Of a DNA stretch of 64,000 bases, positions 1 to 64,000 are shown piece by piece. How positions within the stretch are numbered: the first letter of the stretch is position 1; the number at the start of each line of letters is the position of its first letter. A program made the translations under genes and the position numbers. The notes under the pieces were generated by a model. It saw nothing but the letters and a program-made list of their open reading frames with translations. It ran no database searches and had not been told where the DNA came from. Source of the DNA: a virus; the IMG/VR virus record IMGVR_UViG_3300043451_000043; one strand, given 5' to 3'.

Positions 1-1
1 T

Positions 2-136
2 GATGACCTCCACGAATTGGTGGACGAGTTGAAGCGCGTGTCGTATGCCCACGCAGAAACCCACGGTCTGACCGTGACGGAAGCCATTGGTGCACTCGAG
101 CTGGCCAAGCACGAGTTGTTGCTGGAGCAACAATGA
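2..136 (+). CDS. 3' fragment of upstream gene (possibly terminase small subunit); partial at window edge
   Basis: Open frame from the window edge ending in TGA at 134-136, which overlaps the terL ATG at 133 (ATGA coupling). Position upstream of the large terminase. Confidence 0.3.
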   Translation, partial: DDLHELVDELKRVSYAHAETHGLTVTEAIGALELAKHELLLEQQ

Positions 137-1677
137 CTGAGAAAGTAGACCACGCCGCGGTAGAACTTGAGGCCCTGCTTCAGCAGGACTTGGGTTTGCT
201 CACCGAAGACGAGCTTATGGCTTTGGAAGAAGAAGTCGTGGAAGTCGAGCGACGCGAAGCAGCGCGTGCTGCACGTGAATCGTTACTTGAGTTCTGCGTT
301 CGGATGAACCCTGACTACAAGATTGGCGCTCACCACCGGAAATTGGCCCAGCTACTAGAAGACATGGCGTTCGAACGTAAAGATCGCGTCGCTGTGTCAG
401 TACCGCCACGTCACGGTAAGTCATTTCTCGTGTCAGTCTACTTTCCTGCATGGTTTTTAGGCAATTTCCCGAACAAAAAGGTCCTGATGGTGTCTCACAC
501 CACCGATTTGGCGGTGGATTTCGGCCGAAAAGTCCGAAATTTGGTGGACCAACAGACATACAAAGACATATTTCCAACTGTAACACTAGCAGCCGACTCA
601 AAAAGTGCTGGACGTTGGAACACAAACGCAGGCGGAGAGTATTTCGCGTGCGGTGTGGGCTCTGCGCTGGCCGGTCGTGGTGCTGACCTGTTGCTGGTGG
701 ACGACCCACACAACGAACAAGACATTTTGAACGGTAACTACGAGGCTTTCACCAAGGCATACGAGTGGTTCACGTTCGGTGCGCGTACGCGTCTGATGCC
801 CGGCGGCCGTGTGGCTATCGTGCACACCCGTTGGCACCCGAATGACTTGATTGGCAACATGGCCAAGGACATGGCCCGCAACGGTGAGGCCGATCAGTAC
901 GAATTCTTCGAGTTCCCAGCGATTTTCAATGAGGGCACCGAGGATGAGAAGGCCCTGTGGCCAGAGTTCTTCGACCTCAAGGCGTTGCATCGCACCAAAG
1001 CGTCCATGCCAGCGTTCCAGTGGAACGCCCAGTACCAGCAGAACCCGACGGCCGAGGAAGGTGCGCTCATCAAGCGCGAGTGGTGGAGGCTATGGGAGCG
1101 GGAGAACCCGCCACCGTGCGACTACATCATCATGACCCTTGACGCTGCGGCCGAATCCAACAACCGCGCTGACTTTTCCGCACTCTTGACGTGGGGTGTG
1201 TTCGAGGACGAGACCCTGACGCATGGTGCGCCACACATCATCTTGCTCAACGCCGTCAACGTGCGCGTGGAGTTTGGTGACTTGAAGGACCTGTGCCTGC
1301 GCGAGTACAAGGATTGGCAGCCAGACGCGTTCATCGTTGAAAAGAAGTCCAACGGCACGCCGCTGTTCCAAGAATTTCGTCGAATGGGCATCCCCGTGTC
1401 AGAATTCACCCCTCACAGGGGCACCGGTGACAAAGTTGCACGATTAAATGCTGTCTCAGATATTTTCAGATCGGGCATGGTCTGGTATCCTGCGGGTAGG
1501 CGCTGGGCAGAAGCGGTGGTCGAACAGGTCGCAGCTTTCCCAACCTCTGACCACGACGACATGGTTGACTGCACATCTATGGCGCTCGCACGCTTCCGCA
1601 ATGGCGGATTCATTCGTTTAGACAGCGACTACGACGACGAACCCGTAGGCCGCCCACGCAGAGCTGCGTACTATTAA
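133..1677 (+). CDS. terL: terminase large subunit
   Basis: 514 aa. Walker A-like PRHGKS, Walker B-like DLLLVDDPH, C-terminal acidic nuclease-like DHDDMVD. First gene of the head module. Confidence 0.8.
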   Translation: MTEKVDHAAVELEALLQQDLGLLTEDELMALEEEVVEVERREAARAARESLLEFCVRMNPDYKIGAHHRKLAQLLEDMAFERKDRVAVSVPPRHGKSFLVSVYFPAWFLGNFPNKKVLMVSHTTDLAVDFGRKVRNLVDQQTYKDIFPTVTLAADSKSAGRWNTNAGGEYFACGVGSALAGRGADLLLVDDPHNEQDILNGNYEAFTKAYEWFTFGARTRLMPGGRVAIVHTRWHPNDLIGNMAKDMARNGEADQYEFFEFPAIFNEGTEDEKALWPEFFDLKALHRTKASMPAFQWNAQYQQNPTAEEGALIKREWWRLWERENPPPCDYIIMTLDAAAESNNRADFSALLTWGVFEDETLTHGAPHIILLNAVNVRVEFGDLKDLCLREYKDWQPDAFIVEKKSNGTPLFQEFRRMGIPVSEFTPHRGTGDKVARLNAVSDIFRSGMVWYPAGRRWAEAVVEQVAAFPTSDHDDMVDCTSMALARFRNGGFIRLDSDYDDEPVGRPRRAAYY

Positions 1678-1686
1678 GGAACACAC

Positions 1687-4188
1687 ATGGCAATCGACAA
1701 AGCACTATACGGCGCACCAATGGGCTTGGAAGCCACAGCCGGACAACCTGATCTTGAGATCGAAATCGAGAACCCAGAGATGGTGACACTGGATGACGGT
1801 AGCGTAGAGATCACGCTCATCCCCGGTGGTAAAGAAGAAGGTGAAGATGACTTCAACGCCAACTTGGCAGAAGAGCTTGACGAAAGCCTCATGGCCGAGT
1901 TGGGCGAGACGCTTGTTAGTGACTACGGTGACGACCTTGCATCACGCAAAGAGTGGGAGAAGACCTACACCGAAGGCTTGAAATTGTTGGGCCTCCAGTA
2001 CGAAGAGCGTACTGAACCTTGGAACGGCGCGTGCGGCGTGTTCCACCCCATGCTGACAGAAGCCGTGGTGCGTTTCCAGAGCGAGACGATCATGGAGACG
2101 TTCCCTGCAATGGGCCCCGTTAAGACACAGATCATCGGCAAGCAGACCAAAGAGAAGCAAGCTGCGGCCACTCGCGTGCAAGACGACATGAACTATCAGC
2201 TCACAGAGGTGATGGTCGAGTACCGCCCCGAGCACGAGAAGATGTTGTGGAACTTGCCTATCGCGGGTTCTGCGTTTAAGAAGGTGTATTTCGACCCGGC
2301 ACTAGATCGCCAAGTGTCGATGTTCATCCCCGCGGAAGATGTGATCTTGCCTTACGGCACGTCTGAAATGTCACTCGCACCGCGCATCACACACCGTATG
2401 CGCAAGACCGAGAACGAGATCAAGCGCCTCATCAACGCTGGCTTCTATCGCGACATTGAGTTGGGTGACCCCAGCAAACAGCTCGACGAGATTCAGAAAG
2501 CCAAGGACAAAGAGACCGGCTTCAGTGCTGACCACGATGACCGCTTCCAGTTGTTGGAGATTCAGGTCGAGTTGGACCTTGAAGGCTACGAGCACAAGGA
2601 CGAGGATGGCGAACCCACAGGCATCGCTCTGCCTTACATCGTCACGATCGTCAAAGACACCAAAGAAATCTTGGCCATCCGTCGCAACTGGAAAGAGGGC
2701 GACGACACCTACCAAAAGCGCCAGCACATGGTGCACTACCAATACATCCCCGGCTTCGGTGCGTATGGCTTCGGCTTGATTCACTTGATCGGCGGCGCAA
2801 CCAAGAGCGCCACATCCATCACACGCCAGTTGGTGGACGCTGGTACGTTGAGCAACTTGCCCGGCGGTATGAAGACCCGCGGTTTGCGCATCAAGGGCGA
2901 CGACACACCGATCGCACCCGGCGAGTTCCGTGACGTGGACATCACATCTGGCTCGTTGCGCGACAACATCGTGCCGCTGCCATACAAGGAGCCATCGCAA
3001 ACTCTGTTGGCGTTGATGAACCAGATCGTTGACGACGCACGCCGCTTCGCCGCTGTGGCTGACATGAAGGTGTCGGACATGAGCGCCAACGCGCCCGTGG
3101 GTACAACACTGGCCATCCTTGAGCGCATGTTGAAGGTGATGTCTGCTGTGCAGGCCCGCTTGCACTACAGCCTCAAACAAGAATTGAAGTTGTTGGCTGG
3201 CATCATCCGCGACTACACAGACCCAGATTACAGCTACGAAGCCGACGGTCCCCGCGGTGCGCAGGCTAAAGAGTCTGACTATCACCAAGTCGAAGTCATC
3301 CCTGTTAGCGACCCCAACGCCGCAACCATGTCACAACGCGTGGTTCAGTACCAAGCCGTCATGCAGATGGCTGAGAAGGCACCACAGATTTACGACCAGC
3401 CCTACCTGCATCGCCAGATGTTGGAAGTGCTTGGTGTGAAGCACGCCGACAAGTTGGTACCAACCGAAGACGACATGAAGCCGGTGGACCCAGTGACAGA
3501 GAACATGAACGTGTTGAAGAACAAACCTGTCAAGGCGTTCCTCGAACAAGACCACGACGCACACATCGCTGTGCACATGGCTGCTATGCAAGACCCCAAG
3601 CTCATGCAGATCATGGGTCAGAACCCACAGGCCCAACTCATCTTGGGTGCTATGCACGCTCACTTGGCCGAACACGCTGGCTTCGCATATCGCAAGAAGA
3701 TCGAAGAGCAGTTGGGTGTACCACTCCCATTGCCCGGCAAGGACCAAGACCCAGAGATCGAGCGCGAGTTGGCACCATTGATCGCGCAAGCTGCACAACA
3801 GTTGTTGAAGCAGAACCAGATCGACATGGCCCAACAGCAACAGGCACAAGCTGCACAGCAAGCTGCCCAAGACCCATCTACCCAGATCGACTTGCAGAAG
3901 CTGCAACTCGAAGGTGCGAAAGTTCAGATCGCCCAGAAGAAGTTGGAGATGGATGCGGCCGCCAAGGCAGACCAAATCGACGTCGAACGCGAACGTATCG
4001 CTGCGCAAGAGCGCATCGCCGGTATGCAGGTCGGCGCAAAAACAGCCCACGACAAGGCATCCTTGTCAGCTAAACAACAAGCCGAAGGCTTGCGTATTGG
4101 TGTTGACATCGCACGTTCGAAAGAACAGATGCAGCACCAAGCACATCAATCCGCCCAACAGGCGCAACAAAAGAAGGAATCTAATTGA
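1687..4188 (+). CDS. portal protein (putative)
   Basis: 833 aa directly after terL. Long C-terminal Q/A-rich helical region as in P22-type portal barrels. Followed by scaffold and capsid genes. Confidence 0.6.
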   Translation: MAIDKALYGAPMGLEATAGQPDLEIEIENPEMVTLDDGSVEITLIPGGKEEGEDDFNANLAEELDESLMAELGETLVSDYGDDLASRKEWEKTYTEGLKLLGLQYEERTEPWNGACGVFHPMLTEAVVRFQSETIMETFPAMGPVKTQIIGKQTKEKQAAATRVQDDMNYQLTEVMVEYRPEHEKMLWNLPIAGSAFKKVYFDPALDRQVSMFIPAEDVILPYGTSEMSLAPRITHRMRKTENEIKRLINAGFYRDIELGDPSKQLDEIQKAKDKETGFSADHDDRFQLLEIQVELDLEGYEHKDEDGEPTGIALPYIVTIVKDTKEILAIRRNWKEGDDTYQKRQHMVHYQYIPGFGAYGFGLIHLIGGATKSATSITRQLVDAGTLSNLPGGMKTRGLRIKGDDTPIAPGEFRDVDITSGSLRDNIVPLPYKEPSQTLLALMNQIVDDARRFAAVADMKVSDMSANAPVGTTLAILERMLKVMSAVQARLHYSLKQELKLLAGIIRDYTDPDYSYEADGPRGAQAKESDYHQVEVIPVSDPNAATMSQRVVQYQAVMQMAEKAPQIYDQPYLHRQMLEVLGVKHADKLVPTEDDMKPVDPVTENMNVLKNKPVKAFLEQDHDAHIAVHMAAMQDPKLMQIMGQNPQAQLILGAMHAHLAEHAGFAYRKKIEEQLGVPLPLPGKDQDPEIERELAPLIAQAAQQLLKQNQIDMAQQQQAQAAQQAAQDPSTQIDLQKLQLEGAKVQIAQKKLEMDAAAKADQIDVERERIAAQERIAGMQVGAKTAHDKASLSAKQQAEGLRIGVDIARSKEQMQHQAHQSAQQAQQKKESN

Positions 4189-4379
4189 TACCTGAACTAG
4201 AAATCTTGCGGAAGAAATTCCGTGAACGCATGAACGATGTCGCGGATAACGTGTCAACGGGTAAATGCGCTGATTTTGGTGAATACCAAAAACTCTGCGG
4301 GGTGATCGAGGGCTTGGCCTACGCAGAACGTGACTTAATCGACCTCGCAGAAACTATGGAGAAAGCTCAAGATGAGTGA
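4185..4379 (+). CDS. hypothetical protein
   Basis: 64-aa ORF overlapping the portal stop (ATGA-type coupling). Head module. Confidence 0.4.
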   Translation: MIPELEILRKKFRERMNDVADNVSTGKCADFGEYQKLCGVIEGLAYAERDLIDLAETMEKAQDE

Positions 4380-4821
4380 AATCATTTTGCCTAACGCTGG
4401 CATCATCACACCCGGTATGTATGCCATCCCTGAAGTCCCACAGATTTCAGAAAAACAAGTCGAAGAAATCCCAATTGAGGAACGTGCACGCCAACTGCCC
4501 GAACCAAAAGGCTGGATGATTTTGGCTGCCGTGATTGATGTACCTGAGACATTCGAAGGTTCAAACATTATTCGCGCTGAAGCTACACGCAAGTCAGATG
4601 AGATGACCTCACCTGTGCTCTACGTGATGCAACTGGGCCCAGAAGCCTACAAAGACGAAACCAAATTCCCAAGCGGCCCCCGCTGCAAGGAAGGTGATTT
4701 CATCTTGACTCGCCCCTACGCAGGTACGCGAGTAAAAATCCACGGCAAAGAATTCCGCTTGCTCAACGACGACCAAGTAGAAGCGACCGTGCAAGACCCA
4801 CGTGGCATTAGCCGCGCATAA
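4372..4821 (+). CDS. hypothetical head-module protein
   Basis: 149-aa ORF overlapping the upstream gene end, coding-like composition. Confidence 0.45.
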   Translation: MSEIILPNAGIITPGMYAIPEVPQISEKQVEEIPIEERARQLPEPKGWMILAAVIDVPETFEGSNIIRAEATRKSDEMTSPVLYVMQLGPEAYKDETKFPSGPRCKEGDFILTRPYAGTRVKIHGKEFRLLNDDQVEATVQDPRGISRA

Positions 4822-4831
4822 GGAGTGAACG

Positions 4832-5875
4832 ATGTCTAAATTTAGAGGCGATACGTTCAAGTTCCCCGATGAAGTCCAAGTCAAACCCAAAGTGGGTGCG
4901 GAAGACGACGCAAAGGTGGAGTTTGAAATCGAGGGCCAAGAAGTCAAAGATGACAGCGACAAGGTTGTCAAGGAAGACAAGCCCAAGAAAGACGAACCTG
5001 AGATTGAGATTGTTGAAGACGAACCTGAGATTGAGAAGGCCACACCACATGCGGCCGACCCAGACGAAGAAGAGTTGGACCAATACTCATCGAACGTTAA
5101 AAAGCGAATTGACAAGCTGACACTGGCTCGTCGTGAAGAAGAGCGTGCAAAGCAGGCAGCCCTTCGCGAAAAGGCAGAGCTTGAACGTCTCGCACAAGCG
5201 GTGACGGAAGAAAACCGTCGCTTGCAAGAGTACATGCAGAACGGCGAGAAAGCCTACATGGAGAAGGTGCAAGCCCTCGCCCAAGTAGAGCTGGAACGCG
5301 CCAAGCAGAAGATGAGCCAAGCGTACGACGCGGGCGATTCGTCAGCATTGGCTAATGCACAGGAAGAAATGATGTTGGCCGGGCTAAAAGTGCAACAAGC
5401 ACAAAATTTTCGCCCAACCCCTATACAACAGCTAAAACCTGTAGTACAGTCCGCTCAAACGGCCCCCGCAGAGGTAGAGCCCGACCTAGACCCAAAGACA
5501 GCCGCATGGATGTCCAAGAATGAATGGTTCGGCGATGCTAAGAAAAAAGCCATGACCAGCTATGCGATGGGACTGCACCAAGAATTGGTCGATGATTACG
5601 GGCAAGACTTTGCCCGCACGGATAAATACTTCCAACATATCGACGCTCAAATGCGTCGCGTCTTCCCCGGTGAATTCGGCATTGAGCCCGAAGAAACCAC
5701 CCGGGAAACCCCAACCAAGACAAAACCCGCAACTGTTGTTGCGCCTGCGAGTCGTGTGACGGCGGCGAAGAAAATTCGCTTGACCCAAACACAAGTGTCG
5801 ATTGCCAAACGGCTAGGCGTCCCACTTGAAACTTATGCAAAACATGTAGCTGCTATGGAGAAACAAAATGGCTGA
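4832..5875 (+). CDS. scaffolding protein (putative)
   Basis: 347 aa, highly acidic/charged with coiled-coil character. Internal tandem duplication KDEPEIEIVEDEPEIEK. Sits between portal and capsid. Confidence 0.55.
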   Translation: MSKFRGDTFKFPDEVQVKPKVGAEDDAKVEFEIEGQEVKDDSDKVVKEDKPKKDEPEIEIVEDEPEIEKATPHAADPDEEELDQYSSNVKKRIDKLTLARREEERAKQAALREKAELERLAQAVTEENRRLQEYMQNGEKAYMEKVQALAQVELERAKQKMSQAYDAGDSSALANAQEEMMLAGLKVQQAQNFRPTPIQQLKPVVQSAQTAPAEVEPDLDPKTAAWMSKNEWFGDAKKKAMTSYAMGLHQELVDDYGQDFARTDKYFQHIDAQMRRVFPGEFGIEPEETTRETPTKTKPATVVAPASRVTAAKKIRLTQTQVSIAKRLGVPLETYAKHVAAMEKQNG

Positions 5876-6317
5876 AATTGACCGTAACCCACGTACCAAA
5901 TCCACTCGCGACGCTACCAAGCGTGTCGGATGGAAACCAGCAAGTATTCTTCCAGAGCCAGACAAACGACCCGGTATCGGGCACCGTTGGATTGCTACAT
6001 CCGTGCTAGGCGAATCCCAGCACACCAACGTGTCGAAAAAACGACGCGAAGGTTGGGAACCTGTACGTGCAGAAGATTATCCAGAACTTGAAGTTGTGGG
6101 TAATGCTCAAGGAAACGTCGAGATCGGTGGCTTGATGCTCTGCTCTGCCCCGCTTGAGATGATTGATTCCCGTAATGAGTATTACGCGAACGCTTCTCAA
6201 GCACAAACCGACTCTGTTGACCACAAGTTCACTGGGCTCTCAGACCCCCGTATGCCTGTGTTCTCTGAGAAAAAATCGGGTGTGTCGCGAGGCGCATCCT
6301 TTGGAACTGGAAATTAA
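5868..6317 (+). CDS. hypothetical head-module protein
   Basis: 149-aa ORF, overlaps the scaffold stop. Confidence 0.45.
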   Translation: MAEIDRNPRTKSTRDATKRVGWKPASILPEPDKRPGIGHRWIATSVLGESQHTNVSKKRREGWEPVRAEDYPELEVVGNAQGNVEIGGLMLCSAPLEMIDSRNEYYANASQAQTDSVDHKFTGLSDPRMPVFSEKKSGVSRGASFGTGN

Positions 6318-6330
6318 CTAGGAGCTAACT

Positions 6331-6927
6331 ATGGCATTCCCAACTGTCTCAGCACCTTATGGCTTGGACCCCGTCAATTCGCTTGACGGTAAGCCCTACG
6401 CCGGTGCTACCCGCCTGATTCCCGTTGCCGCTGGTTTCGGTACTGCCATTTTCAATGGCGATACCGTGCAAATCGACAGCACCGGTTATCTCATTAAATC
6501 AACCTCAACTAACGCTGGCACTATCGTTGGCGTGTGTATGGGTGGTCAATACGTGAACTCGAGCGGTCAAACCGTTCAAGGTCAGTACATCCCTGCATTG
6601 GCTTCGACTGCTGCTAACCCAGCATACGCCTACGTTGTGGACGACCAACAAGCATTGTTCAAAGTGGCCGTTGTTACCTCTGGTACAACTATGGGCACCG
6701 CGAGCCGCGCTGATGTCGGTTCTAACGTTGCTTTGGTGTTGAACGCTGGTTCCACTACCACCGGTGACTCAGCTTTTGCTGTGACATTGACTGGTGCTGG
6801 TACAACTGCAACCATCCCATTGCGCGTTATCGACGTGGTTGAGCAAACTGCCACTGCTCCCGGTGTGTACACCGAGTTGTTGGTGAAGATCAACGCCCAC
6901 CAATACAACAACACTACTGGTGTTTAA
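6331..6927 (+). CDS. capsid-associated/decoration-like protein (putative)
   Basis: 198 aa, G/T/A-rich and beta-rich composition, immediately upstream of the major capsid gene. RBS-like AGGAG upstream. Confidence 0.4.
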   Translation: MAFPTVSAPYGLDPVNSLDGKPYAGATRLIPVAAGFGTAIFNGDTVQIDSTGYLIKSTSTNAGTIVGVCMGGQYVNSSGQTVQGQYIPALASTAANPAYAYVVDDQQALFKVAVVTSGTTMGTASRADVGSNVALVLNAGSTTTGDSAFAVTLTGAGTTATIPLRVIDVVEQTATAPGVYTELLVKINAHQYNNTTGV

Positions 6928-6937
6928 GGAGTAAAAC

Positions 6938-7867
6938 ATGGCTATTTCACGCGCACAACTGCTCAAAGAATTGCTGCCCGGCCTGAACGCTTTGTTCGGC
7001 ATGGAATATGCACGCTACGGCGAAGAGCACAAAGAAATCTTCGAAACAGAAGCCTCTGAGCGTTCATTCGAAGAAGAAACCAAGCTGTCTGGCTTCACTG
7101 CCGCACCAGTCAAAAACGAAGGTTCTGCCATCGCTTATGACAATGCGCAAGAAGCATGGACTGCACGTTACAACCACGAGACAATCGCACAAGGTTTCTC
7201 TATCACTGAAGAAGCGATGGAAGACAACTTGTACGACAGCTTGAGCAATCGTTACACGAAAGCTTTGGCCCGCTCGATGGCTTACACCAAGCAAGTTAAA
7301 GCTGCTGCTATCTTGAACAACGGCTTCAGCCAAAACTACCTCGGTGGTGACGGCGTGTCATTGTTTGGTTACAACAGCTCTGGCACATTGGTGAACCACC
7401 CATTGGTTTCTGGTGGTACCAACGCCAACACACCCGCTGTCGCCGCCGACTTGAACGAGACTTCTTTGGAAGCCGCCGTGATTCAAATCGCTGGTTGGAC
7501 AGACGAACGTGGTCTGTTGATCGCCGCACGTCCTAAGAAATTGGTTGTGCCTCCAAACCTGATGTTCGTTGCAAAACGTCTGTTGGACACCGAACTCCGC
7601 GTCGGTACAACTGACAACGACATCAACGCGTTGAAGCAAATGGGCGCAATCCCAGAAGGCTACACCGTTAACCACTTCTTGACAGACACCAACGCATGGT
7701 TCCTGTTGACAGACGTGCCAAACGGCTTGAAGCACTTCGAACGCGTGGCTTTGGCCACTTCGATGGACGGTGACTTCGACACCGGCAACGTGCGCTACAA
7801 GGCACGTGAGCGTTACAGCTTCGGCTGGTCTGACCCACTCGGCGTCTACGGCTCTGCTGGCGCTTAA
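6938..7867 (+). CDS. major capsid protein (putative)
   Basis: 309 aa. Strong RBS (AAGGAG). Followed by a strong intrinsic terminator, as is typical for a highly expressed major capsid gene. Position after the scaffold. Confidence 0.6.
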   Translation: MAISRAQLLKELLPGLNALFGMEYARYGEEHKEIFETEASERSFEEETKLSGFTAAPVKNEGSAIAYDNAQEAWTARYNHETIAQGFSITEEAMEDNLYDSLSNRYTKALARSMAYTKQVKAAAILNNGFSQNYLGGDGVSLFGYNSSGTLVNHPLVSGGTNANTPAVAADLNETSLEAAVIQIAGWTDERGLLIAARPKKLVVPPNLMFVAKRLLDTELRVGTTDNDINALKQMGAIPEGYTVNHFLTDTNAWFLLTDVPNGLKHFERVALATSMDGDFDTGNVRYKARERYSFGWSDPLGVYGSAGA

Positions 7868-7877
7868 TGCACCACTG

Positions 7878-7906
7878 AAAAGGTCCTTCGGGACCTTTTC
7901 TTTTTG
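7878..7906 (+). terminator. rho-independent terminator
   Basis: Stem AAAAGGTCC-TTCG-GGACCTTTT followed by a T-run (CTTTTTGG). Confidence 0.8.
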
Positions 7907-8015
7907 GTGAAACGGGTGTATATTCACCCCAACCGGAATTTTCGGTGCGGCAAACAGGTCCGGCTGACCACATGCAGATTGGCGCACCACAACGCATGAT
8001 TTAAGGAGCATCCTC

Positions 8016-8450
8016 ATGGGATTCGCAACTCACTTAGGCCCTTGGTTGTTGGGCACTGTCAAAAACACTACTGGCACTACTGCTGGCACCGTTCGCAATA
8101 TGGGCGCTACCGTGGTCACTCAATCCGTTCCTATGGTCGCTGGCTCTGCCGTGACATTGATGTTGCCCGCTGGCGCGTTGATTCATGACGTGCAAGGCTA
8201 TGTGACTACCGGCGCTGTTGGCACGCCAAACGTGACTGTTGGCGGCACAATCATCGGTACACTTTCCACCGCCGCTGGCTTGAACGCTCTTAGCGTTACC
8301 GCAGCTAACGTAGGTACCATGTTGAACGTAGGTTCTACCGACGCTTTGTTGAGCTACACAGCTACCGCCGCTTCGGCCGGTACGTTGGTTGTTACCTACA
8401 CCGTCCGTGGTTCTGACGGCGCTGCTAACCCAACTAGCACACAACAATAA
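8016..8450 (+). CDS. virion protein, A/T/G-rich (decoration/Ig-like candidate)
   Basis: 144 aa, RBS AAGGAG, followed by a hairpin terminator. Confidence 0.45.
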   Translation: MGFATHLGPWLLGTVKNTTGTTAGTVRNMGATVVTQSVPMVAGSAVTLMLPAGALIHDVQGYVTTGAVGTPNVTVGGTIIGTLSTAAGLNALSVTAANVGTMLNVGSTDALLSYTATAASAGTLVVTYTVRGSDGAANPTSTQQ

Positions 8451-8458
8451 TTGATCTC

Positions 8459-8480
8459 AGGGGCTTCGGCCCCTGTCTTT
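8459..8480 (+). terminator. putative intrinsic terminator
   Basis: AGGGGC-TTCG-GCCCCT hairpin followed by a short T-rich tract (GTCTTT). Confidence 0.5.
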
Positions 8481-8488
8481 AAAGGAGA

Positions 8489-8785
8489 TTGATTATGACC
8501 ATGCAATATGATGTAAAGAGTACGCACTTAAACACGTCTGGTTCGGTGTACGCCAGCCGTGCGCGTGTGAAGGGCTTCTCTATCTGCGCAACTGCAAGTG
8601 CGGCCGGTACCTTGATTTTGAAGGACGGTGGTTCTAGCGGCACGAACTTGCTTGAGATTGATATTCCCTCGAACTCGAACCCAAACTCGTTTTACGTGTT
8701 GGTGCCGGGTGAAGGCGTATTGTTTTCAACCAACATTTACGCGACCCTTACGAACATCGCAAGCGTAACGGTGTTCTATGGCTGA
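8489..8785 (+). CDS. hypothetical protein
   Basis: 98 aa, RBS AAGGAGA upstream. Confidence 0.45.
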   Translation: MIMTMQYDVKSTHLNTSGSVYASRARVKGFSICATASAAGTLILKDGGSSGTNLLEIDIPSNSNPNSFYVLVPGEGVLFSTNIYATLTNIASVTVFYG

Positions 8786-9521
8786 TACCGAGAAGAGCAT
8801 TAGCCTAGCTGGGCGCAAACTCATGATTGCGATTCCAGCCTACGACAACAAGCTGAACATTGACGCAGCTTTTGCCTTGTCCAATCTGGCCGTTCAGGTT
8901 CAGTCGTTGGGGGTTAAGCTCTACCTCACGCACCTCTCGGGGTGCTCCCTCATTACGAAGGCTCGCAACTCATTGGTTGCGGACTTCTTGAAATCCGACG
9001 CGGACACGCTTTTGTTCGTCGATGCGGATATGGTGATTACCGCTGACGCCGTGCTCCGCCTTTTTGCGTTGAGCTTAGACAAAGACATCACAGCCGGTAG
9101 CTACCCACGTCGCGGCGCTGACCGCAAGTTCTTTTTAGATTACTACCTCGATGAGAACGGTGCTCTTGAGTTCGATAAGAACGGTTTGATGCGCGTAAAA
9201 CGTGTCGGCACCGGGTTCATGATGATTCAGCGGCACGTCCTTGAGACGATGGTTGCCAACCACCCAGAGTGGTCATACAACAACAACGTCGATAACCGTA
9301 CCGACAGCGCCATTTTTGACCTGAAGATCATCAATGGCGAATACTACGGCGAAGACTACCTCTTCTGTGACCGCGCAGCCGAAGACGGCTTCACGGTCTT
9401 CCTAGACCCCTCAATCAGTATCCCCCATATGGGCCAAGAGAAGTTCACCCGTGACTTCAACGAGGACGTCCTACAGCCATTGCTGGCCCAACACTGCACC
9501 GCAGTACCAAAGGCGGCGTAA
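8778..9521 (+). CDS. family 2 (GT-A fold) glycosyltransferase-like protein
   Basis: N-terminal LMIAIPAYDN resembles the IIPxYN motif. FVDADM is a DxD motif. GEDYLFCDRAAEDGF...PHMG resembles the GT2 C-terminal ED...H region. Confidence 0.6.
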   Translation: MADTEKSISLAGRKLMIAIPAYDNKLNIDAAFALSNLAVQVQSLGVKLYLTHLSGCSLITKARNSLVADFLKSDADTLLFVDADMVITADAVLRLFALSLDKDITAGSYPRRGADRKFFLDYYLDENGALEFDKNGLMRVKRVGTGFMMIQRHVLETMVANHPEWSYNNNVDNRTDSAIFDLKIINGEYYGEDYLFCDRAAEDGFTVFLDPSISIPHMGQEKFTRDFNEDVLQPLLAQHCTAVPKAA

Positions 9522-9763
9522 TGGAACTGATGATCTGGAACATCGCCCTGTCAGCCGTGCTTGCGCTGGTTGCATGGGTACTGAAAGACAAAGCCGAGGA
9601 ACTCAAACGCCTTGGCATCTTGCTGAACAAAACACGCGAAGAAGTCGCACGCGACTACGTAACGCGCACCGAAATTCACGCCGACATCACGCGGGTCCTC
9701 GACCGGTTGGATAGGCTGGATGAAAAGTTGGACCGTCTTGTGGAGAAACGTCATGGCATCTAA
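9521..9763 (+). CDS. small membrane protein (one TM helix plus coiled coil)
   Basis: 80 aa. Hydrophobic N-terminus IALSAVLALVAWVL followed by a charged helical region. ATGA overlap with the GT gene. Confidence 0.4.
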   Translation: MELMIWNIALSAVLALVAWVLKDKAEELKRLGILLNKTREEVARDYVTRTEIHADITRVLDRLDRLDEKLDRLVEKRHGI

Positions 9764-9845
9764 ACCACGCGTGGACCTGCAACGGGTCAATGAAAAGAAA
9801 ACCAACCACGGCGACATGTCGCTTTTTAAACAAGGAGGCCAAGTC

Positions 9846-10016
9846 ATGGCTACTAAATCTGCTATCACTAAAGCAAAAATGGGTTCTGTCAAAACTGCTG
9901 CCCCTAGCAAAGACGGCGTTGCATCCAAGGGTAAAACCAAGGGCAAGCAAGTCGCTATGAAGGGCATGAAGCCTCTGGGCATGTGCTCTGGCGGCATGAC
10001 CAAAGGCAAGAAGTAA
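9846..10016 (+). CDS. small lysine-rich basic protein (family member 1)
   Basis: ATG at 9846 preceded by AAGGAGG. 56 aa with a very high K/G content. Confidence 0.45.
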   Translation: MATKSAITKAKMGSVKTAAPSKDGVASKGKTKGKQVAMKGMKPLGMCSGGMTKGKK

Positions 10017-10031
10017 TTCAAGGAGGCCACT

Positions 10032-10445
10032 ATGGCAACCCGCAAACCCCGTAAGTTCGCCGAAGGCGATTACATCGAAGACGACGCAGTGCAGACCGAG
10101 GAACAAAACGCCTCGAACAACGCTATCGCTGCGGCAGCTCCGGCTAAGACCCCTTCGTTCAAAGAAGCCTTCGCTGCCGCCCGTGGTGCTGGCGACAAGA
10201 CCTTTGAATGGGGCGGTAAGAAGTTCACCACTGAGATGGCCAAGCCAAAAGCCGCTGTCAAAGCTGAACCTAAAGTCAAGACATTGGCACCCGCTGACAA
10301 AGGTGAGACCCGCAAGGCTCTCCCATTGAAGAGCACCAAGTCTGAGACCGGCAACAAGTTCATGGGCTCTACCGGCCTCAAATCCGGTGGTTCTGTGAAG
10401 GGTTGGGGTATGGCACGTGGGGCCCGCAAGGCCAAGGTGTACTAA
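10032..10445 (+). CDS. basic protein with conserved C-terminal GGSVKGWGxARGARKAKxY tail (family member 2)
   Basis: RBS AAGGAGG. C-terminus KSGGSVKGWGMARGARKAKVY is near-identical to the C-terminus of the 10979-11197 protein. Confidence 0.5.
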   Translation: MATRKPRKFAEGDYIEDDAVQTEEQNASNNAIAAAAPAKTPSFKEAFAAARGAGDKTFEWGGKKFTTEMAKPKAAVKAEPKVKTLAPADKGETRKALPLKSTKSETGNKFMGSTGLKSGGSVKGWGMARGARKAKVY

Positions 10446-10717
10446 TGCGCCCGAGCCGCGGTATGGGAGCCATCTCTAAAGCCAAGATGCCTGCGAAACG
10501 AGAAATTGTTCGCAAGGACGGCACTGAGCCAACCAAACTTTTCAAAAAGGGCGGTTGGATTAAGGACGCCATCAAGAAGCCCGGCGCGTTGCATGAGCAA
10601 CTCGGTGTGCCAAAGGGTGAGAAAATCCCCGCGAAGAAGCTGTCAAAGGCCGCTAAGGCCCCCGGCAAGTTGGGCCAACGTGCTCGCCTTGCTGAGACAT
10701 TGAAAGGTCTCAAGTAA
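10445..10717 (+). CDS. small lysine-rich basic protein (family member 3)
   Basis: ATG overlaps the preceding stop (TAATG). Contains KKGGW and is K-rich. Confidence 0.45.
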   Translation: MRPSRGMGAISKAKMPAKREIVRKDGTEPTKLFKKGGWIKDAIKKPGALHEQLGVPKGEKIPAKKLSKAAKAPGKLGQRARLAETLKGLK

Positions 10718-10971
10718 TGGCTAAGACTCCTGCGTGGCAACGTAAAGAAGGCAAGTCTGAGAAGGGCGGCTTGAATGCTAAAGGGCGTGCCTCTTACAAC
10801 AAAGCGAACCCCGGCAAGCCCGGTCTGAAGGCCCCACAGCCTGAGGGCGGACCTCGCAAGAAGTCGTTCTGCGCACGGATGTCCGGGATGAAAGCCAAGC
10901 TGACTTCTGAGAAGACAGCCAAGGACCCCAACAGCCGCATCAATAAAAGCCTTCGGGCATGGAAGTGCTGA
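10717..10971 (+). CDS. small basic protein (family member 4)
   Basis: 84 aa, K/G-rich, ATG overlaps the previous stop. Confidence 0.45.
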   Translation: MAKTPAWQRKEGKSEKGGLNAKGRASYNKANPGKPGLKAPQPEGGPRKKSFCARMSGMKAKLTSEKTAKDPNSRINKSLRAWKC

Positions 10972-10978
10972 GGTAGCT

Positions 10979-11197
10979 ATGAGCTTTAAAGACCTTCAAG
11001 GCGCTATCGGTATCGGTGGCCCTAAACTCGCACAGGCGGCGGGTCCTATTGGTGGTGGCGCTATTGCGGAACCTATTGGTGACGAACGCGCTAAGTGGGA
11101 AGAAGAACAAAAGCAAAAGCAGCAGGGCTACAAAAAAGGTGGCTCTGTCAAAGGCTGGGGCAAAGCTCGCGGCGCACGTAAAGCGAAAATGTACTAA
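10979..11197 (+). CDS. small basic protein with conserved C-terminal tail (family member 5)
   Basis: C-terminus KKGGSVKGWGKARGARKAKMY shared with 10032-10445. Confidence 0.5.
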   Translation: MSFKDLQGAIGIGGPKLAQAAGPIGGGAIAEPIGDERAKWEEEQKQKQQGYKKGGSVKGWGKARGARKAKMY

Positions 11198-11199
11198 TC

Positions 11200-12132
11200 A
11201 TGGCAATCACATCTGGTCAAACTTCATTCAACCTCGATCTAACTGAGTTGGTCGAGGAAGCGTTCGAACGTGCCGGAAGTGAGATGCGCACTGGCTACGA
11301 CCTGCGCACAGCCCGTCGTTCATTGAACTTGATGTTCTCTGATTGGGCCAACCGTGGCGTCAACATGTGGACGATTGAGCAGGGCACCATTAACTTGGTC
11401 CCCGGTCAAAACACGTACCCACTGCCAAACGACACCGTTGACTTGCTTGAGCACGTCATCCGTACACAGGCAAACCAGACAGCAAACCAAGCTGACTTGA
11501 CCATCACACGTATCAGCGTCTCGACCTATGCGACCCTCCCAAACAAGCTTCAGCAGGCTCGTCCAATTCAGGTATGGGTCCAAAGGTTGGATGGACAGAC
11601 TACGGCGTCAATCACGACTCTTGCGAGTGACATATCGTCTACTGACACAACGATTACGCTGACTTCGACCGTGGGATTGGCTGCTGCTGGGTTTATCAAA
11701 ATCGGCACTGAGACGATCAACTACGGCTATATCAGCGGGGACCAATTGGGTAACTGCTTCCGTGGGCAAGACAACACAACTGCTGCCGCGCATAGCGCAG
11801 GCGATGCAGTATCTGTACGTAACCTGCCAGCCGTCACTGTCTGGCCAACCCCTGACAGCTCACAAGCCTATCAGTTCGTCTACTGGCGCTTGCGCCGTAC
11901 ACAAGACGCTGGCGGTGGTGTGAACGTGATGGACGTGCCATTCCGTTTCGTGCCTTGTATGGCCGCCGGTTTGGCATATTACGTCGCGATGAAGGTGCCC
12001 GGCGGTATGGACCGCTTACAGGTGCTTAAAGCCCAATACGACGAGGCATGGTCCCTTGCTGCGCAAGAAGACCAAGAGAAGGCTGCTGTGCGCTTCGTAC
12101 CCCGCCAGATGTTCATTGGTGGCGGGACCTAA
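11200..12132 (+). CDS. virion structural protein (adaptor/tail candidate)
   Basis: 310-aa ORF in the late operon, tight spacing. Confidence 0.45.
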   Translation: MAITSGQTSFNLDLTELVEEAFERAGSEMRTGYDLRTARRSLNLMFSDWANRGVNMWTIEQGTINLVPGQNTYPLPNDTVDLLEHVIRTQANQTANQADLTITRISVSTYATLPNKLQQARPIQVWVQRLDGQTTASITTLASDISSTDTTITLTSTVGLAAAGFIKIGTETINYGYISGDQLGNCFRGQDNTTAAAHSAGDAVSVRNLPAVTVWPTPDSSQAYQFVYWRLRRTQDAGGGVNVMDVPFRFVPCMAAGLAYYVAMKVPGGMDRLQVLKAQYDEAWSLAAQEDQEKAAVRFVPRQMFIGGGT

Positions 12133-12557
12133 TGGGTAATCGGTTTTCCTCCGCAAAGAACAGCATCGCCGAGTGCGATCGCTGCGGCTTTCAGTTCAAG
12201 CTGAAAGAGCTTCGCCGCGAGGTCGTCAAAACCAAAAATTACGAGTTGTTGGTGTGTCGTCCATGTTGGGACCCAGACCAACCTCAACTGTTGTTGGGTA
12301 TGTACCCTGTGGATGACCCACAGGGTGTACGTAACCCACGTCCAGACACTACGTACTACGCTGCTGGTACTACGGGTCTGCAAACAATCATTGGTGCTAC
12401 AGACGAAGACGGTGTTGGCTTGCCCAGCGGCGGTAGTCGAGTCATTCAATGGGGTTGGGCACCGGTTGGTGGGGCCAGCTTAGACGATAATGGTCTAACG
12501 CCAAATAACTTGGCTTTGACTGTGAATATTGGTACAGTAACGATCAGCACAACGTAA
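12132..12557 (+). CDS. zinc-ribbon containing virion-module protein
   Basis: ATG overlaps the upstream stop. CDRCGF...CRPCW Cys4 motif. Confidence 0.45.
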   Translation: MGNRFSSAKNSIAECDRCGFQFKLKELRREVVKTKNYELLVCRPCWDPDQPQLLLGMYPVDDPQGVRNPRPDTTYYAAGTTGLQTIIGATDEDGVGLPSGGSRVIQWGWAPVGGASLDDNGLTPNNLALTVNIGTVTISTT

Positions 12558-12567
12558 GGAGCCGAAC

Positions 12568-12774
12568 ATGGCAAAAATGGAATCCGGCAAAGCCGACATG
12601 GCACAAGACAAAGCCCTCATCAAGAAGGCTTTCAAGCAACACGACAAGCAAGAACATAAGGGCAGCAAAGGCACAACTTTGAAGCTCAAGGCTGGTGGCC
12701 CAACATCTATGGACCGCATGAAAATGGGTCGTAACTTGTCTCGCGCTAACAATCAAAAACCCGGGAGCAAATAA
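12568..12774 (+). CDS. small lysine-rich basic protein (family member 6)
   Basis: 68 aa, RBS AAGGAG, K-rich. Confidence 0.45.
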   Translation: MAKMESGKADMAQDKALIKKAFKQHDKQEHKGSKGTTLKLKAGGPTSMDRMKMGRNLSRANNQKPGSK

Positions 12775-12974
12775 TGGCTACCTACAAACAACCTAAGAAG
12801 GTGTCTACCCCTGTGGTTGGCGCTGACGACATCAAAAAGACACTGAAGGATGCCAACGTGTCTGTGGCTAATATCCACAGCAACACATACAAGGGCACCA
12901 AGACTTCGGGTATCAAAATCCGTGGTACAGGCGCAGCTACCAAAGGCGTGATGGCACGCGGACCAATGGCCTAA
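12774..12974 (+). CDS. small basic protein (family member 7)
   Basis: 66 aa. Ends in KGVMARGPMA, which resembles the KGWGMARG tail of member 2. Confidence 0.45.
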   Translation: MATYKQPKKVSTPVVGADDIKKTLKDANVSVANIHSNTYKGTKTSGIKIRGTGAATKGVMARGPMA

Positions 12975-12975
12975 C

Positions 12976-13701
12976 ATGACCTACGACGAACTCTACGCAA
13001 CGATTCAGTCCTACACGGAAAACCAATTCCCGGACACATATCTTGCTGATGGAAGTGTGGTGTCTACCAAGACACAGATCGACACGTTCATCAAGCAGGC
13101 GGAGCAGCGCATCTTCAATACGGTGCAGTTCCCTTCATTGCGTAAGAACGTCACAGGTAACGTCACAAACGGTAACAAGTATTTGTCTTGCCCAGATGAT
13201 TTCTTGGCGACGTACTCTATTGCGATCATCGACGCTGACGAGAACTACGAATACCTGTTGAACAAGGACGTCAACTTCATCCGTCAGGCGTACCCAAATA
13301 CGAACGTGACGTATAACGGCTTGCCAAAATACTACGCGTTGTTTGGGCCAACAGTAGTGGGGGGTGGCACGATCACAAACGAGTTGTCGTTCATCTTAGG
13401 GCCGACCCCAGATGCCGACTACGGTGTCGAGCTTCACTATTATTACTACCCAGAGTCAATCACCACTGCTGGTACCTCTTGGTTGGGTGACAACCTCGAT
13501 TCCGTTTTGTTGTACGGTTCATTGGTTGAAGCCGCAACCTTCATGAAAGAAGAGGCGGACGTCATCGCTAACTACAACGGCAAGTACGCTGAAGCTCTTG
13601 GCTTGGCCAAACGTCTGGGTGATGGGTTGGAACGCAGCGATGCGTACCGTAGCGGCCAATTCCGAACTCCACCTCTGGCACAAAACTTCGGGGTTAAATA
13701 A
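12976..13701 (+). CDS. virion structural protein
   Basis: 241-aa ORF, ATGA-type coupling with neighbours. Confidence 0.45.
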   Translation: MTYDELYATIQSYTENQFPDTYLADGSVVSTKTQIDTFIKQAEQRIFNTVQFPSLRKNVTGNVTNGNKYLSCPDDFLATYSIAIIDADENYEYLLNKDVNFIRQAYPNTNVTYNGLPKYYALFGPTVVGGGTITNELSFILGPTPDADYGVELHYYYYPESITTAGTSWLGDNLDSVLLYGSLVEAATFMKEEADVIANYNGKYAEALGLAKRLGDGLERSDAYRSGQFRTPPLAQNFGVK

Positions 13702-14132
13702 TGGCCATCGCACAAGGCGCTACCAACACATTCAAAGTTGGGTTGCTAGATGGCAACTACGACTTGGCTACAGGCAATTTCAAAATTGCCTTGTTCACGG
13801 CCGCCGCGTCTATTGGACCGGAAACTACTGCGTACTCTATCGGTATGCCCGGAGAAGTTGTAGCCTCTGGCTACACACAAGGTGGCAATCCACTGACGAT
13901 CACTCAGGTGCCCACCATTGGGAACCAAACAGGTAACGCCACAGCGTATCTTTCGTTTCAGAACGTTTCATGGACTTCAGCATTAACTGCACGAGGTGCA
14001 TTGATTTACAACACAGACACGAATGCTTCGGTCTGTGTTCTAGACTTCGGCGCTGACAAAACTTCAACAACAACTTTTACGGTGCAGTTCCCCGCTGCTA
14101 CCAACACAGCGGCGATCATCCGCATCTCTTAA
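13701..14132 (+). CDS. virion structural protein
   Basis: 143-aa ORF, overlapping start. Confidence 0.45.
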   Translation: MAIAQGATNTFKVGLLDGNYDLATGNFKIALFTAAASIGPETTAYSIGMPGEVVASGYTQGGNPLTITQVPTIGNQTGNATAYLSFQNVSWTSALTARGALIYNTDTNASVCVLDFGADKTSTTTFTVQFPAATNTAAIIRIS

Positions 14133-14143
14133 CAGGAGCTACC

Positions 14144-14749
14144 ATGCACAAAGAAATTTCTGGTTTTGGCGACAGCGCTACAGCCACGCTACAAACAAAC
14201 GCTACCGTGCCCGAGGGTATGGGTATCGAAGGTCACTACCACGTTGAGTGCCGTGACGCTGAGGGTAATTTGAAGTGGGAAGAAAAGTTCCCTAACTTGG
14301 TGGTCGCGGTCGGTAAGCAATTGATGTTTGACACATTGCTGAAAGGCTCGAGCTACACAGTGGTCGGCCCATACCTCGGCCTGATTTCTGGTTCTGGTAA
14401 CACCTTCGCCGCTGCGGACACTATGTCCAGCCATTCTGGCTGGTCCGAATTTACTGCATACACTGTTGGCGGCTCCGCTGTCCGCGGTACCGCTGTGTTT
14501 GGCTCCGCATCATCTTCCGGCTTGACCCCAGCCAACGTTACTACCTCGACGGCTTCTGCTATCACATACACCATCACAGGCGGTGGCGGTACCGTTGGTG
14601 GCTGCTTCTTGGTGACCGGCTCAGGTGCTTCGTCAACCATTAGCAACACTTCTGGTACGTTGTATAGCGCGGGTGCATTCGCTACCGCCAAAGTGACAAC
14701 TGCTGGTGACACTGTTTCTGTTACATACAGCACAACAGCAACTTCTTAA
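14144..14749 (+). CDS. virion structural protein (fibre-like, G/T/S-rich)
   Basis: 201 aa, RBS AGGAG. Confidence 0.45.
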   Translation: MHKEISGFGDSATATLQTNATVPEGMGIEGHYHVECRDAEGNLKWEEKFPNLVVAVGKQLMFDTLLKGSSYTVVGPYLGLISGSGNTFAAADTMSSHSGWSEFTAYTVGGSAVRGTAVFGSASSSGLTPANVTTSTASAITYTITGGGGTVGGCFLVTGSGASSTISNTSGTLYSAGAFATAKVTTAGDTVSVTYSTTATS

Positions 14750-14761
14750 TAAGGGGTCGAA

Positions 14762-17227
14762 ATGACTCTGGCGCTATACGATCGGGTTCAAGAGACCACG
14801 ACAACGGCGGGCACAGGCACTATCACCCTCACAGGTGCTGTGGCTGGCTTTCAGTCGTTTGCGGTTGTCGGTAACGGCAACACTTGTTACTACACCATCG
14901 TCAACAGCACGGCGTGGGAAGTAGGTATCGGCACGTACTCGACTACGGGCCCGACTCTGGCGCGTACAACTGTCCTATCGAATTCAAACGCGGATACATC
15001 CCCAATTACCTTAGCGGGTCCTTCGTCGGTATTCCTGACCTACCCTGCGGAGAAGTCAGTTAATTTGGATGCTGACGGCGTATTGGTGATCGGGGAACCA
15101 ATCAGCTACTCTGACACCGACATCATCGCTACGTTCGCTTCGACCGTAGCTGGTTACAACCAGATGATCTTGCAGAACAAGAGTTCTGCTACAGACGCCT
15201 CAGCCAACTTCAACGTCTCGAACGACACAGCCACGGACACCACAGGTTTTGCCGAGCTGGGTATCAACTCATCTACGTTTAGTAATGGTGCGGGCGCGTT
15301 CAACATCCCCGGTGCGGCCTACCTAGCCTCTGCTTCAACCGATTTGTCGATTGGTACGTATGGCGCGTACAACATCCACTTCGCTACGAACAGTAGCACT
15401 ACGGATTCGATGACCATCTTTAACAGCGGCGGAATCTCCTTGGGTGGTTATGGGGACCCCGGCATCGGTAACATCTCGGCCAATAAGTTCGTGCCCGGGT
15501 ACACCGCAGTGGCATCTGCTGGTGGTACGACAACGCTGACCGCGGCGTCAAACTATTACCAACGGTTGACCGGTACGCAGAACCAAACATTTGTGCTGCC
15601 CGACGCTACCACCTTGGTGACGGGCACAACCTTCCTGATTGCCAACGACTCGACGGGTACGCTGACAATCAAGGACGGCGCGACAACTACGATCGAATCC
15701 ATTCCAGCCACGGGGGTTGACTACATCTACTTGATTAGCAACAGCACTGTTGCAGGTACATGGAAGACGTATTCGTTCAATCCAAGCAACTATGACTTTA
15801 CGTCCGGTAGCGCCAACTTTGGTGGCGCTACGATTTCTAATGCGGTGTGGAACGGTACAACGATTGGTTCCGGCTACGGTGGTACAGGCTTAACTACATT
15901 TGTAGCGGCCAACAACGCGATTTACTCGACAAGCTCTTCCGCTTTGACCGCTGGCACTTTACCGGTGGCCGCTGGCGGTACAGGCATAACGTCACTAACT
16001 GCCGGGTACATCCCATACGGTAACGGCACATCTGGCTTCGCGTCTTCTAGCTCCTTGCAGTTCGCAAGCGGCGTGTTGGTTGTTGGTGGGTCATCTGTTT
16101 TAGGCGGGGCGACAAACCCCATCACTGCTTTCACTGGAAGTACCAACAACTACATCCAGACATACGTTTACAACCAGAGCACGGGTATTAGCGCGTCTTC
16201 TGACTTTGTGGCGTACACAAACAACAGCACCGATGCCCACGGTTGGGCTGACTTGGGCTTTACCAGCTCAACGTATGCGGACCCTGTTTACACGGTCACA
16301 GGCCCCAACGAAGCCTACGTGTTTGGCTCTGCGCTGAACAGCTCGTTCACCGGCAACTTGGTCTACGCGACGGACTCGACAGGTTCGGCCAACGCGCATC
16401 AATGGTACGTAGGTGGTTTCACGCAGCTCAAGTCTGCATGGAAGATGCAGCTCACCTCGACAGGTTTGCAGTTGGCTGACGCATTGGCCACAAGTTACGG
16501 GGGTACCGGCTCAACATCGACCACATACTGCTCACTCACTACGAACGTAACAGGCACACTCCCCACTGCTAACGGTGGTACAGGTAACACATCCGGTCAA
16601 GCTGCACGCGTGGCAAACGCGCTGTCTGCGGGTACGGGTATGTCGTACACCTCCGGCACTACGTTTGATGGGTCGGCTGCACGTACGTTGAATTTAGCCA
16701 ACACAGCGGTGACCCCCGGGTCTTACACGTACTCAAGCATCACAGTTGACGCTCAAGGGCGGCTGACGTCCGCGTCATCGGGGTCGGCCCCATCGGCATT
16801 TCCCGCCGGAACTGCTATGCTGTTTGTACAAACCGCCGCCCCAACGGGGTGGACTAAATCTACAACGCATGACAACAAAGCCCTGCGTATTGTTTCAGGT
16901 ACCGCAGGTTCCGGGGGTTCGGTTGCCTTTACAACGGCGTTTACTTCTGGGTTATCAGCAGGCGCTACGACACTTAGCACGTCCCAAATACCTAGCCATA
17001 ACCACATTGGTGGTTTCGCACGCGCCGCCGGTTTTGAGTATTCAAACAACGCACTTTATAGCTATGCAGATTTAACTAGCGGGACAGCCGTAGCCGCGCA
17101 GGCCAGTGGGTACTACACAGGACGTTATGCTTATACGTCTTCTAACGGTAGTGGCGGTTCGCATAACCACACACTCCCCAGTTTTGCTGTGCAATATGTT
17201 GATGTCATCATAGCAACGAAGGATTAA
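14762..17227 (+). CDS. tail fibre / tail spike-like protein
   Basis: 821 aa, extremely G/T/S/A-rich with GGTG/YGGTG repeats typical of phage fibre proteins. Confidence 0.55.
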   Translation: MTLALYDRVQETTTTAGTGTITLTGAVAGFQSFAVVGNGNTCYYTIVNSTAWEVGIGTYSTTGPTLARTTVLSNSNADTSPITLAGPSSVFLTYPAEKSVNLDADGVLVIGEPISYSDTDIIATFASTVAGYNQMILQNKSSATDASANFNVSNDTATDTTGFAELGINSSTFSNGAGAFNIPGAAYLASASTDLSIGTYGAYNIHFATNSSTTDSMTIFNSGGISLGGYGDPGIGNISANKFVPGYTAVASAGGTTTLTAASNYYQRLTGTQNQTFVLPDATTLVTGTTFLIANDSTGTLTIKDGATTTIESIPATGVDYIYLISNSTVAGTWKTYSFNPSNYDFTSGSANFGGATISNAVWNGTTIGSGYGGTGLTTFVAANNAIYSTSSSALTAGTLPVAAGGTGITSLTAGYIPYGNGTSGFASSSSLQFASGVLVVGGSSVLGGATNPITAFTGSTNNYIQTYVYNQSTGISASSDFVAYTNNSTDAHGWADLGFTSSTYADPVYTVTGPNEAYVFGSALNSSFTGNLVYATDSTGSANAHQWYVGGFTQLKSAWKMQLTSTGLQLADALATSYGGTGSTSTTYCSLTTNVTGTLPTANGGTGNTSGQAARVANALSAGTGMSYTSGTTFDGSAARTLNLANTAVTPGSYTYSSITVDAQGRLTSASSGSAPSAFPAGTAMLFVQTAAPTGWTKSTTHDNKALRIVSGTAGSGGSVAFTTAFTSGLSAGATTLSTSQIPSHNHIGGFARAAGFEYSNNALYSYADLTSGTAVAAQASGYYTGRYAYTSSNGSGGSHNHTLPSFAVQYVDVIIATKD

Positions 17228-17228
17228 T

Positions 17229-17531
17229 ATGCGCGTAACTATTGTTCGTTCCGACGGTCTTGTGTCTGTAAACGGCGTGGCGTACGCAGGGCTTGATTTG
17301 TCTTTTATACCTGTAGATATACACGCGGTTCAGTGGTATGGTTCTTCTGGTGAAGTAGAGTACGTGGACCCCATGACCAACCGTATGCTGGCTAATACGG
17401 CGATTGAATCTATTACGGCTTTTCAGCAAGCGATTGATCTGTGGGAAACGACAAACACTCAAGCTACCCCCGTGCCAGACAACCTATTGGTTGACGATGG
17501 TGATTTCAATACGCCTATGGAGCAACCATGA
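17229..17531 (+). CDS. hypothetical protein (fibre assembly candidate)
   Basis: 100-aa ORF immediately after the fibre gene. Confidence 0.4.
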   Translation: MRVTIVRSDGLVSVNGVAYAGLDLSFIPVDIHAVQWYGSSGEVEYVDPMTNRMLANTAIESITAFQQAIDLWETTNTQATPVPDNLLVDDGDFNTPMEQP

Positions 17532-17839
17532 AAATAGAACCCGAAGCAAACTGCCCGCTCAACGGCTTCAACCCATGTAAAAAGCTAGGGTGCGCTTGGT
17601 TTATGCAGGTTAGAGGAAAAAACCCGAACACGGGGGAAGACGCGGATGAATGGGGTTGTTCGATGGCGTGGTTACCCGTTTTAATGATCGAAAATTCGCA
17701 GCAACAACGTCAAACAGGCGCTGCTGTGGAGAGCTTTAGAAATGAGATGGTTAAATCTACCGAGGTGGGCCAGCGAGTCTTACTTGCTGCCGCCGGGGTT
17801 ACGCCGCAGGCCCAACAAATGATTTTGGAGGGTAAGTAA
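17528..17839 (+). CDS. hypothetical protein
   Basis: 103 aa, ATGA overlap. Confidence 0.4.
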   Translation: MKIEPEANCPLNGFNPCKKLGCAWFMQVRGKNPNTGEDADEWGCSMAWLPVLMIENSQQQRQTGAAVESFRNEMVKSTEVGQRVLLAAAGVTPQAQQMILEGK

Positions 17840-17941
17840 ATGCGCATGACTATCCGTGTACCAGACGGCGCGGTTGGCGTCGAGCAACGGTTTTTTCCCG
17901 GATTTGACATGCCGAAAGCAGTATGGGTGGGGGTGTAACGT

Positions 17942-18910
17942 ATGTTCGGTTTCTCTTCGTTTGCACAAACGCCTTTCGCGTCGCTTGCGGGGACTAGCTA
18001 CGTCTTTGCGATCTCAGAAAATGTTGATGTTGCGTCTAACACGACTGAGCAATCGAACTACAACGTTTCAGTCATAGACAATATATTATTAGAAGACCTG
18101 AACTCACAAGCAGGTCTATTCTTTGAGAACATTAGCGAAGATGTTGGTGTTGCAGATTCCAACACGCAGTCGTGGGCGTTCGGGCAAACTATCTCGGAAG
18201 ATGTGGTTCTGGCGGATGACCTCAGCATCGCAGCACAATTTGTAAACTCAGTATCAGAAGGCGTGGTGATCGAAGACACGCCTATACCGTACTTTGCGTT
18301 ACTGGAAGATTTGACTGAACCGATTGATTCCGTGGAGGATTCCAACACACAGGCGTGGGCGTTTGTACAGACAATCGCGGAGAACATTGCCGCCGCTGCC
18401 CCAGCAACAGTACAGGCCAATTTCCCGTTAAGTATCGCAGAAGCTGTCGAGGCAGGGGATACCGCGTCTATTGCCGCGCAATTCGCTACGGCTCTAACAG
18501 AGGCACTTGTATCAGAGGATATTGAGACCATCATCTCGGTGTTTTTCTTGGACATCATCGAAAATTTAGACTCTGCCGCGACGCAGGCTATCGCCGCGCA
18601 GTTCGCACAATCAGTTTTTGAAAATTTGAACCCTGCGGACGCAGCATCTGTAGCCGCAGCTTTCAAAGCTTTGATTGCCGAGAACGTTGAGATGTTAGAC
18701 AATAGCGCGGTATCCGGGTGGGTCAAGATTATTGACGCTCAGATAGCAGGGTGGAGTGGTATCGACGACACCCAATCAGTAACTTGGACTGCTGTAGACG
18801 ACTCACAAACATCAAATTGGGCATCCATCAATGGTAGTCAAACCGCGGGCTGGACAACAGAACTGGATTCACAGACCCCTAGCTGGTCTACCATAACAAA
18901 CATTCAATAA
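17942..18910 (+). CDS. internal-repeat virion protein
   Basis: 322 aa with roughly 50-aa internal repeats (DSNTQ[SA]WAF, IAAQF...E) and four C-terminal 11-aa repeats D-SQT-x-W. Confidence 0.5.
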   Translation: MFGFSSFAQTPFASLAGTSYVFAISENVDVASNTTEQSNYNVSVIDNILLEDLNSQAGLFFENISEDVGVADSNTQSWAFGQTISEDVVLADDLSIAAQFVNSVSEGVVIEDTPIPYFALLEDLTEPIDSVEDSNTQAWAFVQTIAENIAAAAPATVQANFPLSIAEAVEAGDTASIAAQFATALTEALVSEDIETIISVFFLDIIENLDSAATQAIAAQFAQSVFENLNPADAASVAAAFKALIAENVEMLDNSAVSGWVKIIDAQIAGWSGIDDTQSVTWTAVDDSQTSNWASINGSQTAGWTTELDSQTPSWSTITNIQ

Positions 18911-18919
18911 GGACGCAAA

Positions 18920-20101
18920 ATGTCTTCTAGCTACTCACCAGACCTTCGCATTGAACTCATCGGTACCGGCGACCAAGCCGGTGTATGGGGCGCTACCACG
19001 AACACAAACCTTGGCACTTTGCTGGAATCCGCAATTGCTGGGTATACATCCGTCGCCGTTGCTTCTGCTAACCAAGCTTTTACAGTGTTGGACGGTGTAG
19101 CAGATCAAGCTCGTAACGCCACAATCGCGTTGACCACTTCTACCGGCGCTAACTTTGCGGTGTACGCCCCTCCCAGCCCCAAGCTGTATGCTATCTATAA
19201 CGCTAGCTCATACACCGCTACGATCTACAACTCGACTGTCAGTGGTAATACTACGGCTGCGGGTACCGGTGTAGCTATCCCCGCAGGTAAAACAATGACC
19301 GTATGGAGTGATGGTACAAACTTCGCCCAACAGAACACCCACCTGATCTCCCCTACGTTGGCATCGCCAACAATGACTACACCCGCGTTGGGTACCCCTG
19401 CTTCTGGCGTATTGACCAACGCTACTGGCCTGCCTATTTCTACTGGCGTGGCTGGTCTTGGTACCGGCGTTGCTACTGCTTTGGCCGTGAACGTCGGTTC
19501 TGCTGGTGCGCCGGTTGTTAACGGTGGGGCTTTGGGCACACCCTCTTCAGGCACGTTGACTAACGCTACAGGACTTCCATTGTCTTCTGGTGTTACAGGT
19601 ACATTGTCGGTAGCTAACGGCGGCACTGGCGCTACGTCTATTACATCTGGTGCTTTGGTTAAGGCCGCAGGTACGGGGGCTTTTTCAGCCGCGTCTGCTT
19701 CCGACATCGTAGGGCAAATCGGCTCCACCCCTGTTGCAAACGCTACCACGGCTGCAAACGGCGGCGTAACTTCCGTTAACAGTGCGACAGGCGCTGTTGA
19801 TCTGGCTTCTTTAGCTGCTTTTGATAGGTCTTTAAGCACAAACGGCTACCAAAAATTCCCGGGTGGTTTTACTGTGCAGTGGGGTACCGGAACCTACCCT
19901 AACACCGATTGGTTGTATACGGCCTTTCCTACGTCATTTGCGAGCCAATGCGTCGGGGTGTGGGTTATTATTCTGTACGATCAACAGGCATACGCTACGA
20001 TTTTGAAGCCATCGGCACCACCAACAGCGGCGGGTTTTACACACTTCACATTCAGCAACCCTACGGGCATACCATTCCGCTATATCGCCATCGGCTACTA
20101 A
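18920..20101 (+). CDS. tail fibre protein
   Basis: 393 aa. Repeated motif LGTP[AS]SG[VT]LTNATGLP and a G/T/A-rich composition. Confidence 0.55.
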   Translation: MSSSYSPDLRIELIGTGDQAGVWGATTNTNLGTLLESAIAGYTSVAVASANQAFTVLDGVADQARNATIALTTSTGANFAVYAPPSPKLYAIYNASSYTATIYNSTVSGNTTAAGTGVAIPAGKTMTVWSDGTNFAQQNTHLISPTLASPTMTTPALGTPASGVLTNATGLPISTGVAGLGTGVATALAVNVGSAGAPVVNGGALGTPSSGTLTNATGLPLSSGVTGTLSVANGGTGATSITSGALVKAAGTGAFSAASASDIVGQIGSTPVANATTAANGGVTSVNSATGAVDLASLAAFDRSLSTNGYQKFPGGFTVQWGTGTYPNTDWLYTAFPTSFASQCVGVWVIILYDQQAYATILKPSAPPTAAGFTHFTFSNPTGIPFRYIAIGY

Positions 20102-20104
20102 GAT

Positions 20105-20893
20105 GTGGACCCAATCAGTCTTCTCCTCATGGCGCAAAGCGCAGTCGGTGCTATCCGCGCTGGCTGCCAAATGCTGTCGGAAGGCAAAGCTGAGATCAGC
20201 AAGTTCAAAAAGCAAGTTGAGGGCGGCATCGCCGACGCGAAAGCGATCTACAAAGAGGTTACGGGTATCTGGGGTTGGGTCAAATCTTTATTTGGTGCGC
20301 CTCAGAAACCTGTTGCAAGCGTTAAGCATGTTCCCGAAACCAACTTCGGGAACATCGAGCCACCCAAGCCTGTGGCGAAAAAGGCAAATCGCCAACCGGA
20401 ACCAGAGTTAAGTTATGAGGAGTTTCAAGCGCGTGCGGTGCACGACATCTGCGAAAATTTAAAGGTCTACTTTGAGGCCATGAGGCATCTCAAAGCACAT
20501 TGTCGGGAACTCGAAGAAGAGGCTCTCACCACCGAGAAGGTTGCCGATAGTGCGATTGACCGCATTGAAATCCAGTGGCAGATGCAACAGCTTTCTGCCC
20601 AACTCAAGCAGGCCATGATTTATGGCACGCCTAGAGAGCTGGGGCTTGGTGCGATGTATGAGGATTTCCTCATCAAGTACGACGAAATTGTTGAGGCGCA
20701 AGAGGTAGCCCGGGCAGTCAAGGCTAGAAACGAAAGAAACAAGGCATGGCAACGCGAGCTTCTCAAACATCATCGAATCGACCGAACAATAGCGGTAGTG
20801 GCAATTCTGGTAATGGTGGCATGGATGTGGGGCATAGTGCTATCGCTCGCATGGCTCGTGAAGACACCCAATGGTTTATCGTCGCTGTTGTGA
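20105..20893 (+). CDS. hypothetical protein with C-terminal TM segment
   Basis: GTG start. 262 aa, coiled-coil, hydrophobic C-terminus. Confidence 0.4.
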   Translation: MDPISLLLMAQSAVGAIRAGCQMLSEGKAEISKFKKQVEGGIADAKAIYKEVTGIWGWVKSLFGAPQKPVASVKHVPETNFGNIEPPKPVAKKANRQPEPELSYEEFQARAVHDICENLKVYFEAMRHLKAHCRELEEEALTTEKVADSAIDRIEIQWQMQQLSAQLKQAMIYGTPRELGLGAMYEDFLIKYDEIVEAQEVARAVKARNERNKAWQRELLKHHRIDRTIAVVAILVMVAWMWGIVLSLAWLVKTPNGLSSLL

Positions 20894-21075
20894 TCTTGAG
20901 TCTAGTATTGTTCCTAGCCCTGCCAATGTCCTTGCTGGTGTTGGTAGAAACAGAGAAAATGAAGTCGGATGTCCGACACGAGATACGCCAGTTGAAGAAG
21001 CTAAAAGAACAGTTGAAGGAACAGAATGAAAAAGCTATTGTTGTTAAGCCTGCTTCTGACCCTGCTGGGTTGTGA
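20821..21075 (+). CDS. small single-TM protein (holin candidate), alternative frame
   Basis: Start MDVGHS in the 20746-21075 frame. TM FIVAVVILSLVLFLALPMSLLVLV followed by a highly charged C-terminus, just upstream of the lysis genes. Overlaps both neighbours, so uncertain. Confidence 0.3.
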   Translation: MDVGHSAIARMAREDTQWFIVAVVILSLVLFLALPMSLLVLVETEKMKSDVRHEIRQLKKLKEQLKEQNEKAIVVKPASDPAGL

Positions 21076-21244
21076 AGAACGTTACCGCTATCATTGCCAA
21101 GACCCAAAGAATTGGGCGCAGAAGCGATGCCAGCGCCCCGACTGTCAGTTCACCCAAGACTGTCCTGATTACCTCGTAGCACCTATTTTGGAGAAGCCAA
21201 GTGTCCCACAAGCACCAGCATCAACAGCGTCTTCTGACCGCTGA
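21026..21244 (+). CDS. putative lipoprotein
   Basis: MKKLLLLSLLLTLLGC is a canonical signal peptide plus lipobox. Four Cys follow. Confidence 0.4.
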   Translation: MKKLLLLSLLLTLLGCEERYRYHCQDPKNWAQKRCQRPDCQFTQDCPDYLVAPILEKPSVPQAPASTASSDR

Positions 21245-21707
21245 AGAAATTGAGGTCCGCGTCTGGGCCGCAGTCGTCGTTATCGTGACGTTCATCCTCG
21301 CGGGTATCGTCATGTTCATGCTCTACAGCTTGGCCTACGTAACGCAGCCTATCAAGAGTATGGCCCCGATGGACCAAGCCTTTGCCAAGATGCTCAACGA
21401 CATTGTGTTGTTGATCGTCGGCGGTATTGGCGGTGTTATGTCCAAGAAGGGCGTGCAGGCTATTTCAGAACGTATGGCTACCGCACAGGTGCCACCCCCA
21501 CAGCCCCAAGCCGTAGCGCCAAGTCCTAGCCCCGCGCCTACGGCTCAACCGGGCATGTTTGATTTCAACTTCAACGGTTTCAAGAACCCTGAGCTTGACG
21601 AAGAGTGGCGTGCACCCCCTCCACCTACTACCCCACCTGACTACGTGGACCCTGCTGTGGAGGAGATTGCCCATGAGCGAGCCGCAGCCAAGCGAGAGTC
21701 AACATGA
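21201..21707 (+). CDS. membrane protein (holin candidate)
   Basis: Two predicted TM helices (VWAAVVVIVTFILAGIVMF, IVLLIVGGIGGVMS), Pro-rich C-terminal tail, directly upstream of Rz. Confidence 0.35.
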   Translation: MSHKHQHQQRLLTAEEIEVRVWAAVVVIVTFILAGIVMFMLYSLAYVTQPIKSMAPMDQAFAKMLNDIVLLIVGGIGGVMSKKGVQAISERMATAQVPPPQPQAVAPSPSPAPTAQPGMFDFNFNGFKNPELDEEWRAPPPPTTPPDYVDPAVEEIAHERAAAKREST

Positions 21708-22114
21708 TTCCGAACCCCTCGATGATTCTGGGGGCTATCGTTGTCGCCTTAACTGCATATTTCTACGGCCACCATGTAGGCTATGCGCTAAAGGAAGCGG
21801 AGGACGCAGCTCTGATAGCCCAGAAGAACACCGAGATGCGCCAGCACAAGGATGAACAAGATGCCAAAGATGCCAACACCAAGCAAGAGTTTGAAGCTAA
21901 GTTGTCTAGCGTTATTGCTAGCCGCCCAAGGTTGTTCGTCCCCACCAAAGGTGGATGTGCCACCACTCCCGGCAACGATGGTCAAGCGCGAGCCGAACTT
22001 GACGGACAGACTGTTGAAGACCTTATCCGGCTCGTCGCCGAAGGAGACAGGGCCATCATCGAACTCAACTCCTGCATCGACAGGTACGAAGCCGTAAGGA
22101 ACACACTGAAATGA
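21704..22114 (+). CDS. i-spanin (Rz-like)
   Basis: N-terminal TM, charged coiled-coil periplasmic domain, contains an embedded +1 lipoprotein gene, upstream of the endolysin. Confidence 0.55.
   Translation: MIPNPSMILGAIVVALTAYFYGHHVGYALKEAEDAALIAQKNTEMRQHKDEQDAKDANTKQEFEAKLSSVIASRPRLFVPTKGGCATTPGNDGQARAELDGQTVEDLIRLVAEGDRAIIELNSCIDRYEAVRNTLK
21852..22097 (+). CDS. o-spanin (Rz1-like), embedded in the Rz frame
   Basis: 81 aa. Signal peptide with lipobox-like LAAQGC, Pro-rich mature part. Lies entirely inside 21704-22114 in another frame. Confidence 0.5.
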   Translation: MNKMPKMPTPSKSLKLSCLALLLAAQGCSSPPKVDVPPLPATMVKREPNLTDRLLKTLSGSSPKETGPSSNSTPASTGTKP

Positions 22115-22722
22115 TTACCGCATCGCAACTGACGCGTTTACATATCGACCCCGCCATGATGGACCCGCTCAATGCTACGTTCATCAAATTCAAGATCGAC
22201 ACACCCCGCAAGCAAGCTGCCTTCCTTGGCCAGTGCGGGCACGAGTGCGGCAACTTCCGCATCTTCGAAGAGAACCTGAACTACAAAGCCGCCACGCTGA
22301 TGAAGCTGTGGCCCAAGCGTTTCCCCGCCCTAGAAATTGCAAACCAGTATGCAGGCAACCCCAAGAAAATCGCGAATAACGTCTACGCTAACCGCATGGG
22401 CAATCGCGATGAGTCTAGTGGTGATGGCTATCGGTTTAGGGGTCGTGGTGGTATTCAGCTTACTGGCCACGCTAATTACTACCATGCTGGTCAAGCTCTT
22501 GGGGTGGACTTCGTAATGAACCCTGACTTGGTGGCCACGCCGCTGTACGCGATGTTGACTGCTGGGTGGTTCTGGTCTACCCACGGCTGCAATGAATTAG
22601 CCGAAGCTGCCAACTGGGTCGGTCTGACCAAGAAGATCAACGGCGGTACTATAGGTCTTGAGGACCGTGTATCCCATACAGCCCTCGCATTGAATGTGTG
22701 CGGTGAGTGCACTGTTGCCTGA
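22111..22722 (+). CDS. endolysin, glycoside hydrolase family 19-like
   Basis: QCGHECGNF, NRMGN and YRFRGRGGIQLTGHANY motifs typical of GH19 lysozymes. Confidence 0.65.
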   Translation: MITASQLTRLHIDPAMMDPLNATFIKFKIDTPRKQAAFLGQCGHECGNFRIFEENLNYKAATLMKLWPKRFPALEIANQYAGNPKKIANNVYANRMGNRDESSGDGYRFRGRGGIQLTGHANYYHAGQALGVDFVMNPDLVATPLYAMLTAGWFWSTHGCNELAEAANWVGLTKKINGGTIGLEDRVSHTALALNVCGECTVA

Positions 22723-22749
22723 AGCCCCGCTTAGTGAGAAAATCCCGCC

Positions 22750-24936
22750 ATGCCTTTACAGAAACTACAATTCCGCCCCGGTGTCAACCGTGAAGGCACA
22801 ACCCTCGCTAACGAAGGCGGCTGGTTTGATTGCGACAAGATTCGCTTTCGTTCTGGATACCCTGAAAAAATCGGTGGGTGGGTTCGTGATACCGGTGTAG
22901 CACAGGCAACCCTACAACCCCCAGTAGGTTCATATTGGGGTGTCGCACGTTCAATGTGGAATTGGATTACCTTGGGCGGCCAGAATCTTTTGGCCGTCGG
23001 TACCAACCTCAAATACTACATTCAGAACGGCCCTAACGGCTACTTCTACGACATCACACCTATACGCGTAACCCATGCAGGGATTACAAGTGCGTTCACA
23101 ACCGTTAACGGTTCTACTACTGTGACGGTTAACGACCCCGGCCACGGCGCGGTGAACAACGATTTCGTCACCATTTCTGCTGTCGGCGGTGCGGTCAACG
23201 GTATACCCGCGGCCAGCTTGAACCAAGAATTCCAGATCACGTATCTGAATTCGAACCAATACAACATCGTCGTGAACGCCCCCGCCACGTCTTCTGGCAC
23301 AGGCGGTACTGCAACGTTCACGTACCAAATCAACAGTGGTTTGGACGTTTACACATACGCAACTGGATGGGGTGCAGGTACTTGGGGCGGCGTTGTCACA
23401 GGTTCAAAAGTAACCACACTTAACACCACCGTCAATAGCAGCGCCACATCTATCGTGCTGACCTCGGCCACAGGCTTTACAACAACAGGTACGATCGTCA
23501 TCGACGCAGAATCTATTACATATTCTGGCGTCTCGACAAACACTTTGACAGGTTGCACTCGCGGTGCAAACGGCACTACTGCGGCCGCACATACCGCTGG
23601 TGCTACCGTGACGCAAGTCACTTCTTCATTCTCTGGGTGGGGCACTGCCGCTACATCTGGCGCGGTTGGCCAGCAGTTGCGTTTGTGGAGCCAATCTAAC
23701 TACGGGCAAGATTTGATCTTCAACCCCCGTGGTGGTGCGATGTACTACTGGGCGGTAAACGCAAACGTCAACACGTTTGACCGTGGCACCATCATGAAGG
23801 CTGGGGACTACATCCCCGGTTCTGGCAGCGTTGTCTATGATTCAACCACCCCGTCGATCGCCAACTTTGTCATGGTGTCAGACGCATCTCGATTTGTGAT
23901 AGCTATGGGTACCAACGACCCATCTGGCGCACTGTTCTCTGCAACACAAGACCCGTTGTTAATTCGTTGGTCGCAACAAGAACAGTTCTACACATGGACT
24001 CCCGCTGCGACAAACCAAGCAGGTGACTACCGTCTAAGTAGTGGCTCCGAGATCGTTGGCGCTTTGCAGACCCGACAAGAAATTTTGGTTTGGACCGATG
24101 CCGCGCTGTATTCCATGCAGTACCTTGGCCCACCTTATGTGTGGGGCTTCCAGATCATGGGTAGCAACCTATCCATCGCGGGACCAAACGCAATGGCTAC
24201 GGCGAACAACGTGACTTACTGGATGGGTTCAGATAAGTTTTACATGTACTCAGGCCGCGTAGAGACACTACCGTGCACTTTGCGTCAGTATGTGTTTGAC
24301 GACATCAACATGGACCAGTCTTACCAATTCTTTGCCAGCACCAATGAGGGCTACAACGAGATTTGGTGGTTCTATTGTTCGGCTGGTTCGGATGTTATCG
24401 ACAAGTATGTTGTGTTCAATCATCTTGAACGTACTTGGTACTACGGCACTATGGCCCGCACATACTGGCTCGACAGCCCCTTGCGTGCAGAACCAATGTC
24501 TGCCGGATATAACGGTCAGCTCATCTACCAAGAGACAGGTAACGACGATGGTACGACTACACCTGCTTCGCCTATTGAGGCTTACGTGCAGTCCTCTGAC
24601 TTTGATATTGGTGACGGCTACAACTTTGGCTTTGTTTGGCGGATTATTCCCGACGTGACGTTCGACGGTTCGAACGTAAACAACCCCGCAGTGACCTTCA
24701 CAGTGCGCCCACGTCAAAACCCCGGTACAAACTACGGAAGCACTGACACACCAACTGTAGCCAGCAAGCAGAACTACATTGGACAGCAGACTTACAACGT
24801 GCAGCAGTTCACCGAGTATGCGTATGTGCGGATTCGTGGGCGTCAGATGGCGTTCAAGATCAGTTCAGATGGCCTAGGTGTTGCGTGGCAGTTGGGTATG
24901 CCGCGCCTAGACGTTAAACCAGACGGACGGAGATAA
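22750..24936 (+). CDS. large virion structural protein
   Basis: 728 aa, G/T-rich beta composition, in the late operon after the lysis genes. Confidence 0.45.
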   Translation: MPLQKLQFRPGVNREGTTLANEGGWFDCDKIRFRSGYPEKIGGWVRDTGVAQATLQPPVGSYWGVARSMWNWITLGGQNLLAVGTNLKYYIQNGPNGYFYDITPIRVTHAGITSAFTTVNGSTTVTVNDPGHGAVNNDFVTISAVGGAVNGIPAASLNQEFQITYLNSNQYNIVVNAPATSSGTGGTATFTYQINSGLDVYTYATGWGAGTWGGVVTGSKVTTLNTTVNSSATSIVLTSATGFTTTGTIVIDAESITYSGVSTNTLTGCTRGANGTTAAAHTAGATVTQVTSSFSGWGTAATSGAVGQQLRLWSQSNYGQDLIFNPRGGAMYYWAVNANVNTFDRGTIMKAGDYIPGSGSVVYDSTTPSIANFVMVSDASRFVIAMGTNDPSGALFSATQDPLLIRWSQQEQFYTWTPAATNQAGDYRLSSGSEIVGALQTRQEILVWTDAALYSMQYLGPPYVWGFQIMGSNLSIAGPNAMATANNVTYWMGSDKFYMYSGRVETLPCTLRQYVFDDINMDQSYQFFASTNEGYNEIWWFYCSAGSDVIDKYVVFNHLERTWYYGTMARTYWLDSPLRAEPMSAGYNGQLIYQETGNDDGTTTPASPIEAYVQSSDFDIGDGYNFGFVWRIIPDVTFDGSNVNNPAVTFTVRPRQNPGTNYGSTDTPTVASKQNYIGQQTYNVQQFTEYAYVRIRGRQMAFKISSDGLGVAWQLGMPRLDVKPDGRR

Positions 24937-24938
24937 GC

Positions 24939-25253
24939 ATGGCGTCAAAGAATTCAATCGCCCCTCGACTACCCGCTGCACCTGTTGAATACAGCCAGCG
25001 GTTCATGGACGACCTGACAAACATCTTACGTTTGTATTTCACACAGTTGGACAACCCTTCGCCTATGCTGGCGGCGTCCCAAGGTGTAGGTACTGCTAGC
25101 GTAATTTCTGCATTAACTTTTGCACAACCTGACCCAGCTAACCCCGGGCAGTTTAAAATCAGCTTGCCAACACAGGCTGACCTTGCTAACCTCCGTTCTG
25201 GGGACGTCTACGTAGACACTTCGGCCAGCAACGTATTGAAAGTAAAAGTATGA
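24939..25253 (+). CDS. hypothetical virion-module protein
   Basis: 104-aa ORF. Confidence 0.4.
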   Translation: MASKNSIAPRLPAAPVEYSQRFMDDLTNILRLYFTQLDNPSPMLAASQGVGTASVISALTFAQPDPANPGQFKISLPTQADLANLRSGDVYVDTSASNVLKVKV

Positions 25254-26578
25254 GCCTTCACATTGCCGCAAAACATTTAGCCGCCCAAGGCCGTGGCCCC
25301 GACACAACCCTCGTCCACATGGCCCCACGCGAAGTGGCTGGCCTGCAAGCGATTGCAAAAGCCCACGGTGGTTCGCTGACGATCAACCCCGAAACCGGTC
25401 TGGCGGAAGCTGGATTCCTGTCACGCATCCTGCCTACTTTGGCGGGTGCTGCGTTGGCAGCTACCGGTGTCGGCGCTCCTATGGCGGCGTTGATGATTGG
25501 TGGAGGTACTGCGCTGGCTAAGGGTGACTTGAAAGCGGGCTTGATGGCTGGCTTGGGCGCATACGGCGGCGCTGGTTTAACAAGTGGCGCGGCCACCTTG
25601 GGTGCAGAGCAGGCTGGCACAGCCGCTGGCCAAGAAGCTGGATTGAAAGCCGGTGCGGAATCTTTGGGTACAACCCCCGAAGTTATGGCTACCCAGCAGG
25701 GGTCGCAACAAGCGTTGACAACTTCGTACCCAGACATGAGCGGCAACATCACCCCAGATACGTCATTCATCGACCCCACCAAGGCCCAACAATACAGCAA
25801 CGCGTACAGCGAGGCGTACAAGCCCGCGTTTGACGCCAACAACGTCAAGAACTTCGACAACACGATGTCGGGCTTCAAGGCCGCAGGTAACGACTTTGGC
25901 GCTTACGCAAAAGCTTCTGGTGGGTACGGTGGTTTGGCGCAATCTGGTCTGGCTGCTATGGCCCCTGCTATGGCTGACAAGCAGCCGGTCGTCCCCGGCG
26001 TGGAGCATTACAACGGCCCCTTGAGCCGTTACAGCATGTCGGAAAACTACAAGCCATACGAGGCCCAACAGCCCAACCCATACTACCAAGCGCAGTATCA
26101 AACCTACGCAGGTGGTGGTACGGTCGAGCAGATGTCTAACGCAAACGCAGTTGGCCAGAACACTGGGTACCCTCAAGCGGATATTCAAGGCCACGCGTAC
26201 GCAACGCCTTGGCAAACCCCCGTGTCTGAAAACATGGTCACCGACACCGCGGACACAGGTGTTAACCGTATGACCGGTGAAATGAACTTTGCCGCTGGCG
26301 GCCACTTGGGGGGCTACTCTGACGGCGGCCGTATGTTGAAAGGCCCCGGCGATGGCATGTCTGATTCGATTCCTGCAAAGATTGGTGCGAAGCAGCCTGC
26401 GCGTCTTGCTGATGGTGAGTTTGTTGTCCCTGCTGACGTTGTGTCTCACCTAGGTAATGGCTCTTCGGATGCTGGCGCAAAGCAGCTATACAAAATGATG
26501 GACCGCATCCGTGCGGCCCGCACTGGCAAAAAGAAACAAGCTCCGCAAGTCAACCCCGGTAAGGCCATGCCTGCATGA
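25250..26578 (+). CDS. internal virion protein candidate (G/A-rich)
   Basis: 442 aa, ATGA overlap. G/A-rich N-terminus with a predicted TM-like stretch. Confidence 0.45.
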   Translation: MSLHIAAKHLAAQGRGPDTTLVHMAPREVAGLQAIAKAHGGSLTINPETGLAEAGFLSRILPTLAGAALAATGVGAPMAALMIGGGTALAKGDLKAGLMAGLGAYGGAGLTSGAATLGAEQAGTAAGQEAGLKAGAESLGTTPEVMATQQGSQQALTTSYPDMSGNITPDTSFIDPTKAQQYSNAYSEAYKPAFDANNVKNFDNTMSGFKAAGNDFGAYAKASGGYGGLAQSGLAAMAPAMADKQPVVPGVEHYNGPLSRYSMSENYKPYEAQQPNPYYQAQYQTYAGGGTVEQMSNANAVGQNTGYPQADIQGHAYATPWQTPVSENMVTDTADTGVNRMTGEMNFAAGGHLGGYSDGGRMLKGPGDGMSDSIPAKIGAKQPARLADGEFVVPADVVSHLGNGSSDAGAKQLYKMMDRIRAARTGKKKQAPQVNPGKAMPA

Positions 26579-27036
26579 ACTACACCATAACGCTAGAGAA
26601 GTTCACTCAGAACTACAGGGAGCTTGAGCCCCTGTACCGTCAGCACTACGCTGAAATGACTGAACGCCTAGCGGCTGAGGGTGTTTTTTATAGCCCATAC
26701 GCTCCACGGTTGGATAAGTATGGTGAGGCTTGCGAGGGTGGGTGGCTTTTGAATTTTGTGGTCCGTTGTGACGGTGTTGCGGTTGGGTATAGCAATGTGT
26801 ACGTGACCAACGACATGCACAACAATGACCTGATTTGTCAAGAAGACACGGTGTTCGTTCTGAAAGAGCACCGCAACGGAATCGGTAAGAAGCTGGTTCA
26901 GTGTGTAGTTGAGGAGCTGCGATCACGTGGTGTGAAGCGGCTGATGGTGTCGGCAATGACCGACTTACGTGTGGCCAAACTCTGGAAGCGAATGGGCTTT
27001 AAAGAAATGGCGACACAAATGATTTATGAATTTTGA
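26575..27036 (+). CDS. GNAT family N-acetyltransferase
   Basis: VFVLKEHRNGIGKKLVQ matches the GNAT acetyl-CoA binding motif A (R/Q-x-x-G-x-G/A). 153 aa, the typical GNAT size. Confidence 0.6.
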   Translation: MNYTITLEKFTQNYRELEPLYRQHYAEMTERLAAEGVFYSPYAPRLDKYGEACEGGWLLNFVVRCDGVAVGYSNVYVTNDMHNNDLICQEDTVFVLKEHRNGIGKKLVQCVVEELRSRGVKRLMVSAMTDLRVAKLWKRMGFKEMATQMIYEF

Positions 27037-27044
27037 GGTGACCT

Positions 27045-28184
27045 ATGTGTGGTTCAAGTAGCCCAGCAGCTCCATCGTCGTCAACGACAAACACGTCGAA
27101 CATCCCCGAATACGCACGCCCGTACGTAGAGACAATGCTGGGTGCTACCCAGAAACAGTTGTTCGATACGAAGCAGACCGGCGGGGTGTATGACCCTAAC
27201 ACCGGCGTAACTTCGCCTACCTCTACCGAGATCACCGGCATGAAAGGCTATACGCCTTACAGTACCGATATGAACAACTATTTTGCTGGGTTCAACCCCA
27301 TGCAAGAACAAGCGTTCACCGGCGCGGCCAACCTCGGCCCTACACAACAAACTGCTGACGCTTCCACAATGGCTGGCGCTGCGGGTTTGAACGCGCTGAA
27401 CACCAACTACAACGGTATGCAAGCCACGTCACAAGACTTTGGCAACAACGCCGCTGCGCGATACATGAGCCCATACGCTATGCAAGCGTTGGCCCCTCAG
27501 TTACAAGAGCAAGCCCGTGCGTCTCAAATTGCTGGTCAGCAACAACAAGCTGAGGCTGTCGGTCGTGGCGCGTTCGGCGGTAGCCGTGACGCTTTGATGC
27601 GTGCGGAGCGCGAGCGCAATCTGGGTATCCAACAAGGTAACACGATCAGCCAAGGCTTGAACACCGCGTACAACAACGCGATGCAACAGTTCAACGCAGA
27701 CCAAGCCCGTGCAATGCAAGCGCAGACCGCCAACATTGGCCAGCAACAGTTCGGTGCCAATCTCGGTATGCAGGGTATCAACGCCGCCAATCAGGCCGCC
27801 AACACCTTGGGCACTTTGGGCCAGCAACAGTTTGGCCAAGAACAAGCCGCCATTGGCTTGCAGAACCAGCTCGGCTCTCAACAACAGGCGCTTGAGCAGA
27901 ACAAGATCAACCAAGCCATCCAGAACTACGCTACCCAACAGCAATGGGGTATGCAGCAGCTCTCCAACATGAACGCTATGTTGCGTGGCTTGCCCTTGCA
28001 GACTACATCGACACAGACCTACCAAGCTGCACCATCCACCGTATCTCAGATCGCTGGTCTTGGCTTGGCTGGTGCTGGCCTCGCTTCGAAGACAGCCGCT
28101 AAAGGTGGCTCGACCAAAGACATTAAGAAACGCCCATCCGCTGGCTTGGCCGCAGGCGCGTTGAACAAAGTAATGAAAGGCTAA
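27045..28184 (+). CDS. Q-rich internal virion protein candidate
   Basis: 379 aa, very Q/A/N-rich and helical. Confidence 0.45.
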   Translation: MCGSSSPAAPSSSTTNTSNIPEYARPYVETMLGATQKQLFDTKQTGGVYDPNTGVTSPTSTEITGMKGYTPYSTDMNNYFAGFNPMQEQAFTGAANLGPTQQTADASTMAGAAGLNALNTNYNGMQATSQDFGNNAAARYMSPYAMQALAPQLQEQARASQIAGQQQQAEAVGRGAFGGSRDALMRAERERNLGIQQGNTISQGLNTAYNNAMQQFNADQARAMQAQTANIGQQQFGANLGMQGINAANQAANTLGTLGQQQFGQEQAAIGLQNQLGSQQQALEQNKINQAIQNYATQQQWGMQQLSNMNAMLRGLPLQTTSTQTYQAAPSTVSQIAGLGLAGAGLASKTAAKGGSTKDIKKRPSAGLAAGALNKVMKG

Positions 28185-28186
28185 TC

Positions 28187-29287
28187 ATGCTGGGCAAATC
28201 AACTTCCAACATGTCGCTTGAAGAACTGCAAAAAGCAGTGATGGGCGCTAACCCCGCCATTGAGCCTTACCAAGCATTGGCTGCCATCGAGAAGATGGTC
28301 AAGGCCGAGAAAGCCAAGACCGCGCAGTTGGCTCAACAGCCGCGCCCTCAAGGTATGGTGGCCCAACGCACAATGGCCGAAGCTGCTGCACTACGTAACC
28401 CCTATATGGCGGCTGGTCTGGGCGCTGCCCCCGTCGCTTCTCCTGTGACCACCCCGATGGGTGAACAGGCTGCCCCTGTTGGTATGGCAGGCGGGGGCAT
28501 GGTTGCGTTCGCCAAAGGCGGTATCACACCCTACGAGTCTGGTTTTGAAGCCTTGTCTGATGATGAGCGCATCGCAGCCTTGCAGAAATACAAAGAAGCT
28601 CTTGGCGCGAACAACGCCGAACTGCTCTCTCCGTTAGAAGCCCAACAAGCCAAGTACGCACAAGAAGCTGAGAAGACCAAGAAGGGTGGTTTGAGTGACG
28701 CACTCCTCGCCGCAGGTCTGGGCATGATGGCTGGCAAATCCCAGTACGCCATGCAGAACATCGGTGAAGGCGGCCTAAAAGGTCTGGCCCAGTACCAAGA
28801 GTCACAGAAGGCCGCGCAAATGGCGCAAGACAAGATGTTGCAGTCTCAAGCCGATATGGCCAAGTCACGCATCGCCCTCGAAAAAGGCGACGAGACAACT
28901 GCTGCCGCACTGCAAAACCAAGCACGCCAAGAAGCACAGGCGGCTGGCCAATTCAAGCTACAAGGTCAATACTACGCTGGCTCCAACGCCGCGCAGATGG
29001 CTGCGGCTCAAAACCGTGGTTTGGCTGGTGGGTACGGCGCGGACAAGCAACGTTTGGCTGAACTCAAACTCATGTTGACCAGCAAGCAAGCAGAACTCAA
29101 AGACAAATCCATGATGCTACCAAAGAACGCCACACGTAAGGCGCAGTTGCAGGGTGAGGTGGACGAGTTGAACAAAGTGATTGCTTCGATGGCTGGGGTC
29201 GGTACAATGGCACCAAGTACCCCCGGCGCAGGCGCTGCTGGCGGTCAGAACGTATATAACTTCAACGACATTACGAAGCCTCAGTAA
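28187..29287 (+). CDS. A/Q-rich internal virion protein candidate
   Basis: 366-aa ORF, helical composition. Confidence 0.45.
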   Translation: MLGKSTSNMSLEELQKAVMGANPAIEPYQALAAIEKMVKAEKAKTAQLAQQPRPQGMVAQRTMAEAAALRNPYMAAGLGAAPVASPVTTPMGEQAAPVGMAGGGMVAFAKGGITPYESGFEALSDDERIAALQKYKEALGANNAELLSPLEAQQAKYAQEAEKTKKGGLSDALLAAGLGMMAGKSQYAMQNIGEGGLKGLAQYQESQKAAQMAQDKMLQSQADMAKSRIALEKGDETTAAALQNQARQEAQAAGQFKLQGQYYAGSNAAQMAAAQNRGLAGGYGADKQRLAELKLMLTSKQAELKDKSMMLPKNATRKAQLQGEVDELNKVIASMAGVGTMAPSTPGAGAAGGQNVYNFNDITKPQ

Positions 29288-29288
29288 C

Positions 29289-32200
29289 ATGGCCTACTCA
29301 ATTCGCCTCCCAGATGGTTCGCTGGTTCAGAACATCCCTGACAACATTCCACCACACGAGGCGAAGGCTCAAATCCTGCAATCCCGACCTGAGTTCGGCG
29401 ACACCAAACGTTCATGGGGCGAAGCTGCCGGTGACATCGGCGCAAGTGCGTTATCTGGTTTGGGCTCGTTGGCCCAGCTCCCCGGCCAAGCCTATGGGCT
29501 GGCCACAGGTGACTTCGATACTGGCATCCTGCAAGGAGCCAAGAAGTTGTCCAAGTTTGGTGAAAGCCTCAAGTCGGAAGGCTTGCAGGCACGCGAAGCA
29601 AAGCGCGACATCAAAGTAGCTGAGGCCGAGAAGAACGGCCAGCTCAGTGCATTCGGCACGTCGTTTGCCGAGACAGTCAAAGACCCCGCACTGTTCACAT
29701 CGTTCCTTGCGGAACAACTCCCACAACTGTTTGTGCCCGGCTCCGCCGCTATGGGTGCTGGCCGCATGGCGTTTGCCAAGGCTGTTGCCTCTGGCGCTGG
29801 TGAGAAAGCTGCTACCGCTGCCGCAGTTGCCGCCGGTACGGCCGCAGCCAAAGGTGCTGGCGCAGTTCAGCAAGGTGCCGATGTTGGCGCTCAAGCCTAC
29901 GAAGACCTCTACAAACGCCTTGTCAAAGACGGCAAGTCCAAAGAAGAAGCCGCAGCCCAAGCTATTGGTTTAGCGCGTGCCACCGGCGCAAGTGCAGCGG
30001 CTATTTCTTGGTTAGCGCAGGGCTTGCCCGGCGCACAGGCACTTGAGAAGGCGCTCGCAGGTGGCGCTACGAAGTCTGGCATTGCCAAGGCGTTTGCCGC
30101 AGGTGCAGCCGGTGAGGGCGTCAGCGAGATGGTCGAAGAAGGTGGTGGTAAGTTCTCGCAGAACTTAGCCATGCGCGACATTGACCCAACCCAAGCCTTG
30201 ATGCAAGGTGTCGGTGCTACTGCGGGTCAAGCGGCCGTTGGCGGTGTTGGTATGGGCGGTGCCGCAGGTGCTATCTCCAGTGGTCGCGGTCGCCCCGATG
30301 TGGCGCAGGTAGCCAAAGCTGCCAACGTACCGGCTAGCGATTTAGAGAAAGCCAATAACGAACGCATCCTTCGCCAGCAACAAGAACAACTGAGCGCCGC
30401 ACAAGGCAAAGAAGCCCGTGCCGGTGAGAAACTTCTCGCAGCAGAAGACGCAGATTTGGCTGCCCAAGCAGCCGCAGACAGCAAGGCACGGGGCGAAGCA
30501 CTCGCTGCTCAAGAAGCAGAACTCCGCGCAAAGCGCGAGGCTGACCTGCAAGCAGCGTTCCCTTCCGACTACCAAGATGTGATGGCTGGTGCCAACGCAT
30601 ACGCCGAACTGTTCAAAGAGAAGCAGTCGCTTGAGGGTGAGCGCAAGACCAAAGAAGTCCGCGCTCGCATCGCGCAGCTCGACGCCCGTATGCTTGAGAT
30701 TACGGAAGCTGACACCCGCGTGGCTTCTGCTGTGGCACAACTGCAAAAAGATCAAGAGAAGCTGGCAAAAGCCGCTGGCTTCCCCGCCAAGAAGTCTGCC
30801 AAGGCTATGGAGAACGCGCCCGCGCAGATGGAAATGCGTGAAGCGTTGGATGTGCCCACCCAACCACAGACCGATTTGTTTGGTAACCCACTACAAGTCG
30901 CGCCTGACGAAGCCACACCGACCGCAGGCGACTTGCTTGACGGCGTGCCCATGACCACGCAGAACCTCGAAGACGCAGGGCTTGGTCCGACACGCAAAGA
31001 GATGGTTGCCGCAGGACAGCGCAATCTGTTCCAACAACGCCAGCCACGCGGCGGGAAAACCTCCACGCCAACACAAGCTGACACCGGTTTAGAACAAGCC
31101 GTCACAACAGAAGAGCAACCAGTTACCGAGCCCAAGAAGGTTGAGAAGCCTGTCGCGCTCACACCTGAGACTGTGCCCACCACCGTCACACCCGACGTGC
31201 TGGGTGCCTTGGGAATTGGCCGCACAGCCACGATTCGCAAAGCCGACCACGGCATCATGGGCAAAGACATCGCCGACCCAGCACAAGCTGGGGAAGTCAA
31301 GTCCATTCTTGAAGCCTACAAAGAAGGCCGTAGTGCCCCCATCCAGCAGAAGATTGATGCCTACCTCGCACGACCAGAGTTCCAAGCCGCCGCGCCTACC
31401 GCGCCGACTACAACGGGAGAAACAAATGCTCGACCAGTTAAGCAAAAAGGACGTGGAGCTAGCGTTCCAGCACCTGTCGAAACCGATACAGGAAGCGCCG
31501 CCCCCGCAGTTGCAGAATCTGAACGAGCTGGAATGGTTCCTGTTGGACAGGATGTTGGCGCAGATACTGGCCGAAAAGCAAAGTCAGCCGCTCCAGTAAA
31601 CATGTTTGAGCAGTTGGTGCAGAAGGAAAAAGCGCCAGAAGAAGGCACTACACCCGACACCACGCTCAAGTCACTCCCCGACGATGTTGAGGCAGAAGTC
31701 CCCGTCCATCTCCGCCCGTGGGGTGGCGTACAGCTATGGCGTCCAGAATCTCAAGGCGCGGAAGCAATGACCGACGTGCAGGCCGCCCTCCAAGAGAAAG
31801 CACGAGCGGGTGATGTACGTGGTGCCTTGCAGGCTATCCTTGACGCGCCAGCAGGTGTGTACAACGAACTCGACAAGCTGGTGGCAAAACGTCTGCTGGC
31901 TGCTAGCTCGCTACCCACGCTGGAAGTTGTGGCCGCCAAAGAAGGTTCACCTGACGGTACGTACGATGCCGTGAACGACCACGTGCAGTTGACTGAAGGT
32001 TCGGTCGGCAGTCACACACTCTTGCATGAGTTGGTCCACGGGTTCGTCCACCGCATGATTGCCCTGCACGAAGGCGGTATCTCCAAGAACCTGCATATCG
32101 GTAACCTGCGCCAGCTCTACGACTTTATCGCCAAGCAACATCCTGAATTGGTGAAGACCTACGGCATGACAAACCTGAGCGAGTTCGCCTCTGAGGTCAT

Positions 32201-35096
32201 GTCAAACAAGGCGTTCCAGAAAGAACTGCAAAAGATTACCTACCGCCGCGAGAACGCTTTCACCGCGTTTGCCAAATCCGTGCTGCGCATCTTGGGCATC
32301 TCCCCCACCGACCAGAACACCGCACTGGGCTCTGCCCTGATCTCGGTTGAAGCTGTCATGGGTGAAGGCCGCCGCCTGCAAGAATCCGCCAAGGGCACGA
32401 ACGTCGAAGGCTCTCTCGACAATATCGCCAACGTGTGGGGTCAGGGCACACTGGATGCCATCCGCCAGATTCAAGATGCTGTCGGCTCCGATACCCCCGA
32501 ACAAGTTGGTGGGGTAATGGAACAAGCGTTGAGCGGTATCAAGCGTGCGCGTGAGAAGACAGGTATCTTGGCGGCGTTCCGCCAAGCCGCCGTGAACAAG
32601 TACGCCACCGTGGAATCCAAGGTTTCGCAGATGTTCTCGCAAGGCGTGCGCGATGCGTTCGGCAACCTGAACCCGATGTTGCTGGTGCGCCAAGCTGACG
32701 ACAGTGCCAAGACCATCATGGACTTCTTCCGCGCTGGTGGTATCCGAATCAACAAAGATGGTTTGGTAGAAACCTTCGACACCGACGCATCCGCAACACA
32801 GGCGCTCAAGGAAATCCAAGCGTTTGCAGAAGCCGAAGGCATGGACTTCGACAAGGCGAAGAAGGACATCTCCACCGTGTTGGAAGGCCACCGCCTGCAC
32901 TCAATCCGCGAGTTCAACAACCAGCTTGAGCAGTCAGCCAAGATACTGGAAGCCCAAGGCAAGAACAAGCAAGCCGATGCAGAGCGTGCCCGCAAGATTC
33001 GTCTGCACATGACGAACCAAGAGATCGACACGCTCGAAGAAATCTACCAATCTACCCCCCGCATCCAGAAGGTGCAGGAAGTGTTCAACGCAACCCGCGG
33101 TCAAGCGATTGACTTGATGGTGGCCAGCGGCCGCATCACCAAAGAGCGCGGTGAAGATTGGAAATCGAACTCTGCCTACGTGCCGTTTGACCGTGTGCTG
33201 GAAGACATTGGCCCCAACCCTATGCCACGTGGCAAGGGCTTGGCCGTACTCGGCAGCGACCCAAAGATCAAAGGCTCGATGGAGAAGCCAATCAAAAACG
33301 CCATCGACTCGTACATGAACACCCTCGGCTGGATGGTCGAAGATGCCATGAAGAACCGCGCTGCGGTCGAGTTGCTGGAAACTATGGCCGGTGTTGGTTA
33401 CGCTGAGAAGCACGCCAAACCTAGCATGGCCAAGAATGAAAATCTCGTGGTGCCCCGCCTATTCCAAAACGGCGAGCCTGTGTACTTCGAGGTGCAGAAC
33501 GAGTTCGATATGGCTGCGTTCCAGCAGGCCCCAGAGATGACCAACTGGCTCATCAAGGGTCTGGCCGCCACCTCACGATTCATGCGCACCAGCGTCACGG
33601 CAATGCCACCATTTGCGGTCAAGCAGGTGCTGGAAGACGCGACCCGTGCTGCCATGTATTCCGGCGTGGAGCGCCCACTTGTTGTGGCAATGAAGACTTT
33701 GTACAACCTGCCCCGCACCTTCTATGGTGAGTGGACCGGCAAGAAGTCTCCTATGGTCAAGCGCATGGAAGAGTTGGGCATCATCGGTGACTTCGACTTC
33801 AACATCTACCAGCCAACCACCGAGATCGAAAAAGAAATCGGCGCAAAGAAACGTGGCACCGCGGGCACGATCTTCCACAGGCTCGAACAGTTCACCAAGG
33901 CATCTGACTTGGCCGCACGCTTGGCTGTGTACGAAGAGACGATGCGCGACACCAACGGCGACGAAGTGCTGGCCCAGACCCGCGCACGCGAACTGATTAA
34001 CTTCAACCGCCGTGGTTCGTCAGGTACCATGAACACGCTGTCCCGCGTGATTCCCTTCTTCAACGCGTACGCCCAAGGCTTGGATGTACTGTACCGTTCA
34101 GCGTCTGGTATCGACTCGACCAGCTCGATCGAACGTGGTGCAGCACGTCGTTTGTTCTGGAGCCGTGTTGGCATGATGACTGCCTTCGGCATGATGTACG
34201 CCTTGGCCATGTCGGGCGACGACGGCTACGAGAACGCAACGGATGACGTGCGTGACAACAACTGGATTCTGCCCGGTGGCTTCAAACTGCCTGTGCCAAA
34301 AGAATTGGGCTTCATCTTCAAGGTCATCCCAGAGCGTGTCGTCGAATACGCCAAGCGTTCTGGTACCCCAGAAGAGCAGAGCGTAGCTGAAGCGGTCACT
34401 GGCGTGCTCAAGTCGGCGCTGTCCACCTACGGTATGCCAAACACTGTGCCGTCCACCATCCGCCCTGTGCTGGAGAACATGACCAACTATTCGTTCTTCT
34501 TGCAGCGTGAGTTGGAATCCACCTCGATGCAGGGTAAGGAGCCCGGCCAGCGTTACACATCCAGCACATCTGAGTTGGCCAAGGCGATCGGTGAAGCCAC
34601 TAACATGTCGCCAATCAAGATCGACAACCTCATCCGCGGCTGGTTCGGTATGGTTGGTTCGACTACCCTGCTGGCTACCGACGCGATGTTGAACCCAACA
34701 CGCCCTGACCGCCCGATCTACCAGATGCCGTTTGCCAGCATCTTCTTGTACGACACGATTGGTGGCCGCGCCAAGAATGAGTTCTACGACGTTCAGAACA
34801 AGGCAGCGCAGGCTGAGAACACCTTCAACGATCTGCTGGAGAAGGACCCTGCCAAGGCTGAGAAATACCTTGAGAAAAACGAGGCTCTGATTAACGCAGC
34901 ACCGGTGCTGAACTCATCTCTCGAAGAGCTGTCCAACTTGCGCCGATTGCGCCTAATGGTGGAGCAGGGTACCGACGAAGAACTCGGCATGGATGGCGCG
35001 GAACGCCGCAAGTTCATCGACGAGATTCGCCAAAACGAAAACGAGTCCCTGCGCTACGTGCGCGAGTTGAAAAAGCAAATCAACGACGCGCAATAA
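29289..35096 (+). CDS. giant virion protein (~1935 aa) with zincin-like HExxH motif
   Basis: ATG at 29289 right after the previous stop. N-terminal ~900 aa A/E/K/Q-rich coiled coil. HELVH at 32025-32039. Last gene of the + block. Confidence 0.55.
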   Translation: MAYSIRLPDGSLVQNIPDNIPPHEAKAQILQSRPEFGDTKRSWGEAAGDIGASALSGLGSLAQLPGQAYGLATGDFDTGILQGAKKLSKFGESLKSEGLQAREAKRDIKVAEAEKNGQLSAFGTSFAETVKDPALFTSFLAEQLPQLFVPGSAAMGAGRMAFAKAVASGAGEKAATAAAVAAGTAAAKGAGAVQQGADVGAQAYEDLYKRLVKDGKSKEEAAAQAIGLARATGASAAAISWLAQGLPGAQALEKALAGGATKSGIAKAFAAGAAGEGVSEMVEEGGGKFSQNLAMRDIDPTQALMQGVGATAGQAAVGGVGMGGAAGAISSGRGRPDVAQVAKAANVPASDLEKANNERILRQQQEQLSAAQGKEARAGEKLLAAEDADLAAQAAADSKARGEALAAQEAELRAKREADLQAAFPSDYQDVMAGANAYAELFKEKQSLEGERKTKEVRARIAQLDARMLEITEADTRVASAVAQLQKDQEKLAKAAGFPAKKSAKAMENAPAQMEMREALDVPTQPQTDLFGNPLQVAPDEATPTAGDLLDGVPMTTQNLEDAGLGPTRKEMVAAGQRNLFQQRQPRGGKTSTPTQADTGLEQAVTTEEQPVTEPKKVEKPVALTPETVPTTVTPDVLGALGIGRTATIRKADHGIMGKDIADPAQAGEVKSILEAYKEGRSAPIQQKIDAYLARPEFQAAAPTAPTTTGETNARPVKQKGRGASVPAPVETDTGSAAPAVAESERAGMVPVGQDVGADTGRKAKSAAPVNMFEQLVQKEKAPEEGTTPDTTLKSLPDDVEAEVPVHLRPWGGVQLWRPESQGAEAMTDVQAALQEKARAGDVRGALQAILDAPAGVYNELDKLVAKRLLAASSLPTLEVVAAKEGSPDGTYDAVNDHVQLTEGSVGSHTLLHELVHGFVHRMIALHEGGISKNLHIGNLRQLYDFIAKQHPELVKTYGMTNLSEFASEVMSNKAFQKELQKITYRRENAFTAFAKSVLRILGISPTDQNTALGSALISVEAVMGEGRRLQESAKGTNVEGSLDNIANVWGQGTLDAIRQIQDAVGSDTPEQVGGVMEQALSGIKRAREKTGILAAFRQAAVNKYATVESKVSQMFSQGVRDAFGNLNPMLLVRQADDSAKTIMDFFRAGGIRINKDGLVETFDTDASATQALKEIQAFAEAEGMDFDKAKKDISTVLEGHRLHSIREFNNQLEQSAKILEAQGKNKQADAERARKIRLHMTNQEIDTLEEIYQSTPRIQKVQEVFNATRGQAIDLMVASGRITKERGEDWKSNSAYVPFDRVLEDIGPNPMPRGKGLAVLGSDPKIKGSMEKPIKNAIDSYMNTLGWMVEDAMKNRAAVELLETMAGVGYAEKHAKPSMAKNENLVVPRLFQNGEPVYFEVQNEFDMAAFQQAPEMTNWLIKGLAATSRFMRTSVTAMPPFAVKQVLEDATRAAMYSGVERPLVVAMKTLYNLPRTFYGEWTGKKSPMVKRMEELGIIGDFDFNIYQPTTEIEKEIGAKKRGTAGTIFHRLEQFTKASDLAARLAVYEETMRDTNGDEVLAQTRARELINFNRRGSSGTMNTLSRVIPFFNAYAQGLDVLYRSASGIDSTSSIERGAARRLFWSRVGMMTAFGMMYALAMSGDDGYENATDDVRDNNWILPGGFKLPVPKELGFIFKVIPERVVEYAKRSGTPEEQSVAEAVTGVLKSALSTYGMPNTVPSTIRPVLENMTNYSFFLQRELESTSMQGKEPGQRYTSSTSELAKAIGEATNMSPIKIDNLIRGWFGMVGSTTLLATDAMLNPTRPDRPIYQMPFASIFLYDTIGGRAKNEFYDVQNKAAQAENTFNDLLEKDPAKAEKYLEKNEALINAAPVLNSSLEELSNLRRLRLMVEQGTDEELGMDGAERRKFIDEIRQNENESLRYVRELKKQINDAQ

Positions 35097-35126
35097 AAAA
35101 TCCCCTCGGTGATGAGCCGAGGGGAG
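35094..35126 (-). terminator. hairpin terminator at the convergence point
   Basis: TCCCCTCGG-TGATGAGC-CGAGGGGA stem with an A6 run on the + side, which reads as T-run after the stem on the - strand. Confidence 0.55.
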
Positions 35127-35175
35127 TCCAACCGATAAAGGAGAGGTAGCATGAACAACTACCGCCTTTATTGTA

Positions 35176-35403
35176 TTACGCCGTGCGCCAGATGCGAACC
35201 CCCCACATGCCATTCTCGACACGCGCTTGGTACTTGGTCTTGTAGCCAAACTGACGGGCCCGCATCCGAATAGACGTGGCCACGCTGCGGTCGTCAAGGC
35301 AGGGGATGAAGAAGGACGAGCCCACTATGAACTCGCCCCACTCGATCTTTATTTGGACGCCCAGTACCTCAAGCGGCTTGGTCGTCTTCATTGGCCTTGG
35401 CAA
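35176..35403 (-). CDS. small hypothetical protein
   Basis: 75-aa ORF between the primase stop and the terminator. Overlaps the primase 3' end. Confidence 0.3.
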   Translation of the reverse strand: MPRPMKTTKPLEVLGVQIKIEWGEFIVGSSFFIPCLDDRSVATSIRMRARQFGYKTKYQARVENGMWGVRIWRTA

Positions 35404-38209
35404 TCACGGCATCGTGGTCGAACACGCGGCTCAGTGAGTCGTCAATCAGGATGGCGTTCACGGGTGGTGCAGATACCAGCATACCTTTAGCCATACGCTT
35501 CTTGACGGATTCCACGCGGATTCCATCGTTCTTCAAGGCGTTCAGCGTCTCGTGGTAGCTGACCTGATTCTTCGAACACCACTCCTTGAATTTCTTCTGG
35601 ACGAGGTACAGGCACTTGGTATCCATGTCATAACGAACCATCAGTTCATTACGCGGAGTCATAAGCGGTGGCTTCGGTAAACCGTTGTCCGCCGCGTTGT
35701 CGTGGCCAACCAAGATGCTGTTGATGTTCGAGTTGATGAACGAACCGATTGCAGATGTGCCGTCCACAGGGATAGCCTTCACGTCACCCTTGCCGCCGCG
35801 CAGGAACACGATGAGCCACTTGAAGATGCGTAGCACGTCCATGTCGATCAGGCCCAGCTTCTTGGCGATCAGGCCGCCTGTGATGGCAACTGCACCGATG
35901 GTGGACCAGAAGCGTTCGCGTTGGCCAAGGCCAGCGGCGGCATCCAACTTCAACTGCACGTCACGCAGGGTCTCCAACACCTCATCGAGATTGCTGACCA
36001 CATACTGCATGTAAATCTCACCGGCCATACCGAAGTTGTTGGGCAGCTTGCCGAACAGTGAATCAGTAAATTCCTTCGAGAAGTTTGCGTCGCGGGTGAT
36101 CTTCAATTCGATGATACGCATCAACTCACCCTCGGGGAATTCCTTGAGGGAGTACAGCTTGTCGTACAGGCTGCTGTTCGATGACGTGATGGCCAGCAAG
36201 CGCCACAACGTGTTGTTGATACGCTCGGCGTTGACCTGCGATTCCATACGGTTCTTGCCGCGCCCTTGGGTGATGGCGTAAGCCAACTGAGACACGACCT
36301 CTTCCTTCATGTTGGTCACCTCGTCGATCGTGACCGGCAGGTTGTTCATCACACCAAAGCGGAAAATCTTGGCGTTGTACGTATCGTCGTTCTGCAACAA
36401 CATGTCGAACGGTTGACCCCAGATGCTGTTGATCGCCATCTGCACGGTTGACTTGCCGGTGCCTGAGCCGGGGCTCATGAGGTTGACAATGCCGCCACGG
36501 ACCGGCGAGAACTTAATCAGCGGTGCGCCAAAGCCCAACAAGAACGCGAAACCTTGTGGTTCCATGCCGGGGTTGTCATAGAAGTTCACCACGGTCTTCC
36601 ACTCTTCCAGCGTGCCTTTCTTGGTCAGCATGGCGCAAGCCTGCATGATGCCTGTCGAGGGTGGGCTGTACTTGACGCCGTTCTTCGTGATCTCTCGGTC
36701 GCCCAAGATGAATGTGTTTTCGTCCGTCCACCCAAACTGGGTGCGTACCTTCTCTGCTTGTTCCATATTCTGTAATTCCTTTACCCAACGTGATACGTAG
36801 AACATGAGTTCGTTGACGGCTTTATCAAGCACGACCACACCATGCTCACCGACTGCATCGCGGAAACGGTCTTTTGACAGCGCGGCGGTCAGCGGGATAG
36901 AGAACTCACGCACCCCATCTTTTGGCAGGTGCAGACGCATCCATAGCACTTCACCCAATGCAGGGTCGTGCATACGCTTCACGACATAGAAGTCATTCTC
37001 ATAAACCAGCTTGTCGTTGTCGCCTTCTTTCTCAGCGTCAGAGCGGCGATACACGCCACCATACTTGCCACGGAAAAATGGGAATGGATATGACGGAATG
37101 TGATACGTGCGAAGGTCATGGGTCTCGGCATCTTCAGTGACAACGATGTTGTCTTCTTCGGTAGCTTCGGCAATCTCTTTGCCCAGCACGATTGGTGAAC
37201 CAAACTTGCCGTGGTGTTTGCAGTCTGCGCAAACCTTTGGGCGCAACGAATTGAAAACGTCACAGGTGTAAGGCCCCTTGGTTTGGCCAGCCTTGTACTC
37301 GGTCTCACCACGGTCGTAGGACGCGTGCTGGTCAGAGATAGTGTGGATAGCTTCGTCACGGTCAACGCAGTGTTGCGCAATCGAGAGGCCAGCTCGCCAT
37401 AGAGGTTCTTCGATGTCATTCTGCTCCTCCAGTATGTGGTTGAGCTGCGCACAACCTTCCAGCTTCAACATGATGATCTTGCTGAAACGGTAGGTGTTGT
37501 TTTTACCCATCAACGTCTTGCTGGTCTCATCCATCTCAGTTTGGCGGAGGTGCTCTGGGATGTCAAAGGGCAATGCGTTCGTAGGCTGGCTTGTCTCGGG
37601 TGCACCGAGGGCTTTTGCAAACTCAATCAGGTCAATCAAACCGAAGCCAGCGATGTACTCGACAGGCAAGGGGTTCGATGGGTCTTTGTAGTTGAGGGTG
37701 TCAGGCACGCGCAGGATGCGTGCGGTGTCAGTGGTACAGGCAGGGTCGGCTTCGAGGCCGCGCTCCACACAAACTTCTTTCAGGCGTTTCGCTACAGGTA
37801 ACCAGACATCCTTTGAAATTGCTTCTGGCAGCACCCAATACGTGTGTACCCCTCTGCCTGAGTTGATGCAGATGGGTTGTGGGAGATTGAGGTCGGCACA
37901 GAATTGGCCGAGTGCTGCGATTGCGTCTTCGCGGGTGGGGTAGGGCTTGTTGTCACCGCAGTCCAAGTCCAACCAAAAGGCTTTCAGTTGGGTGACGTTG
38001 GACGCTAGGCGACGTGGGTTGTCAGATTGTTCGAACGATGCGGGTGCGAAATATACGTCAGCACCTGCTGCATACATTTGGTCAATCTGAACCTCAAGCG
38101 AGGGGATGTCATTGGCGAACCGTGCGCGAACCTTGCCTTGCATAATCCCGACGGCGCAATACAAACCAGAGTCGGCAAGCACTGCTGTCAGGAATTCGTT
38201 TTTTGTCAT
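35369..38209 (-). CDS. primase-polymerase (Prim-Pol) fused to SF3 (D5-like) helicase
   Basis: N-terminal FWLDLDCGD (DxD) and SGRGVHTYW (sGxGxH) Prim-Pol motifs. C-terminal Walker A NLMSPGSGTGKST and Walker B-like VTIDEVTN. Confidence 0.7.
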   Translation of the reverse strand: MTKNEFLTAVLADSGLYCAVGIMQGKVRARFANDIPSLEVQIDQMYAAGADVYFAPASFEQSDNPRRLASNVTQLKAFWLDLDCGDNKPYPTREDAIAALGQFCADLNLPQPICINSGRGVHTYWVLPEAISKDVWLPVAKRLKEVCVERGLEADPACTTDTARILRVPDTLNYKDPSNPLPVEYIAGFGLIDLIEFAKALGAPETSQPTNALPFDIPEHLRQTEMDETSKTLMGKNNTYRFSKIIMLKLEGCAQLNHILEEQNDIEEPLWRAGLSIAQHCVDRDEAIHTISDQHASYDRGETEYKAGQTKGPYTCDVFNSLRPKVCADCKHHGKFGSPIVLGKEIAEATEEDNIVVTEDAETHDLRTYHIPSYPFPFFRGKYGGVYRRSDAEKEGDNDKLVYENDFYVVKRMHDPALGEVLWMRLHLPKDGVREFSIPLTAALSKDRFRDAVGEHGVVVLDKAVNELMFYVSRWVKELQNMEQAEKVRTQFGWTDENTFILGDREITKNGVKYSPPSTGIMQACAMLTKKGTLEEWKTVVNFYDNPGMEPQGFAFLLGFGAPLIKFSPVRGGIVNLMSPGSGTGKSTVQMAINSIWGQPFDMLLQNDDTYNAKIFRFGVMNNLPVTIDEVTNMKEEVVSQLAYAITQGRGKNRMESQVNAERINNTLWRLLAITSSNSSLYDKLYSLKEFPEGELMRIIELKITRDANFSKEFTDSLFGKLPNNFGMAGEIYMQYVVSNLDEVLETLRDVQLKLDAAAGLGQRERFWSTIGAVAITGGLIAKKLGLIDMDVLRIFKWLIVFLRGGKGDVKAIPVDGTSAIGSFINSNINSILVGHDNAADNGLPKPPLMTPRNELMVRYDMDTKCLYLVQKKFKEWCSKNQVSYHETLNALKNDGIRVESVKKRMAKGMLVSAPPVNAILIDDSLSRVFDHDAVIAKANEDDQAA

Positions 38210-38238
38210 GGCAGTTCATTTCGCTAAGGGTTAATCGG

Positions 38239-38463
38239 TCAGACGCGTTCGATGTATTTCATCAACTTATTCAACGTCGCAGGCTTTGGGTCGAACTCGC
38301 CAGTGAACCAGCCGTATACGGCAACGGTGCTCACACCAGCAACTTCGGCGACCTTACGGACGGGAATGTTTTTCTTAATACACACGCGGCCTAACTTAAC
38401 CCCGATGCGCTTGCCATCAGCGTCTTTGTTCTTCTGAACGATTGATAGGGAATAGCCGATCAT
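38239..38463 (-). CDS. HTH transcriptional regulator
   Basis: 74 aa. VRKVAEVAGVSTVAVYGW is a classic helix-turn-helix. Confidence 0.5.
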   Translation of the reverse strand: MIGYSLSIVQKNKDADGKRIGVKLGRVCIKKNIPVRKVAEVAGVSTVAVYGWFTGEFDPKPATLNKLMKYIERV

Positions 38464-38530
38464 GATTTTCTTTCTAAATGGGTGACCCCCAACGCGGGGT
38501 CTGTAGCTCCACGAATGGACGCGAAGGGGG

Positions 38531-38558
38531 TCGAAAAGATAGGCGGGTTGCCCCGCCC
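38531..38558 (-). terminator. putative intrinsic terminator
   Basis: GGCGGG-TTGC-CCCGCC stem followed on the - strand by TATCTTTTCG. Confidence 0.45.
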
Positions 38559-38562
38559 CTGA

Positions 38563-39441
38563 TTACTCAGCGTCGTCAGCCCACTCGTCAAGGACGGAAG
38601 CTACGCTCTTGCTTTCAACCTTGGTCTTGGTCACCTTGGTTGGCTCTTTGACAGGCTCATCAGATGAGCTTGCTGCTGGTGCTGCTTTAGCAAATGTTGC
38701 TGGCAGTGCGGGTGCCTTGTCGGTACCGTCCACTTGGTTCACTGTCATCGACACTGCGTTCAGTGCATCAGTGGATTCACCTTGTGCCTTGGCGCTGGCC
38801 ATCTCTTGCACGCTCAATGGGCGCACAGCTTTGAACGTCAGCTTAGGTGTGGCGCTGGCTGTGTCGAAACGCATCTCGGTCACAACGGCTGTCACGGGGA
38901 TACCGTGGCCGCCCAAGAACTTAGCGTACTGTTGCAATGGCATCTTGGCTGGGTCTGTGCCGAAGATAGATTGGCCGGGCAACGACAGTTGGTACACGTC
39001 GCCGTCGAGGTTGTTTTCCAAAGCCACAGCAATGCGTTGGTTGAAACGGCAAGCGCGTGAATCGCCTTGGCCAGAACCTTTGATGTTCTGTGGGCAGTTC
39101 TGGCAGTTAGTGGACTGCTTGTTCTTCGAGCTTGCGTCTGGTGCAACGCCGTCATTTGATTGGCACTCGGGTGATGCGTTCTGGCCTTCGACATACGAGC
39201 CAGCGTAGTAGCTGCGCGAAATCTTTTCAGCAGAGCGAACGATCACAACGTTCATAGCGCGGTCGTCGTTTTGTGCGACTTCCTTACCGCCGACGATCAT
39301 GCGGAACACGCCGCCTTTGATAGAGATGCGCTTGCCGTTACCACCAGAACCCATCAACGCTTTGGTTGTCGCGTCGAGTTCGAGGTTTTGCAAGTGTGCT
39401 GGCAGTGCGTTGCCGCTGGCGAATAAAGTGATTTCAGACAT
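38563..39441 (-). CDS. hypothetical Cys-cluster (zinc-finger) protein; possible ssDNA-binding role
   Basis: 292 aa. CQSNDG...CQNCPQ...C cluster and a Gly-rich N-terminus. Located in the replication module. Confidence 0.35.
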   Translation of the reverse strand: MSEITLFASGNALPAHLQNLELDATTKALMGSGGNGKRISIKGGVFRMIVGGKEVAQNDDRAMNVVIVRSAEKISRSYYAGSYVEGQNASPECQSNDGVAPDASSKNKQSTNCQNCPQNIKGSGQGDSRACRFNQRIAVALENNLDGDVYQLSLPGQSIFGTDPAKMPLQQYAKFLGGHGIPVTAVVTEMRFDTASATPKLTFKAVRPLSVQEMASAKAQGESTDALNAVSMTVNQVDGTDKAPALPATFAKAAPAASSSDEPVKEPTKVTKTKVESKSVASVLDEWADDAE

Positions 39442-39444
39442 GTG

Positions 39445-39648
39445 TTACTCCTTGGGTTGCAATGTTGCGTGGATGTTGTTGAATTGGGTGATGATGTTGT
39501 GGACCAAGCCTTCGACTTGTTCCATTGGCAGCTTGCGCAGCACACCAACGATGCCCTGCACTTCTTGCGCAGTCAGCACGATCGGGTACATCGGGTTCGC
39601 TGGGGTTGGTTCCTGTGAGGCTTCTGGGGTTTGGACTTCTTCGGTCAT
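39445..39648 (-). CDS. hypothetical protein
   Basis: 67-aa ORF, acidic. Confidence 0.4.
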   Translation of the reverse strand: MTEEVQTPEASQEPTPANPMYPIVLTAQEVQGIVGVLRKLPMEQVEGLVHNIITQFNNIHATLQPKE

Positions 39649-39917
39649 TTGACTTCCTTCATGATGTCGATGTTCATATTGAAATGTTTCGCGAGTTCGC
39701 TGGCAAAGAAGCGGTAGCTCTTGCCGACCCTCACATACGGAATACGCTTTGCTGGGTCTTGCTCCCGAATCAAAGTGTGGATGGTTGACGGGGCGACTTG
39801 CAAAAGCTTCGCCACCTGCGCCAATGTCAGTGCAGTTTCCAATTTAGCTCCTTCGTACTGTAACAGTGTATCGGTTGTCAACGTTAAGTCCCGGGGGCAA
39901 AAGGTCGGGATTTTCAC
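39645..39917 (-). CDS. HTH DNA-binding protein (AlpA/excisionase-like fold)
   Basis: LTLAQVAKLLQVAPSTIHTLIR HTH. The true start may be an internal TTG near 39842, since the ATG version overlaps the upstream gene by 74 nt. Confidence 0.4.
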   Translation of the reverse strand: MKIPTFCPRDLTLTTDTLLQYEGAKLETALTLAQVAKLLQVAPSTIHTLIREQDPAKRIPYVRVGKSYRFFASELAKHFNMNIDIMKEVK

Positions 39918-40233
39918 GTAGAAAGTTTTTCATCGCAAGCTGCGATATGCGGCGCTCTACTAAATCAAGCGCATCGTGATCTCGAATGAACTTGTGCATC
40001 GCGCCCCAATCTCCCGTCCAGTAGCGTGTTGAGATGCTACGGATGGCAGTGCCATGTGCTGTCTTGATGCTTTCAGCACCGGTTGATTTGCAGGTCTCAA
40101 GCAGGTTCTGTTCGACCAGCTCCATCTGCTCTTTGATTGCGTTGTCTTGTGCTTCGTATGCAGCTTTCAATTCGGCACGCTTGTCGCGCATCTTTATGTA
40201 AGCCTTAACGAGCTTGTCTGCTGTAATGTCCAT
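39844..40233 (-). CDS. hypothetical protein
   Basis: 129-aa ORF, helical. Confidence 0.4.
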   Translation of the reverse strand: MDITADKLVKAYIKMRDKRAELKAAYEAQDNAIKEQMELVEQNLLETCKSTGAESIKTAHGTAIRSISTRYWTGDWGAMHKFIRDHDALDLVERRISQLAMKNFLRENPDLLPPGLNVDNRYTVTVRRS

Positions 40234-40284
40234 GCTCTTCCTTTCAGTGTTTTTTCGTTAATCATACACCATAACTTGTCAATG

Positions 40285-41838
40285 TCAAGTACCTCCTACA
40301 GTTTCTTTATAGAGTTCCATCAAATTAAATTGGGCCTCTTCTTTATTGTCTAAAGCCTTGTACAACTTCGTCTCTACAGGCGAGCCTTGCAGCTTCACCA
40401 CCAGACACTTGTTGACTTGGCCAGCGCGGTGGACACGGGCGTTAGCCTGTGCGTAGGTCTCATATGACGTGATGGGTGACCACCACACCACAGTGTTGGC
40501 TGCGTGCAACGTTACGCCGTGCGATGCAGCTTGCGGCTGGATGACAAGCACCCTCGGGTCAGGCTGCTCTTGGAATTTCTTGAACACATCGGTGCGTCGC
40601 CCTGCTGGAACCCCGCCGTGGATTACGTCCGCCGTATAGCCCGCCTTGAGCAGCTCGTCGTAGATGATCTCGATCGAATGGCGGAACGGCACGAACACCA
40701 ACACCTTGTGGCTGGACTCGTCGATCACTTCCTTGAGCACCGACATGCGGTTGCTGGCATCGAAGGACACCACCTCGTCGTTGTCGGTGTAGACCGCACC
40801 ACAAGAAATTTGCAGCAGCTTGTTGAGCTTGGCCGCCGCGTTGACTGCGGTGATCTCTTCGCCTGCGGCGTTGACTGCCATGACCTTGCGCAGCTTCTCG
40901 TAATACTTGACCTGCTGTGGCGTGAGCGGTACCTCACGTTCTGTGTACAACATGTCTGGTAGATCAAGGCATTCTTCTTTGGTGAATCGGATGGCCGGTT
41001 GCAGCAGCGTGCTGACCGTCTGCTGCGCGTCCACCTTGGGCACCCACTTGAACTGCGTGATCTTGTGCATCACCTGATCGCGGTACATCGTGAAGCTACG
41101 GGGCGTAGAGCTGGGGCTGACCAGCTTGGCCAAGCCATAGGCATCCAAGGGTGACTGCGAGGCAGGCGTACCCGTCAGCATCCACAGCCACATGTCAGGC
41201 TTGAGCAAACGGTTCAGTGTCTTCCAGCGCGTTGTAGTAGCGGTCTTATAAGCATTGGCCTCGTCGATAACAATCATGTCGAAACCTGCGTTGGCAATCA
41301 CATCTTCCACCACAGCCACGCCGTCGAAGTTGATGATGACGAACTCAGCGTCCGAGTTGATGACCTGTGTGCGCTTCTCTTTGCTGCCGTATGCGATGCC
41401 TACCTTGCGGTGCATTGCCGCCTTGAAGATGTCGTTCTGCCATGCAGCTTGCATGATTGACAGTGGGCAGATGACCAGCACACGCTTGATTTGCTTGGCC
41501 TTCATCAAGTAGTCGCAGGCCCACGTGATCGACATTGTTTTGCCTGTGCCGGGGTCGTTGAAACAGAACGCTCTACGGTGCAGCGTTAGGAACGCGGCAG
41601 TCTGCTTCTGGTGTGTGAACGGGTCGTAGATGCCCGGCCACTTGTACTTGGCCATGATGGGTGACGGCACGTTCTTGATCTTGAGGTTCTTCAAGACCTG
41701 CGCTTCTTCCAAACCCCAGTGAACCATCACCGTACTGACAGGCCCCTCTTCGATCAGGGCGCTCTTGGGGATGACGTTCAGCACCTTGTGAGGGTTACGT
41801 AGGCGTAGCTTGAGCGCCTTGCCTTCAATGATTTCCAT
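40285..41838 (-). CDS. SF2 DEAD/DEAH-like (SNF2-related) DNA helicase
   Basis: Walker A FNDPGTGKT, Walker B MIVIDEANAYK, helicase C-like region. Confidence 0.65.
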   Translation of the reverse strand: MEIIEGKALKLRLRNPHKVLNVIPKSALIEEGPVSTVMVHWGLEEAQVLKNLKIKNVPSPIMAKYKWPGIYDPFTHQKQTAAFLTLHRRAFCFNDPGTGKTMSITWACDYLMKAKQIKRVLVICPLSIMQAAWQNDIFKAAMHRKVGIAYGSKEKRTQVINSDAEFVIINFDGVAVVEDVIANAGFDMIVIDEANAYKTATTTRWKTLNRLLKPDMWLWMLTGTPASQSPLDAYGLAKLVSPSSTPRSFTMYRDQVMHKITQFKWVPKVDAQQTVSTLLQPAIRFTKEECLDLPDMLYTEREVPLTPQQVKYYEKLRKVMAVNAAGEEITAVNAAAKLNKLLQISCGAVYTDNDEVVSFDASNRMSVLKEVIDESSHKVLVFVPFRHSIEIIYDELLKAGYTADVIHGGVPAGRRTDVFKKFQEQPDPRVLVIQPQAASHGVTLHAANTVVWWSPITSYETYAQANARVHRAGQVNKCLVVKLQGSPVETKLYKALDNKEEAQFNLMELYKETVGGT

Positions 41839-42019
41839 CTATAGCCTCTTTTTTCTTTAACGTGTTGAACAGCGCGTAGGCATCTAGCAACCGTATGACA
41901 AGAATGGCCCTACCTTCGGAGTCGTCATAGATGGTTTCATACAGCGCGTGCTGTCGTATGTGCTGCTCAAATTCTTCTAGGGTCATAGGGTCTCCAATAG
42001 CGAAATAGACCGAAAGCAC
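41825..42019 (-). CDS. hypothetical protein
   Basis: 64-aa ORF overlapping the helicase start. Confidence 0.35.
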   Translation of the reverse strand: MLSVYFAIGDPMTLEEFEQHIRQHALYETIYDDSEGRAILVIRLLDAYALFNTLKKKEAIDGNH

Positions 42020-42188
42020 AATGTGCAGTCAGTCAGGGATATGGCGGCACCTTGCGGGTGCCAATCGGCTGAATCACCATCCGTTCTGAAAGGGGAGGTA
42101 GACGGCTTCAGCAGGTGCGGTTAATAGGGTCCAAACTTACAAAGTCCCCCGCCGCCCCACTCACACCTTTGGGCAGCGTATTGCAAGA

Positions 42189-42467
42189 TCACTTCTTCTT
42201 TGGCTTGTTCACCTTCACCGTGTGATCGCTGTTGCGACTGAACGAACGGTTTGCAGATGGTGTCTTCAAACGCAGGTTAGCTTTGCCAGCACTGCCCCCT
42301 TTGGACAGCGGCACTTTATGGTCAATGTCTTTGCCCTTGCGGTCAATGCCTTCGCGGTCATACAGATCACGGGCAGCTTCACGTTTGCGGCGGGCGGGTG
42401 CCTCACCACGTGCGAGTTGTTGCTGGTATTCTTTTTTGTAGGGGCGGGGCTTGTTGACGTAGGGCAT
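42189..42467 (-). CDS. HNH endonuclease-like small protein
   Basis: DIDHKVPLSKGG resembles the HNH motif. Basic tails. Confidence 0.45.
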   Translation of the reverse strand: MPYVNKPRPYKKEYQQQLARGEAPARRKREAARDLYDREGIDRKGKDIDHKVPLSKGGSAGKANLRLKTPSANRSFSRNSDHTVKVNKPKKK

Positions 42468-42470
42468 TTG

Positions 42471-43145
42471 TTACTTTCTTCCACAGTGAGCGCACTCGCT
42501 CACCCAGCAGTAATTTTTACACAAACCGTTGGGTTTTGCATTCCAAACTCCACTGCTATATGCACCTTCCAGCATGGTGATGGTTGGCATCCAGTTGCCC
42601 CAGTAACGGTGCTGTTGCTGGGCTTCGTAGACAGCGGGCACAAACTTACCTTCGGTCAGGAACAGCAGGCCGCCTTTGACCTTTGTGATGTTTGGCCAAC
42701 GCTTAAACACGGCCAAGGCCATGAGTTCGAGCTGGCTCACGTCAGCGTAGCGGCTCTTGCCCATCTTGTAGTCGATGACACGGGCTTCGTTCTTCTCGTG
42801 GTCGATGATGAGCAGGTCGGCCACGCCACGGAACCAGCAGTCAGCCGCAAAGAAGTCACATGGTTCCAACGCTTCGGTCAATGCGAACTTGATCTCGCAG
42901 TGCTTTTCGCCGGGGATGCGCTTCAATGCGTCCAAGGGTTCCTGCATGAAGTCGAACTTCGGGGGGATGGGTGTGCCGTCCTTGATGTAGAACTCGGCGG
43001 CACTGTGTGCCTCCTTGCCGTACATCGCCGCTTCGCCTTCGGGCTCTTTCACATCCTTGAGTACACGCGTGTGGTAATACTTCTTGGGGCAAGTGGTAAA
43101 AGTTTTCAGGCTAGAAAACGACCATGCTGGAATCTTAGCAGTCAC
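42471..43145 (-). CDS. PD-(D/E)XK nuclease with C-terminal Fe-S Cys cluster (Cas4/RecB-like exonuclease)
   Basis: ADLLIIDHEKNEARVIDYKMGK is a D...E-x-K type motif. CKNYCWVSECAHC terminal cysteines. Confidence 0.6.
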   Translation of the reverse strand: MTAKIPAWSFSSLKTFTTCPKKYYHTRVLKDVKEPEGEAAMYGKEAHSAAEFYIKDGTPIPPKFDFMQEPLDALKRIPGEKHCEIKFALTEALEPCDFFAADCWFRGVADLLIIDHEKNEARVIDYKMGKSRYADVSQLELMALAVFKRWPNITKVKGGLLFLTEGKFVPAVYEAQQQHRYWGNWMPTITMLEGAYSSGVWNAKPNGLCKNYCWVSECAHCGRK

Positions 43146-45024
43146 CGTACGACACTCCCATACCGCTTTCGCAGTTCACTGGTAAACCTTCTGCCCATGA
43201 TGGCGTCCAACGCATACACGTCTCAACGTAATCACGAGCCTCGTCAGACTCTTCATGCCGCGCAACAATGCCGATAGCATCGTGAACCGTGAGGACCACT
43301 TTGTATCGCTTGGCAATCTTTAACATCTGTTCACCGATGATACACCGCGCTATTGCTTGTGTGAAGTTTTCTACGACCTTTCCACCATAAATCTTGTTCG
43401 CGCCTTTTCGTGTTGTGTACTGAAACTGACGCTTACCTTCGGCGTCTACAACTTCTTGCAAGCCGTTGTAGAAAATGTGCAGGCCGTTCGGAAGCAAGAT
43501 GCCGTGTTCGTCCACGGTCAGCAAGCCATCGCGGCCGAGGGTCATCGTCTGCCCACGTACCATGCACCGTAGGGCTTCTTGCGACTCGCGCCAGAGCTGG
43601 GGGATTCGAGGATACGTCTCACGGTACGTTGCGATAATCCGCGCAGCTTCCGCTGTGTCAATCTCAGTGCCAAAAGTTTTGAGTTGAGCTTGGAACTTGG
43701 GCCCTCCCATACCGTAGCCAGCACCAAGAATGGTTGTCTTACCCACAAATCTCTCCGGCGCATCAACAGCAGCAACCGGTTTGCCGTAGATTGCCGATGC
43801 CATGATCTTGTAAACGTCATCGCCATTTGCAAACGCTCCTACTAAGTCGTCTTGATTGGCCTCCCACGCAAGCGTGCGGGCCTCGATTTGAGATGAGTCA
43901 GCGTCGATGAAGACGTAACCCTCTGGGGCCACGATGGCCTTCTTGAGCTTGCCTGCGTTCGCGCCACGGCTCGGCAGGTTCTGCAAGTTGATTGAGTCAG
44001 TACCACCCCAACGGCCAGTGTGCGCCGCGTAGTATTTCAACGGGATGGGGAACGGCCCGCGCTTTGAGATGTCGATGAACCGCTGGGTGCGGGTCTCTTC
44101 CAGCGTGGATTTAGTGCCCAGACGAGCTGCGCACAATGCCTGCACCCGTGTGTCGGGATGCTCCAGCAAAGCCTTGAAGCCTTCGTCCGTCTTGGCAAAC
44201 GCCCACGTCTCTTTGCCTGTGGTCATGCTGATCTTGAGCGGGGGGTTCACGCCCAAACCTTTCAACATCTCAGCAAACTGTGGGTTGCTCATCAACGTCT
44301 TGCGCACCGTGGCCTTGGTTTCCTCGTCACCCAAAATGTGCTTGACCGCCAACTCTTTGTGCCCGATGGACTGCAAAGCGTTGACTAGGTGGTTGGTCTT
44401 CTGCGCGGCGGTGTCAGCCAAGTGCATCTCAAGGCTCTTGGTATCGAGCTTCAACACGGGGTGGATGAACATGCTCAGGGTCAGGTCAATCAGCTTGAGT
44501 TCCATCTTAGGGAACCCAGCAGCCATCATCTTGTTGAAGATGAGGTACGTCAGCTCAACGTCCTTGCGGCAATACTGACCGTAGTTGTGCAGCTCCATCT
44601 GTGTGAAGTTGCGGAGGTGTTTGCCCTTGGCGTCGTTCACCTCGGTGCCCTTTTCCCCCACACCGTAGCGCAACGACATGTTGGCCAGAGATACGCTGGC
44701 ATCCACACCGTGCAGAGCGCGGCCCATCGACATGGTATCTAGCCAGCCTTTGGGTTTGATGCCGTACAGCCACGACAGAATCGCGCCATCGAACATGGCG
44801 TTGTGAGCCAGCACAAGTGAGTCAGACCAAGGCAGCATGGCCAAGGCAGCTTCGATCTCAGGCCCCGTACCTGTCACCCAGCGCGTGATGCCGTCGTCGA
44901 TCTTGTAGGCAAAGCCAATGGTCTCGAAGTTCGGGCTACGCACGTACTCCTCAGTGCTGATCTTGCTCAGGCTGTACTCTTGGTCATAGTACGTCTCGAA
45001 GTCGATTGTGATGAGGTGTGTCAT
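43135..45024 (-). CDS. DNA polymerase, family A (3'-5' exo plus pol, no 5' nuclease domain)
   Basis: Exo I IDFETYYD. Motif A DADSSQIEAR. Motif B RFVGKTTILGAGYGMG. Motif C VHDAIGI, a variant of HDE. Confidence 0.75.
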   Translation of the reverse strand: MTHLITIDFETYYDQEYSLSKISTEEYVRSPNFETIGFAYKIDDGITRWVTGTGPEIEAALAMLPWSDSLVLAHNAMFDGAILSWLYGIKPKGWLDTMSMGRALHGVDASVSLANMSLRYGVGEKGTEVNDAKGKHLRNFTQMELHNYGQYCRKDVELTYLIFNKMMAAGFPKMELKLIDLTLSMFIHPVLKLDTKSLEMHLADTAAQKTNHLVNALQSIGHKELAVKHILGDEETKATVRKTLMSNPQFAEMLKGLGVNPPLKISMTTGKETWAFAKTDEGFKALLEHPDTRVQALCAARLGTKSTLEETRTQRFIDISKRGPFPIPLKYYAAHTGRWGGTDSINLQNLPSRGANAGKLKKAIVAPEGYVFIDADSSQIEARTLAWEANQDDLVGAFANGDDVYKIMASAIYGKPVAAVDAPERFVGKTTILGAGYGMGGPKFQAQLKTFGTEIDTAEAARIIATYRETYPRIPQLWRESQEALRCMVRGQTMTLGRDGLLTVDEHGILLPNGLHIFYNGLQEVVDAEGKRQFQYTTRKGANKIYGGKVVENFTQAIARCIIGEQMLKIAKRYKVVLTVHDAIGIVARHEESDEARDYVETCMRWTPSWAEGLPVNCESGMGVSYGDC

Positions 45025-45614
45025 AGAGCGTCCCTGCGCTTGATGTATTCCTGCACGGTCATGCCCATCTTCTTGGCCATCACGTGGTCGGTATGCGTGA
45101 CGAGAATCTTATTCAGCTTCTCACGCTGGTCCTTGGCCACGTACTTGTACGCTGTGTTGGTATCTGCCATCTGTACCGGCTGGCCTTCGGTCTTGGCGTA
45201 CACCGTATCGAACGCGCTGTTCAATGTTGCCAAGGTCTGCTGCTGCATCGCCGATGTGGTCAGCACAGTGCTTGGGCTAGTGCCGCGCAAGATACCTTGT
45301 GAGGCTTGCTTACCTAATCCAGCTTGGAATGTTTGCTCGGGGCTTGGGCCGAGGTCGTTACCAGACACGATGTTCTTCAACATGTCTTTGTGCAGACGTG
45401 CCAAGTACGCCTTGCGGTACGCCTCAAGTAGTGTGACGCGTTCATGTTCAGTCAATGCCCAAAGCGTGCGGTGATAGCGGTTTTCAGTCTCGTCAATGGC
45501 GTAGGCTTCCAACCCACGTACTAACGTATCCCAACGCCCGTTCATTTGAAACTCGTCAGGGTTGGTTTCAAGACGTGCCAGCACGAGTTTTGTGAAGTCA
45601 CTAAGTTCAGACAT
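45021..45614 (-). CDS. hypothetical protein
   Basis: 197-aa ORF, ATGA overlap with the polymerase. Confidence 0.45.
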   Translation of the reverse strand: MSELSDFTKLVLARLETNPDEFQMNGRWDTLVRGLEAYAIDETENRYHRTLWALTEHERVTLLEAYRKAYLARLHKDMLKNIVSGNDLGPSPEQTFQAGLGKQASQGILRGTSPSTVLTTSAMQQQTLATLNSAFDTVYAKTEGQPVQMADTNTAYKYVAKDQREKLNKILVTHTDHVMAKKMGMTVQEYIKRRDAL

Positions 45615-45972
45615 ATAACCCCTCCAATTTGTTAAGTAAGTTTTGCAGTTCGTCTTGGTTGTTTTCGTTCACCACCATAGCGGTACCACCGTTCTGCACG
45701 ATCTTGGCTATCTCGCGGTCTTGCAAGACAGTTGTGGTTCCTTTGCCAGCCTTACATTCAATGGCCAAGAAGTGTCCATGTATGCAGCAGATGATGTCAG
45801 GAATTCCTTGACGACCATAGCCATTGGCTGGGGGGAAGAAGTAGTAGACGTTGTGCCTGTCGAGCATCTTTGCAACATCGCGTTTAACTTTCGCTTCGGG
45901 TGTCAGTGCCATTTGATTTCTCCAATGCTTGCAGGATTGCGATTGCGTGTACGGCTTGTGTCTTCGCGTCAT
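45607..45972 (-). CDS. VRR-NUC domain nuclease
   Basis: GIPDIICC...GHFLAIECK is PD-(D/E)XK in the VRR-NUC arrangement. Confidence 0.5.
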   Translation of the reverse strand: MTRRHKPYTQSQSCKHWRNQMALTPEAKVKRDVAKMLDRHNVYYFFPPANGYGRQGIPDIICCIHGHFLAIECKAGKGTTTVLQDREIAKIVQNGGTAMVVNENNQDELQNLLNKLEGLYV

Positions 45973-46429
45973 CTAACGCATTGTGGTGCGTACCCCCACG
46001 GACGAACGGGATGTCAGGGCGCAGGGTCTTCAACGTGCGGTAGCAGCGATCGTTCCAAAACTTCCAAGGCTGTTCTCCATGTGTCTTGCGGTACGCGTTA
46101 GACAGGATGACGTTATCGAATGAAGCACCATTGCCCCACACCACGGCGTCGTGTGGTAGCCAGCGCTCAAACCCCGAGAGCACAACCGGCAGGGATACGC
46201 CGCTCTTCTTGAACGCAGCACGGGCTTCATCTGACTGCTGCATCCACCACATCACGGTGCTGACGTCCATCTGTAATCCAAAATCCACGCAGCTCTGTGC
46301 GTCGATGTTCTCGTAGAACTCTCGCCCCAACTCACCCGTCGCGTGGTCAAACTCAACCGCGCCAAGGGCGATGATGACAGAGTTGCTACCGTTACCCAAT
46401 GTTTCTAAATCGACCATTACGTTATTCAT
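45884..46429 (-). CDS. DnaQ-like 3'-5' exonuclease (DEDD)
   Basis: MVDLETLG (Exo I), HD...GNGASFDNVIL (Exo II/III). Start taken at the internal Met MNNVM to avoid overlap. Confidence 0.55.
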   Translation of the reverse strand: MNNVMVDLETLGNGSNSVIIALGAVEFDHATGELGREFYENIDAQSCVDFGLQMDVSTVMWWMQQSDEARAAFKKSGVSLPVVLSGFERWLPHDAVVWGNGASFDNVILSNAYRKTHGEQPWKFWNDRCYRTLKTLRPDIPFVRGGTHHNALDDAKTQAVHAIAILQALEKSNGTDTRSES

Positions 46430-46815
46430 TTTTGTTTTCCTAGTGAGAGCAAGAACAACATGCAGCATGTGGCATGTGCAAGGTGAGACAAGCCTGTCTC
46501 TTTATCAGTGGCTTCGCCTTCGTTGTACTTGATGATGTGGCGGAACGCGGCGGCGAGGTAGCGTGTCTCTGCATGTTCAACATGCTTCCAGTTGTCACGT
46601 GCGTATTTCTTTGCGCCGAACTCTAGCACCTTGACCACTTCGTCCATGCCGTCCCACGGCACGAGTGTGTAGTCGAGCTTGCCGCCGTCAAACTTCATGC
46701 CTTTCTCGGCAGCTTCTGCCATCAGGCTCATCTTATCAGCCAAGGCTTTCATCGCCTCTTCTTCCTCTGGTGTGAACTCAGGGAACATTTCAATTTGTGC
46801 GTTGGTAGGTATCAT
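46426..46815 (-). CDS. dATP/dGTP diphosphohydrolase N-terminal domain-like protein (PF18909-like)
   Basis: DGGKLDYTLVPWDGMDEVVKVLEFGAKKYARDNWKHV...RYLAAAFRHI fits my recollection of that family pattern. Not searchable here. Confidence 0.45.
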   Translation of the reverse strand: MIPTNAQIEMFPEFTPEEEEAMKALADKMSLMAEAAEKGMKFDGGKLDYTLVPWDGMDEVVKVLEFGAKKYARDNWKHVEHAETRYLAAAFRHIIKYNEGEATDKETGLSHLAHATCCMLFLLSLGKQK

Positions 46816-46987
46816 CTTTGTAGTCCTTCAGTTGGTTGGATGGTTATGGTTACTTTCAATATGCCGAGATCAGGGAGAGCGAAGTTCTGCGCATCTGTCT
46901 TCTTGTCGAACATGATGTACAGGCCGTAGCTGTTCCTGACTAAGCGCCCTTTGCGGGTCACCGCCCACATAGCTTTGCGAATCTTCT

Positions 46988-47467
46988 TCATGCTGGTTGC
47001 CTTTCAACAATAGGTCGCATCAAGCGGTTCTGAAATTCAAGGTTGATGATGTCCATCGCCTTCTCCATGTCGCGCACGGTAGACAGGTTGAGCTGTTCAT
47101 CATGCAACTCCATGACAAGGTTGAGCGCCTTCAACTCACTGGCTTTAAGGATGAACCTGCCGGACTCAACCCCGCGTCTAGCCACCGCGTAGAGCGCGTC
47201 TTGTGCCTCACGTATTTCCACCGCCCAATCCTTACCGAACTCAGGGCGCAGTCGTGTGTAGGCTTCCGTCATGTTCATCATGCCAATCAGCACGTCGATC
47301 TCGTTGCGCGTCGCGTCACCTCTACGTAGGGTGTCCATCGCAGAGTGGTTCTTGATACGTAGGTCGGTCGTCAGCGTCACGCTGTTCATCGGCTTCAGGC
47401 CAGACAGCACCCAGTTAACTAAGTCGGGGCGCACACCCTTGGATTTGTATTTGCTTTTCTTTCTCAT
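46988..47467 (-). CDS. hypothetical protein
   Basis: 159 aa, basic N-terminus. Confidence 0.45.
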   Translation of the reverse strand: MRKKSKYKSKGVRPDLVNWVLSGLKPMNSVTLTTDLRIKNHSAMDTLRRGDATRNEIDVLIGMMNMTEAYTRLRPEFGKDWAVEIREAQDALYAVARRGVESGRFILKASELKALNLVMELHDEQLNLSTVRDMEKAMDIINLEFQNRLMRPIVERQPA

Positions 47468-47600
47468 CGTGTCTTCCGCACGAGTGCGGCCCTATCAAGT
47501 TTGCGAATGATGTCTTCGAGCTGGCGCACCTTAGATTCCAGCTCTTCAACGCGCTTCTCAAGTTGGGCGCGTATCTGTTCTGGGCTTCGGTGTGGCACGC

Positions 47601-47792
47601 TTAGGCCGATGGGTTTTCTTTCTTGCATACGTGGTCCGATGGGTATTTAGACGACAACATAAACTTCACGCCGCACTGTGGGCACGTCACCTCTACGGCT
47701 GACCAATCAACTGTGTCGTAGCCCTTGCTGTAGTTCTTGTGGTTGGTCGGGCGTTGGTCATCACCCTTACCTGCTTCGCTGTAGTGCGTCAT
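47601..47792 (-). CDS. small zinc-binding protein
   Basis: 63 aa, CPQCGV...HVC. Confidence 0.4.
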   Translation of the reverse strand: MTHYSEAGKGDDQRPTNHKNYSKGYDTVDWSAVEVTCPQCGVKFMLSSKYPSDHVCKKENPSA

Positions 47793-48133
47793 TTCTTCAC
47801 CCCCTTGGGCATACCCGCCTTGTTGAAAATATGGAACTCGGTCGGTGCCAAGTTGGGTCGGTGCAGGTGTGCTGCACGGATGGGGTGCTTGGCATTTGTG
47901 ACGACGGTGAACGCTGCCTTGTTTACTGCTTCACGCGCAGCCTTGGCTTTACCACCTTGAATAACACCGTTGGCTTTCTGTGTGGCTTCGAGGCGGATGC
48001 TGCTCAAGAACTCTGGCATGTACGTCTTCACGTAGTCAGGGTGGAAAGCATTGATGATGGGTGGTTGTTCAGGTTTCAAAACGAAGCATCCTTTGATGGG
48101 GTCATATGTTGTTAGGCTCATTCGACACCACAC
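47789..48133 (-). CDS. hypothetical protein
   Basis: 114-aa ORF. The start may be an internal Met near 48118. Confidence 0.4.
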   Translation of the reverse strand: MWCRMSLTTYDPIKGCFVLKPEQPPIINAFHPDYVKTYMPEFLSSIRLEATQKANGVIQGGKAKAAREAVNKAAFTVVTNAKHPIRAAHLHRPNLAPTEFHIFNKAGMPKGVKK

Positions 48134-48378
48134 ACTTTCTTCATGTAGGCCACGTAGATTTGGTCGGGCGTGTCGTAGTTGGTAGGGTCATCAGCGATGT
48201 AGTAAATGACTGACGGCTTACCAAAATCACGGTTCTTTTTCACGGGGGTGACGATGACTTTGTTGACGCCCGTTTCTTTATTGAAACGATGCAGGTAGTG
48301 TTCTTTGTCGCCAGAGATGTGCATCACCAAATCCATACGTTGGGTGCAGAACTCTTCAAAGGTCAGCTCGGGTCTCAT
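48118..48378 (-). CDS. hypothetical protein
   Basis: 86-aa ORF. Confidence 0.4.
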   Translation of the reverse strand: MRPELTFEEFCTQRMDLVMHISGDKEHYLHRFNKETGVNKVIVTPVKKNRDFGKPSVIYYIADDPTNYDTPDQIYVAYMKKVCGVE

Positions 48379-48420
48379 AGGGGGCTCTCCGGTAATTGTT
48401 GTCGTTGTTGGGTAGCGTAA

Positions 48421-48708
48421 TCACGCTCCTGCTTTTTGGTCCACGGTATCGGTGGGTGGGGTGGAAATGGCCACGTCATGTCGTTCCTCACAAAATTCTA
48501 TAGATGCGTTGGCGATCATGACGCGTGACTCTTGCAGATTGCACTTCTCACATGAACGCCGCTGAATGACGTTGACGCCTGTGTTCTCGGGGTCATCCCA
48601 CTTGGTCCACTTGTGGCGGCATTTGTCACGGTGTTCAACCAAGTGAATCACCAGCATGACCAGCATTACAGAGGCAGGGATAGTCACCATCAAAAATAAG
48701 TCTGTCAT
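48421..48708 (-). CDS. membrane protein with zinc-ribbon
   Basis: TM LFLMVTIPASVMLVMLVIHL followed by CRHKW...CEKC. Confidence 0.4.
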   Translation of the reverse strand: MTDLFLMVTIPASVMLVMLVIHLVEHRDKCRHKWTKWDDPENTGVNVIQRRSCEKCNLQESRVMIANASIEFCEERHDVAISTPPTDTVDQKAGA

Positions 48709-48950
48709 TGCATGTCCCTCAGCTTATCCAAGTGGTCCCAATAGAACTCAGTGTGTGCCTTGGCATCTTCCACCTTGTCGTGGTCGAGGTACTTGCACAC
48801 ATCACGTGCAGCTTCAACCGCACCTTGCAGATGTGTGTGAGCACGAGCGCCGTATTCAAAGCCCATCTCGTAGGCGTTCTCCATCGCAGTCACTGTGTTC
48901 TCGTCACAGCCAACGCTACGCAACAGCGTAGACATTTCATCTTTAGTCAT
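48705..48950 (-). CDS. hypothetical protein
   Basis: 81 aa, acidic, ATGA overlap. Confidence 0.4.
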   Translation of the reverse strand: MTKDEMSTLLRSVGCDENTVTAMENAYEMGFEYGARAHTHLQGAVEAARDVCKYLDHDKVEDAKAHTEFYWDHLDKLRDMQ

Positions 48951-49168
48951 TTTGAAATTCCATCCAGTAGAAGAAGCCCCACAGCAGTGCTACCAGCACA
49001 CCGCAGCCCAGCGCCATGAGAAGCACCATCAGTGCTACGTTCTCGATCATTTGCAGGTCCCCATACTCATTGCTTTGCTATGCAGCACATCCCACACGTC
49101 TGGGTCACCAGCGAATAGGAAGCAGCACACGAGTAGGAATACCCAGAAGCGTGTGTCATTGCTGTCCA

Positions 49169-49453
49169 TCAGTAGCCCCTTGCCTTGCGGCGTTCTGCCC
49201 AATACGCCTCGTTTTCGGCAGCATCCTTACGAGCACCTACTACGCGCAAGTAGTTGATAGCCAACATGCCGACCACGATAGAGATACCGATCATCAGCAT
49301 CCCTACCCAGAAGTTCGTGCAGAGTTGCCAGAGCACCATCAGCACCCATGTGATTGCGGTGGTTGCGCCCACCACAAAGATAGCGATGCTTTTAAGTGTC
49401 GGTACGGTGGCTTGCCACGCGGCTTTTAAATCGTCTTTAAATTGTTGTTGCAT
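49169..49453 (-). CDS. small membrane protein
   Basis: 94 aa, two hydrophobic helices. Confidence 0.4.
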   Translation of the reverse strand: MQQQFKDDLKAAWQATVPTLKSIAIFVVGATTAITWVLMVLWQLCTNFWVGMLMIGISIVVGMLAINYLRVVGARKDAAENEAYWAERRKARGY

Positions 49454-49658
49454 ATCTTTCCTCCTTACTCACATAGCTGATTCGCAAGAACAGCGCCCAG
49501 CCAAACAACCCAGTGCTGATAGCGTAGAACATGCGGTCTTCCCGAGCCCACATGAATGGGTCGAAGTTGGCACCTACGATAGCCATAAATGGATACACCA
49601 ATGCCGCCGACACAATGAACGGCGTGACGCACAGCGTCATCTCTTTAAGTTCTTTCAT
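49437..49658 (-). CDS. small membrane protein
   Basis: 73 aa, hydrophobic helices. Confidence 0.4.
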   Translation of the reverse strand: MKELKEMTLCVTPFIVSAALVYPFMAIVGANFDPFMWAREDRMFYAISTGLFGWALFLRISYVSKEERYATTI

Positions 49659-50146
49659 TGTGCCACCTCTTTACCTTTAGGCCAACCCAACTTGCTCAAG
49701 TCAGCCACAACATTTGCAAGGGCTGGTAGTGTGGTGATCGGTTTCTCAATCGTCGGGAAGTAGCTCTTGAACTCGGGCAGTCGGTCGTTGAGTTGTTTGA
49801 TAGTGGTACATGCCATGACAGCAGCTTTGAGCGAGTCACGTGCGTTCTGCCGCGCCTTGTCTTCGTCGTGGTATTTCTGCTTGAGCTGGTCAAGGGTCTT
49901 GGTTTCAACATCCCCGATGACCACATCCCGCGTACCCCAGCTACACCCGTCGTATATCAAATCGCCGAAGTGGTGGGTGCGTAACGCGTGCGGTGCCTTC
50001 TTGTACAGCTTGCGGCACTCAGGTGACATGGCCTTGACGATGGCGGCTTGCAGTTCCTCCCTGCGCTTCTTCTTGTCTGGTACCGGCACATCATTCATGA
50101 TGGCGCGGACGATTGCCTCTTTATCCCATTTGGTGATGCGTGACAT
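49655..50146 (-). CDS. hypothetical protein
   Basis: 163-aa ORF. Confidence 0.4.
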   Translation of the reverse strand: MSRITKWDKEAIVRAIMNDVPVPDKKKRREELQAAIVKAMSPECRKLYKKAPHALRTHHFGDLIYDGCSWGTRDVVIGDVETKTLDQLKQKYHDEDKARQNARDSLKAAVMACTTIKQLNDRLPEFKSYFPTIEKPITTLPALANVVADLSKLGWPKGKEVAQ

Positions 50147-50330
50147 TTGATTCCCCTTTGATGATTGGTTTTACATGGCATGAATGGTGGAGGGTGCTGA
50201 GACCCTCCCCCTCTAGTTGGCAGACGTACCGCCATTTGTTCTTCCACAGGTAGCGCCCGAGGAACGTGAACCGTTGGCCTGTACGTTTGAGCATGAATCT
50301 CGCCCCTTCGGGCAGCTCCCGTAGAAACAT
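50121..50330 (-). CDS. hypothetical protein
   Basis: Start assigned to the internal Met (MFLREL) so that it abuts the SPFH gene stop. Low certainty. Confidence 0.3.
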   Translation of the reverse strand: MFLRELPEGARFMLKRTGQRFTFLGRYLWKNKWRYVCQLEGEGLSTLHHSCHVKPIIKGESNVTHHQMG

Positions 50331-51133
50331 CACTTCACGTGAATGAATGGCGTGGCGTTGCCCGACATAGTGGCAGGCAGCTTGCCGTCCCACTTCTTGA
50401 TGGCTTCGAGGTCAACGAACTGCTGGCCGCCCTGTGCTGACACGGCAGATGCCTTGATACGGATTGCATCGGCTACACCCTGAGCCTCGACACGCATACG
50501 CTCGGCTTCGGCCTTGGCCAACTCAACTTCCTTCTGCTTGGCGTTGATCTGGAATTGGCGGTTGGCCGCTTCCATGATGGCCTTCTCAAGTGCGGGGTCG
50601 GTCACGAGGTTACGCACGTTGGCACTACGCACAAAGAACCAGCCCTTACCTGCTGACTCGTCGAGGTCCTTCTGCAACTGCTTGACCACATCGGCAGCGA
50701 TTGACGTGCGCTCAGTGTGTACCGTGGCAGAGCCGTACTTGGTCACCGTGTTGTAGATGTTCTCACGTGCTTGGCGGGTCACATAGTTCATACCGATGCG
50801 TGCGCCGTCTTCGCCCTTCTCATAGGTTACGTCGCCCGGCCAGCGGGTCATGATGTCCGCAGCTTTGCTTGGGTCGATCTGAATGTAGATGTCCACGTCC
50901 AAGTCAGACAGTGTGATCTTGTCGCTTGTCTGCGGCTTCATGTCGTCGAACTTCAGCAAGAGTTCTTTTGCAGATACCTCGGTCACACGTTTGAACATGG
51001 TGAAGTACACGCCCGGCGGCATGGTCTCATGCTTGACCTGACCCAGCGTGGATTCCACACCGATGTTGCCCGTGTCGATTTGTGAACATGCTGTCAGCCA
51101 GACAGCGGCGAATGCGATTAAAAGTCGTTTCAT
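50330..51133 (-). CDS. SPFH/band-7 (prohibitin/HflKC-like) domain lipoprotein
   Basis: MKRLLIAFAAVWLTAC is a signal peptide plus lipobox. Body has the SPFH-like arrangement with a C-terminal coiled coil AKAEAERMRVEAQ. Confidence 0.55.
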   Translation of the reverse strand: MKRLLIAFAAVWLTACSQIDTGNIGVESTLGQVKHETMPPGVYFTMFKRVTEVSAKELLLKFDDMKPQTSDKITLSDLDVDIYIQIDPSKAADIMTRWPGDVTYEKGEDGARIGMNYVTRQARENIYNTVTKYGSATVHTERTSIAADVVKQLQKDLDESAGKGWFFVRSANVRNLVTDPALEKAIMEAANRQFQINAKQKEVELAKAEAERMRVEAQGVADAIRIKASAVSAQGGQQFVDLEAIKKWDGKLPATMSGNATPFIHVK

Positions 51134-51143
51134 GTATCTCTCC

Positions 51144-51380
51144 TTAAAAGATTTTTCCGGAACCAAAAGTAGCTTGCGTCATGAACGCCAGCCATACGAG
51201 TAAGAACAATGCCACCACCTTGAACAGATGTGTGCCACGGAACTTACGCAAAGCGTCCTTGGCCTCGCTCGGCAGGTAGTACCAACCGAAGTAGCCAATG
51301 AACACAATTAGGGTGAGGGCAATGAGATGTTTCATTTCCACGTCCTCCACATATAGACACCGATAAATATCCACATGCAC
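51144..51380 (-). CDS. small membrane protein
   Basis: 78 aa, two TM helices. Confidence 0.4.
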   Translation of the reverse strand: MHVDIYRCLYVEDVEMKHLIALTLIVFIGYFGWYYLPSEAKDALRKFRGTHLFKVVALFLLVWLAFMTQATFGSGKIF

Positions 51381-51637
51381 ACACCGATAGCCAAGTACGC
51401 CTTGTCTTGCCAGCGTTGCTCAGGTGGGTAGAACGATTCCATGCCGTCACCTAGATGGCGGAACGCATCGTCTGTTGTGCGTGGGAAGCACCGTGTCGTA
51501 GGGCAACCGTGGTTGTCGATGTAGTGCTGGGCACGTTCACGTGTCGATGCACGTACAACCTTGGGCTTCTTATAGATAGCGACGAGCAGCCTACGCTTGA
51601 CTCGCGTCTTGATGATTGTGTAGATACGGTTAAACAT
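51332..51637 (-). CDS. hypothetical protein
   Basis: 101 aa, TM near the C-terminus. Confidence 0.35.
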   Translation of the reverse strand: MFNRIYTIIKTRVKRRLLVAIYKKPKVVRASTRERAQHYIDNHGCPTTRCFPRTTDDAFRHLGDGMESFYPPEQRWQDKAYLAIGVCMWIFIGVYMWRTWK

Positions 51638-51963
51638 TATTTAATCTCTCCAAAAAATCTGCCTTGGGTTGGGTCCCCAGTGCCGTCATAGAAAGCACTC
51701 ATCTTGTCTTGTGCCATGTCAATGATGACCTTACGCTTCTTCACAAGATGCTTGCTGTTCTCAGACACCAGCCAGTACGCGTCACCGATGCGGTGGCCGA
51801 TGGATTTAATCTCACCCATAGGGTCAACCATACTGAGCAATGCCACATCCTTGCGTACCCAATCGGGCAACGCCTCGTCCGTGAACGTAGCACTGGGGCC
51901 GATCGTGTCTGTCGTGTTCTCAAGGTAGCACGTCAGCGACCAGCGCCCGCTTGGTTTGCGCAT
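51637..51963 (-). CDS. hypothetical protein
   Basis: Start assigned to the internal Met (MRKPSG) downstream of the VWA gene stop. Confidence 0.35.
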   Translation of the reverse strand: MRKPSGRWSLTCYLENTTDTIGPSATFTDEALPDWVRKDVALLSMVDPMGEIKSIGHRIGDAYWLVSENSKHLVKKRKVIIDMAQDKMSAFYDGTGDPTQGRFFGEIK

Positions 51964-52006
51964 TACTCGGTATAGGTAGTCTGGGTGTCGTTGCAATTTC
52001 TTTCCT

Positions 52007-53176
52007 TCACATATGAACGGTAACGCCGTTAGCAGCGGTGATATGTCGGTTGTCAGCGATACACCAGAGTATTGGCGCAGGCCAATCGGTGCCCCAGCTT
52101 CCGAAGACTTCACCGTCTGTAAGCATGACGATACAGTCGGGTTTGATATTGTGCTCATTGAGATAGGCAGACATGCACTCGGGGTCGGTGCCGCCGCCAC
52201 CTTTAGGCTTAGTGGATTCGCGCAGTGTTGATAGCGCGGCTTCGTCATAGGTTTCGTGTGCTGCAACGTTGTGCCCCCAGTAAATCAGATCGACCATCTC
52301 AGGCTTCACAGAATCAAAAATTGATTGCGCCTCGGACAAGAAAGCAGCCAGTTCCTTGTTGCCAATAGAGCCAGACGTGTCTACGCCCACCGCGATGCGG
52401 AAGATGCGATCACTGAAGGTTGTGGGCAACATCAGGTCTTGGCTTTGGAAACGTCGATTGATACGACGATAGCTTGAGTAGTCGTCGCCAACCTTACTGT
52501 TCGTGATGAACTCACGCAACGCCTCACGCCAATCAACCTTAGGCTCCAGCATGTCGAGTAGGGCGCGGTCAACGTTCACGCCAGCCTTGGATGCAAGGAT
52601 GCCGCCTTGACGCAACGCGCCGTCAATCGTGCGGGCCAGCTCATCCACCTCATCAGGTGTCATGTCTTCGGTGCTGTCCCAATCGTGTTGGTCGAAGCCT
52701 GCATTGCCAGACTTACCTGCGGAGCTGCCACCGTTGGGGTACTGTTGCTTGAGCTTGCGGAACACCTCACCTGCGTCCATGCCACGGTACTGCTCGTCGA
52801 GGCAACCACCATCAGGCAGTTTGACGAAACGATCTTTGAGGTAGCGGTCGTTGATCGGCAGGTTGATAACGAAGTCACACGCCATGTTCGCAAGCATGGG
52901 GTCTTCCTTATACATCCAGCGCCAGATGAACGTGTGCTTAAACGCGCAGTGCATCTTCTCATGCAACACCAAACCCATCAGCTCTTGGTCAGACAAGGTA
53001 GCAATGAATTGTTGGCTGTACTTGGTGTTCACGCCATCGGTACATGCGGTCACCGCAGGGTCATCGACCACTTCGGTTTTGCCATACATGATGATGCCAG
53101 CAAGCATCATGTACTCAGGGTCACGGATGAGTGACACGTGAGCGCGTTCGAGTCGCTGTTGTGGTGTTAAGTTCAT
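52007..53176 (-). CDS. VWA domain protein with N-terminal putative metallopeptidase (HExxH) domain (DUF2201/VWA-like architecture)
   Basis: LVLHEKMHCAF contains HExxH. VDTSGSIG is a D-x-S-G-S MIDAS motif. Partnered with the MoxR ATPase. Confidence 0.6.
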   Translation of the reverse strand: MNLTPQQRLERAHVSLIRDPEYMMLAGIIMYGKTEVVDDPAVTACTDGVNTKYSQQFIATLSDQELMGLVLHEKMHCAFKHTFIWRWMYKEDPMLANMACDFVINLPINDRYLKDRFVKLPDGGCLDEQYRGMDAGEVFRKLKQQYPNGGSSAGKSGNAGFDQHDWDSTEDMTPDEVDELARTIDGALRQGGILASKAGVNVDRALLDMLEPKVDWREALREFITNSKVGDDYSSYRRINRRFQSQDLMLPTTFSDRIFRIAVGVDTSGSIGNKELAAFLSEAQSIFDSVKPEMVDLIYWGHNVAAHETYDEAALSTLRESTKPKGGGGTDPECMSAYLNEHNIKPDCIVMLTDGEVFGSWGTDWPAPILWCIADNRHITAANGVTVHM

Positions 53177-53177
53177 A

Positions 53178-53555
53178 TTACCTCCGGCCTATCGGCCCTT
53201 TCGATCTGAGTTTCTTGAGTTCGGCTAAGTCTTTGCTTACCTGCTCGGCGTGTCGCTTCACAGCTTCGTCAACCATCGGCCCGAGGAGCCGCTGTACTTC
53301 GCTACCCACACCATCAGCCAGTATCAAGCGCAGGTTACGTTGCAATTGGTCTTCAAAGTAATGCTTGAGTGGTGTGCGCATGGTTTTAAGCTCTGCGTCA
53401 ACCAGCTTGCCTGATACCCAACTGCAAACCTCGGGGCGATCGAACACCGCCGCCATAGCTGCGTGGATACGGTCAGTCACAACGTCGCCGTCTTTCAACA
53501 GCATCCACGCATCAGCCTTTTGCTTTTCTTCTGGTGTCATCGTGAGCCCTTCCAA
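53178..53555 (-). CDS. hypothetical protein
   Basis: 125-aa ORF between the VWA and MoxR genes. Confidence 0.4.
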   Translation of the reverse strand: MEGLTMTPEEKQKADAWMLLKDGDVVTDRIHAAMAAVFDRPEVCSWVSGKLVDAELKTMRTPLKHYFEDQLQRNLRLILADGVGSEVQRLLGPMVDEAVKRHAEQVSKDLAELKKLRSKGPIGRR

Positions 53556-53848
53556 GGTAGGGGTTGAATTGCATTCTGGTTGTTAGCTATCTGACCAGAT
53601 GTGTTGCTGGCAAACTGCGAGTTGTATATCTGCTGTGCCATTTGATTCTTGGTGTTCATCATCGACTGCGCCAGACTGTTCTGATACTGCTGTGATTGAT
53701 ACGCCATACGCTCCCGCTCAAGGGTATCGAGCGCGTTTTGTATTAGCTGTGGGTTCTTCAGAAGCACGGCGAGAATCTTCTTCTCGACGGCTTCATCCGC
53801 AGACAACAGTATGGCGGCGTTCGCTTTGTTGTTATCTTTCTCGTTCAT
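53537..53848 (-). CDS. Q/N-rich hypothetical protein
   Basis: Start at the internal Met (MNEKDNN), giving ATGA coupling with the MoxR stop. Confidence 0.35.
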   Translation of the reverse strand: MNEKDNNKANAAILLSADEAVEKKILAVLLKNPQLIQNALDTLERERMAYQSQQYQNSLAQSMMNTKNQMAQQIYNSQFASNTSGQIANNQNAIQPLPWKGSR

Positions 53849-53852
53849 GGCA

Positions 53853-54908
53853 TCACACGAACATGTATTGATTCTGGATAGCGAAGCCCGTGAACTTGCT
53901 GTTGTCGAGCACGAACGCCTTGCTGTCTTTCTTGATAGCAGTGGTGCAGAACAACGCTTGCATTTCCTTGGGCATACGTGCCATGTAATCCATCCACGCA
54001 TCGAGTGTGCCTTCCTCAACCCAGTTCAACGCTTGGTGAGTCAGCATCATCTTGCCTGCGATTTCCTTAGGCATCTTGGCGTTCTCAGGGTCAGCAAGAA
54101 TCTCGGCACGCTTGGGCAACGAGTCACCCATAGCAATCCACGCTTGCAAGTCAACGGTAGCTGGCGCACCGATGGTGCCGATCAGTGCCACCTCAAGCGC
54201 GTTGTTGGTGAAGCGATGACGGTTGTTCACGATCTTGCTGGCCTGTGTCAACGAGCGGTGTGTCACGAACGCAGTGCGTTGTGCCTTGGGGTGGAAGATG
54301 TATGGGTTGTCGTTCGGGTCTTGGTAGTGATCGAACGGTGCCAACGCCTCGGGGCGCTCACCTGCCCACATGATGATCTCAGGTGCCACGCCATTGAGTG
54401 ATGCGTAGTCGTCAATCCATTCCTTAGCGGTAGGCTTGGCCATCTTCACGAATGATAGGCGGTTGCGGTGGTGTGCTTGGAACGTATCGCCCACAGACTC
54501 AGAGCCTAGGTTGGTCGTTGCAAACACGATGCTGTCAGGGTGCAGGTATTGGTTACCCAAGCGGCGCTCAACCAGCAGAGGTAGGGCCGCATCTTTCACA
54601 GGCTTGGATGCCTTACCCATCTCGTCCAGCATGAGGACGACAGGCGTGTTGTCGTGCATACCCAGCGAAGCGTTGGGGTAGAACTCAGATGACTTGGTTG
54701 CGTGGTCAACAGCAGGTACACGGAAGTCACCCTCGTGCATCACAGTCATGTCGAGGTACATCTTGCGGTGCGTAGGGAAACGCTTGGCCACCATGTCGAT
54801 CAAAGATGATTTACCAGAACCGATGTGGCCCTCAACAATAGTGGTCACGTCAGCGCCAGTGGCGGAGATAAAGTCAACGGTCTCGTTGTAGTTCATGTGA
54901 GCTTGCAT
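53853..54908 (-). CDS. MoxR-family AAA+ ATPase
   Basis: Walker A GHIGSGKSS, Walker B VVLMLDEMGKA. Size and arrangement as in MoxR/CbbQ-like ATPases. Confidence 0.65.
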   Translation of the reverse strand: MQAHMNYNETVDFISATGADVTTIVEGHIGSGKSSLIDMVAKRFPTHRKMYLDMTVMHEGDFRVPAVDHATKSSEFYPNASLGMHDNTPVVLMLDEMGKASKPVKDAALPLLVERRLGNQYLHPDSIVFATTNLGSESVGDTFQAHHRNRLSFVKMAKPTAKEWIDDYASLNGVAPEIIMWAGERPEALAPFDHYQDPNDNPYIFHPKAQRTAFVTHRSLTQASKIVNNRHRFTNNALEVALIGTIGAPATVDLQAWIAMGDSLPKRAEILADPENAKMPKEIAGKMMLTHQALNWVEEGTLDAWMDYMARMPKEMQALFCTTAIKKDSKAFVLDNSKFTGFAIQNQYMFV

Positions 54909-54925
54909 AGTAGTCTTTCAGTTGG

Positions 54926-55792
54926 TTAGATTTCAAGTTGGAATTTTTCTACGAGGTCATTCATCTTTGTCTTGACTGACTCACGTAGCTCAGGGGACTC
55001 ACGTAGGGATTTGATGTCTACGTTCTCTAATGACAGCTCAAGCTGTCGTCGTGCTTCTTCTAGCTTGGGGTCGTCCAGCACGTTAAGCGATTTCAATGTC
55101 TCGCACAAACGCAGGGCGTTCTCAAGCATGGATGCAAACAACTTCGATGGCTTGCCATCTTCTTTGGGCACCATCTTGTTGCGGATGTGGGTGATCTCTA
55201 GATACAACCTATCCCACGGCTCGATCATGGCATCCTCAAGGCGGTCACGCATGGTCGCTTCGAACTTGTCCTTGAGCTGCTGTGCGGCCTCGGCAGGTAT
55301 GTCTACACGGAAGTCACCAGACTCAGGCACAGGTGTGAAGTGGTAGCGTAGGGCAAACTTCTTATGGAGGTCTGACGCGTCAGGGTACTCTTTCGAATCG
55401 AAAAGTTTTCCCAGCTTGAAAGCCTGTGCTGCTACCTTTGTCGAGTAGTTATTCACAAACCTATCCACAAGCGCGTTGAACTGTTGCTCGTGCTGATTCA
55501 GCTCGTGGCTAATGTCGAAGAACGCTTTGGTTGGTACCAAGCGTGTGCCTGTGTCTGACCACGGCAGAGTCACCTGATACAACCATGTGCGCACCAAGCC
55601 AGCGTACGAATTGATCGCGGCTAGGTCATCGTCCTCAGCAAACAGATTCTTGTGAACCGATGTAGCTGAAGCACGTGCGCCCTTGGCCAAGCTAACCTCG
55701 TTGGCTGTTGCCTTGTCTTGCTTGCGCCCTGTGTACACAGAGATGTTTAAGTCGAGCAGCATCGCACTCGACGAGAGTGATTTATGTTTCAT
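54926..55792 (-). CDS. hypothetical protein (first gene of the MoxR-VWA cluster)
   Basis: 288-aa ORF. Confidence 0.45.
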   Translation of the reverse strand: MKHKSLSSSAMLLDLNISVYTGRKQDKATANEVSLAKGARASATSVHKNLFAEDDDLAAINSYAGLVRTWLYQVTLPWSDTGTRLVPTKAFFDISHELNQHEQQFNALVDRFVNNYSTKVAAQAFKLGKLFDSKEYPDASDLHKKFALRYHFTPVPESGDFRVDIPAEAAQQLKDKFEATMRDRLEDAMIEPWDRLYLEITHIRNKMVPKEDGKPSKLFASMLENALRLCETLKSLNVLDDPKLEEARRQLELSLENVDIKSLRESPELRESVKTKMNDLVEKFQLEI

Positions 55793-55810
55793 GATTTCCT
55801 ACCGGTAGGA

Positions 55811-56272
55811 TTAAGCAGTGCGCAAGATTTCGATCTTGTTCGTGGTCTTGTTGGTGCACACCTTGTGCGAGTCATTGCCGAAGCACTTGGCCGCAGCGTT
55901 GGACACCGTACTGAGCAAGTCGTGCAGATTCACGTCACACATAATCATCTCAGGGGTCAAGCCAATCTCGGCCACATCACCAACCTTGAGGCATTCAACG
56001 TAAGGCAAGACTGCGTTGCGCATCGAACCGTATGGCATTTTCAAAGCGCGGCGTTTGGCTTCTTTTTTGGGGGGCTTGGCGGCCACCAGTTCCAAAGAAC
56101 CCTGCGTGATAGTCGTGCCATCGCTCAAGCGAATGATGTACTCAGTACCAGCCACAGCCAGTAGGCGCAGCGCCTGCTCGATGGTACGTTTGACAATCTC
56201 AGGCGCAGTAGATGCGGCGAGAGTAGGGTTTGTTACTTGGTTCACGGTGCGTGAGTTGTTTGCGTTTGTCAT
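55811..56272 (-). CDS. hypothetical protein
   Basis: 153-aa ORF, RBS GGAGA. Confidence 0.45.
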   Translation of the reverse strand: MTNANNSRTVNQVTNPTLAASTAPEIVKRTIEQALRLLAVAGTEYIIRLSDGTTITQGSLELVAAKPPKKEAKRRALKMPYGSMRNAVLPYVECLKVGDVAEIGLTPEMIMCDVNLHDLLSTVSNAAAKCFGNDSHKVCTNKTTNKIEILRTA

Positions 56273-56341
56273 AGAAGTTTCTCCAGTTAATTTGTTTACA
56301 TGATGAAGTTTACATCATAAAGTTGGTTGTGTCAAGTATGT

Positions 56342-56737
56342 TTAGGGTTTCATCCAATCGGGTGCCTCCGTATAGTCAGCACCGAAATACTTACTGATAC
56401 GTAGCTGCATACCATCGCCCGTCCTGAAGAAGTGATCTTCAGCGGCCTTGATAGTCATGATGTCATCACCATCACAGTCAATGTGGATATACGCCTCGTC
56501 GTTGTGCTGGTACTTGTCACACCTGCTGTCCTTAGTAGCGTGCCACTTGTCGTTGGCTGGTGTCATCCACACATAGTCGTAGTTACCGTTGTACCCACGC
56601 ACCTCGTCAGGTATCTCAGCAGGTAGCTTGGGGTTCAGCTTCAACACGCAGTGCATCTCGGTATCTTCTACCGTGTAGTTTGAATAGCCTGTGTCACGTG
56701 TGAACAGGAACTTACATTGCAAGCATGAGTTACTCAT
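56342..56737 (-). CDS. hypothetical Cys-rich protein
   Basis: Start at MSNSCLQCKF. Has CxxC. Confidence 0.4.
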   Translation of the reverse strand: MSNSCLQCKFLFTRDTGYSNYTVEDTEMHCVLKLNPKLPAEIPDEVRGYNGNYDYVWMTPANDKWHATKDSRCDKYQHNDEAYIHIDCDGDDIMTIKAAEDHFFRTGDGMQLRISKYFGADYTEAPDWMKP

Positions 56738-57164
56738 TGGGTATCTCCCTCGATTGAATGTCCGTGATGGGGTCAACAGCGCGTAGCTGTGCGGCTAGGT
56801 TCTCAAGCTGTGCCTTGACGAACGCCATGTTGCGGTACACCTCGGAGTAGCCGGGATTGCTGAAGCTATACCTCGTGTGCAGGTACGGTGATATGTCACC
56901 TGCGTGGCCGCAGTCGAAGCCCATCTTCGTGCCGCTGTTGAATGTGATGCCACCATGCACAGCTAAGTCAGGCTCAGTCTCACTAGCCAGCGGATGATGT
57001 GCGCCCATGTATACGTAGCCACATAGGTGGCCAAGCTCAGGGTGCCGCTTCACTTCGCACCAATACCCATGCGATACGAACAGCGCGTTGTCGGGCTCAA
57101 GCTCCCACTCAGGTACAGGCTCGGCTCGGTCAGGTACGTTAATCATGTGGTTCATGTCGTTCAT
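56730..57164 (-). CDS. hypothetical His/Cys-rich protein
   Basis: 144-aa ORF. Confidence 0.4.
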   Translation of the reverse strand: MNDMNHMINVPDRAEPVPEWELEPDNALFVSHGYWCEVKRHPELGHLCGYVYMGAHHPLASETEPDLAVHGGITFNSGTKMGFDCGHAGDISPYLHTRYSFSNPGYSEVYRNMAFVKAQLENLAAQLRAVDPITDIQSREIPNE

Positions 57165-57173
57165 GTTGGTTCC

Positions 57174-57677
57174 TTAGTTGTCGAAGAAGAAAACGAATCG
57201 GAAGTCAGTGGCGTCATCTTCTTCGCGCACGTTCACCCCACAATAGGTTTCTAGAAATAGAAGAACAGCACGGTTAGCCCCATACTCCAGCACATCCTTT
57301 GCGTATTGCTTTTGCAGGTGGCCTATCGTTTCATCGTTCTGTTCATCAACGGCCTCGATGTACTTGGCTACAAACTCAGGCGCTAAACAATGCGAATGGC
57401 TATGCCCATCCCCTCGCCACTCAGTGACGTACTGCGTGTATAGGGGCGACGCATCTGGTGGTATACCCCTTGGCGCAGGGCCCTCACCACGCACGCCAGC
57501 TAGCTTGGCAAACAATCGGTAGAACCTACCTTCTACTTGCCAGAACAGCGCGCTTGACCAACTACGGTCGCCGTCCATACCAAATGCTATGCGTGATGCT
57601 GGTGCAAAGGTTTGCACAGTCGCCCACTCGCCGTTCTTCAATCGCTTCTCAGCGTACAGGTGAATGTCTGCGCCCAT
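57174..57677 (-). CDS. hypothetical protein
   Basis: 167 aa, contains HSHSHC. Confidence 0.4.
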   Translation of the reverse strand: MGADIHLYAEKRLKNGEWATVQTFAPASRIAFGMDGDRSWSSALFWQVEGRFYRLFAKLAGVRGEGPAPRGIPPDASPLYTQYVTEWRGDGHSHSHCLAPEFVAKYIEAVDEQNDETIGHLQKQYAKDVLEYGANRAVLLFLETYCGVNVREEDDATDFRFVFFFDN

Positions 57678-57678
57678 G

Positions 57679-57864
57679 TCATGCCCCTACTTTCTTTTTG
57701 AAATCTTCGAACGCTTGCACCATCTTGTTACGTGCTGACTCGTCTTCGATCAACACCTTCAAGAAGAATCGTGTCTTTTGTTCTTCGTCGCGATACTTGA
57801 GCGCGAAGCCTGTTGCCAATGCTGCCCATGTGAACAGCACGATTTCTGTGATTGAGATTTCCAT
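57679..57864 (-). CDS. hypothetical small protein
   Basis: 61-aa ORF, one TM. Confidence 0.35.
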   Translation of the reverse strand: MEISITEIVLFTWAALATGFALKYRDEEQKTRFFLKVLIEDESARNKMVQAFEDFKKKVGA

Positions 57865-57865
57865 G

Positions 57866-58099
57866 TCATTTCCTTTTTAACATTAGGTAAGTGATGATCT
57901 TGTCGCTGTGCTTGGCCACTTCGTGCCACATCTCAGCGGGTAGCAAGGTCTTGCCTTGGTTGCTCTCGTTCAGCGAGTTGTCGCTGTTGAGCGTGTAATG
58001 TGCGCTGTACATCGTCATCTTCTTCCAGTAGTAGATGCGCACGTAGTTGTCTTTGTCGTACACATATACGCTCAGCTTGCCCCATTTGAAGTCACTCAT
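57866..58099 (-). CDS. hypothetical small protein
   Basis: 77-aa ORF. Confidence 0.35.
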   Translation of the reverse strand: MSDFKWGKLSVYVYDKDNYVRIYYWKKMTMYSAHYTLNSDNSLNESNQGKTLLPAEMWHEVAKHSDKIITYLMLKRK

Positions 58100-58368
58100 C
58101 AGTTGCTACCCAGTATGAGTAGCACCCTCGCCTTGGGCAATGCCGCATCGAAGTAGGCTTGCACCCGCTTCGGTAGCCGTGGCACTTCCTCGAATGGTTC
58201 GGTGGTGTTCGGCGAGTATTGGTACATCGGTGCGCTGATAGCCAACGTCTCTTTGTCCCGATACAGGTGCATCTCCCACTCGCGTTTACGTACTGAGAAC
58301 TGCACCCATATGTCCACGTACTCAGCGTCTTGCGACATGTCGTATTCGAGCTTCACGTTACCCCCCAA
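58099..58368 (-). CDS. hypothetical small protein
   Basis: 89-aa ORF. Confidence 0.35.
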   Translation of the reverse strand: MGGNVKLEYDMSQDAEYVDIWVQFSVRKREWEMHLYRDKETLAISAPMYQYSPNTTEPFEEVPRLPKRVQAYFDAALPKARVLLILGSN

Positions 58369-58591
58369 GAATCAAAATGGTTTTCAGTTTGTCGAGATGC
58401 TTTTGTACCTCGATGCGGAATGGGCGCGGTGCGTCTTTGCAGATGACTAACCTTGGTGCGCTGTTCTCGATGAACATACTTGCGTGTGCAAACGGTACGT
58501 TGGGGTGATAGATGCTCAACCCATGTGAAGTACGCTCCACCCACATCGTGCCCGACAGGTGTATGGTTTTTGTTGGGTGTCCCATAGTCAT
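58358..58591 (-). CDS. hypothetical small protein
   Basis: Start at the internal Met (MTMGHP) with ATGA coupling. Confidence 0.3.
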   Translation of the reverse strand: MTMGHPTKTIHLSGTMWVERTSHGLSIYHPNVPFAHASMFIENSAPRLVICKDAPRPFRIEVQKHLDKLKTILILGG

Positions 58592-58872
58592 CCTTTCAGT
58601 ATGGCCAGCGCCTGCGCTTTGGTTAGCGCGGCTTTGAATACAGGCTCGGCTTCTTCGCACACGCCGTTGACCTCACGCCAAGTATTCGTGCGGTTGTAGT
58701 CTTTCTTGCTCATCATCCAAGTGCCATCAGGTTCAACGAACGCCATGTATTCCACGTGTGTCTTTGTCGTTGTGGTGTAGCCAATGCGGATGCAAGAGTG
58801 GTTTGCGAACTCATCGTACGCAATGCTGATTACCACCCATTGCTTCCTAGCTGGAACAATTACTTTTGCCAT
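58588..58872 (-). CDS. hypothetical small protein
   Basis: 94-aa ORF. Confidence 0.35.
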   Translation of the reverse strand: MAKVIVPARKQWVVISIAYDEFANHSCIRIGYTTTTKTHVEYMAFVEPDGTWMMSKKDYNRTNTWREVNGVCEEAEPVFKAALTKAQALAILKG

Positions 58873-58873
58873 A

Positions 58874-59959
58874 TCACTGTGGCATGTGCAAGGTATCGAA
58901 CACAGTACACAACACGCTGTCCATGTCGTGCGTCTCGGCGAGTGCTTGCCAACGCTTGATAGCCTTGGGCGTGATCTTCTTCTTGTCGAGGAACTTCAAC
59001 GCGAACTCAGGGTCTTCGGGGTACACAGACTCAGCGGCCATCCACAACAACTCGTCAGGCCAACCGAACTCTGCGTCAGTCAACGCGTCTTGCAAGATGC
59101 CCGTGCCAAGCATGTCATCGTCATACGAAGAAAGCCACCAGTTCTTCTTGCCGAACGCAGAGCCTTGGTACTTGTCCTCGACCTCACCAGCTTTCCTACT
59201 CGTAGGAAGTTTGTCCCACTTGATGTTGAGCACAGCTTCACTCAATGCAATGAAGTGTTGAATGTCGAGGGACTCGTGTTCGCTATGCTCACGGGCGTAG
59301 CCTACCGATATGTTGGTGCATTCGGGGATGATGTCAACGAACTCGGCTGTGTCGGTATAGACACCGCTGTCGTCAGGCAGATACATCATGCGCTCGTCTG
59401 CGTTCAATGCGTCAGCTAGTGCTTGGCCAAACGCATCAGAGCAACAACGACCCCACCCTTGGTGTGTGATAACGCTGTCGATACCACGGCGGTCAAAGGC
59501 AATGGCTCGGTCGAACTCACCCAGTAGGTCAGCGTGATGCTCGGCGATATGCTTGGCACCGATGCCGCCACATTCCTCACCCTGCGAGAAGATGTAATAG
59601 CCAGCCACGTCATTGTGAATCAGGTGCATGAGCATTGCACAGCCAGCGCCGTCATCTGCGCCGAGTGGTGCGCCATTCGCGTGCCAATGTGTATCGGTCT
59701 TGCGAATCTTGTTAGCACCTACCTCACGATGCACTGTGTCAACGTGTGAGATGAACAAGGTACGGCTGTCACCATCGTGTCGATTGTCTACGTGCAGGTT
59801 GTCGCAGTCATCGAGGAACGCACGTTCAGCGAGATGCACAGGTAACTCTTGCCACAGCCATTGCGTAAAGAAGTCAACGCTAGGTGTATTGTGTGGTCGC
59901 TTCATAGACAGGCCACGAGCGAGAGTTGTATAGAGGATAGAGTGTTTGTTGAATGTCAT
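58874..59959 (-). CDS. M20/M28/M42-type zinc metallopeptidase-like protein
   Basis: ISHVDTVH (HxDTV), GADDGAG (resembles GADDKAG of peptidase T), SQGEECGGIGA (EE-x-G). Confidence 0.45.
   Translation of the reverse strand: MTFNKHSILYTTLARGLSMKRPHNTPSVDFFTQWLWQELPVHLAERAFLDDCDNLHVDNRHDGDSRTLFISHVDTVHREVGANKIRKTDTHWHANGAPLGADDGAGCAMLMHLIHNDVAGYYIFSQGEECGGIGAKHIAEHHADLLGEFDRAIAFDRRGIDSVITHQGWGRCCSDAFGQALADALNADERMMYLPDDSGVYTDTAEFVDIIPECTNISVGYAREHSEHESLDIQHFIALSEAVLNIKWDKLPTSRKAGEVEDKYQGSAFGKKNWWLSSYDDDMLGTGILQDALTDAEFGWPDELLWMAAESVYPEDPEFALKFLDKKKITPKAIKRWQALAETHDMDSVLCTVFDTLHMPQ
59193..59208. repeat. palindrome TTCCTAC-TC-GTAGGAA (intragenic copy)
   Basis: Perfect 7+2+7 inverted repeat inside the M20-like gene. 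Confidence 0.45.
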
Positions 59960-59990
59960 GATAGTTTCCAGTTGCGGTTAAATTAAAAAG

Positions 59991-60005
59991 TCCTACGTGT
60001 AGGAA
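59991..60005. promoter_or_regulatory. palindrome TCCTAC-GT-GTAGGA (operator/promoter-like site, copy 1)
   Basis: Inverted repeat in the 46-bp spacer upstream of the 58874-59959 gene. Confidence 0.5.
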
Positions 60006-61463
60006 TTACTCAGCGGTTTCGCTGGCTTCGTCTTGCTCAGGTGCATCGTCAGGGTGGTATGTCTCACCATCCACAGTCACAGGCTCGACTTCGCTGTATA
60101 GGTAGTAGTCGGATGTGGCGTAGCATTTCCATGCGTCATCCTCATGCGCCCACTCACCATCGTGCAGTTGCACACAGTTCTTGACTAGGCGGTACTCGCT
60201 GTCGTGTTCGCAGTAGCAGACACGATCATCGTCAGTGGCATACCAATCACCGTCAATACACACGGCGTCATCTTCGGCGCACAGGTCACCGTTATCAAGG
60301 CGCACGAGGCTGTTGTCATCGAGATAGTCGGTGTCTACGTATTCATCCCAGCCCTCGACCCACTCAACGTTGTCCTCGTGGATGTAGCGTTGGTAACCGT
60401 GTCGGCTGTACGCATAGCGGTAGTTGTTGTCAACACACGATGAACACACATGGCTGTCCTCGTCTGCGCCAACCCAGTAGCCGTCACCATCATCGAAGCG
60501 GGTGCCACAGTCCTCACATTCCTCGCTGCCAGCTTCCTCAGTCGTGCCGTCAGTTTGGTTGCAGGTGTAGTCACCGCAGTCAGCGATGAACAAACCCACA
60601 GGCTTGCCATCTACGAACTCAATGTCAACCTCTTGGTTGCAGCCATCGAGATACGGTGCGAGGAAATCTTCGGGGTTGCGGCCACGTGATACGTACTTGA
60701 GCTTGGTGCCCCACGCATAGCCACCACAATGTGCATACCCCTGAGCCTTGAGCCATGCGGCCAGCGTCTCGTCAGCGTTGCTATACCCACCATGCGGGTC
60801 TTTCTTGTAGGTGCGGACGAAATACTTGTTGCCATGCTGGTCGGTGTTGCACAGCGCACGACCCACGGTGTCGCCGTCATAGATACGCACAGCCATGTGC
60901 CAGCCCAAGGTTGGGCAATAGGTTTCGTAGGGGTGACGGCCAGCGTCAGCGCCCCACACCATGCACGAGCGTGGGCCTTTGAGCAGGTGGTAGAGCATTT
61001 CCGCTGTGGTGTGTACGAACTTCATGTCGCTGTTGCTATGCAACGCAACCAAGTCACGCAGTGCATGGTCAGGCAGCATGGTGAAGTGCGCACGTAGGTA
61101 CTTGCCGATGGATGTGACTACCTGACGGTCAGCCTCGCCACTACGCTCGTCCCGTGTGTAGGCCAAGCGGGTGGTGTCAGTCGTGGATTCATGCGGCCAT
61201 TGCAAGAGCAACAGTTGCCAATCGTCAGGCCGTGACATACGCAAAGCCTTACGCACGATGGGGTGCAGTGGATAGCGTTCTTGCTCACGTTGGTGCCATG
61301 CACGTGCTGGTCGTGCGATATACGGCTCACCTAATAGGTGGCGCTGTTGGTACTCAGACCACACATATCGGCGGTCTACCCGTGCGGTGCGCAGGATGCG
61401 AGCGGCTTGGTTAAAGATGTTTTCCATATCATCGGCGTTGTAGCCGTGTTCGATGTATTCCAT
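60006..61463 (-). CDS. hypothetical Cys-rich, highly acidic protein
   Basis: 485 aa. C-terminal half D/E/C/Y-rich with multiple CxxC pairs. Confidence 0.45.
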   Translation of the reverse strand: MEYIEHGYNADDMENIFNQAARILRTARVDRRYVWSEYQQRHLLGEPYIARPARAWHQREQERYPLHPIVRKALRMSRPDDWQLLLLQWPHESTTDTTRLAYTRDERSGEADRQVVTSIGKYLRAHFTMLPDHALRDLVALHSNSDMKFVHTTAEMLYHLLKGPRSCMVWGADAGRHPYETYCPTLGWHMAVRIYDGDTVGRALCNTDQHGNKYFVRTYKKDPHGGYSNADETLAAWLKAQGYAHCGGYAWGTKLKYVSRGRNPEDFLAPYLDGCNQEVDIEFVDGKPVGLFIADCGDYTCNQTDGTTEEAGSEECEDCGTRFDDGDGYWVGADEDSHVCSSCVDNNYRYAYSRHGYQRYIHEDNVEWVEGWDEYVDTDYLDDNSLVRLDNGDLCAEDDAVCIDGDWYATDDDRVCYCEHDSEYRLVKNCVQLHDGEWAHEDDAWKCYATSDYYLYSEVEPVTVDGETYHPDDAPEQDEASETAE

Positions 61464-61497
61464 TTGGATTCCCCTTTCAGTTGCGATAAAGATGTTT

Positions 61498-61513
61498 TTC
61501 CTACGGGTAGGAA
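61498..61513. promoter_or_regulatory. palindrome TTCCTAC-GG-GTAGGAA with adjacent ATAAAGATGTTTTT box
   Basis: Perfect inverted repeat 35 bp upstream of the 60006-61463 gene start. Confidence 0.55.
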
Positions 61514-61514
61514 G

Positions 61515-61733
61515 TTAGGTTGTCCCACCCTTATGGGATGAGTTGAGCCCTTTGAGCAGGGCGTGGTCGGTCACCACGATGTAGTTGCTCTTGGGCATTG
61601 GCACGATGGTGTGCTTCTGTGCTTTGGCCAGCTTCTCGCCGCAGGTCATGCAGGTTCGAAAGCCCAGCTTGGCGCGTGCTGGTGGCACACGCTCGGCATA
61701 ACAGCAGGTGCAGATCAGGTTGTGGTAGTGCAT
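61515..61733 (-). CDS. small zinc-finger protein
   Basis: Start at MHYHNL (same 5' UTR as the 60006-61463 gene). ICTCCY...CMTCGEK. Confidence 0.4.
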   Translation of the reverse strand: MHYHNLICTCCYAERVPPARAKLGFRTCMTCGEKLAKAQKHTIVPMPKSNYIVVTDHALLKGLNSSHKGGTT

Positions 61734-62070
61734 TTGGATTCCCTTCAGTTGCGATGGATTCCCCTGCCGTTGGCAGGGTGGTGCGGTATGCACCGCAAGG
61801 CTGTCTCATAACCAGCCTCACGTTGAATACAGTTGTGTATTGTTGTCCGCTGTACTGTCTCATAACCAGTATGCGCTCGGTTTACATTTTGTTTTGTCGC
61901 TTGTATTGCTTTTCTTGATGTGCTGTTACCACACACCAAGGCCGACTGACTACGGCACGCCTTCTCGCTGAACATTGATGGAATGAACCCATGTGCCAGC
62001 TTCTGTATTTACAGCGGCGGTTTTGTTTACCTGATTGGGGTCAGGTGTGTATAAGATGTTTTTAAAGAAC

Positions 62071-62086
62071 TTCCTACGGGTAGGAA
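62071..62086. promoter_or_regulatory. palindrome TTCCTAC-GG-GTAGGAA with adjacent ATAAGATGTTTTT box
   Basis: Identical to the 61498 copy, with the same flanking box. Heads a ~340-nt leader. Confidence 0.55.
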
Positions 62087-62207
62087 ACTTGCCTACACCA
62101 TTCGAGGGCGATACCTCGACTAATTGGGTATATCTTAACACAGTAAAGGTACCTTGTCAAGTTGGGAAGGCCCAGTTTTGGGGGTTTGCGGCCCCACGGG
62201 CCACCAG

Positions 62208-62627
62208 TTATTCGACCCGCTTGATCTCAAGGTAGGCGCGTTTGTTGTATTCGAATCGGTTGGTGATGAAGGCTTTGTCGAAGTTGGTTCGCTGATAGCT
62301 GCAAGCCACGCGCAGGTTGTTGGCATCGACCATGTGCACCACGAGGTATTCGCCCACGGCCATCTTCTTCAGTTTGTACAGTGCCAGCTTGCGGTCAGGC
62401 TCAAAGAATTTGCTGACCATGTTCGAGCGCCGCGCCAGTTGGTTGCGGTCTTCGCGCTCTTGGGCTTGTGCATCGGTCTCACGCTGGCCGCTGTCTTCCA
62501 GCTCACGGTTCTTCTGCATGATCTCGCTGGACTGCAAGGCGCTGGCTCGTACATCATCAGGTATGTCGTGCAGGGTTGCAAATAGGTCGCCGAGGTCGGC
62601 GCTCAGGGGTGTGTGCTTGGTGTCCAT
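62208..62627 (-). CDS. hypothetical early protein
   Basis: 139 aa, RBS AAAGGAAC. Confidence 0.45.
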   Translation of the reverse strand: MDTKHTPLSADLGDLFATLHDIPDDVRASALQSSEIMQKNRELEDSGQRETDAQAQEREDRNQLARRSNMVSKFFEPDRKLALYKLKKMAVGEYLVVHMVDANNLRVACSYQRTNFDKAFITNRFEYNKRAYLEIKRVE

Positions 62628-62874
62628 GCAGGTTCCTTTACATTGTTAAGGGTGAGTGTTGTGGTAGTGTACCAGAAGTCCATTAGTGTTCCTAAACAGT
62701 CTAAGGCGTTCCAGCCATGTTCTCTAAGCGATAGGAACGGTGAAACGATAATAGAGGTGAGTGGATGTTGACGCTGAGTTGCGTTGCCCACAAAAAAGTC
62801 TAACTAAGTCTAATTTCTGCGGGGTGCGTTTGGCGTTTTTTGGGATGGCGCTCTACCAGACGAACGGACGGAAA

Positions 62875-62890
62875 TTCCTACTAGTAGGAA
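62875..62890. promoter_or_regulatory. palindrome TTCCTAC-TA-GTAGGAA
   Basis: Perfect inverted repeat in the right-end noncoding region. Confidence 0.5.
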
Positions 62891-62945
62891 CATTTACATA
62901 GTAAAGATACCAAAAAGCCCAGCGCCATTTTGGAAATGCCAGAAT

Positions 62946-63000
62946 TATTAGAGAGAGAGATAGATATATATATAAATAGTAGTAGTAGTAGAAGAAAAAG
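62946..63000. repeat. microsatellite-like low-complexity tract (GA)5-(TA)n-(TAG)5-A-rich
   Basis: agagagagagatagatatatatataaatagtagtagtagtagaagaaaaag. Confidence 0.7.
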
Positions 63001-63029
63001 CCCCTGCCAAACATTGCCAACTAATGCAA

Positions 63030-63135
63030 AACATGATTAAACATGATGTTCCGATATACCACTTGGAACGCGTGGGTACAAATTAGACAAATTAGGAACG
63101 CGTAGTTGCGTTGGAACGGCCTAGTTGCATAGGTG
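63030..63135. repeat. iteron-like direct repeats
   Basis: AAACATGAT x2, ACAAATTAG x2, GGAACGCGT x2 plus GGAACGG, TAGTTGC x2. Confidence 0.5.
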
Positions 63136-63220
63136 CATCGGAGCCAAGAAGCCACCAGTTACCAGTTCCCTGAAAGATGGGCGCAAAAAAGCCCGCAGGG
63201 CGTAAACCATGCGGGCAATA

Positions 63221-63251
63221 AAAAACCCCGCTTGCGCGGGGTCTGTGGTTT
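63221..63251 (-). terminator. rho-independent terminator
   Basis: CCCCGC-TTGC-GCGGGG stem with A-run on the + side and T-run on the - strand, directly downstream of the stop of 63269-63736. Confidence 0.6.
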
Positions 63252-63268
63252 TTCCTACGCGGTAGGAA
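63252..63268. promoter_or_regulatory. palindrome TTCCTAC-GCG-GTAGGAA
   Basis: Between the stop codon and the terminator of the 63269-63736 gene. Confidence 0.5.
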
Positions 63269-63736
63269 TTATTCCGAAATTTCGTACCCGTTCGCCGTCA
63301 AATAATCGGCGATGCAACCTGCCAAAGTGTCGGCCTTTGCGTCATCGTATGCGCTTTGAATTTCGGCGGCGAATGTTGCGAAGCCATCGGCACTAAACAT
63401 TTTTGCAACAAACGCGGCGAATTCGGGCGCGGCCTTTTCTTTGCCTTTGCCTTTGGCGCTACCTTTGGATGCACTGAAAGAAAATGGCACATCATCGTTC
63501 ACGGCGGCGACAAACGCCGTCACATAATTGGCGTAAGTCTTGGCCGTTTTGCCTTTGAACGCGGCGGCCATTGCATCCATCAAGGCCATGCGATTCGAAC
63601 AAGTGGCCTTTGACTTTCCAAACTTAACGCCCGCTTTGCGAAGCTCGGCAACCTTTGTTGCGATTATTTCCAAAGCGTTAGCGCCCGCGTGAATGGCGAT
63701 GGCGGCTGACTTGATGGTGTCGATAGAGTTTGTCAT
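63269..63736 (-). CDS. hypothetical early protein (A/K-rich)
   Basis: Start at MTNSIDT with RBS AAAGGGGAA. 156 aa. Confidence 0.45.
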   Translation of the reverse strand: MTNSIDTIKSAAIAIHAGANALEIIATKVAELRKAGVKFGKSKATCSNRMALMDAMAAAFKGKTAKTYANYVTAFVAAVNDDVPFSFSASKGSAKGKGKEKAAPEFAAFVAKMFSADGFATFAAEIQSAYDDAKADTLAGCIADYLTANGYEISE

Positions 63737-63855
63737 AAGATGTTTCCCCTTTGGTATCGGTGGCATGAGTTGCCATACCTTGAACCGATGACTCTATTGT
63801 GCCTAAGTTTAATGCGTTTGTCAAGCGTTATCTATCGCGTGATGTTGTTTCGTGT

Positions 63856-63871
63856 TTCCTACCCGTAGGAA
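63856..63871. promoter_or_regulatory. palindrome TTCCTAC-CC-GTAGGAA
   Basis: About 120 bp upstream of the 63736 start. A TTGACA hexamer (on the - strand) lies ~35 bp further toward the gene. Confidence 0.5.
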
Positions 63872-64000
63872 AAAGTGACCAGTTCCCCGCGACCCCACCG
63901 CACCCCCACCATCCCGCTGGGGATTGGGACTCCGCCACTTCCCTTACATTGTGTTACACACGAACGATGACCAGACAAAACCAAATTGGGCGCCCAGCCC

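Follow-up and report, generated by a model that had tools for sequence, protein, structure and literature searches.

The gene encoding a GNAT-fold acyl-CoA N-acyltransferase of 153 aa lies within an unbroken late gene string of a podovirus-like phage of ~66 kb. A stretch of 64,000 nucleotides of this phage from an IMG/VR record, referred to here as the window, was analyzed. The string comprises a 728-aa virion protein, two ORFs of 104 and 442 aa, the GNAT, an ejection protein, a 366-aa protein and a 1935-aa LPD38 protein, and runs uninterrupted on the + strand, neighboring genes overlapping by 4 nt or being separated by no more than 8 nt (Table 1). Scanning of the + strand from 22750 to 35096 revealed no promoter- or terminator-like site above chance. 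The GC-rich hairpin at the end of the string separates it from a convergent primase/helicase gene on the minus strand (35369-38209).

The TerL of the window phage is near those of DSL-LC04, HTVC023P-type pelagiphages and MinM2/Pag-Yong1 (~45% identity). In a Megablast search of 50,697 phage records, 18 kb of the module gave no match, and tblastn of the GNAT against phage records gave only four weak ones. The related loci compared below were obtained from scans with single proteins and with an IVP-B alignment. Among the proteins of the module the GNAT is the best conserved, with 74% identity to its counterpart in the close relative L002 versus 40-64% for its neighbors.

Gene organization around the GNAT gene

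The 728-aa virion protein shares 56% identity with a syntenic 777-aa gene of L002. The 104-aa ORF has no match in Pfam or PHROG and matches in part a syntenic 219-aa gene of L002. The 442-aa protein is rich in alanine (17.0%) and glycine (14.3%), as had been predicted originally, and has a motif (GPGDGMSDSIPA...ADGEFVVPADVVSHLGNGSSDAG) conserved in its C-terminus. MM2_22 of Synechococcus phage MinM2 shares this C-terminus, and its gene stands directly 5' of an ejection-protein homolog with no GNAT there.

The GNAT gene had been described as joined to both neighbors by ATGA overlaps. This is the case upstream, where the stop codon of the 442-aa ORF and the ATG start codon of the GNAT ORF form an ATGA overlap that is kept in relatives. 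Downstream, however, the ejection-protein ORF begins 8 nt past the GNAT stop. The Shine-Dalgarno-like GAGGTGA of this junction overlaps the GNAT stop codon, and the two genes are thus still tightly linked. Among the close relatives (L002-L025) the corresponding spacer measures 7-11 nt and contains GAGG or AAGG, the exceptions being L023 and L024 with 16 and 19 nt.

The 379-aa product of the downstream gene matches the DNA ejection proteins of PHROG 4287, which supports the predicted setting among ejection protein genes. Glutamine and alanine make up 14.0 and 15.6% of this protein, respectively. An IPEYARPY motif is conserved in it, a hydrophobic Gly/Ala segment lies at its C-terminal end, and the C-terminus resembles that of P22 gp7. 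The following 366-aa protein (A 19.7%, G 10.4%, Q 9.8%) has no family match in Pfam or PHROG; the glutamine contents of both proteins agree with their earlier description as Q-rich candidates for internal proteins. In the 1935-aa protein, the LPD38 domain spans aa 1644-1816 and an HExxH motif is encoded at nt 32025-32039, and in PHROG the protein matched DarB-like and virion RNA polymerase families in their N-terminal regions. Relatives of this polyvalent protein carry ART-PolyVal or RelA/SpoT-type effector domains. Delivery of an enzyme by the same module is therefore plausible, which keeps alive the idea that the GNAT is a packaged effector, expelled with the ejection proteins and acetylating a host target such as the translation machinery, defense proteins or envelope components.

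Table 1. Features of the late gene string and its 3' boundary (window coordinates).
Feature	Position	Strand	Basis
Virion structural protein, 728 aa, first gene of the string	22750..24936	+	PHROG 3287, E=1.4e-58
104-aa ORF, 4-nt overlap with next gene	24939..25253	+	ORF list
Ala/Gly-rich protein, 442 aa	25250..26578	+	ORF list, composition
GNAT-fold acyl-CoA N-acyltransferase, 153 aa	26575..27036	+	Pfam, PHROG, AlphaFold model, fold search
Codons of R100-N-G102-I-G104-K, Q/R-x-x-G-x-G/A pyrophosphate-binding loop (motif A)	26872..26889	+	82-homolog alignment
Junction TGAGGTGACCTATG: GNAT stop inside Shine-Dalgarno-like GAGGTGA, then next start codon	27034..27047	+	
Ejection protein (IVP-B-like), Gln/Ala/Gly-rich, 379 aa	27045..28184	+	PHROG 4287 'DNA ejection protein', E=6e-13
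Ala/Gly/Gln-rich protein, 366 aa, presumed further ejection or internal protein	28187..29287	+	ORF list, composition, synteny
Giant 'polyvalent' protein, 1935 aa, last gene of the string	29289..35096	+	Pfam LPD38, E=5e-32
GC-rich hairpin followed by T-run	35101..35125		Terminator scan

Fold and conserved residues of the GNAT

Profile searches with the 153-aa protein revealed four Pfam families above the curated cut-offs, namely Acetyltransf_1 (E=2.5e-10, 41.1 bits, cut-off 20.7), Acetyltransf_7 (36.7 bits, cut-off 27), Acetyltransf_10 (25.7 bits, cut-off 23.6) and FR47 (24.1 bits, cut-off 22.1), as well as the PHROG acetyltransferase families 1249 and 3810. Acetyltransf_1 was also matched by 79 of 82 homologs of the window family. 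No Pfam match to Phage_T7_Gp13 (PF11090) was obtained for the window GNAT at E<=0.1, and neither the GNAT nor its homologs matched DUF2824 (PF11039), the family of P22 gp14. The AlphaFold model of the GNAT (pLDDT 97.1, pTM 0.90) was compared with the PDB using Foldseek, and the top matches were all GNATs (E ~1e-10, TM 0.7-0.76). By sequence profile and fold together, the top PDB matches include Naa30 (7l1k, E=1e-10) and 7n1l (TM ~0.75). The ORF, the family matches and the fold model thus agree with the original prediction of a GNAT, including the segment FVLKEHRNGIGKKLVQ (residues 94-109) that contains motif A. Metagenomic homologs number 523, and a median dN/dS of 0.07 over 29 pairs demonstrates strong purifying selection. 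The profile matches, the confident fold, the dN/dS and the homologs together show that the ORF is a genuine gene and did not arise by chance.

The protein is a stand-alone ORF and not a domain inside a giant polyvalent protein in the sense of Iyer et al. (2017). One homolog of the family is fused to an Asp/Asn beta-hydroxylase domain, a protein-modifying enzyme. Two other apparent fusions were set aside, namely P0162, whose gene call seems to be chimeric or to contain a frameshift, and P0249, a tandem GNAT of generic type.

Conservation of the cofactor loop was scored in the 82 homologs, which are diverse (23-68% identity to the window GNAT). R100 is invariant (82/82), G102 is kept in 70 sequences (85%), and G104 in 64 (78%) with alanine in 8 more (10%). 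Moreover, D91, H82 and R64 as well as three N-terminal acidic residues are conserved in the family. The cofactor loop of the window GNAT is intact, and judged from these residues the enzyme looks catalytically intact.

Among the best PDB profile and fold matches are the N-alpha-acetyltransferases Naa30 and RimI. Like the window GNAT, RimI and Naa30/Naa50 are single-domain proteins of the same size, and they act on protein N-termini; the likeness is at the generic GNAT level, with 15-20% identity. Since the scores of aminoglycoside and sugar acetyltransferases are nearly as high, the PDB matches do not reveal the substrate class.

The IVP-A slot in other phages

The window GNAT occupies the "internal virion protein A" (IVP-A) slot ahead of the ejection proteins: it is a small gene directly upstream of an IVP-B gene and downstream of tail genes, with the two extra genes for 104 and 442 aa standing between the 728-aa virion protein and the GNAT. 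The slot itself is not new. T7 IVP-A and the syntenic genes of many podoviruses, those of phiRIO-1-like phages among them, match acetyltransferases, and epsilon15 and P22 have the standard IVP-A homologs in the same position (Hardies et al., 2016, PMC4819975).

The synteny of GNAT and ejection genes is kept in metagenomic relatives. Distant family members (24-36% identity) stand directly upstream of a small IVP-B-like gene, whose product is Gln/Ala/Gly-rich or hydrophobic, and of large ejection proteins. In locus P0199 the order is a P22 gp10-like gene, a 410-aa ORF and the GNAT, followed by ORFs of 206, 552 and 720 aa; in P0161, P0187, P0222 and P0173 the GNAT is likewise directly upstream of ejection-type genes. 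Pseudomonas phage PfAn1 has the order acetyltransferase, internal virion proteins, transglycosylase, and Vibrio phage 275E43-1 (Zobellviridae) has a GNAT in the corresponding position. The pairing of GNAT and IVP-B-like gene persists even in differently arranged modules, for example next to the portal. Nevertheless, the GNAT is an accessory gene, directly upstream in only ~15 of 80 IMG/VR loci with an IVP-B homolog, and the nearest isolates, MinM2 and Pag-Yong1, have no GNAT in the slot.

This patchy distribution would fit an auxiliary or moron gene in a late operon, encoding an acetyltransferase for small molecules such as polyamines, aminoglycoside-like compounds or amino sugars. Close structural neighbors of the model include AAC(3), AAC(6'), GNA1, DpA and SSAT2 (listed as diamine acetyltransferase 2), helix 1 carries conserved acidic residues that would be appropriate for cationic substrates, and such GNATs have been treated as metabolic genes in some papers. 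However, the place directly upstream of the IVP-B-like gene recurs at 24-36% GNAT identity and in varied layouts, which would not readily be expected of a metabolic gene standing on its own, and the window GNAT is coupled in translation to the gene before it and tightly linked to the one after it. A small-molecule substrate is therefore considered very unlikely.

The same context bears on a type II toxin-antitoxin GNAT that acetylates aminoacyl-tRNA. AtaT, TacT and KacT toxins share with the window GNAT the superfamily and a similar length only, but the window GNAT is without a cognate antitoxin and belongs to a structural operon. No antitoxin-like (RHH/DUF1778) gene is adjacent, the flanking genes having no Pfam match at all; neither the 60 top-ranking PDB profile matches nor the 50 top-ranking fold matches include a toxin GNAT; and all relatives examined have the gene in a strictly structural context. 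The chance that the protein is such a toxin is minimal, and this candidate was dropped for want of an antitoxin and of any specific similarity.

The best viral structural matches of the window GNAT are VpV262 Q8LT55 (TM 0.88) and a protein of Roseobacter phage CRP-4. The GNATs of VpV262-like phages/Zobellviridae, CRP-4 and PfAn1 are weak but significant sequence matches (24-28% identity) and stand between tail and internal virion genes, as in the window phage. Unlike in the window GNAT, the cofactor loop is degenerate in several of these slot proteins. Moreover, their downstream protein starts with a hydrophobic helix (MAVTTTAV..., MVAAAVG...), whereas that of the window starts with Met-Cys and a Pro/Ser-rich tether.

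T7 gp13 and epsilon15 gp13 resemble the window GNAT in size (138-154 aa) and in being encoded immediately 5' of gp14, the first ejection protein. In their records, epsilon15 gp13 and the slot protein of PfAn1 are both annotated as acetyltransferases. For a relative 97% identical to T7 gp13, the best 50 PDB matches of the structural model (pLDDT 93.6) were all GNATs. The GNAT fold is common to the window protein and, by this model, T7 gp13, with epsilon15 gp13 added by its annotation. In T7, gene 13 directly follows that of tubular tail protein B, whereas the 104-aa and 442-aa genes intervene in the window. T7 gp13 is described as needed for morphogenesis and not retained in the virion in the account of Hardies et al. 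(2016, PMC4819975, citing Kemp 2005), and a gp13 homolog was undetected in the virion proteome of the T7-like phage phiPsa17 (PMC4517105). For T7 gp13 the phenotype and virion absence come from the literature, whereas the window protein is known from its sequence.

P22 gp14 (PF11039, DUF2824), annotated as "virion stability factor" or "head assembly protein", is encoded after the tail needle gp26 and before the ejection proteins gp7, gp20 and gp16, and a 29%-identical member of the window family was found in exactly this P22-type arrangement. In contrast to the window GNAT, its loop (R-G-F-S-K-E) is degenerate. Comparison of the window-family alignment with those of T7 gp13 and P22 gp14 by hhalign gave a probability of 0.6% in each case, and single-sequence hhalign of the window GNAT against both gave no signal. 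Since the gp13 and gp14 alignments are shallow (Neff ~2), this is a weak negative; with no profile-profile relationship, the link between the window GNAT, T7 gp13 and P22 gp14 is one of fold and synteny only.

The R-x-x-G-x-G loop kept by the window family is not conserved among T7 gp13 family members (Gly in 5/32, Arg in 17/32), and the T7 precedent may therefore be a non-catalytic protein. Epsilon15 gp13 likewise has the GNAT fold without the conserved glycine-rich CoA loop, and the loops of PfAn1, Vibrio phage 275E43-1, L031 and L118 are degenerate. The slot function can evidently survive loss of the canonical motif, and the Pfam name of T7 gp13 is "probable scaffold protein". The window GNAT could accordingly be a non-catalytic assembly chaperone or scaffold, its fold serving only to bind ejection proteins and guide them into the procapsid. 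The invariant R100, the glycines kept in 78-85% of the 82 homologs, the conserved D91, H82, R64 and acidic residues and an omega of ~0.07 are, however, what an active site produces. This pattern argues against a purely chaperoning protein, which we regard as quite improbable in the window family.

Ejection proteins as candidate substrates

Late expression within the ejection block would also be fitting for a protein that is required as the next infection begins, and the intact loop and strong selection, which show that catalysis matters, are in keeping with a packaged effector. Against it stand the reported absence of gp13 from T7 particles, the negative result for its homolog in the phiPsa17 virion proteome and the lack of specific similarity to known toxin GNATs among the PDB profile and fold matches. 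Furthermore, the GNAT always pairs with the IVP-B-like gene, even in rearranged modules, which suggests a phage-internal partner. A packaged effector is thus unlikely, and the original suggestion of an injected enzyme acting on host targets in the manner of AtaT/TacT, with neither a toxin-type match nor an antitoxin neighbor and with T7 gp13 outside the virion, was not borne out.

The evidence favors the alternative in the original prediction, with the phage's own virion proteins as the substrate. The N-alpha-acetyltransferases among the PDB matches and the homolog fused to a beta-hydroxylase domain also speak for a protein substrate. Our leading explanation, a serious possibility if somewhat short of probable, is that an active, late GNAT in the IVP-A slot modifies co-expressed ejection proteins, most likely the downstream one, and is not a packaged or injected toxin. 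The GNAT would be made late, together with the ejection proteins, and would act in the producing cell on one or more co-expressed proteins, yielding particles competent for ejection. We infer that the enzyme itself is most likely neither a stable virion component nor an injected toxin and would be absent from particles. The likeliest single target would be the 379-aa protein: its methionine would be removed, and its conserved N-terminal cysteine then acetylated or acylated, the acceptor residue and the acyl donor being deduced and not observed.

The 379-aa protein begins with M-C-G-S-S-S-P..., with the Cys2 codon at 27048-27050. An artifact of start-codon choice was rejected, because no earlier start is possible in this reading frame and the start at 27045 has a Shine-Dalgarno sequence. 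The downstream protein starts with Met-Cys in every locus of the window clade, the residues after it varying freely, and also in six deep branches (L022, L023, L029, L031, L116 and L119). T7 gp14 begins with MCW in 78 of 80 T7-like loci, and epsilon15 gp14 with MCSP. None of the 65 IVP-B homologs from IMG/VR loci without a GNAT has Cys2. The MinM2 homolog, with no upstream GNAT, starts with MSGTTQ, and those of SP6 and phiKMV, also with no upstream GNAT, start with MA...

Several other GNAT-bearing lineages have no downstream Cys2 and show, for example, MG plus a polybasic stretch, MS, MA/MV plus a hydrophobic stretch, MNYSRRQLY... or the cleaved propeptide of P22 gp7; unlike the 379-aa protein, gp7 begins with ML..., loses a 20-residue propeptide and has no Cys2. 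Across the loci compared, an intact R-x-x-G-x-G loop and a downstream Cys2 do not go together consistently: the degenerate loop of L031 is accompanied by Cys2, and the canonical loop of L028 by Gly2. The association of Cys2 with the GNAT is confounded by shared ancestry. The literature searched contained no report that T7 gp14 is acylated or modified at its N-terminus, and none on the enzymology of gp13. N-terminal acetylation or acylation of the downstream Cys2 by the window GNAT is put forward as a hypothesis drawn from these N-termini.

A bolder extension, to which we assign a low probability, is that the IVP-A GNAT-fold proteins, T7 gp13 included, are dedicated N-terminal modifiers of IVP-B/T7 gp14, the first-ejected protein that inserts into the outer membrane, and acetylate or fatty-acylate its cysteine. 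Such a modification would give IVP-B, which has no signal peptide, a lipoprotein-like N-terminus (C-G-S-S-S plus a Pro/Ser tether) on which ejection or membrane insertion would depend.

Particles are not infectious without T7 gp13 or its positional counterparts, although these proteins do not belong to the particle, and their role has long been a gap in the picture of podovirus ejection, a machinery that is otherwise well resolved. An abundant metagenomic clade here supplies a slot protein with an intact and strongly conserved loop, an argument that the slot can serve a chemical function and not chaperoning alone. The new lead is the Met-Cys start of the gene immediately downstream, which provides a concrete candidate acceptor. 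If true, N-terminal modification of IVP-B would explain why gp13 is essential and yet absent from particles. If the more ordinary reading holds, in which the GNAT acts on co-expressed ejection proteins, such genes should be annotated as IVP-A-slot acetyltransferases of the ejection module and not as "auxiliary metabolic genes" or toxins.

The GNAT gene and its late gene string

As predicted, a 153-aa ORF containing the motif FVLKEHRNGIGKKLVQ was found between the 442-aa and 379-aa protein genes. Its GNAT fold was borne out by Pfam profile search, with four GNAT families above the curated thresholds (Acetyltransf_1, E=2.5e-10), by two matching PHROG acetyltransferase families and by an AlphaFold model (pLDDT 97.1, pTM 0.90; input alignment of 82 diverse homologues) whose best PDB fold matches were GNATs without exception. 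Homologues numbered 523 in a 5.8-billion-protein collection and 586 at 50% clustering. Among close relatives dN/dS was 0.02-0.15 (median 0.07), and between the window and the clade of the related locus L002 the GNAT was the most conserved module protein (74% identity versus 40-64% for its neighbours).

The window represents most of a podovirus-like phage genome of ~66 kb (related contigs, 66,049-68,219 bp). Comparison of 18 kb of the module with 50,697 phage records by megablast revealed no close cultured phage; TerL is ~45% identical to those of DSL-LC04, Pelagibacter phages HTVC023P/027P and Synechococcus phage MinM2/Planktothrix phage Pag-Yong1. Adjacent genes in the late string either overlap by 4 nt or are separated by no more than 8 nt, a scan for promoter- and terminator-like sites inside it gave none above chance, a strong hairpin ends it, and its gene order is repeated in metagenomic relatives. 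The lysis cassette does not close the late region but is located between the tail-fibre genes and the ejection string.

Of the ATGA overlaps originally described on both sides of the GNAT gene, the upstream one with the 442-aa ORF is present and conserved in relatives, whereas downstream an 8-nt spacer precedes the 379-aa gene, the GNAT stop codon lying inside the Shine-Dalgarno sequence GAGGTGA. The upstream protein is indeed Ala/Gly-rich and the downstream one Gln-rich. The C-terminal motif of the 442-aa protein, GPGDGMSDxIPA...ADGE[FY]V[VI]PADVVSxxGNGS, recurs in MinM2 MM2_22 (annotated 'calcium-binding protein'), and may serve to target the protein to the capsid or portal.

Coordinates of features in the window and in related loci
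Feature	Sequence	Position	Strand	Remark
TerL, portal, major capsid protein	window		+	first in gene order
SU10-type adaptor and fibres	window		+	after head genes
Lysis cassette	window	20105-22722	+	membrane proteins, GH19-type endolysin (PHROG 181); after fibres, before late string
728-aa virion protein	window		+	late string, first
104-aa protein	window		+	late string
442-aa protein	window		+	late string
C-terminal motif of 442-aa protein	window	26330-26578		
GNAT	window	26575-27036	+	late string, 153 aa
379-aa protein (IVP-B)	window	27045-28184	+	late string; PHROG 4287 'DNA ejection protein'
366-aa protein	window		+	late string
1935-aa LPD38 polyvalent protein	window	29289-35096	+	late string, last; LPD38 ~34218-34736
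HExxH of 1935-aa protein	window	32025-32039		
Hairpin	window	35101-35125		
442-aa protein motif	L120	5828-6712		
GNAT-hydroxylase fusion (P0228)	L201	1270-2277		
2OG-Fe(II) oxygenase	L002	2799-3356		
Met-Gly polybasic start	L026	636-1265		
Met-Gly polybasic start	L028	1297-2187		

Relation to the IVP-A slot of podoviruses

The IVP-A slot is the small gene directly upstream of the first ejection protein gene. Acetyltransferases are matched by the syntenic genes of phiRIO-1-like phages and also by T7 IVP-A (gp13), standard IVP-A homologues occupy the same position in epsilon15 and P22, and the name 'internal virion protein A' is misleading, since gp13 is needed for morphogenesis but not kept in the virion (Hardies et al., 2016, PMC4819975). 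In virion mass spectrometry of the T7-like phiPsa17, gp6.7, 7.3, 8-12 and 14-17 were detected and gp13 was not among the reported proteins (PMC4517105). In public records, epsilon15 gp13 is annotated 'acetyltransferase', in PfAn1 a 'putative acetyltransferase' gene comes before those for internal virion proteins and a transglycosylase, and Zobellviridae vibriophages have an 'acyl-CoA N-acyltransferase' or 'GNAT domain protein' adjoining tubular tail B. Moreover, a modelled gp13 relative (97% identical to T7 gp13; pLDDT 93.6) matched GNATs in all of its best 50 PDB hits, led by RimI (E=3e-5).

The window GNAT belongs to these slot proteins by position and fold, but not by sequence. VpV262 and CRP-4 GNATs were among its best viral structural matches; Pfam search gave no match to PF11090 or PF11039, and profile-profile comparison of its family with the gp13 and gp14 family alignments gave no signal. 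Distant family members (24-36% identity) directly precede IVP-B-like proteins and large ejection proteins in phages that differ widely, for example: a P22 gp10-like protein, 410 aa, GNAT, then 206, 552 and 720 aa (P0199 type); a Bcep22-like block with PAPS reductase; and blocks whose last proteins exceed 3,000 aa. In portal-side layouts, the GNAT and a small hydrophobic protein are followed by the portal. The GNAT and IVP-B-like pair known from podoviruses also occurs in Limnohabitans phage DC33 (PQ492659.1), a 39-kb record filed under Inoviridae, probably by misclassification.

In the window's family the cofactor loop always has R100, and its two glycines are present in 78-85% of members, whereas in the T7 gp13 family the loop glycine is found in 5/32 and the arginine in 17/32, and the loops of P22 gp14, epsilon15 gp13, PfAn1 and 275E43-1 are degenerate. 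Because of this difference the window clade's GNAT appears to be catalytically active; the classical IVP-A could be a pseudo-enzyme or rely on a different donor. The window GNAT is an abundant, apparently catalytically intact addition to the known but poorly understood GNAT-fold proteins of the slot.

Possible roles: injected effector or producer-cell enzyme

The original prediction was that the GNAT, if injected with the DNA, could acetylate host targets, for example as AtaT/TacT do. The GNAT's place in an ejection module was upheld; the toxin or injected-effector part is not favoured, given that T7 gp13 is reportedly not kept in virions, that PDB profile matches were led by Naa30, an uncharacterised acetyltransferase, AAC(3)-XI and RimI-like proteins, with no AtaT, TacT or KacT entry in the best 60 profile or best 50 fold matches, and that Pfam and PHROG searches of the neighbours found no adjacent antitoxin-like gene. 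An injected effector is retained as an unlikely explanation because the neighbouring polyvalent protein, which in relatives has an ART-PolyVal domain or one annotated RelA/SpoT, indicates that the module delivers enzymes, but the literature on the slot in T7-like phages speaks against packaging (PMC4819975, PMC4517105). The 1935-aa protein has a zincin-like HELVH motif, its L005 counterpart an ART-PolyVal ADP-ribosyltransferase domain and that of MinM2 the RelA/SpoT annotation, which has the look of effector domains being exchanged within a giant protein that is delivered.

The best-supported mechanism, favoured here tentatively, is that the GNAT would be made late, in the producer cell, and would modify co-expressed ejection proteins. 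Only ~15/80 IVP-B-homologue loci have the GNAT (automatic start-codon choice; detection ~1.4 kb upstream, same strand only), which makes it accessory to this module type.

The Met-Cys start of the first ejection protein

The gene directly downstream of the GNAT starts with Met-Cys in all window-clade loci (e.g., MCGSSSPAAP, MCSPTQPTQP, MCESSAPSAP, MCSSSEPQPS) and in the deep family branches L022 (MCQQSAPPPPDY), L023 (MCAPSAPAAPDY), L029 (MCQDSGTAPD), L031 (MCKPNPPPPPNY), L116 (MCADVPDPPDF) and L119 (MCNFGQSGQ), and the residues between Cys2 and the conserved IPEYA-PY motif are freely variable. C-G-S-S-S with its Pro/Ser tether is similar to the N-terminus of a mature lipoprotein. Position 27045, with its Shine-Dalgarno sequence, is the earliest possible start in frame, so the window IVP-B has no signal peptide. 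T7 gp14 starts MCW in 78/80 T7-like IMG/VR loci and epsilon15 gp14 (PF24072, T7_gp14 family) starts MCSP, the cases within each family sharing ancestry, so that such counts are not independent. Where an IVP-A gene is absent, so is Cys2: SP6 gp34 starts MAIG, phiKMV ORF35 MAFW and MinM2 MM2_23, which is clearly homologous to the window IVP-B, MSGTTQ; among GNAT-less IMG/VR loci Cys2 was found in 0/65. Cys occupied position 2 in 33/638 sampled ORFs, these downstream genes included; setting them aside, the background is an estimated ~2%.

One GNAT homologue, adjoining a T7-type portal gene, has an Asp/Asn beta-hydroxylase domain (PF05118) as its fusion partner. The Met-Cys pattern, taken with this fusion and the RimI/Naa30-type PDB matches, suggests that the IVP-B N-terminus may be acetylated or acylated. 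Close relatives of the window phage have a gene for a 2OG-Fe(II) oxygenase in the structural block. As the ejection protein N-termini are proline-rich, proteins of these modules may be hydroxylated as well.

In many lineages with the GNAT, the second residue of the downstream protein is Gly, Ser, Ala or Val, or its N-terminus is extended by a long stretch. From P22 gp7 a propeptide is removed, and among GNAT-bearing loci cofactor-loop integrity did not track Cys2. Downstream proteins of L026 and L028 start with Met-Gly and a polybasic stretch (MGIFGGKGKSK, MGKPKAPKSPDP), superficially like eukaryotic N-myristoylation signals. GNAT-less IVP-B homologues (L124-L199) have 25-35-residue extensions of few recurring types (MSILRSKHSGW..., MFKLTDILNFF..., ...KLLADGGV...) ending in poly-Gly before IPEYA, reminiscent of the P22 gp7 propeptide cut by host OpdA. 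In L114 and one other of the 80 T7-like loci, the place after gp13 where gp14 would be expected is taken by a small Cys-rich ORF (MKCCSKCKVEKP..., 128 aa).

In its sharpest version, producer-cell modification would mean that the slot GNAT modifies the N-terminal Cys of IVP-B, which we regard as improbable. A literature search found no paper on gp14 modification or gp13 enzymology. The idea would be of real interest because, if true, T7 gp13 would gain an assigned function.

Follow-up and report, generated by a model that had tools for sequence, protein, structure and literature searches.

SPFH proteins that form cages at membranes have two main precedents, the HflK/C-FtsH and prohibitin-m-AAA assemblies (PMC12624060, PMC13086221, PMC2636767). 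HflK/HflC (SPFH3) and the prokaryotic and eukaryotic prohibitins (SPFH4) combine the SPFH fold with wall and roof helices, have a predicted periplasmic (extracytoplasmic) SPFH domain and lack an NfeD partner (PMC2636767). They are built from paralog pairs (K/C, PHB1/2) whose members are anchored by an N-terminal TM helix. In the SPFH-NfeD operons (stomatin PH1511/PH1510, QmcA-YbbJ, YqiK-YqiJ, FloA-NfeD), translation of the SPFH gene is coupled to that of a small membrane gene whose product is considered a scaffold or anchor for the assembly (PMC4208085, PMC2636767), and the SPFH protein faces the cytoplasm (PMC2636767). Among phages, the mbpV-mbpS pair of the staphylococcal Kayvirus group, which is the only place we found where such a pair has names, has a small membrane gene directly preceding the SPFH gene, with start and stop abutting (PMC7150955). 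Further phage members are collected in phrog_200 (Stenotrophomonas Piffle and Pokken, N4-type Bas69, P1-like, P88, Stx2, Kuttervirus, Burkholderia BcepF1/Maja); they share a lipobox signal peptide, the SPFH body, a long helix and a K-W-[DN]-G-x-L-P...P-F tail, and in most of them a small hydrophobic ORF abuts the SPFH start. Annotation of BcepF1/Maja reads 'HflC/HflK family inner membrane lipoprotein', and some phage members appear at NCBI as 'prohibitin family protein'.

The locus described here lies on the window, by which we mean the whole 64,000-nt stretch of virus record IMGVR_UViG_3300043451_000043 that was analysed. Its SPFH protein is predicted to face the periplasm, as in HflK/C and the prohibitins, since a Sec/SPII-type signal peptide with lipobox implies export. 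The window has a single SPFH gene, however, whose product has a predicted lipid anchor in place of the N-terminal TM helix and an obligate 63-aa hairpin, here called p63, as partner; without the paired gene and the TM anchor, and without a match to the NCBIfam HflK/HflC models, it is not assigned to HflK/HflC. The predicted export also sets it apart from the cytoplasm-facing SPFH-NfeD class. An NfeD operon was rejected because p63 lacks both the OB-fold of NfeD and a ClpP-like domain and, at 63 aa, could not accommodate one. In an hmmscan search of Pfam (E<=1), neither p63 nor any of six partners taken from other phages matched NfeD, and p63 matched no Pfam entry at all. The window protein is only 24-31% identical to the phrog_200 phage proteins, whose partners show no detectable similarity to p63 and have the opposite predicted topology. 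It is 26% identical to Kayvirus MbpS, which differs in belonging to phages of a Gram-positive host and in being held by its own TM helix instead of a lipid; MbpV, too, is different, being 102 aa long with a single TM helix and a charged tail.

The SPFH lipoprotein

The gene and the elements of its product are located as follows.

50330..51133, minus strand: SPFH/Band_7 lipoprotein, 267 aa (Pfam, PHROG, AF2 and Foldseek)
51086..51097, minus strand: lipobox L-T-A-C, residues 13-16, read from the sequence
50396..50596, minus strand: long helix rich in Ala, Glu, Lys and Arg, residues 180-246 (assigned by DSSP from the AF2 model)
50333..50395, minus strand: conserved C-terminal tail (...KKWDGKLPATMSGNATPFIHVK) (phrog_38808, tblastn)

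The reading frame starts at an ATG with AAGGAG in front. Its product begins MKRLLIAFAAVWLTAC and continues SQIDTG..., with the LTAC lipobox read directly. Lipidation is expected at Cys16, which would become residue 1 after processing and leave Ser at +2; Cys16 and the subsequent Q-I-D-T-G-N are invariant across 40 homologs of 74-96% identity. Pfam Band_7 (PF01145) matches residues 18-210 along profile positions 2-176 of 176 (48.9 bits, E=1.1e-12; gathering cut-off 23.6 bits), and phrog_200 'lipoprotein' matches residues 4-266 (E=2.8e-45), so that profile match and lipoprotein signal together place the protein in phrog_200. An SPFH-like lipoprotein with an LTAC lipobox, as proposed in the first-pass annotation, is thus borne out.

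Structure prediction, set beforehand as the test on which that assignment could fail, returned the SPFH fold. In the AF2 model (pLDDT 64.5, moderate confidence; 70-89 in the core), an alpha/beta body leads into one uninterrupted helix, residues 180-246. The top 43 Foldseek matches in the PDB are all SPFH proteins (erlin, stomatin, prohibitin, HflK/C, flotillin; probability 1.0, best E=4e-7), and phage Band 7 proteins head the BFVD fold search; phmmer of the protein against PDB sequences found no relative. Alignments to the cage-forming SPFH proteins run over nearly the full length (245-318 alignment columns), and the 180-246 helix of the model would be the counterpart of the helices that make up wall and roof in SPFH cages. 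A C-terminal coiled coil had been read earlier from the letters; a long C-terminal helix is indeed predicted there.

The C-terminal tail is the stretch most widely conserved between phage lineages. It lies within the phrog_38808 match (residues 206-267, E=2.9e-12), and tblastn matches confined to it, of 37-48% identity, occur in phages of Caulobacter, Burkholderia and Pseudomonas as well as in genomes of Firmicutes; its motif K-W-[DN]-G-x-[LQ]-P also occurs in N4, a P1-like phage, Piffle and Kayvirus. The gene as a whole is under extreme purifying selection (dN/dS 0.011-0.03 between closest pairs), and the protein remains 97% identical between unrelated phage backbones. Such constraint is as expected if most of the surface is oligomer interface, and an omega of about 0.01 is compatible with, though short of proof for, the proposed ring or cage assembly. 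Across the family, 77 of 116 full-length representatives (66%) have the lipobox, and most of the others carry an N-terminal TM helix at the equivalent position; the +2 residue is mostly G, T or S.

A mobile two-gene cassette and its neighbours

Directly upstream of the SPFH gene lies its partner.

51144..51335, minus strand: p63, obligate SPFH partner, 63 aa (start, AF2, pairing, codon LLR +20.7 bits)

The hydrophobic ORF had previously been given as 51144-51380. While the ORF exists, its start was misplaced: it should begin at ATG 51335, which follows the ribosome-binding site GGAGG, shares an ATGA with the stop codon of the upstream gene and yields the 63 aa. The AF2 model (pLDDT 90.3) is a helical hairpin in which two hydrophobic helices (2-20 and 36-57) are connected by a short basic helix (23-33) and followed by a free C-terminal tail. 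The family comprises 122 clusters, nearly all of exactly 63 aa, with no Pfam domain; H36 never varies, Y15 and W18 hardly do, and dN/dS of 0.12-0.15 between closest pairs indicates purifying selection. The loop has a K+R count of 4.1, compared with 1.0 and 0.5 for the N- and C-terminal ends, from which the positive-inside rule predicts a cytoplasmic loop with both ends periplasmic, exposing only about 3 and 6 residues to the periplasm.

Pairing of the two genes is strict in the close family. Every SPFH locus read there has a 63-codon ORF that ends 7-12 nt before the SPFH start or overlaps it, and reciprocally, when the four most divergent matches to p63 were followed up, a Band_7 gene began 8-10 nt beyond the ORF in 6/6 places. 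The two genes co-diverge (Mantel r=0.51, p=2e-4). DNA homology to three other loci (L009, L041, L014) covers exactly 51335 to 50334, with unrelated flanks, and the neighbours vary by context (RdgC, ThyX, dCMP deaminase, DNA polymerase, TROVE, NinX). We show in this way that p63 and the SPFH lipoprotein form a self-contained, horizontally mobile accessory cassette of two genes, ~1 kb in size, from 51335 to 50330 on the minus strand. The window's SPFH subclade (66-97% identity) is uncultured, being confined to contigs of phages and metagenomes and absent from 185,579 bacterial species genomes.

Outside the subclade, a positionally equivalent partner ORF is present in 12 of 17 sampled cultured phages, including N4, P1-like, Stx2 and the mbpV/mbpS Kayvirus, and in the cellular, TM-anchored relatives such pairing is nearly absent (3/32). 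Two lipobox forms, 4MG and Erwinia M7, have no abutting hydrophobic ORF. Predicted partner topology differs, p63 being N-out/C-out and the enterobacterial partners N-in/C-in. In five family representatives and several IMG/VR homologs, a TM1-basic loop-TM2 unit is fused onto the SPFH body. Because neither these fused N-termini nor the partners of other phage lineages resemble p63 above shuffled controls, the arguments from fusion and from generality are architectural only.

The cassette sits in the replication/nucleotide-metabolism strand block of an uncultured aquatic phage, in agreement with the early-type operon to which the first-pass annotation had assigned it and a long way from the late lysis genes (21.2-22.7 kb); from gene position only, we infer early expression. 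Several further small ORFs and a gap surround it.

51332..51637, minus strand: p101, 101 aa, with basic N-terminus and hydrophobic C-terminal segment (LLR +15)
50147..50329, minus strand: structured non-coding gap, 183 nt, following the cassette directly but not belonging to the mobile unit
49437..49658, minus strand: p73, small hydrophobic protein of 73 aa, not co-inherited with the cassette
49169..49453, minus strand: p94, orphan of 94 aa with two hydrophobic segments (AAGGAGG ribosome-binding site, LLR +30.6)
49047..49169, minus strand: p40 mini-ORF, 40 aa, coding uncertain (codon LLR -0.1 bits, ambiguous)
48943..49050, minus strand: p35 mini-ORF, 35 aa, one hydrophobic helix (LLR +11.7)
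48421..48708, minus strand: p95, orphan of 95 aa with N-terminal hydrophobic helix and four Cys (LLR +16.8)

The small membrane ORFs noticed earlier around the SPFH gene all exist, and codon statistics support coding of every listed one but p40. Two mini-peptides with an ATGA overlap had also been pointed out. Both ORFs are there, overlapping at 49047-49050, and both are called genes on the identical metagenomic contig L002; p35, which has a 79% identical homolog in L011, is a real gene, while for p40, whose start shares one base with the p94 stop and whose gene call is absent on L003, coding remains ambiguous. In the downstream gap, the spanning ORF looks non-coding (codon LLR -12.4), the RNA fold is more stable than in any of the shuffles (z=-2.86, 0/200 as stable), and an Rfam search gave no match.

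Whether the SPFH lipoprotein and all six to seven surrounding small membrane proteins form one early membrane-remodelling module, as first conceived, can be judged from their co-inheritance. Within this genome the clustering is strong: computed over the 43-gene minus-strand block, 6 of 9 genes at 48.4-51.65 kb have a hydrophobic segment compared with 1 of 34 elsewhere (Fisher p=9e-5). The genes of the region are translationally coupled in a single operon, inside which no sigma-70-like promoter or terminator was found. However, only the directly upstream 63-aa ORF co-occurs with SPFH across about 46 related contexts, and 22 other cassette contexts show no crowding of small hydrophobic ORFs around the pair, the proportions being 12/161 close to it and 18/173 at greater distance. 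The DNA homology, moreover, ends exactly at the borders of the two-gene cassette. The remaining ORFs p73, p35, p81 and p101 recur only sporadically and elsewhere relative to SPFH (p73 has homologs at differing positions in L004, L011, L018 and L021; p101 has one only in L018, 46% identical), p94 and p95 are orphans with no relatives detected in IMG/VR, and p40 may not be coding at all. The single module is thus not upheld and appears very improbable; the small membrane ORFs around the cassette are separate accessory genes.

Candidate roles at the membrane

Based on the collective evidence, the most likely mechanism, with a probability of about 0.5, would be a cage of the HflK/C or prohibitin type, which the SPFH protein would form together with p63 on the periplasmic side of the inner membrane. 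The SPFH protein would be exported by Sec, lipidated at Cys16 and oligomerised into a ring or dome, oligomerisation being proposed because every structurally solved full-length SPFH protein oligomerises. The base of the dome would rest on the periplasmic face of the inner membrane, oriented as in HflK/C and the prohibitins. There p63 could supply the TM element missing from a lipid-anchored SPFH protein, either co-anchoring the dome or sitting enclosed within it, and by fencing a membrane patch the dome may control the activity of inner-membrane proteins inside or outside.

Against an inner-membrane location stands the Ser at +2 of the window protein, which by E. coli rules would direct it to the outer membrane. 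In the Lol sorting of E. coli, Asp at +2 after the lipidated Cys is the signal for inner-membrane retention. The Ser, together with the prevalence of G, T or S at this position in the family, would suit a Lol-sorted outer-membrane lipoprotein that functions at the surface or in vesicles (receptor masking, vesiculation, host interaction) and to which p63 is merely linked. The Piffle homolog is annotated as an outer-membrane lipoprotein, and PM0222, an SPFH protein from a Pasteurella prophage, leaves the cell in outer-membrane vesicles and signals via TLR1/2 (PMC9872710). Yet an obligate, co-diverging inner-membrane hairpin is hard to reconcile with partners in separate membranes, the TM-anchored and TM-fused family members must be cytoplasmic-membrane proteins, and the E. 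coli phage versions (P1-like, P88, Stx2) do have Asp at +2. We therefore consider the outer-membrane role quite improbable.

A role in lysis was weighed against the position of the window's own lysis genes.

21704-22114, plus strand: Rz-like spanin of the window lysis cassette
22111-22722, plus strand: endolysin (E=2.8e-76)

The partner could be holin- or antiholin-like, with the SPFH scaffold governing its clustering, and hence lysis timing, or aiding the export of a secreted lysin. The Kayvirus pair sits inside the lysis module, between the endolysin gene lysK and the secreted lysin gene tgl; its authors liken MbpV to holins and propose that MbpS may help the Sec-dependent export of Tgl (PMC7150955). 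Enterobacterial partners, too, resemble class-II holins (~67 aa, two hydrophobic helices, basic C-terminus), and in Piffle the pair lies ~3 kb from rIIA/rIIB. In the window, by contrast, the lysis cassette is on the opposite strand and 28 kb away, and p63 matches no holin family in PHROG or Pfam and lacks a charged C-terminal tail; in P88, P1-like and Stx2 phages and in all metagenomic contexts, early or replication genes adjoin the pair and none are lysis genes. A lysis role thus appears improbable, and p63 as holin was rejected for want of a holin-family match and of a place in the lysis cassette. Spanin pairs combine an i-spanin, which has a periplasmic coiled coil, with an o-spanin, which is a small Pro-rich lipoprotein, and are encoded beside the endolysin. 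This assignment was discarded as well: the lipoprotein is a 267-aa SPFH protein, p63 is nearly devoid of a periplasmic part, and no spanin family matched the cassette region.

Superinfection exclusion must be considered on different grounds. A periplasmic SPFH assembly with p63 could alter the inner membrane such that the membrane step of a second phage's genome entry is blocked, in functional likeness to T4 Imm/Sp or P22 SieA. T4 Imm is a small membrane protein, and p63 as a small two-helix inner-membrane protein is comparable to it. The cassette is an accessory, mobile envelope unit in an early/replication block, and its presence or absence between related phages is as expected of a competition gene (PMC8540360). 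In N4 (AlfredRasser) and Kuttervirus PhaxI, moreover, the pair is directly preceded by a gene that carries the annotation 'superinfection exclusion' (also PMC3220722). That neighbour is a soluble Pfam GP17 protein, however, and it is absent from the window and all related loci; tblastn with the N4 and PhaxI GP17 homologs found nothing in the window. The proteins encoded in 48421-51637 match no known exclusion family (GP17, SieB and others) in Pfam or PHROGs, PADLOC-DB 2.0 defence models gave zero matches to 10 region proteins, and the degree of SPFH conservation (omega about 0.01, 97% identity across backbones) is unlike that of arms-race proteins. As an explanation of the cassette as a whole, exclusion appears rather unlikely.

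Returning to the inner-membrane cage, the leading candidate for its payoff would be the capture or shielding of an inner-membrane client, for example a host quality-control protease of the FtsH type. The proposal is tentative and argues by analogy, since only two SPFH cages with this topology are understood functionally; no link of the cassette specifically to FtsH was found, and other SPFH proteins match the fold better than HflK/C do. Nearly as likely a payoff would be protection of the envelope or superinfection exclusion. More speculatively, the p63/SPFH pair and its positional equivalents in >700 phage genomes could represent a portable 'membrane-fencing' device, in which the phage's own cage hijacks or neutralises a conserved host inner-membrane machine such as FtsH or raises a new kind of injection barrier, and the fast-evolving mini-protein serves as specificity or anchoring subunit. 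If true, the membrane-fencing cassette would be a widespread phage strategy.

With 772 INPHARED records over Schitoviridae, Ackermannviridae, Herelleviridae, P1-, P2- and lambda-like as well as jumbo phages, SPFH lipoproteins rank with the commoner accessory envelope genes of tailed phages. The family is already catalogued in hundreds of phages and the window protein falls in a distinct subclade; no experimental work on its role in phages was found in the literature. Our study has importance in defining a minimal clonable unit of ~1 kb, with two genes, sharp borders, an obligate partner and a highly conserved SPFH protein, features by virtue of which cage formation, localisation, client capture and exclusion become directly testable. 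As to current database records, the partner ORF is missing from those of P1-like and Stx2 phages, and in the Stx2 phage records the SPFH protein is called 'serine protease'.

The SPFH lipoprotein and its hairpin partner

The lipoprotein is a clear member of a widespread phage family that is already catalogued, with its function unassigned, and nothing in the result is categorically new. What the analysis adds is that the functional unit is a sharply bounded two-gene cassette, in which the lipoprotein has an obligate 63-aa hairpin partner from an undescribed family; that the wider cluster of small membrane ORFs is incidental; and that many unrelated phages have a partner in the equivalent position, sometimes unannotated. 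Together they offer a compact, testable handle on a common, unexplained phage gene.

51332-51637, minus strand: p101
51144-51335, minus strand: p63, 63-aa ORF directly upstream of the SPFH gene (cassette of both genes, ~1 kb)
50330-51133, minus strand: SPFH gene, 267-aa SPFH/Band_7 lipoprotein
49437-49658, minus strand: p73
49169-49453, minus strand: p94
49047-49169, minus strand: p40
48943-49050, minus strand: p35
48421-48708, minus strand: p95

The SPFH ORF has an ATG start and an AAGGAG ribosome-binding site, and the N-terminus of its product, MKRLLIAFAAVWLTAC-SQIDTG, is a classical signal peptide with the lipobox LTAC, in which Cys16 and the next QIDTGN are invariant across 40 aligned homologs (74-96% identity). 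Pfam recognizes Band_7 at E=1.1e-12 (48.9 bits, cut-off 23.6), and PHROGs places the protein in phrog_200 'lipoprotein' (E=2.8e-45), its last 60 residues matching phrog_38808. The AlphaFold2 model, of moderate mean pLDDT (64.5; core 70-89), comprises an alpha/beta body, a single helix at 180-246 and a flexible tail. When it was compared with the PDB by Foldseek, the first 43 places were taken by SPFH proteins only (erlin1/2, stomatin, prohibitin, HflK/C, flotillin), all at probability 1.0, with E down to 4e-7 and alignments of nearly whole length; matches in the viral structure library were phage 'Band 7' proteins, and phmmer against PDB sequences returned nothing. The SPFH assignment of the first-pass annotation, which lack of that fold would have refuted, therefore stands.

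The protein database holds 653 homologs at E<=1e-5, the best 120 being 74-96% identical and many lying on 55-65 kb contigs, and IMG/VR adds 46 further loci. Among 116 full-length family representatives, the anchor is a lipobox in 77, one N-terminal helix in 32 and, in 5, a fused form with helix, basic loop and helix joined straight onto the SPFH body, which also occurs in several IMG/VR homologs.

The true start of p63 is the ATG at 51335 (not 51380); it is served by a GGAGG site and overlaps the upstream stop as ATGA, giving a product of 63 aa. When all proteins of the region were searched against related loci, the only gene co-occurring with SPFH was the ORF directly upstream; the vWA-like, AAA and Nmad5 genes, p73, p94, p40, p35, p81 and p95 did not co-occur there. 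Every close-family locus has at that place a 63-codon ORF with two hydrophobic helices (judged by position, not homology), some with GTG starts, ending 7-12 nt before the SPFH start or overlapping it by ATGA. The family consensus begins M-[KR]-H; Y15 and W18 fall in the first helix and the invariant H36 in a basic loop, after which come a second helix and S-x-x-hydrophobic-hydrophobic. A profile search of 5.8 billion proteins retrieved 122 clusters, almost all of exactly 63 aa and none with a Pfam domain or functional name. The pairing is obligate in the reciprocal direction too: for the four most divergent p63 matches on long contigs, found at six places, a Band_7 gene follows 8-10 nt downstream in 6/6, while the genes outside the pair change from place to place (RdgC/ThyX, dCMP deaminase, TROVE/NinX, DUF6378). 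The pair is also mobile. Nucleotide similarity between the window and three comparison loci (L009, L041, L014) extends from the p63 start codon at 51335 to the SPFH stop at 50334, and the unit exchanged between phages is, as judged from these sequence boundaries, exactly the two-gene cassette.

The two proteins co-diverge (Mantel r=0.51, p=2e-4) at strongly different rates, with mean pairwise identity of 35% for p63 and 77% for SPFH. In the closest pairs dN/dS is 0.011-0.03 for SPFH and 0.12-0.15 for p63, values that are rough because dS is near saturation; purifying selection is strong, and both are real proteins under selection. An NfeD-type identity for p63 was rejected after Pfam search.

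Recurrence of the pairing in phages and cells

By tblastn, SPFH homologs of 24-31% identity occur in 772 cultured-phage records, and the upstream partner was examined in 17 of these. In 12/17 a small hydrophobic ORF lies against the SPFH start or overlaps it, with two helices in Piffle, P88, a P1-like phage, an Stx2 phage, N4-type AlfredRasser, Kuttervirus PhaxI, Burkholderia Maja, Pseudomonas PAN70 and Alcaligenes QDWS595, and one helix in Kayvirus P108, Bacillus B13 and AR9; the pairing is absent from 4MG, where a soluble ORF intervenes, and from Erwinia M7, EFDG1, an Erwinia jumbo phage and Skarpretter. In all contexts read, the neighbourhood of the cassette is one of early or replication genes.

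Enterobacterial partners have a common P-x-[ML]-[IV]-S-S loop motif and basic termini, and compared with the p63 profile they show no similarity above shuffled controls. Homology of p63 to the partners in N4, P88, PhaxI and others, and to the two-TM N-termini of fused SPFH proteins (a Rosetta-stone relation), was rejected: p63 HMM scores on those segments are -1.6 to 7.5 bits, against a mean of 4.8 and a maximum of 29.2 for segment-shuffled controls. The likeness is architectural only. Nearly all cellular relatives (22-30% identity, from bacterial genomes and MAGs) use an N-terminal helix of their own as the anchor; an upstream small hydrophobic ORF was found in 3/32, most clearly at locus L055, which combines a lipobox with a phage-type partner. 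The arrangement suggests that SPFH proteins lacking a transmembrane element obtain one from the mini-protein, an argument that stays architectural because no sequence similarity supports it. A strict rule linking lipobox to two-TM partner fails for 4MG and Erwinia M7, and 3/6 TM-anchored phage forms have a one-TM partner.

Unannotated two-helix ORFs lie directly upstream of SPFH in the P1-like MH422554 (locus L007, 2784-3020, 78 aa) and the Stx2 phage LC567840 (locus L126, ~1290-1480, ~62 aa). Several Stx2 phage records name the SPFH lipoprotein 'serine protease', a label probably carried over from NfeD/ClpP-type partners. Equating the SPFH protein with P1 Plp, and its partner with Upl, was rejected: plp of the reference P1 is a gene of 125 aa on the minus strand, and in P1-like variants the SPFH cassette sits in the variable dmt-ban slot. 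Because P1 plp is not the SPFH protein, the CRISPRi finding that plp/upl are 'non-essential' (PMC10695390) is inapplicable to the cassette.

Membrane topology and candidate roles

AlphaFold2 predicts p63 (pLDDT 90.3) as a helix at 2-20, a short helix at 23-33, a helix at 36-57 and a free tail. Because Lys/Arg are concentrated in the loop (family means of 4.1 in the loop, 1.0 at the N-terminus and 0.5 at the C-terminus), the positive-inside rule would place the loop in the cytoplasm and both ends in the periplasm. An inner-membrane location of the lipoprotein is suggested because p63 belongs to the inner membrane and exposes almost nothing to the periplasm, because TM-anchored and TM-fused SPFH relatives exist, and because the versions from E. 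coli phages have Asp at +2, the residue after the lipobox Cys; Asp at +2 is the Lol-avoidance rule in E. coli. The window protein has Ser at +2, which contradicts that location if E. coli rules hold in its host. An outer-membrane role is the most doubtful of the payoffs considered.

In the classification of Hinderhofer et al., HflK/C (SPFH3) face the periplasm and prokaryotic prohibitins (SPFH4) probably do so, both without NfeD, whereas some subfamilies that face the cytoplasm, SPFH1, 2 and 5, do have NfeD partners (PMC2636767). The phage family fits the SPFH3/SPFH4 side by its predicted topology and its NCBI 'prohibitin family' labels. Recent cryo-EM has shown full-length SPFH proteins assembled on membranes as closed rings or domes (PMC12624060 and others). 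We propose that the phage protein would oligomerise into a dome on the periplasmic face of the inner membrane, associate physically with p63 and fence a membrane patch. By analogy with HflK/C and prohibitin, the payoff may be capture of a client, e.g. an FtsH-type protease; this reading is tentative (probability about 0.3) and ranks ahead of exclusion or envelope protection, lysis timing or lysin export, and an outer-membrane role, in that order.

Superinfection exclusion or envelope protection, the second of these payoffs, is possible and somewhat less probable; Pfam and PHROG searches gave no match to known exclusion families or holins, and PADLOC no defence-system match. Guilt by association with 'superinfection exclusion' genes was rejected, the N4/PhaxI neighbour being Pfam GP17, which is absent from the window.

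The literature searched contained no functional study of a phage SPFH protein. In a Bruynoghevirus paper the SPFH gene is discussed as a marker of lysogeny whose value is doubtful (PMC8540360). An SPFH protein encoded by a Pasteurella prophage leaves the cell in outer-membrane vesicles and triggers TLR1/2 signalling (PMC9872710). For the Kayvirus pair, named mbpV/mbpS, MbpV was likened to holins and MbpS speculated to aid Sec-dependent export of the lysin Tgl (PMC7150955). A role in lysis timing or lysin export is unlikely in the window, where it is weakened because spanin and endolysin lie at 21.7-22.7 kb on the other strand:

21201-22722, plus strand: lysis cassette, genes with overlapping starts and stops
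within the lysis cassette, plus strand: 168-aa protein, function unnamed, holin candidate (phrog_25359)
21704-22114, plus strand: Rz-like spanin
22111-22722, plus strand: endolysin (phrog_181, E=2.8e-76)

Genome setting and the surrounding membrane ORFs

By gene content the window is a tailed-phage genome. Terminase, portal, head and tail-fibre-like genes occupy its plus strand (133-35096), along with the lysis cassette and the gene for a 1971-aa protein of internal-virion type. Genes for primase, helicase, DNA polymerase, exonuclease and nucleotide metabolism are on the minus strand, in a block running from 64000 down to 35369, and the SPFH cassette lies in the middle of this block. Megablast found no relative among cultured phages. 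The nearest by terminase (~45% identity) are aquatic phages of ~60 kb, namely HTVC023P-type pelagiphages, DSL-LC04 and Planktothrix phages, all distant; public metagenome assemblies contain identical or near-identical contigs. Bacterial genomes gave no whole-protein SPFH homolog above ~30% identity, and a tRNA search found none. A moron-style arrangement of the cassette was rejected, no convincing sigma-70 promoter or intrinsic terminator flanking it.

46426-46815, minus strand: gene matching PF18909, dGTP_diPhyd_N (match on an identical contig)
49655-50146, minus strand: Nmad5 (Nucleotide-modification-associated domain 5) protein, Pfam E=1.4e-15
50147-50329, minus strand: non-coding gap directly after the cassette, the only sizeable one in the operon
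52007-53176, minus strand: DUF2201/VWA-like protein, first of a trio just upstream of the membrane island
53853-54908, minus strand: MoxR-like AAA ATPase (phrog_1297), second of the trio
54926-55792, minus strand: DUF3150 protein, third of the trio

The Nmad5 gene and that for dGTP_diPhyd_N, which we take to be the dATP/dGTP diphosphohydrolase N-terminal domain, hint that the phage manipulates the nucleotide pool or modifies DNA. The 1971-aa protein (29181-35096, plus strand) shows, in its N-terminal part, weak matches to N4 virion RNA polymerase (phrog_2206, 1.2e-15) and to DarB-like antirestriction families (phrog_10089), and is probably a large ejected internal virion protein. The PHROGs name 'HNH endonuclease' for the first trio gene looks like a misnomer. 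The trio was not seen alongside the cassette in other loci; in N4-type AlfredRasser a MoxR ATPase lies 0.8 kb from the SPFH pair. A weak Rfam match to COG2908 RNA at 52189-52241 on the plus strand (21.8 bits, gathering 58.7, E=0.023), inside a coding region on the opposite strand, is most likely due to chance.

The first-pass annotation had read the lipoprotein and at least six small TM proteins as one early membrane module. All the small ORFs it listed exist, including the mini-ORFs at 49047-49169 and 48943-49050 with their ATGA overlap, and codon-usage log-likelihoods, with the long genes of the window as training set, favour coding for p101, p63, p73, p94, p35, p81 and p95 and are ambiguous for the 40-aa p40. 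Hydrophobic ORFs make up 6/9 genes here versus 1/34 elsewhere in the minus-strand block (Fisher p=9e-5). The single module does not stand: only p63 co-occurs with SPFH, and across 22 other cassette contexts small hydrophobic ORFs are not commoner near the cassette (12/161 within 1.5 kb versus 18/173 farther). Homologs of p73, p35, p81 and p101 occur in a few related phages, where they are placed differently with respect to SPFH, and for p94 and p95 no relatives were detectable in IMG/VR. The island therefore belongs to the accessory region of this particular genome and not to the SPFH system.

A 69-aa ORF starting on the SPFH stop codon (50121-50330) and filling the gap at 50147-50329 was rejected, with non-coding codon statistics and no homologs. 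The gap, without Rfam match, folds at -69.8 kcal/mol (z=-2.86, 0/200 shuffles as stable) and includes a GGAGGGU...ACCCUCC hairpin without T-run. The protein p95 (48421-48708, minus strand) has an N-terminal hydrophobic helix and four Cys (C30, C53-x2-C56, C73), and could be a membrane-tethered zinc-ribbon-like protein.

Follow-up and report, generated by a model that had tools for sequence, protein, structure and literature searches.

A co-directional AAA+ ATPase, HExxH–VWA adaptor and DUF3150 gene trio in phages and conjugative plasmids, including a pair related to N4 gp24/gp25

The window analysed here, namely the whole 64,000-nt stretch of DNA, is a phage genome. Its plus arm encodes the terminase, portal and virion proteins, and its minus arm encodes a primase-helicase, an SNF2 helicase and PolA. 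The TerL protein shares 43–46% identity with the TerL of Pelagibacter phage HTVC023P and of Synechococcus phage MinM2. Five closely packed open reading frames (ORFs) were verified at 52007–55792, all on the minus strand, and the Walker A/B, HExxH and DxSGS motifs described in the original prediction were all confirmed. The genes of the ATPase, the adaptor and the DUF3150 protein in this region form a trio within the non-structural arm, and the primase, helicase and PolA genes follow downstream; the "early operon" of the original prediction is a putative designation.

The gene at 53853–54908 (minus strand) encodes an AAA+ ATPase of 351 aa, with Walker A (GHIGSGKS) at residues 27–34 and Walker B (VLMLDE) at residues 91–96; K33, D95 and E96 were invariant in 40 homologues. 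The solved structures nearest to its predicted structure were NorQ, CbbQ and midasin, and the protein is assigned on this structural model to the MoxR class, with a CbbQ/NorQ-like character. These neighbours all work with VWA/MIDAS partners, but the proposed "classic MoxR" label is an overstatement: in the profile search suggested for the MoxR subfamily, the window ATPase scored below the Pfam threshold for AAA_5 and passed neither the signature for MoxR proper (AAA_3) nor that for CobS, and AAA_3 was weakly matched by only 7 of the 40 ATPase relatives. When the sequence profile was compared with the PDB, midasin was the best match (E 1e-7), and neither RavA nor CbbQ was found. Alignment with N4 gp24 using hhalign extended over the full length, including the C-terminal helical domain (98.9% probability, E 1e-17), and the ATPase belongs, as judged by sequence comparison, to the N4 gp24 family.

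The adaptor (52007–53176, minus strand, 389 aa) has a zincin-like HExxH domain at its N-terminus and, at its C-terminus, a VWA domain in which the MIDAS site is complete. The profile search proposed for it returned both Pfam domains, namely, DUF2201_N (E 1.5e-20) and the VWA-like DUF2201 (E 3e-14), and its profile could be aligned with the integrin I-domain over the MIDAS region. HEKMH occupies residues 72–76 and DTSGS residues 266–270. Comparison of phage, plasmid and N4-like homologues revealed invariant residues at H72, E73, H76, H81, N97, D101, D266, S268, S270, T330 and D354. The Walker, HExxH and DxSGS motifs are not chance strings because their key residues are invariant across homologues. 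The pairing of an AAA+ ATPase with an HExxH and VWA (MIDAS) protein was upheld by the motifs, by the DUF2201_N and DUF2201 matches and by structural neighbours that themselves have VWA partners. The adaptor is 24% identical to N4 gp25 (E 3e-25) and is placed by homology in the gp25 family. The long-annotated N4 gp24/gp25 identity of the pair had been overlooked in the original prediction.

The 288-aa protein encoded at 54926–55792 (minus strand) had been regarded as unknown, although it passes the threshold of Pfam PF11348 (DUF3150; 31.7 bits, cut-off 24.9), a model also matched by 38 of its 40 relatives. The AF2 model (pLDDT 84) consists of an N-terminal alpha/beta part followed by a long helical bundle, and no informative neighbour was found for it in the PDB. 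The suggestion that this protein is a partner was correct: DUF3150 is a genuine third partner of the ATPase and VWA genes, and its functional link to the pair follows from its constant presence alongside them.

The ATPase, VWA and DUF3150 genes were all present on one strand in each of the 33 IMG/VR loci flanked by 4.5 kb or more in both directions, in three gene orders (ATPase–VWA–DUF3150, DUF3150–ATPase–VWA and ATPase–DUF3150–VWA). The co-directional trio was likewise detected in metagenome-assembled genome (MAG) contigs and in individually fetched loci. Plasmids of Burkholderiales and Rhodovastum also carry the trio, and it is compact (order ATPase, DUF3150, VWA) on the conjugative plasmid pBVIE02 of Burkholderia and on a Rhodovastum plasmid. 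The plasmid genera with DUF3150 matches coincide with those with VWA matches, and the plasmid copies adjoin toprim, ParB and T4SS genes. No ATPase or VWA match was found within 6 kb of the DUF3150 gene in Tunturi_3, a phage with a distant DUF3150. Hundreds of phages, as well as conjugative plasmids, keep the trio together; in this phage lineage and on some of these plasmids, its genes run in one direction and are inseparable.

The genes on both sides of the module are less constant. The downstream gene (51637–51963, minus strand, 108 aa) has no Pfam family; its homologues directly follow the last trio gene in L011–L013, L017–L023 and L112, with weaker matches elsewhere. It is a frequent neighbour in this clade and is loosely associated with the trio, with a homologue detected at E 1e-5 in only 8 of the 33 fully flanked loci. 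Upstream, the start of the DUF3150 gene is separated by 18 nt from a 153-aa gene (55811–56272, minus strand), which is conserved only in the closest clade, with homologues at the equivalent position in L011, L012, L016–L023 and L112, and probably opens the transcription unit of the trio. A sigma-70-like match (56335–56307, minus strand; TTGACA-17-TAAACT, 10/12) sits in the sole sizeable intergenic gap upstream of the module. The region contains fewer such matches than shuffled sequence (3 versus 8.5), and this match is weak evidence for a promoter.

The only relative of the trio with genetics is found on IncC plasmids. The gene order in pAR060302 is an ATPase with AAA_5 and CbbQ_C, a 302-aa gene, ssb, bet, exo, a canonical DUF3150 gene and a gene for an HExxH and VWA protein. 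In pVCR94, expression of the ATPase Vcrx089 together with Vcrx090 in the recipient allows type I restriction to be evaded, a phenotype that depends partly on ssb/bet/exo according to the authors, and an RT primer placed in vcrx094 revealed one transcript (PMC7498323). From the gene order of pAR060302, vcrx094 would be the DUF3150 gene and hence co-transcribed. Only vcrx089–093 were depleted in the IncC TnSeq screen, and the DUF3150 and VWA genes located just downstream were not (PMC7498323).

We tentatively propose as the likeliest reading, with a confidence somewhat short of even, that the trio is an ATP-driven remodeller or protease for establishment or defence evasion. By analogy with NorQ/NorD, CbbQ/CbbO and Mdn1, the MoxR-class ATPase would form a ring on which the VWA domain of the adaptor docks, the MIDAS site would hold a client protein by an acidic side chain, and the client would be pulled or reshaped through ATP hydrolysis. 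The HExxH domain, a predicted peptidase, may then cut the client, and DUF3150 could serve as a specificity or scaffold subunit or as the first client. The trio would be expressed alongside the replication genes soon after DNA entry, and its target would be a host protein or complex by which incoming DNA is threatened or limited. A role in establishment is favoured by the position in the non-structural arm, by the status of N4 gp24/gp25 as middle genes and by the restriction evasion of Vcrx089 on IncC. Against defence evasion, the demonstrated partner of Vcrx089 is Vcrx090, and the IncC DUF3150 and VWA genes were not TnSeq hits. Anti-defence genes are usually accessory, whereas gp24/gp25 are core in N4-like phages, a point that suits a housekeeping role better.

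Such a housekeeping role could also lie in replication or recombination, with the trio loading, maturing or clearing proteins at incoming or replicating DNA, for example in replisome assembly, removal of host DNA-binding proteins, or protection or processing of DNA ends. The constant location of the trio in the replication arm near PolA, helicase and primase, in the window and its relatives, is consistent with this reading, as are the middle-gene status of the core gp24/gp25 pair, the toprim, ParB and T4SS genes beside the plasmid copies, and the IncC operon, in which the three families flank ssb-bet-exo and the vcrx089–090 phenotype partly requires these genes. However, no DNA-binding or nuclease domain is recognisable in any of the three proteins, the MoxR/VWA couples studied to date work on proteins rather than DNA, and the sole tested relative showed restriction evasion and not a replication phenotype (PMC7498323). 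We regard a replication accessory as rather unlikely.

The original prediction counted three partner genes, of which DUF3150 stands and the two small genes inside the trio do not. With refined starts, the Q/N-rich gene (53537–53848, minus strand) encodes 103 aa, with an ATG 4 nt after the ATPase stop, and the second gene (53178–53540, minus strand) encodes 120 aa, with an ATG overlapping the preceding stop as ATGA and a gap of 1 nt to the VWA gene. This translational packing would suit a five-gene module in which both proteins are working partners, such as clients or regulators, and some small ORF also lies between the ATPase and VWA genes in many relatives, including the N4-like phages KPP21 and nACB1, although N4 itself has only a 167-nt gap between gp24 and gp25. 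The Q/N-rich protein (27% Q+N overall, 32% in residues 41–103) is a singleton cluster at 90% identity, with no Pfam or PHROG family and one weak sub-threshold match; among approximately 110 related loci, L112 alone has a homologue, a protein of 97 aa (42% identity, E 5e-15). Homologues of the 120-aa gene occur only in L011 (59% identity), L112 (61%) and L021. Both genes are absent from L012, L013, L017 and L018, in which the ATPase gene directly adjoins the VWA gene; the relatives without them stand at 64–79% identity. L112, a 92% relative, has four genes at this junction, which cannot be aligned to the window although the flanking genes are 85–86% identical. The ORFs filling the junction are non-homologous between lineages, the junction is 60 nt or shorter in 24 of 68 cases, the gene filling it in L003 has a counterpart elsewhere in the window (57174–57677), and the other trio junctions are interrupted equally often. 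A five-gene module is improbable. The two genes are, on these comparisons, best described as lineage-specific passengers in an insertion hot spot, and the functional unit as a three-protein machine of mobile elements.

The tie to bacterial vWA-MoxR conflict systems that had also been suggested found no support. In its phage-borne form, DUF3150 would replace VMAP or iSTAND, and the system would sense a competitor and release an effector. The ternary systems of Kaur et al. 2020 (VMAP, iSTAND, FtsH and beta-propeller types) do resemble the trio in their three-part build, which joins a MoxR-class ATPase and a vWA protein with a third, distinctive component (here a mostly helical protein), and weak matches of seven of the 40 ATPase relatives to the bpMoxR model point in the same direction. 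The third protein of the window is DUF3150, however, and the PADLOC search gave no match for the module, nor was any VMAP, iSTAND, FtsH, beta-propeller or toxic effector domain, fused or otherwise, matched; the systems of Kaur et al. 2020 reside on chromosomes, with an enrichment in multicellular bacteria, whereas the trio is borne by phages and plasmids and its pair is core in the strictly lytic N4-like phages. This reading is very improbable.

A chaperone or protease for virion or tail assembly is very unlikely: a role in developing the tail of the archaeal virus ATV has been proposed for a MoxR/VWA pair, a couple cited by Kaur et al. 2020, and roseophage RPP1 has a "second structural module" close to its gp24/gp25 homologues, but the trio sits in the non-structural arm, distant from the terminase-to-tail block, and is also carried by conjugative plasmids, elements that form no virions. 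The refuting case named in the original prediction, a cobaltochelatase-like auxiliary metabolic role (CobS/CobT) that would boost host cobalamin synthesis, is itself effectively refuted: CobS/CobT likewise combine an AAA_5-type ATPase with a VWA protein, are a common label in phage and plasmid annotations, and have an echo in the CbbQ_C and weak CobT match of the distant IncC relatives, but the window proteins lack CbbQ_C, CobT and CobT_C matches, no ORF of CobN size lies in the window (only the DUF927 primase and the LPD38 protein reach at least 900 aa), the conserved HExxH domain, foreign to chelatases, occupies the corresponding position of the adaptor, and cobalt chelation has no place for DUF3150.

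Among known systems, NorQ/NorD and CbbQ/CbbO share with the window a MoxR-class AAA+ ring gene beside a gene for a MIDAS-bearing VWA partner. The NorQ hexamer binds one NorD, the VWA domain of which plugs the pore, and surface carboxylates of the client are required (PMC9976466); CbbQO is likewise a couple of a MoxR-class ATPase and a VWA adaptor (PMC4660213). Unlike the trio, these couples mature or repair one metabolic enzyme (cNOR or Rubisco), their adaptors lack an HExxH domain, DUF3150 is missing as a partner, and CbbQ_C is present in their ATPases. In midasin (Mdn1/Rea1), too, AAA_5 modules cooperate with a MIDAS domain, here in stripping proteins off a complex, but this eukaryotic protein is one giant chain that holds six AAA modules and serves ribosome biogenesis. 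The IncC/SXT backbone around the hde operon is a mobile element that likewise encodes an AAA_5 ATPase, DUF3150 and a protein with an N-terminal HExxH domain and a C-terminal MIDAS VWA domain. It differs in the CbbQ_C of its ATPase, in its much larger DUF3150 (425 aa) and VWA proteins (598 aa, CobT-like N-terminus), in the four genes that part the ATPase gene from the other two, and in Vcrx090, which has no homologue in the window. No match between IncC components and window proteins was found using phmmer, hhalign probabilities were 11–50%, and the kinship is limited to family and architecture. N4 gp24/gp25, both middle genes, are the core pair of the N4-like phages (Schitoviridae). These phages have no DUF3150 gene beside the pair, and the terminase of the window phage, of the HTVC023P/MinM2 type, is unrelated to that of N4. 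A homologous SPFH lipoprotein is encoded near the pair in the N4-like nACB1, and N4 gp20 is annotated only as "lipoprotein". The window pair and the N4 pair share two families over their full length as well as PHROGs, and the pair has the same place in N4-like phages as in the window, preceding the DNA polymerase within the non-structural arm.

The functional unit of this region is very probably a trio of genes encoding an AAA+ ATPase, an HExxH+VWA protein (hereafter the adaptor) and a DUF3150 protein. These genes belong to a closely packed minus-strand run that spans 51.6-56.3 kb of the window. A clade-specific upstream gene (153 aa, 55811-56272) is followed on the same strand by the genes for the DUF3150 protein (288 aa, 54926-55792), the ATPase (351 aa, 53853-54908), a Q/N-rich small protein (103 aa, 53537-53848), a second small protein (120 aa, 53178-53540), the adaptor (389 aa, 52007-53176) and a small downstream protein (108 aa, 51637-51963). 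The starts of both small genes were refined relative to the raw ORF list: the Q/N-rich gene starts 4 nt past the ATPase stop, the start of the 120-aa gene overlaps the Q/N-rich stop as ATGA, and the adaptor gene starts 1 nt past the 120-aa gene stop, with GGAGG as ribosome-binding site. The window is a phage genome, with terminase, portal and virion proteins encoded on the plus arm and a DUF927 primase-helicase, an SNF2 helicase, PolA and an exonuclease on the minus arm. The terminases of Pelagibacter phage HTVC023P, phage DSL-LC04 and Synechococcus phage MinM2 share 43-46% identity with that of the window. At the nucleotide level, the region matched no GenBank phage, and a 65,038-bp JGI contig carries a protein identical to the adaptor.

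Linkage of the three families was evaluated by comparing all ORFs of the best 80 DUF3150 loci with HMMs of each family; at least 596 IMG/VR viral contigs carry a DUF3150 relative. Where at least 4.5 kb flanked DUF3150 on both sides (33 loci), the ATPase and the adaptor were always found on the DUF3150 strand; in loci without one partner, the sequence ends on the side expected for the missing gene. Three gene orders were observed, namely, ATPase-VWA-DUF3150 (the majority), DUF3150-ATPase-VWA (as in the window) and ATPase-DUF3150-VWA. That the three genes stay linked through repeated rearrangement argues strongly for their acting together. The same pattern was recovered in individually fetched contigs, in phage MinM2 and in phage-like contigs of metagenome-assembled genomes (MAGs); in the distant DUF3150 phage Tunturi_3, no ATPase or adaptor partner was detectable within 6 kb. 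By tblastn, DUF3150 and the adaptor were matched in one and the same set of large plasmids of Burkholderia, Paraburkholderia, Cupriavidus, Ralstonia, Variovorax and Rhodovastum. Many of these plasmids are conjugative, and Burkholderia pBVIE02 and a Rhodovastum plasmid carry a compact ATPase-DUF3150-VWA block adjoining T4SS, toprim and ParB genes. Every contig returned by the genome-collection scan was phage-like, and because these contigs sit in the bins of unrelated MAGs, they do not allow a host to be inferred; a broader alignment offered no conserved stretch for such a scan.

The junction between the ATPase and VWA genes (53178-53848 in the window) is a hypervariable insertion site. Across the window and the related loci L011, L021, L112 and L003, it holds zero to four small and mostly unrelated ORFs, which do not form one family across lineages. 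The two genes abut with none between them in four loci whose DUF3150 proteins are 64-79% identical to that of the window (L012, L013, L017 and L018), and the L011 junction holds an unrelated 75-aa gene and a homologue of the 120-aa gene. In L112 (adaptor 92% identical), the junction is occupied by four genes; one encodes a 97-aa Q/N-rich homologue (42% identity) and another, of 121 aa, a homologue of the 120-aa protein. DNA across this junction is unalignable between L112 and the window, even with flanking genes 85-86% identical. Content varies even between phages about 86% identical in the flanking genes. The 169-aa junction gene of L003 (9209-9718) has a homologue elsewhere in the window (57174-57677, minus strand), a 167-aa protein that begins MGADIHLY, belongs to no Pfam family and shares 32% identity with the L003 gene product (E 2e-19), which indicates shuffling of small genes around the trio. 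Among 68 ATPase-VWA junctions, 24 were at most 60 nt and 43 exceeded 150 nt, and the other trio junctions were interrupted equally often. In MinM2, three tandem paralogous small genes (6881-7907; 111-115 aa, 34-51% identical mutually) lie between the DUF3150 and VWA genes. The small genes evolve fast; they are real genes, carried as passengers in insertion hot spots and not belonging to the machine. No VWA domain was detectable in the Q/N-rich protein, and the name attached to it is therefore probably a low-complexity artefact. Synteny is commoner for the 108-aa gene downstream of the adaptor than for the small genes: it comes after the trio in the closest clade, with weaker cases elsewhere, and was detected in only 8 of the 33 fully flanked loci. 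The original prediction, made from the sequence alone, described a five-gene MoxR/VWA module with three uncharacterised partners; that unit shrinks to the trio, in which the 288-aa protein is the one true extra partner and both small genes are insertions.

The core of that prediction, an AAA+/VWA-metallopeptidase module in a phage, was confirmed. All of its quoted motifs are present, and they do not reflect chance, the residues being invariant in 40 ATPase and 20 adaptor homologues. In the ATPase, GHIGSGKS spans residues 27-34 and VLMLDE residues 91-96; K33, D95, E96, N133 and R148/R150, corresponding to Walker A, Walker B, sensor 1 and arginine positions, are invariant or nearly so in the 40 homologues. 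The protein matches phrog_1297 (E 2e-42). Its AAA_5 score of 17.5 bits is under the cut-off of 22, no Pfam AAA model was above threshold, and AAA_3 and CbbQ_C gave no match. AAA_5 was the commonest Pfam match among its relatives (39 of 40 at E up to 0.1), AAA_3 (MoxR proper) matched weakly in 7 of the 40, and CbbQ_C was absent from the 25 families listed for them. A PDB search with the ATPase sequence profile recovered midasin AAA modules (E 1e-7), followed by Hsp104/ClpB and NtrC-type proteins, and did not recover RavA, CbbQ or Cytophaga MoxR (2R44). The nearest structures are MoxR-class proteins, with a small margin over other AAA+ proteins. The AlphaFold2 model, examined for the helix-2 insert and the pre-sensor-1 beta-hairpin by reading its DSSP string, has strands between beta2 and beta3 (66-68 and 73-75) and short ones ahead of beta4 (about 115-121). 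The top structural matches, NorQ, CbbQ and midasin, are all AAA+ motors working via a VWA/MIDAS partner, and a gene for such a partner is adjacent here; the ATPase can thus be placed in the MoxR class by fold and partnership. The predicted MoxR identity therefore holds in these two respects and not in Pfam signatures: the ATPase is a divergent MoxR-class member that fails curated sequence signatures.

The HExxH and MIDAS motifs predicted for the 52007-53176 gene were borne out by profile matches to DUF2201_N (putative metallopeptidase, E 1.5e-20) and DUF2201 (VWA-like, E 3e-14). HEKMH occupies residues 72-76 and DTSGS residues 266-270. In 20 diverse homologues from phages, plasmids and N4-like phages, H72, E73, H76, H81, N97, D101 and N105 are invariant, as is the full MIDAS set (D266, S268, S270, T330 and D354), and both sites consequently look functional as judged from residue conservation. 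The family profile aligned weakly to the MIDAS (DGSGS) region of the integrin alpha-X I-domain with further weak matches to M48 and to minimal zinc proteases; a search for solved structures found none close to the family. The N-terminal domain is accordingly classed as a zincin-like putative metallopeptidase.

The ATPase and the adaptor are members of the already catalogued gp24/gp25 family of phage N4, and the pair is not a new find. The window ATPase aligned with N4 gp24 over 278 columns (hhalign probability 98.9%, E 1e-17), and the adaptor matched N4 gp25 over residues 33-389 (BLASTP E 3e-25). As in N4, the two genes are co-directional neighbours in a non-structural (middle/replication) region. 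GenBank phage records with a tblastn match number 566 for the adaptor and 302 for the ATPase, and most belong to N4-like phages whose hosts include Pseudomonas, Escherichia, Vibrio and Klebsiella. For more than 15 years, N4 gp24 and gp25, both middle genes, have counted as a core pair of N4-like phages with no function assigned. N4-like phages differ from the window in having no DUF3150 beside the pair; the 280-aa protein that precedes the ATPase in N4-like KPP21 was considered as a hidden DUF3150 and proved to be a second AAA protein. The adaptor also matched phrog_1314 (E 9e-79), which PHROGs labels 'HNH endonuclease', and this name has been carried into GenBank records, including that of N4 gp25. 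Pfam gives DUF2201_N and VWA, and no HNH domain, for the family, and the label looks like a propagated mis-annotation. It also stands on KPP21 ORF078, on proteins of Vibrio phages D4xx/D5xx and even on the DUF3150 protein Tunturi_3 gp96.

The 288-aa protein matched DUF3150 (PF11348) with 31.7 bits against a threshold of 24.9, over model positions 4-232 of 257, and the model was also matched by 38 of its 40 relatives. Several acidic residues (D26, D80, D160 and D241) are invariant, and E32 is a further conserved acidic position. DUF3150 is a large family of about 9,500 clusters at 50% identity; its longer members revealed no informative fusions, and one long protein with a hydrolase fragment looks like an assembly chimera. 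No function was found for DUF3150 or DUF2201 in the literature. Single-sequence PDB searches with the three large proteins returned only noise, and none of the five proteins gave a hit in NCBIfam or PADLOC scans.

Several other genes of the window were recorded. The structural arm ends with a 1971-aa protein carrying an LPD38 'large polyvalent protein' domain (29181-35096, plus strand); proteins of this type are thought to enter with the DNA and counter host defences. A 163-aa protein with an Nmad5 (nucleotide modification associated) domain is encoded at 49655-50146 (minus strand), and a dGTP diphosphohydrolase-like gene (dGTP_diPhyd_N) lies nearby in L011 and L112; these genes hint at modified DNA bases in the phage group. 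An M28/M20-like peptidase gene (58874-59959, minus strand; phrog_4191, E 1e-66) is preceded by a gene for a 485-aa protein of no family (60006-61463, minus strand), and L011-L013 likewise have this pair upstream of the trio, in the equivalent position. An SPFH/Band-7 lipoprotein (phrog_200) is encoded at 50330-51166 (minus strand), approximately 0.8 kb downstream of the trio, and shares 26% identity (E 5e-14) with an SPFH protein near the gp24/gp25 pair of N4-like nACB1 (L015, 1464-2279). N4 gp20 (NC_008720, 8256-9092), four genes upstream of gp24, is likewise a 'lipoprotein'. The SPFH lipoprotein and the pair may belong to a wider conserved neighbourhood common to unrelated phage groups.

A distant version of all three families was located on the E. 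coli IncC plasmid pAR060302 (8680-16673). Here, a Vcrx089-type ATPase with AAA_5 and CbbQ_C heads the operon and is followed by a 302-aa protein, ssb, bet, exo, a canonical DUF3150 protein (E 4e-91) and a 598-aa protein whose features are HEAAH (residues 61-65), a weak match to CobT and a C-terminal VWA domain with DMSSS. Deletion of vcrx089-090 from pVCR94 lowered transfer 25-fold into a type I restriction-proficient recipient and left transfer into an hsdR mutant unchanged (PMC7498323). In the same study, a reverse transcription primer in vcrx094, which we infer from the pAR060302 gene order to be the DUF3150 gene, placed vcrx087, vcrx089 and bet on one transcript (PMC7498323). Neither the DUF3150 gene nor the VWA gene, both downstream of exo, was a hit in the TnSeq screen, and that publication does not discuss them (PMC7498323). 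The IncC result is the only genetic evidence near the trio families.

The mechanism proposed here builds on three co-inherited, co-directional genes with intact ATPase, MIDAS and HExxH sites, on the structural kinship of the ATPase with NorQ, CbbQ and midasin, and on the position of the trio among replication genes, in lytic phages and conjugative plasmids. In NorQ/NorD, a hexamer binds one NorD, the VWA domain plugs the pore, and carboxylates of the client are required (PMC9976466). By analogy with NorQ/NorD, CbbQ/CbbO (PMC4660213) and Mdn1, the adaptor would dock on the ATPase ring, its MIDAS site would hold an acidic residue of a client, and ATP hydrolysis would remodel that client; the zincin-like domain may add cleavage. 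DUF3150 could be a specificity or scaffold subunit or the primary client, with D26, D80, D160 and D241 as candidate MIDAS ligands. Carriage by both phages and conjugative plasmids suggests a function needed when DNA settles in a new cell, and the IncC result points to restriction evasion. The full proposal, including this role in establishment or defence evasion, is offered tentatively and at somewhat less than an even chance, the role being its weakest part. A remodeller or protease that disables a host factor would represent a new establishment or counter-defence device common to phages and resistance plasmids; otherwise, the trio would be a conserved replication-associated chaperone, which is useful and less striking.

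That second reading, an accessory for replication or recombination with a housekeeping task in replication or end-processing, appears doubtful on balance. The pair is core in N4-like phages and lies regularly amid replication and recombination genes, which fits housekeeping about as well as it fits establishment, and it is the carriage by both phages and conjugative plasmids, together with the IncC phenotype, that speaks for establishment. A bolder version, in which the trio is an unrecognised and widespread class of ATP-driven counter-defence proteases of mobile elements, is judged improbable. DUF3150 would then recognise a host restriction or other DNA-targeting complex, MIDAS would grip the complex, the AAA+ ring would extract or unfold it, and the zincin domain would cut it; if true, this would give a function to N4 gp24/gp25 and to the anti-restriction activity of the IncC/SXT Vcrx089 region. 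Cobaltochelatase CobS/CobT-like genes with no link to their neighbours, the refutation named in the original prediction, were rejected because the window proteins lack CbbQ_C, CobT and CobT_C, the adaptor conserves HExxH, the only ORFs of at least 900 aa encode the DUF927 primase (946 aa) and the LPD38 protein (1971 aa) rather than CobN, and the flanking DUF3150 gene is linked.

Whichever role applies, recognition of DUF3150 as an obligate partner in one large phage lineage and in conjugative plasmids reduces two unknowns to a single defined machine of three proteins. The trio shares its three-component logic with the vWA-MoxR ternary conflict systems (Kaur et al. 2020), to which the module had also been likened. 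The third component of those systems is VMAP, iSTAND, FtsH or a beta-propeller, with effectors on the vWA/VMAP protein, whereas that of the window is DUF3150; among 40 relatives (E up to 0.1), Pfam matched none of these components and no effector domain, PADLOC gave no hit, and the trio is not placed among those systems. IncC and the window share a DUF3150 gene and an HExxH+VWA gene in family and architecture. The comparison has serious limits, and no direct sequence link emerged, pairwise similarity between components being non-significant. Furthermore, the IncC ATPase carries CbbQ_C and that of the window does not, Vcrx090, the demonstrated partner of Vcrx089, has no homologue in the window, and none of the neighbouring window genes tested was annotated as ssb, bet or exo. 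The recurrence of the three families around the host-defence-evasion operon of IncC/SXT elements nevertheless offers a concrete experimental entry. Relative to these known systems, the obligate ATPase-VWA/peptidase-DUF3150 association across phages and plasmids appears to be new, as does its architectural echo beside the IncC/SXT defence-evasion operon.
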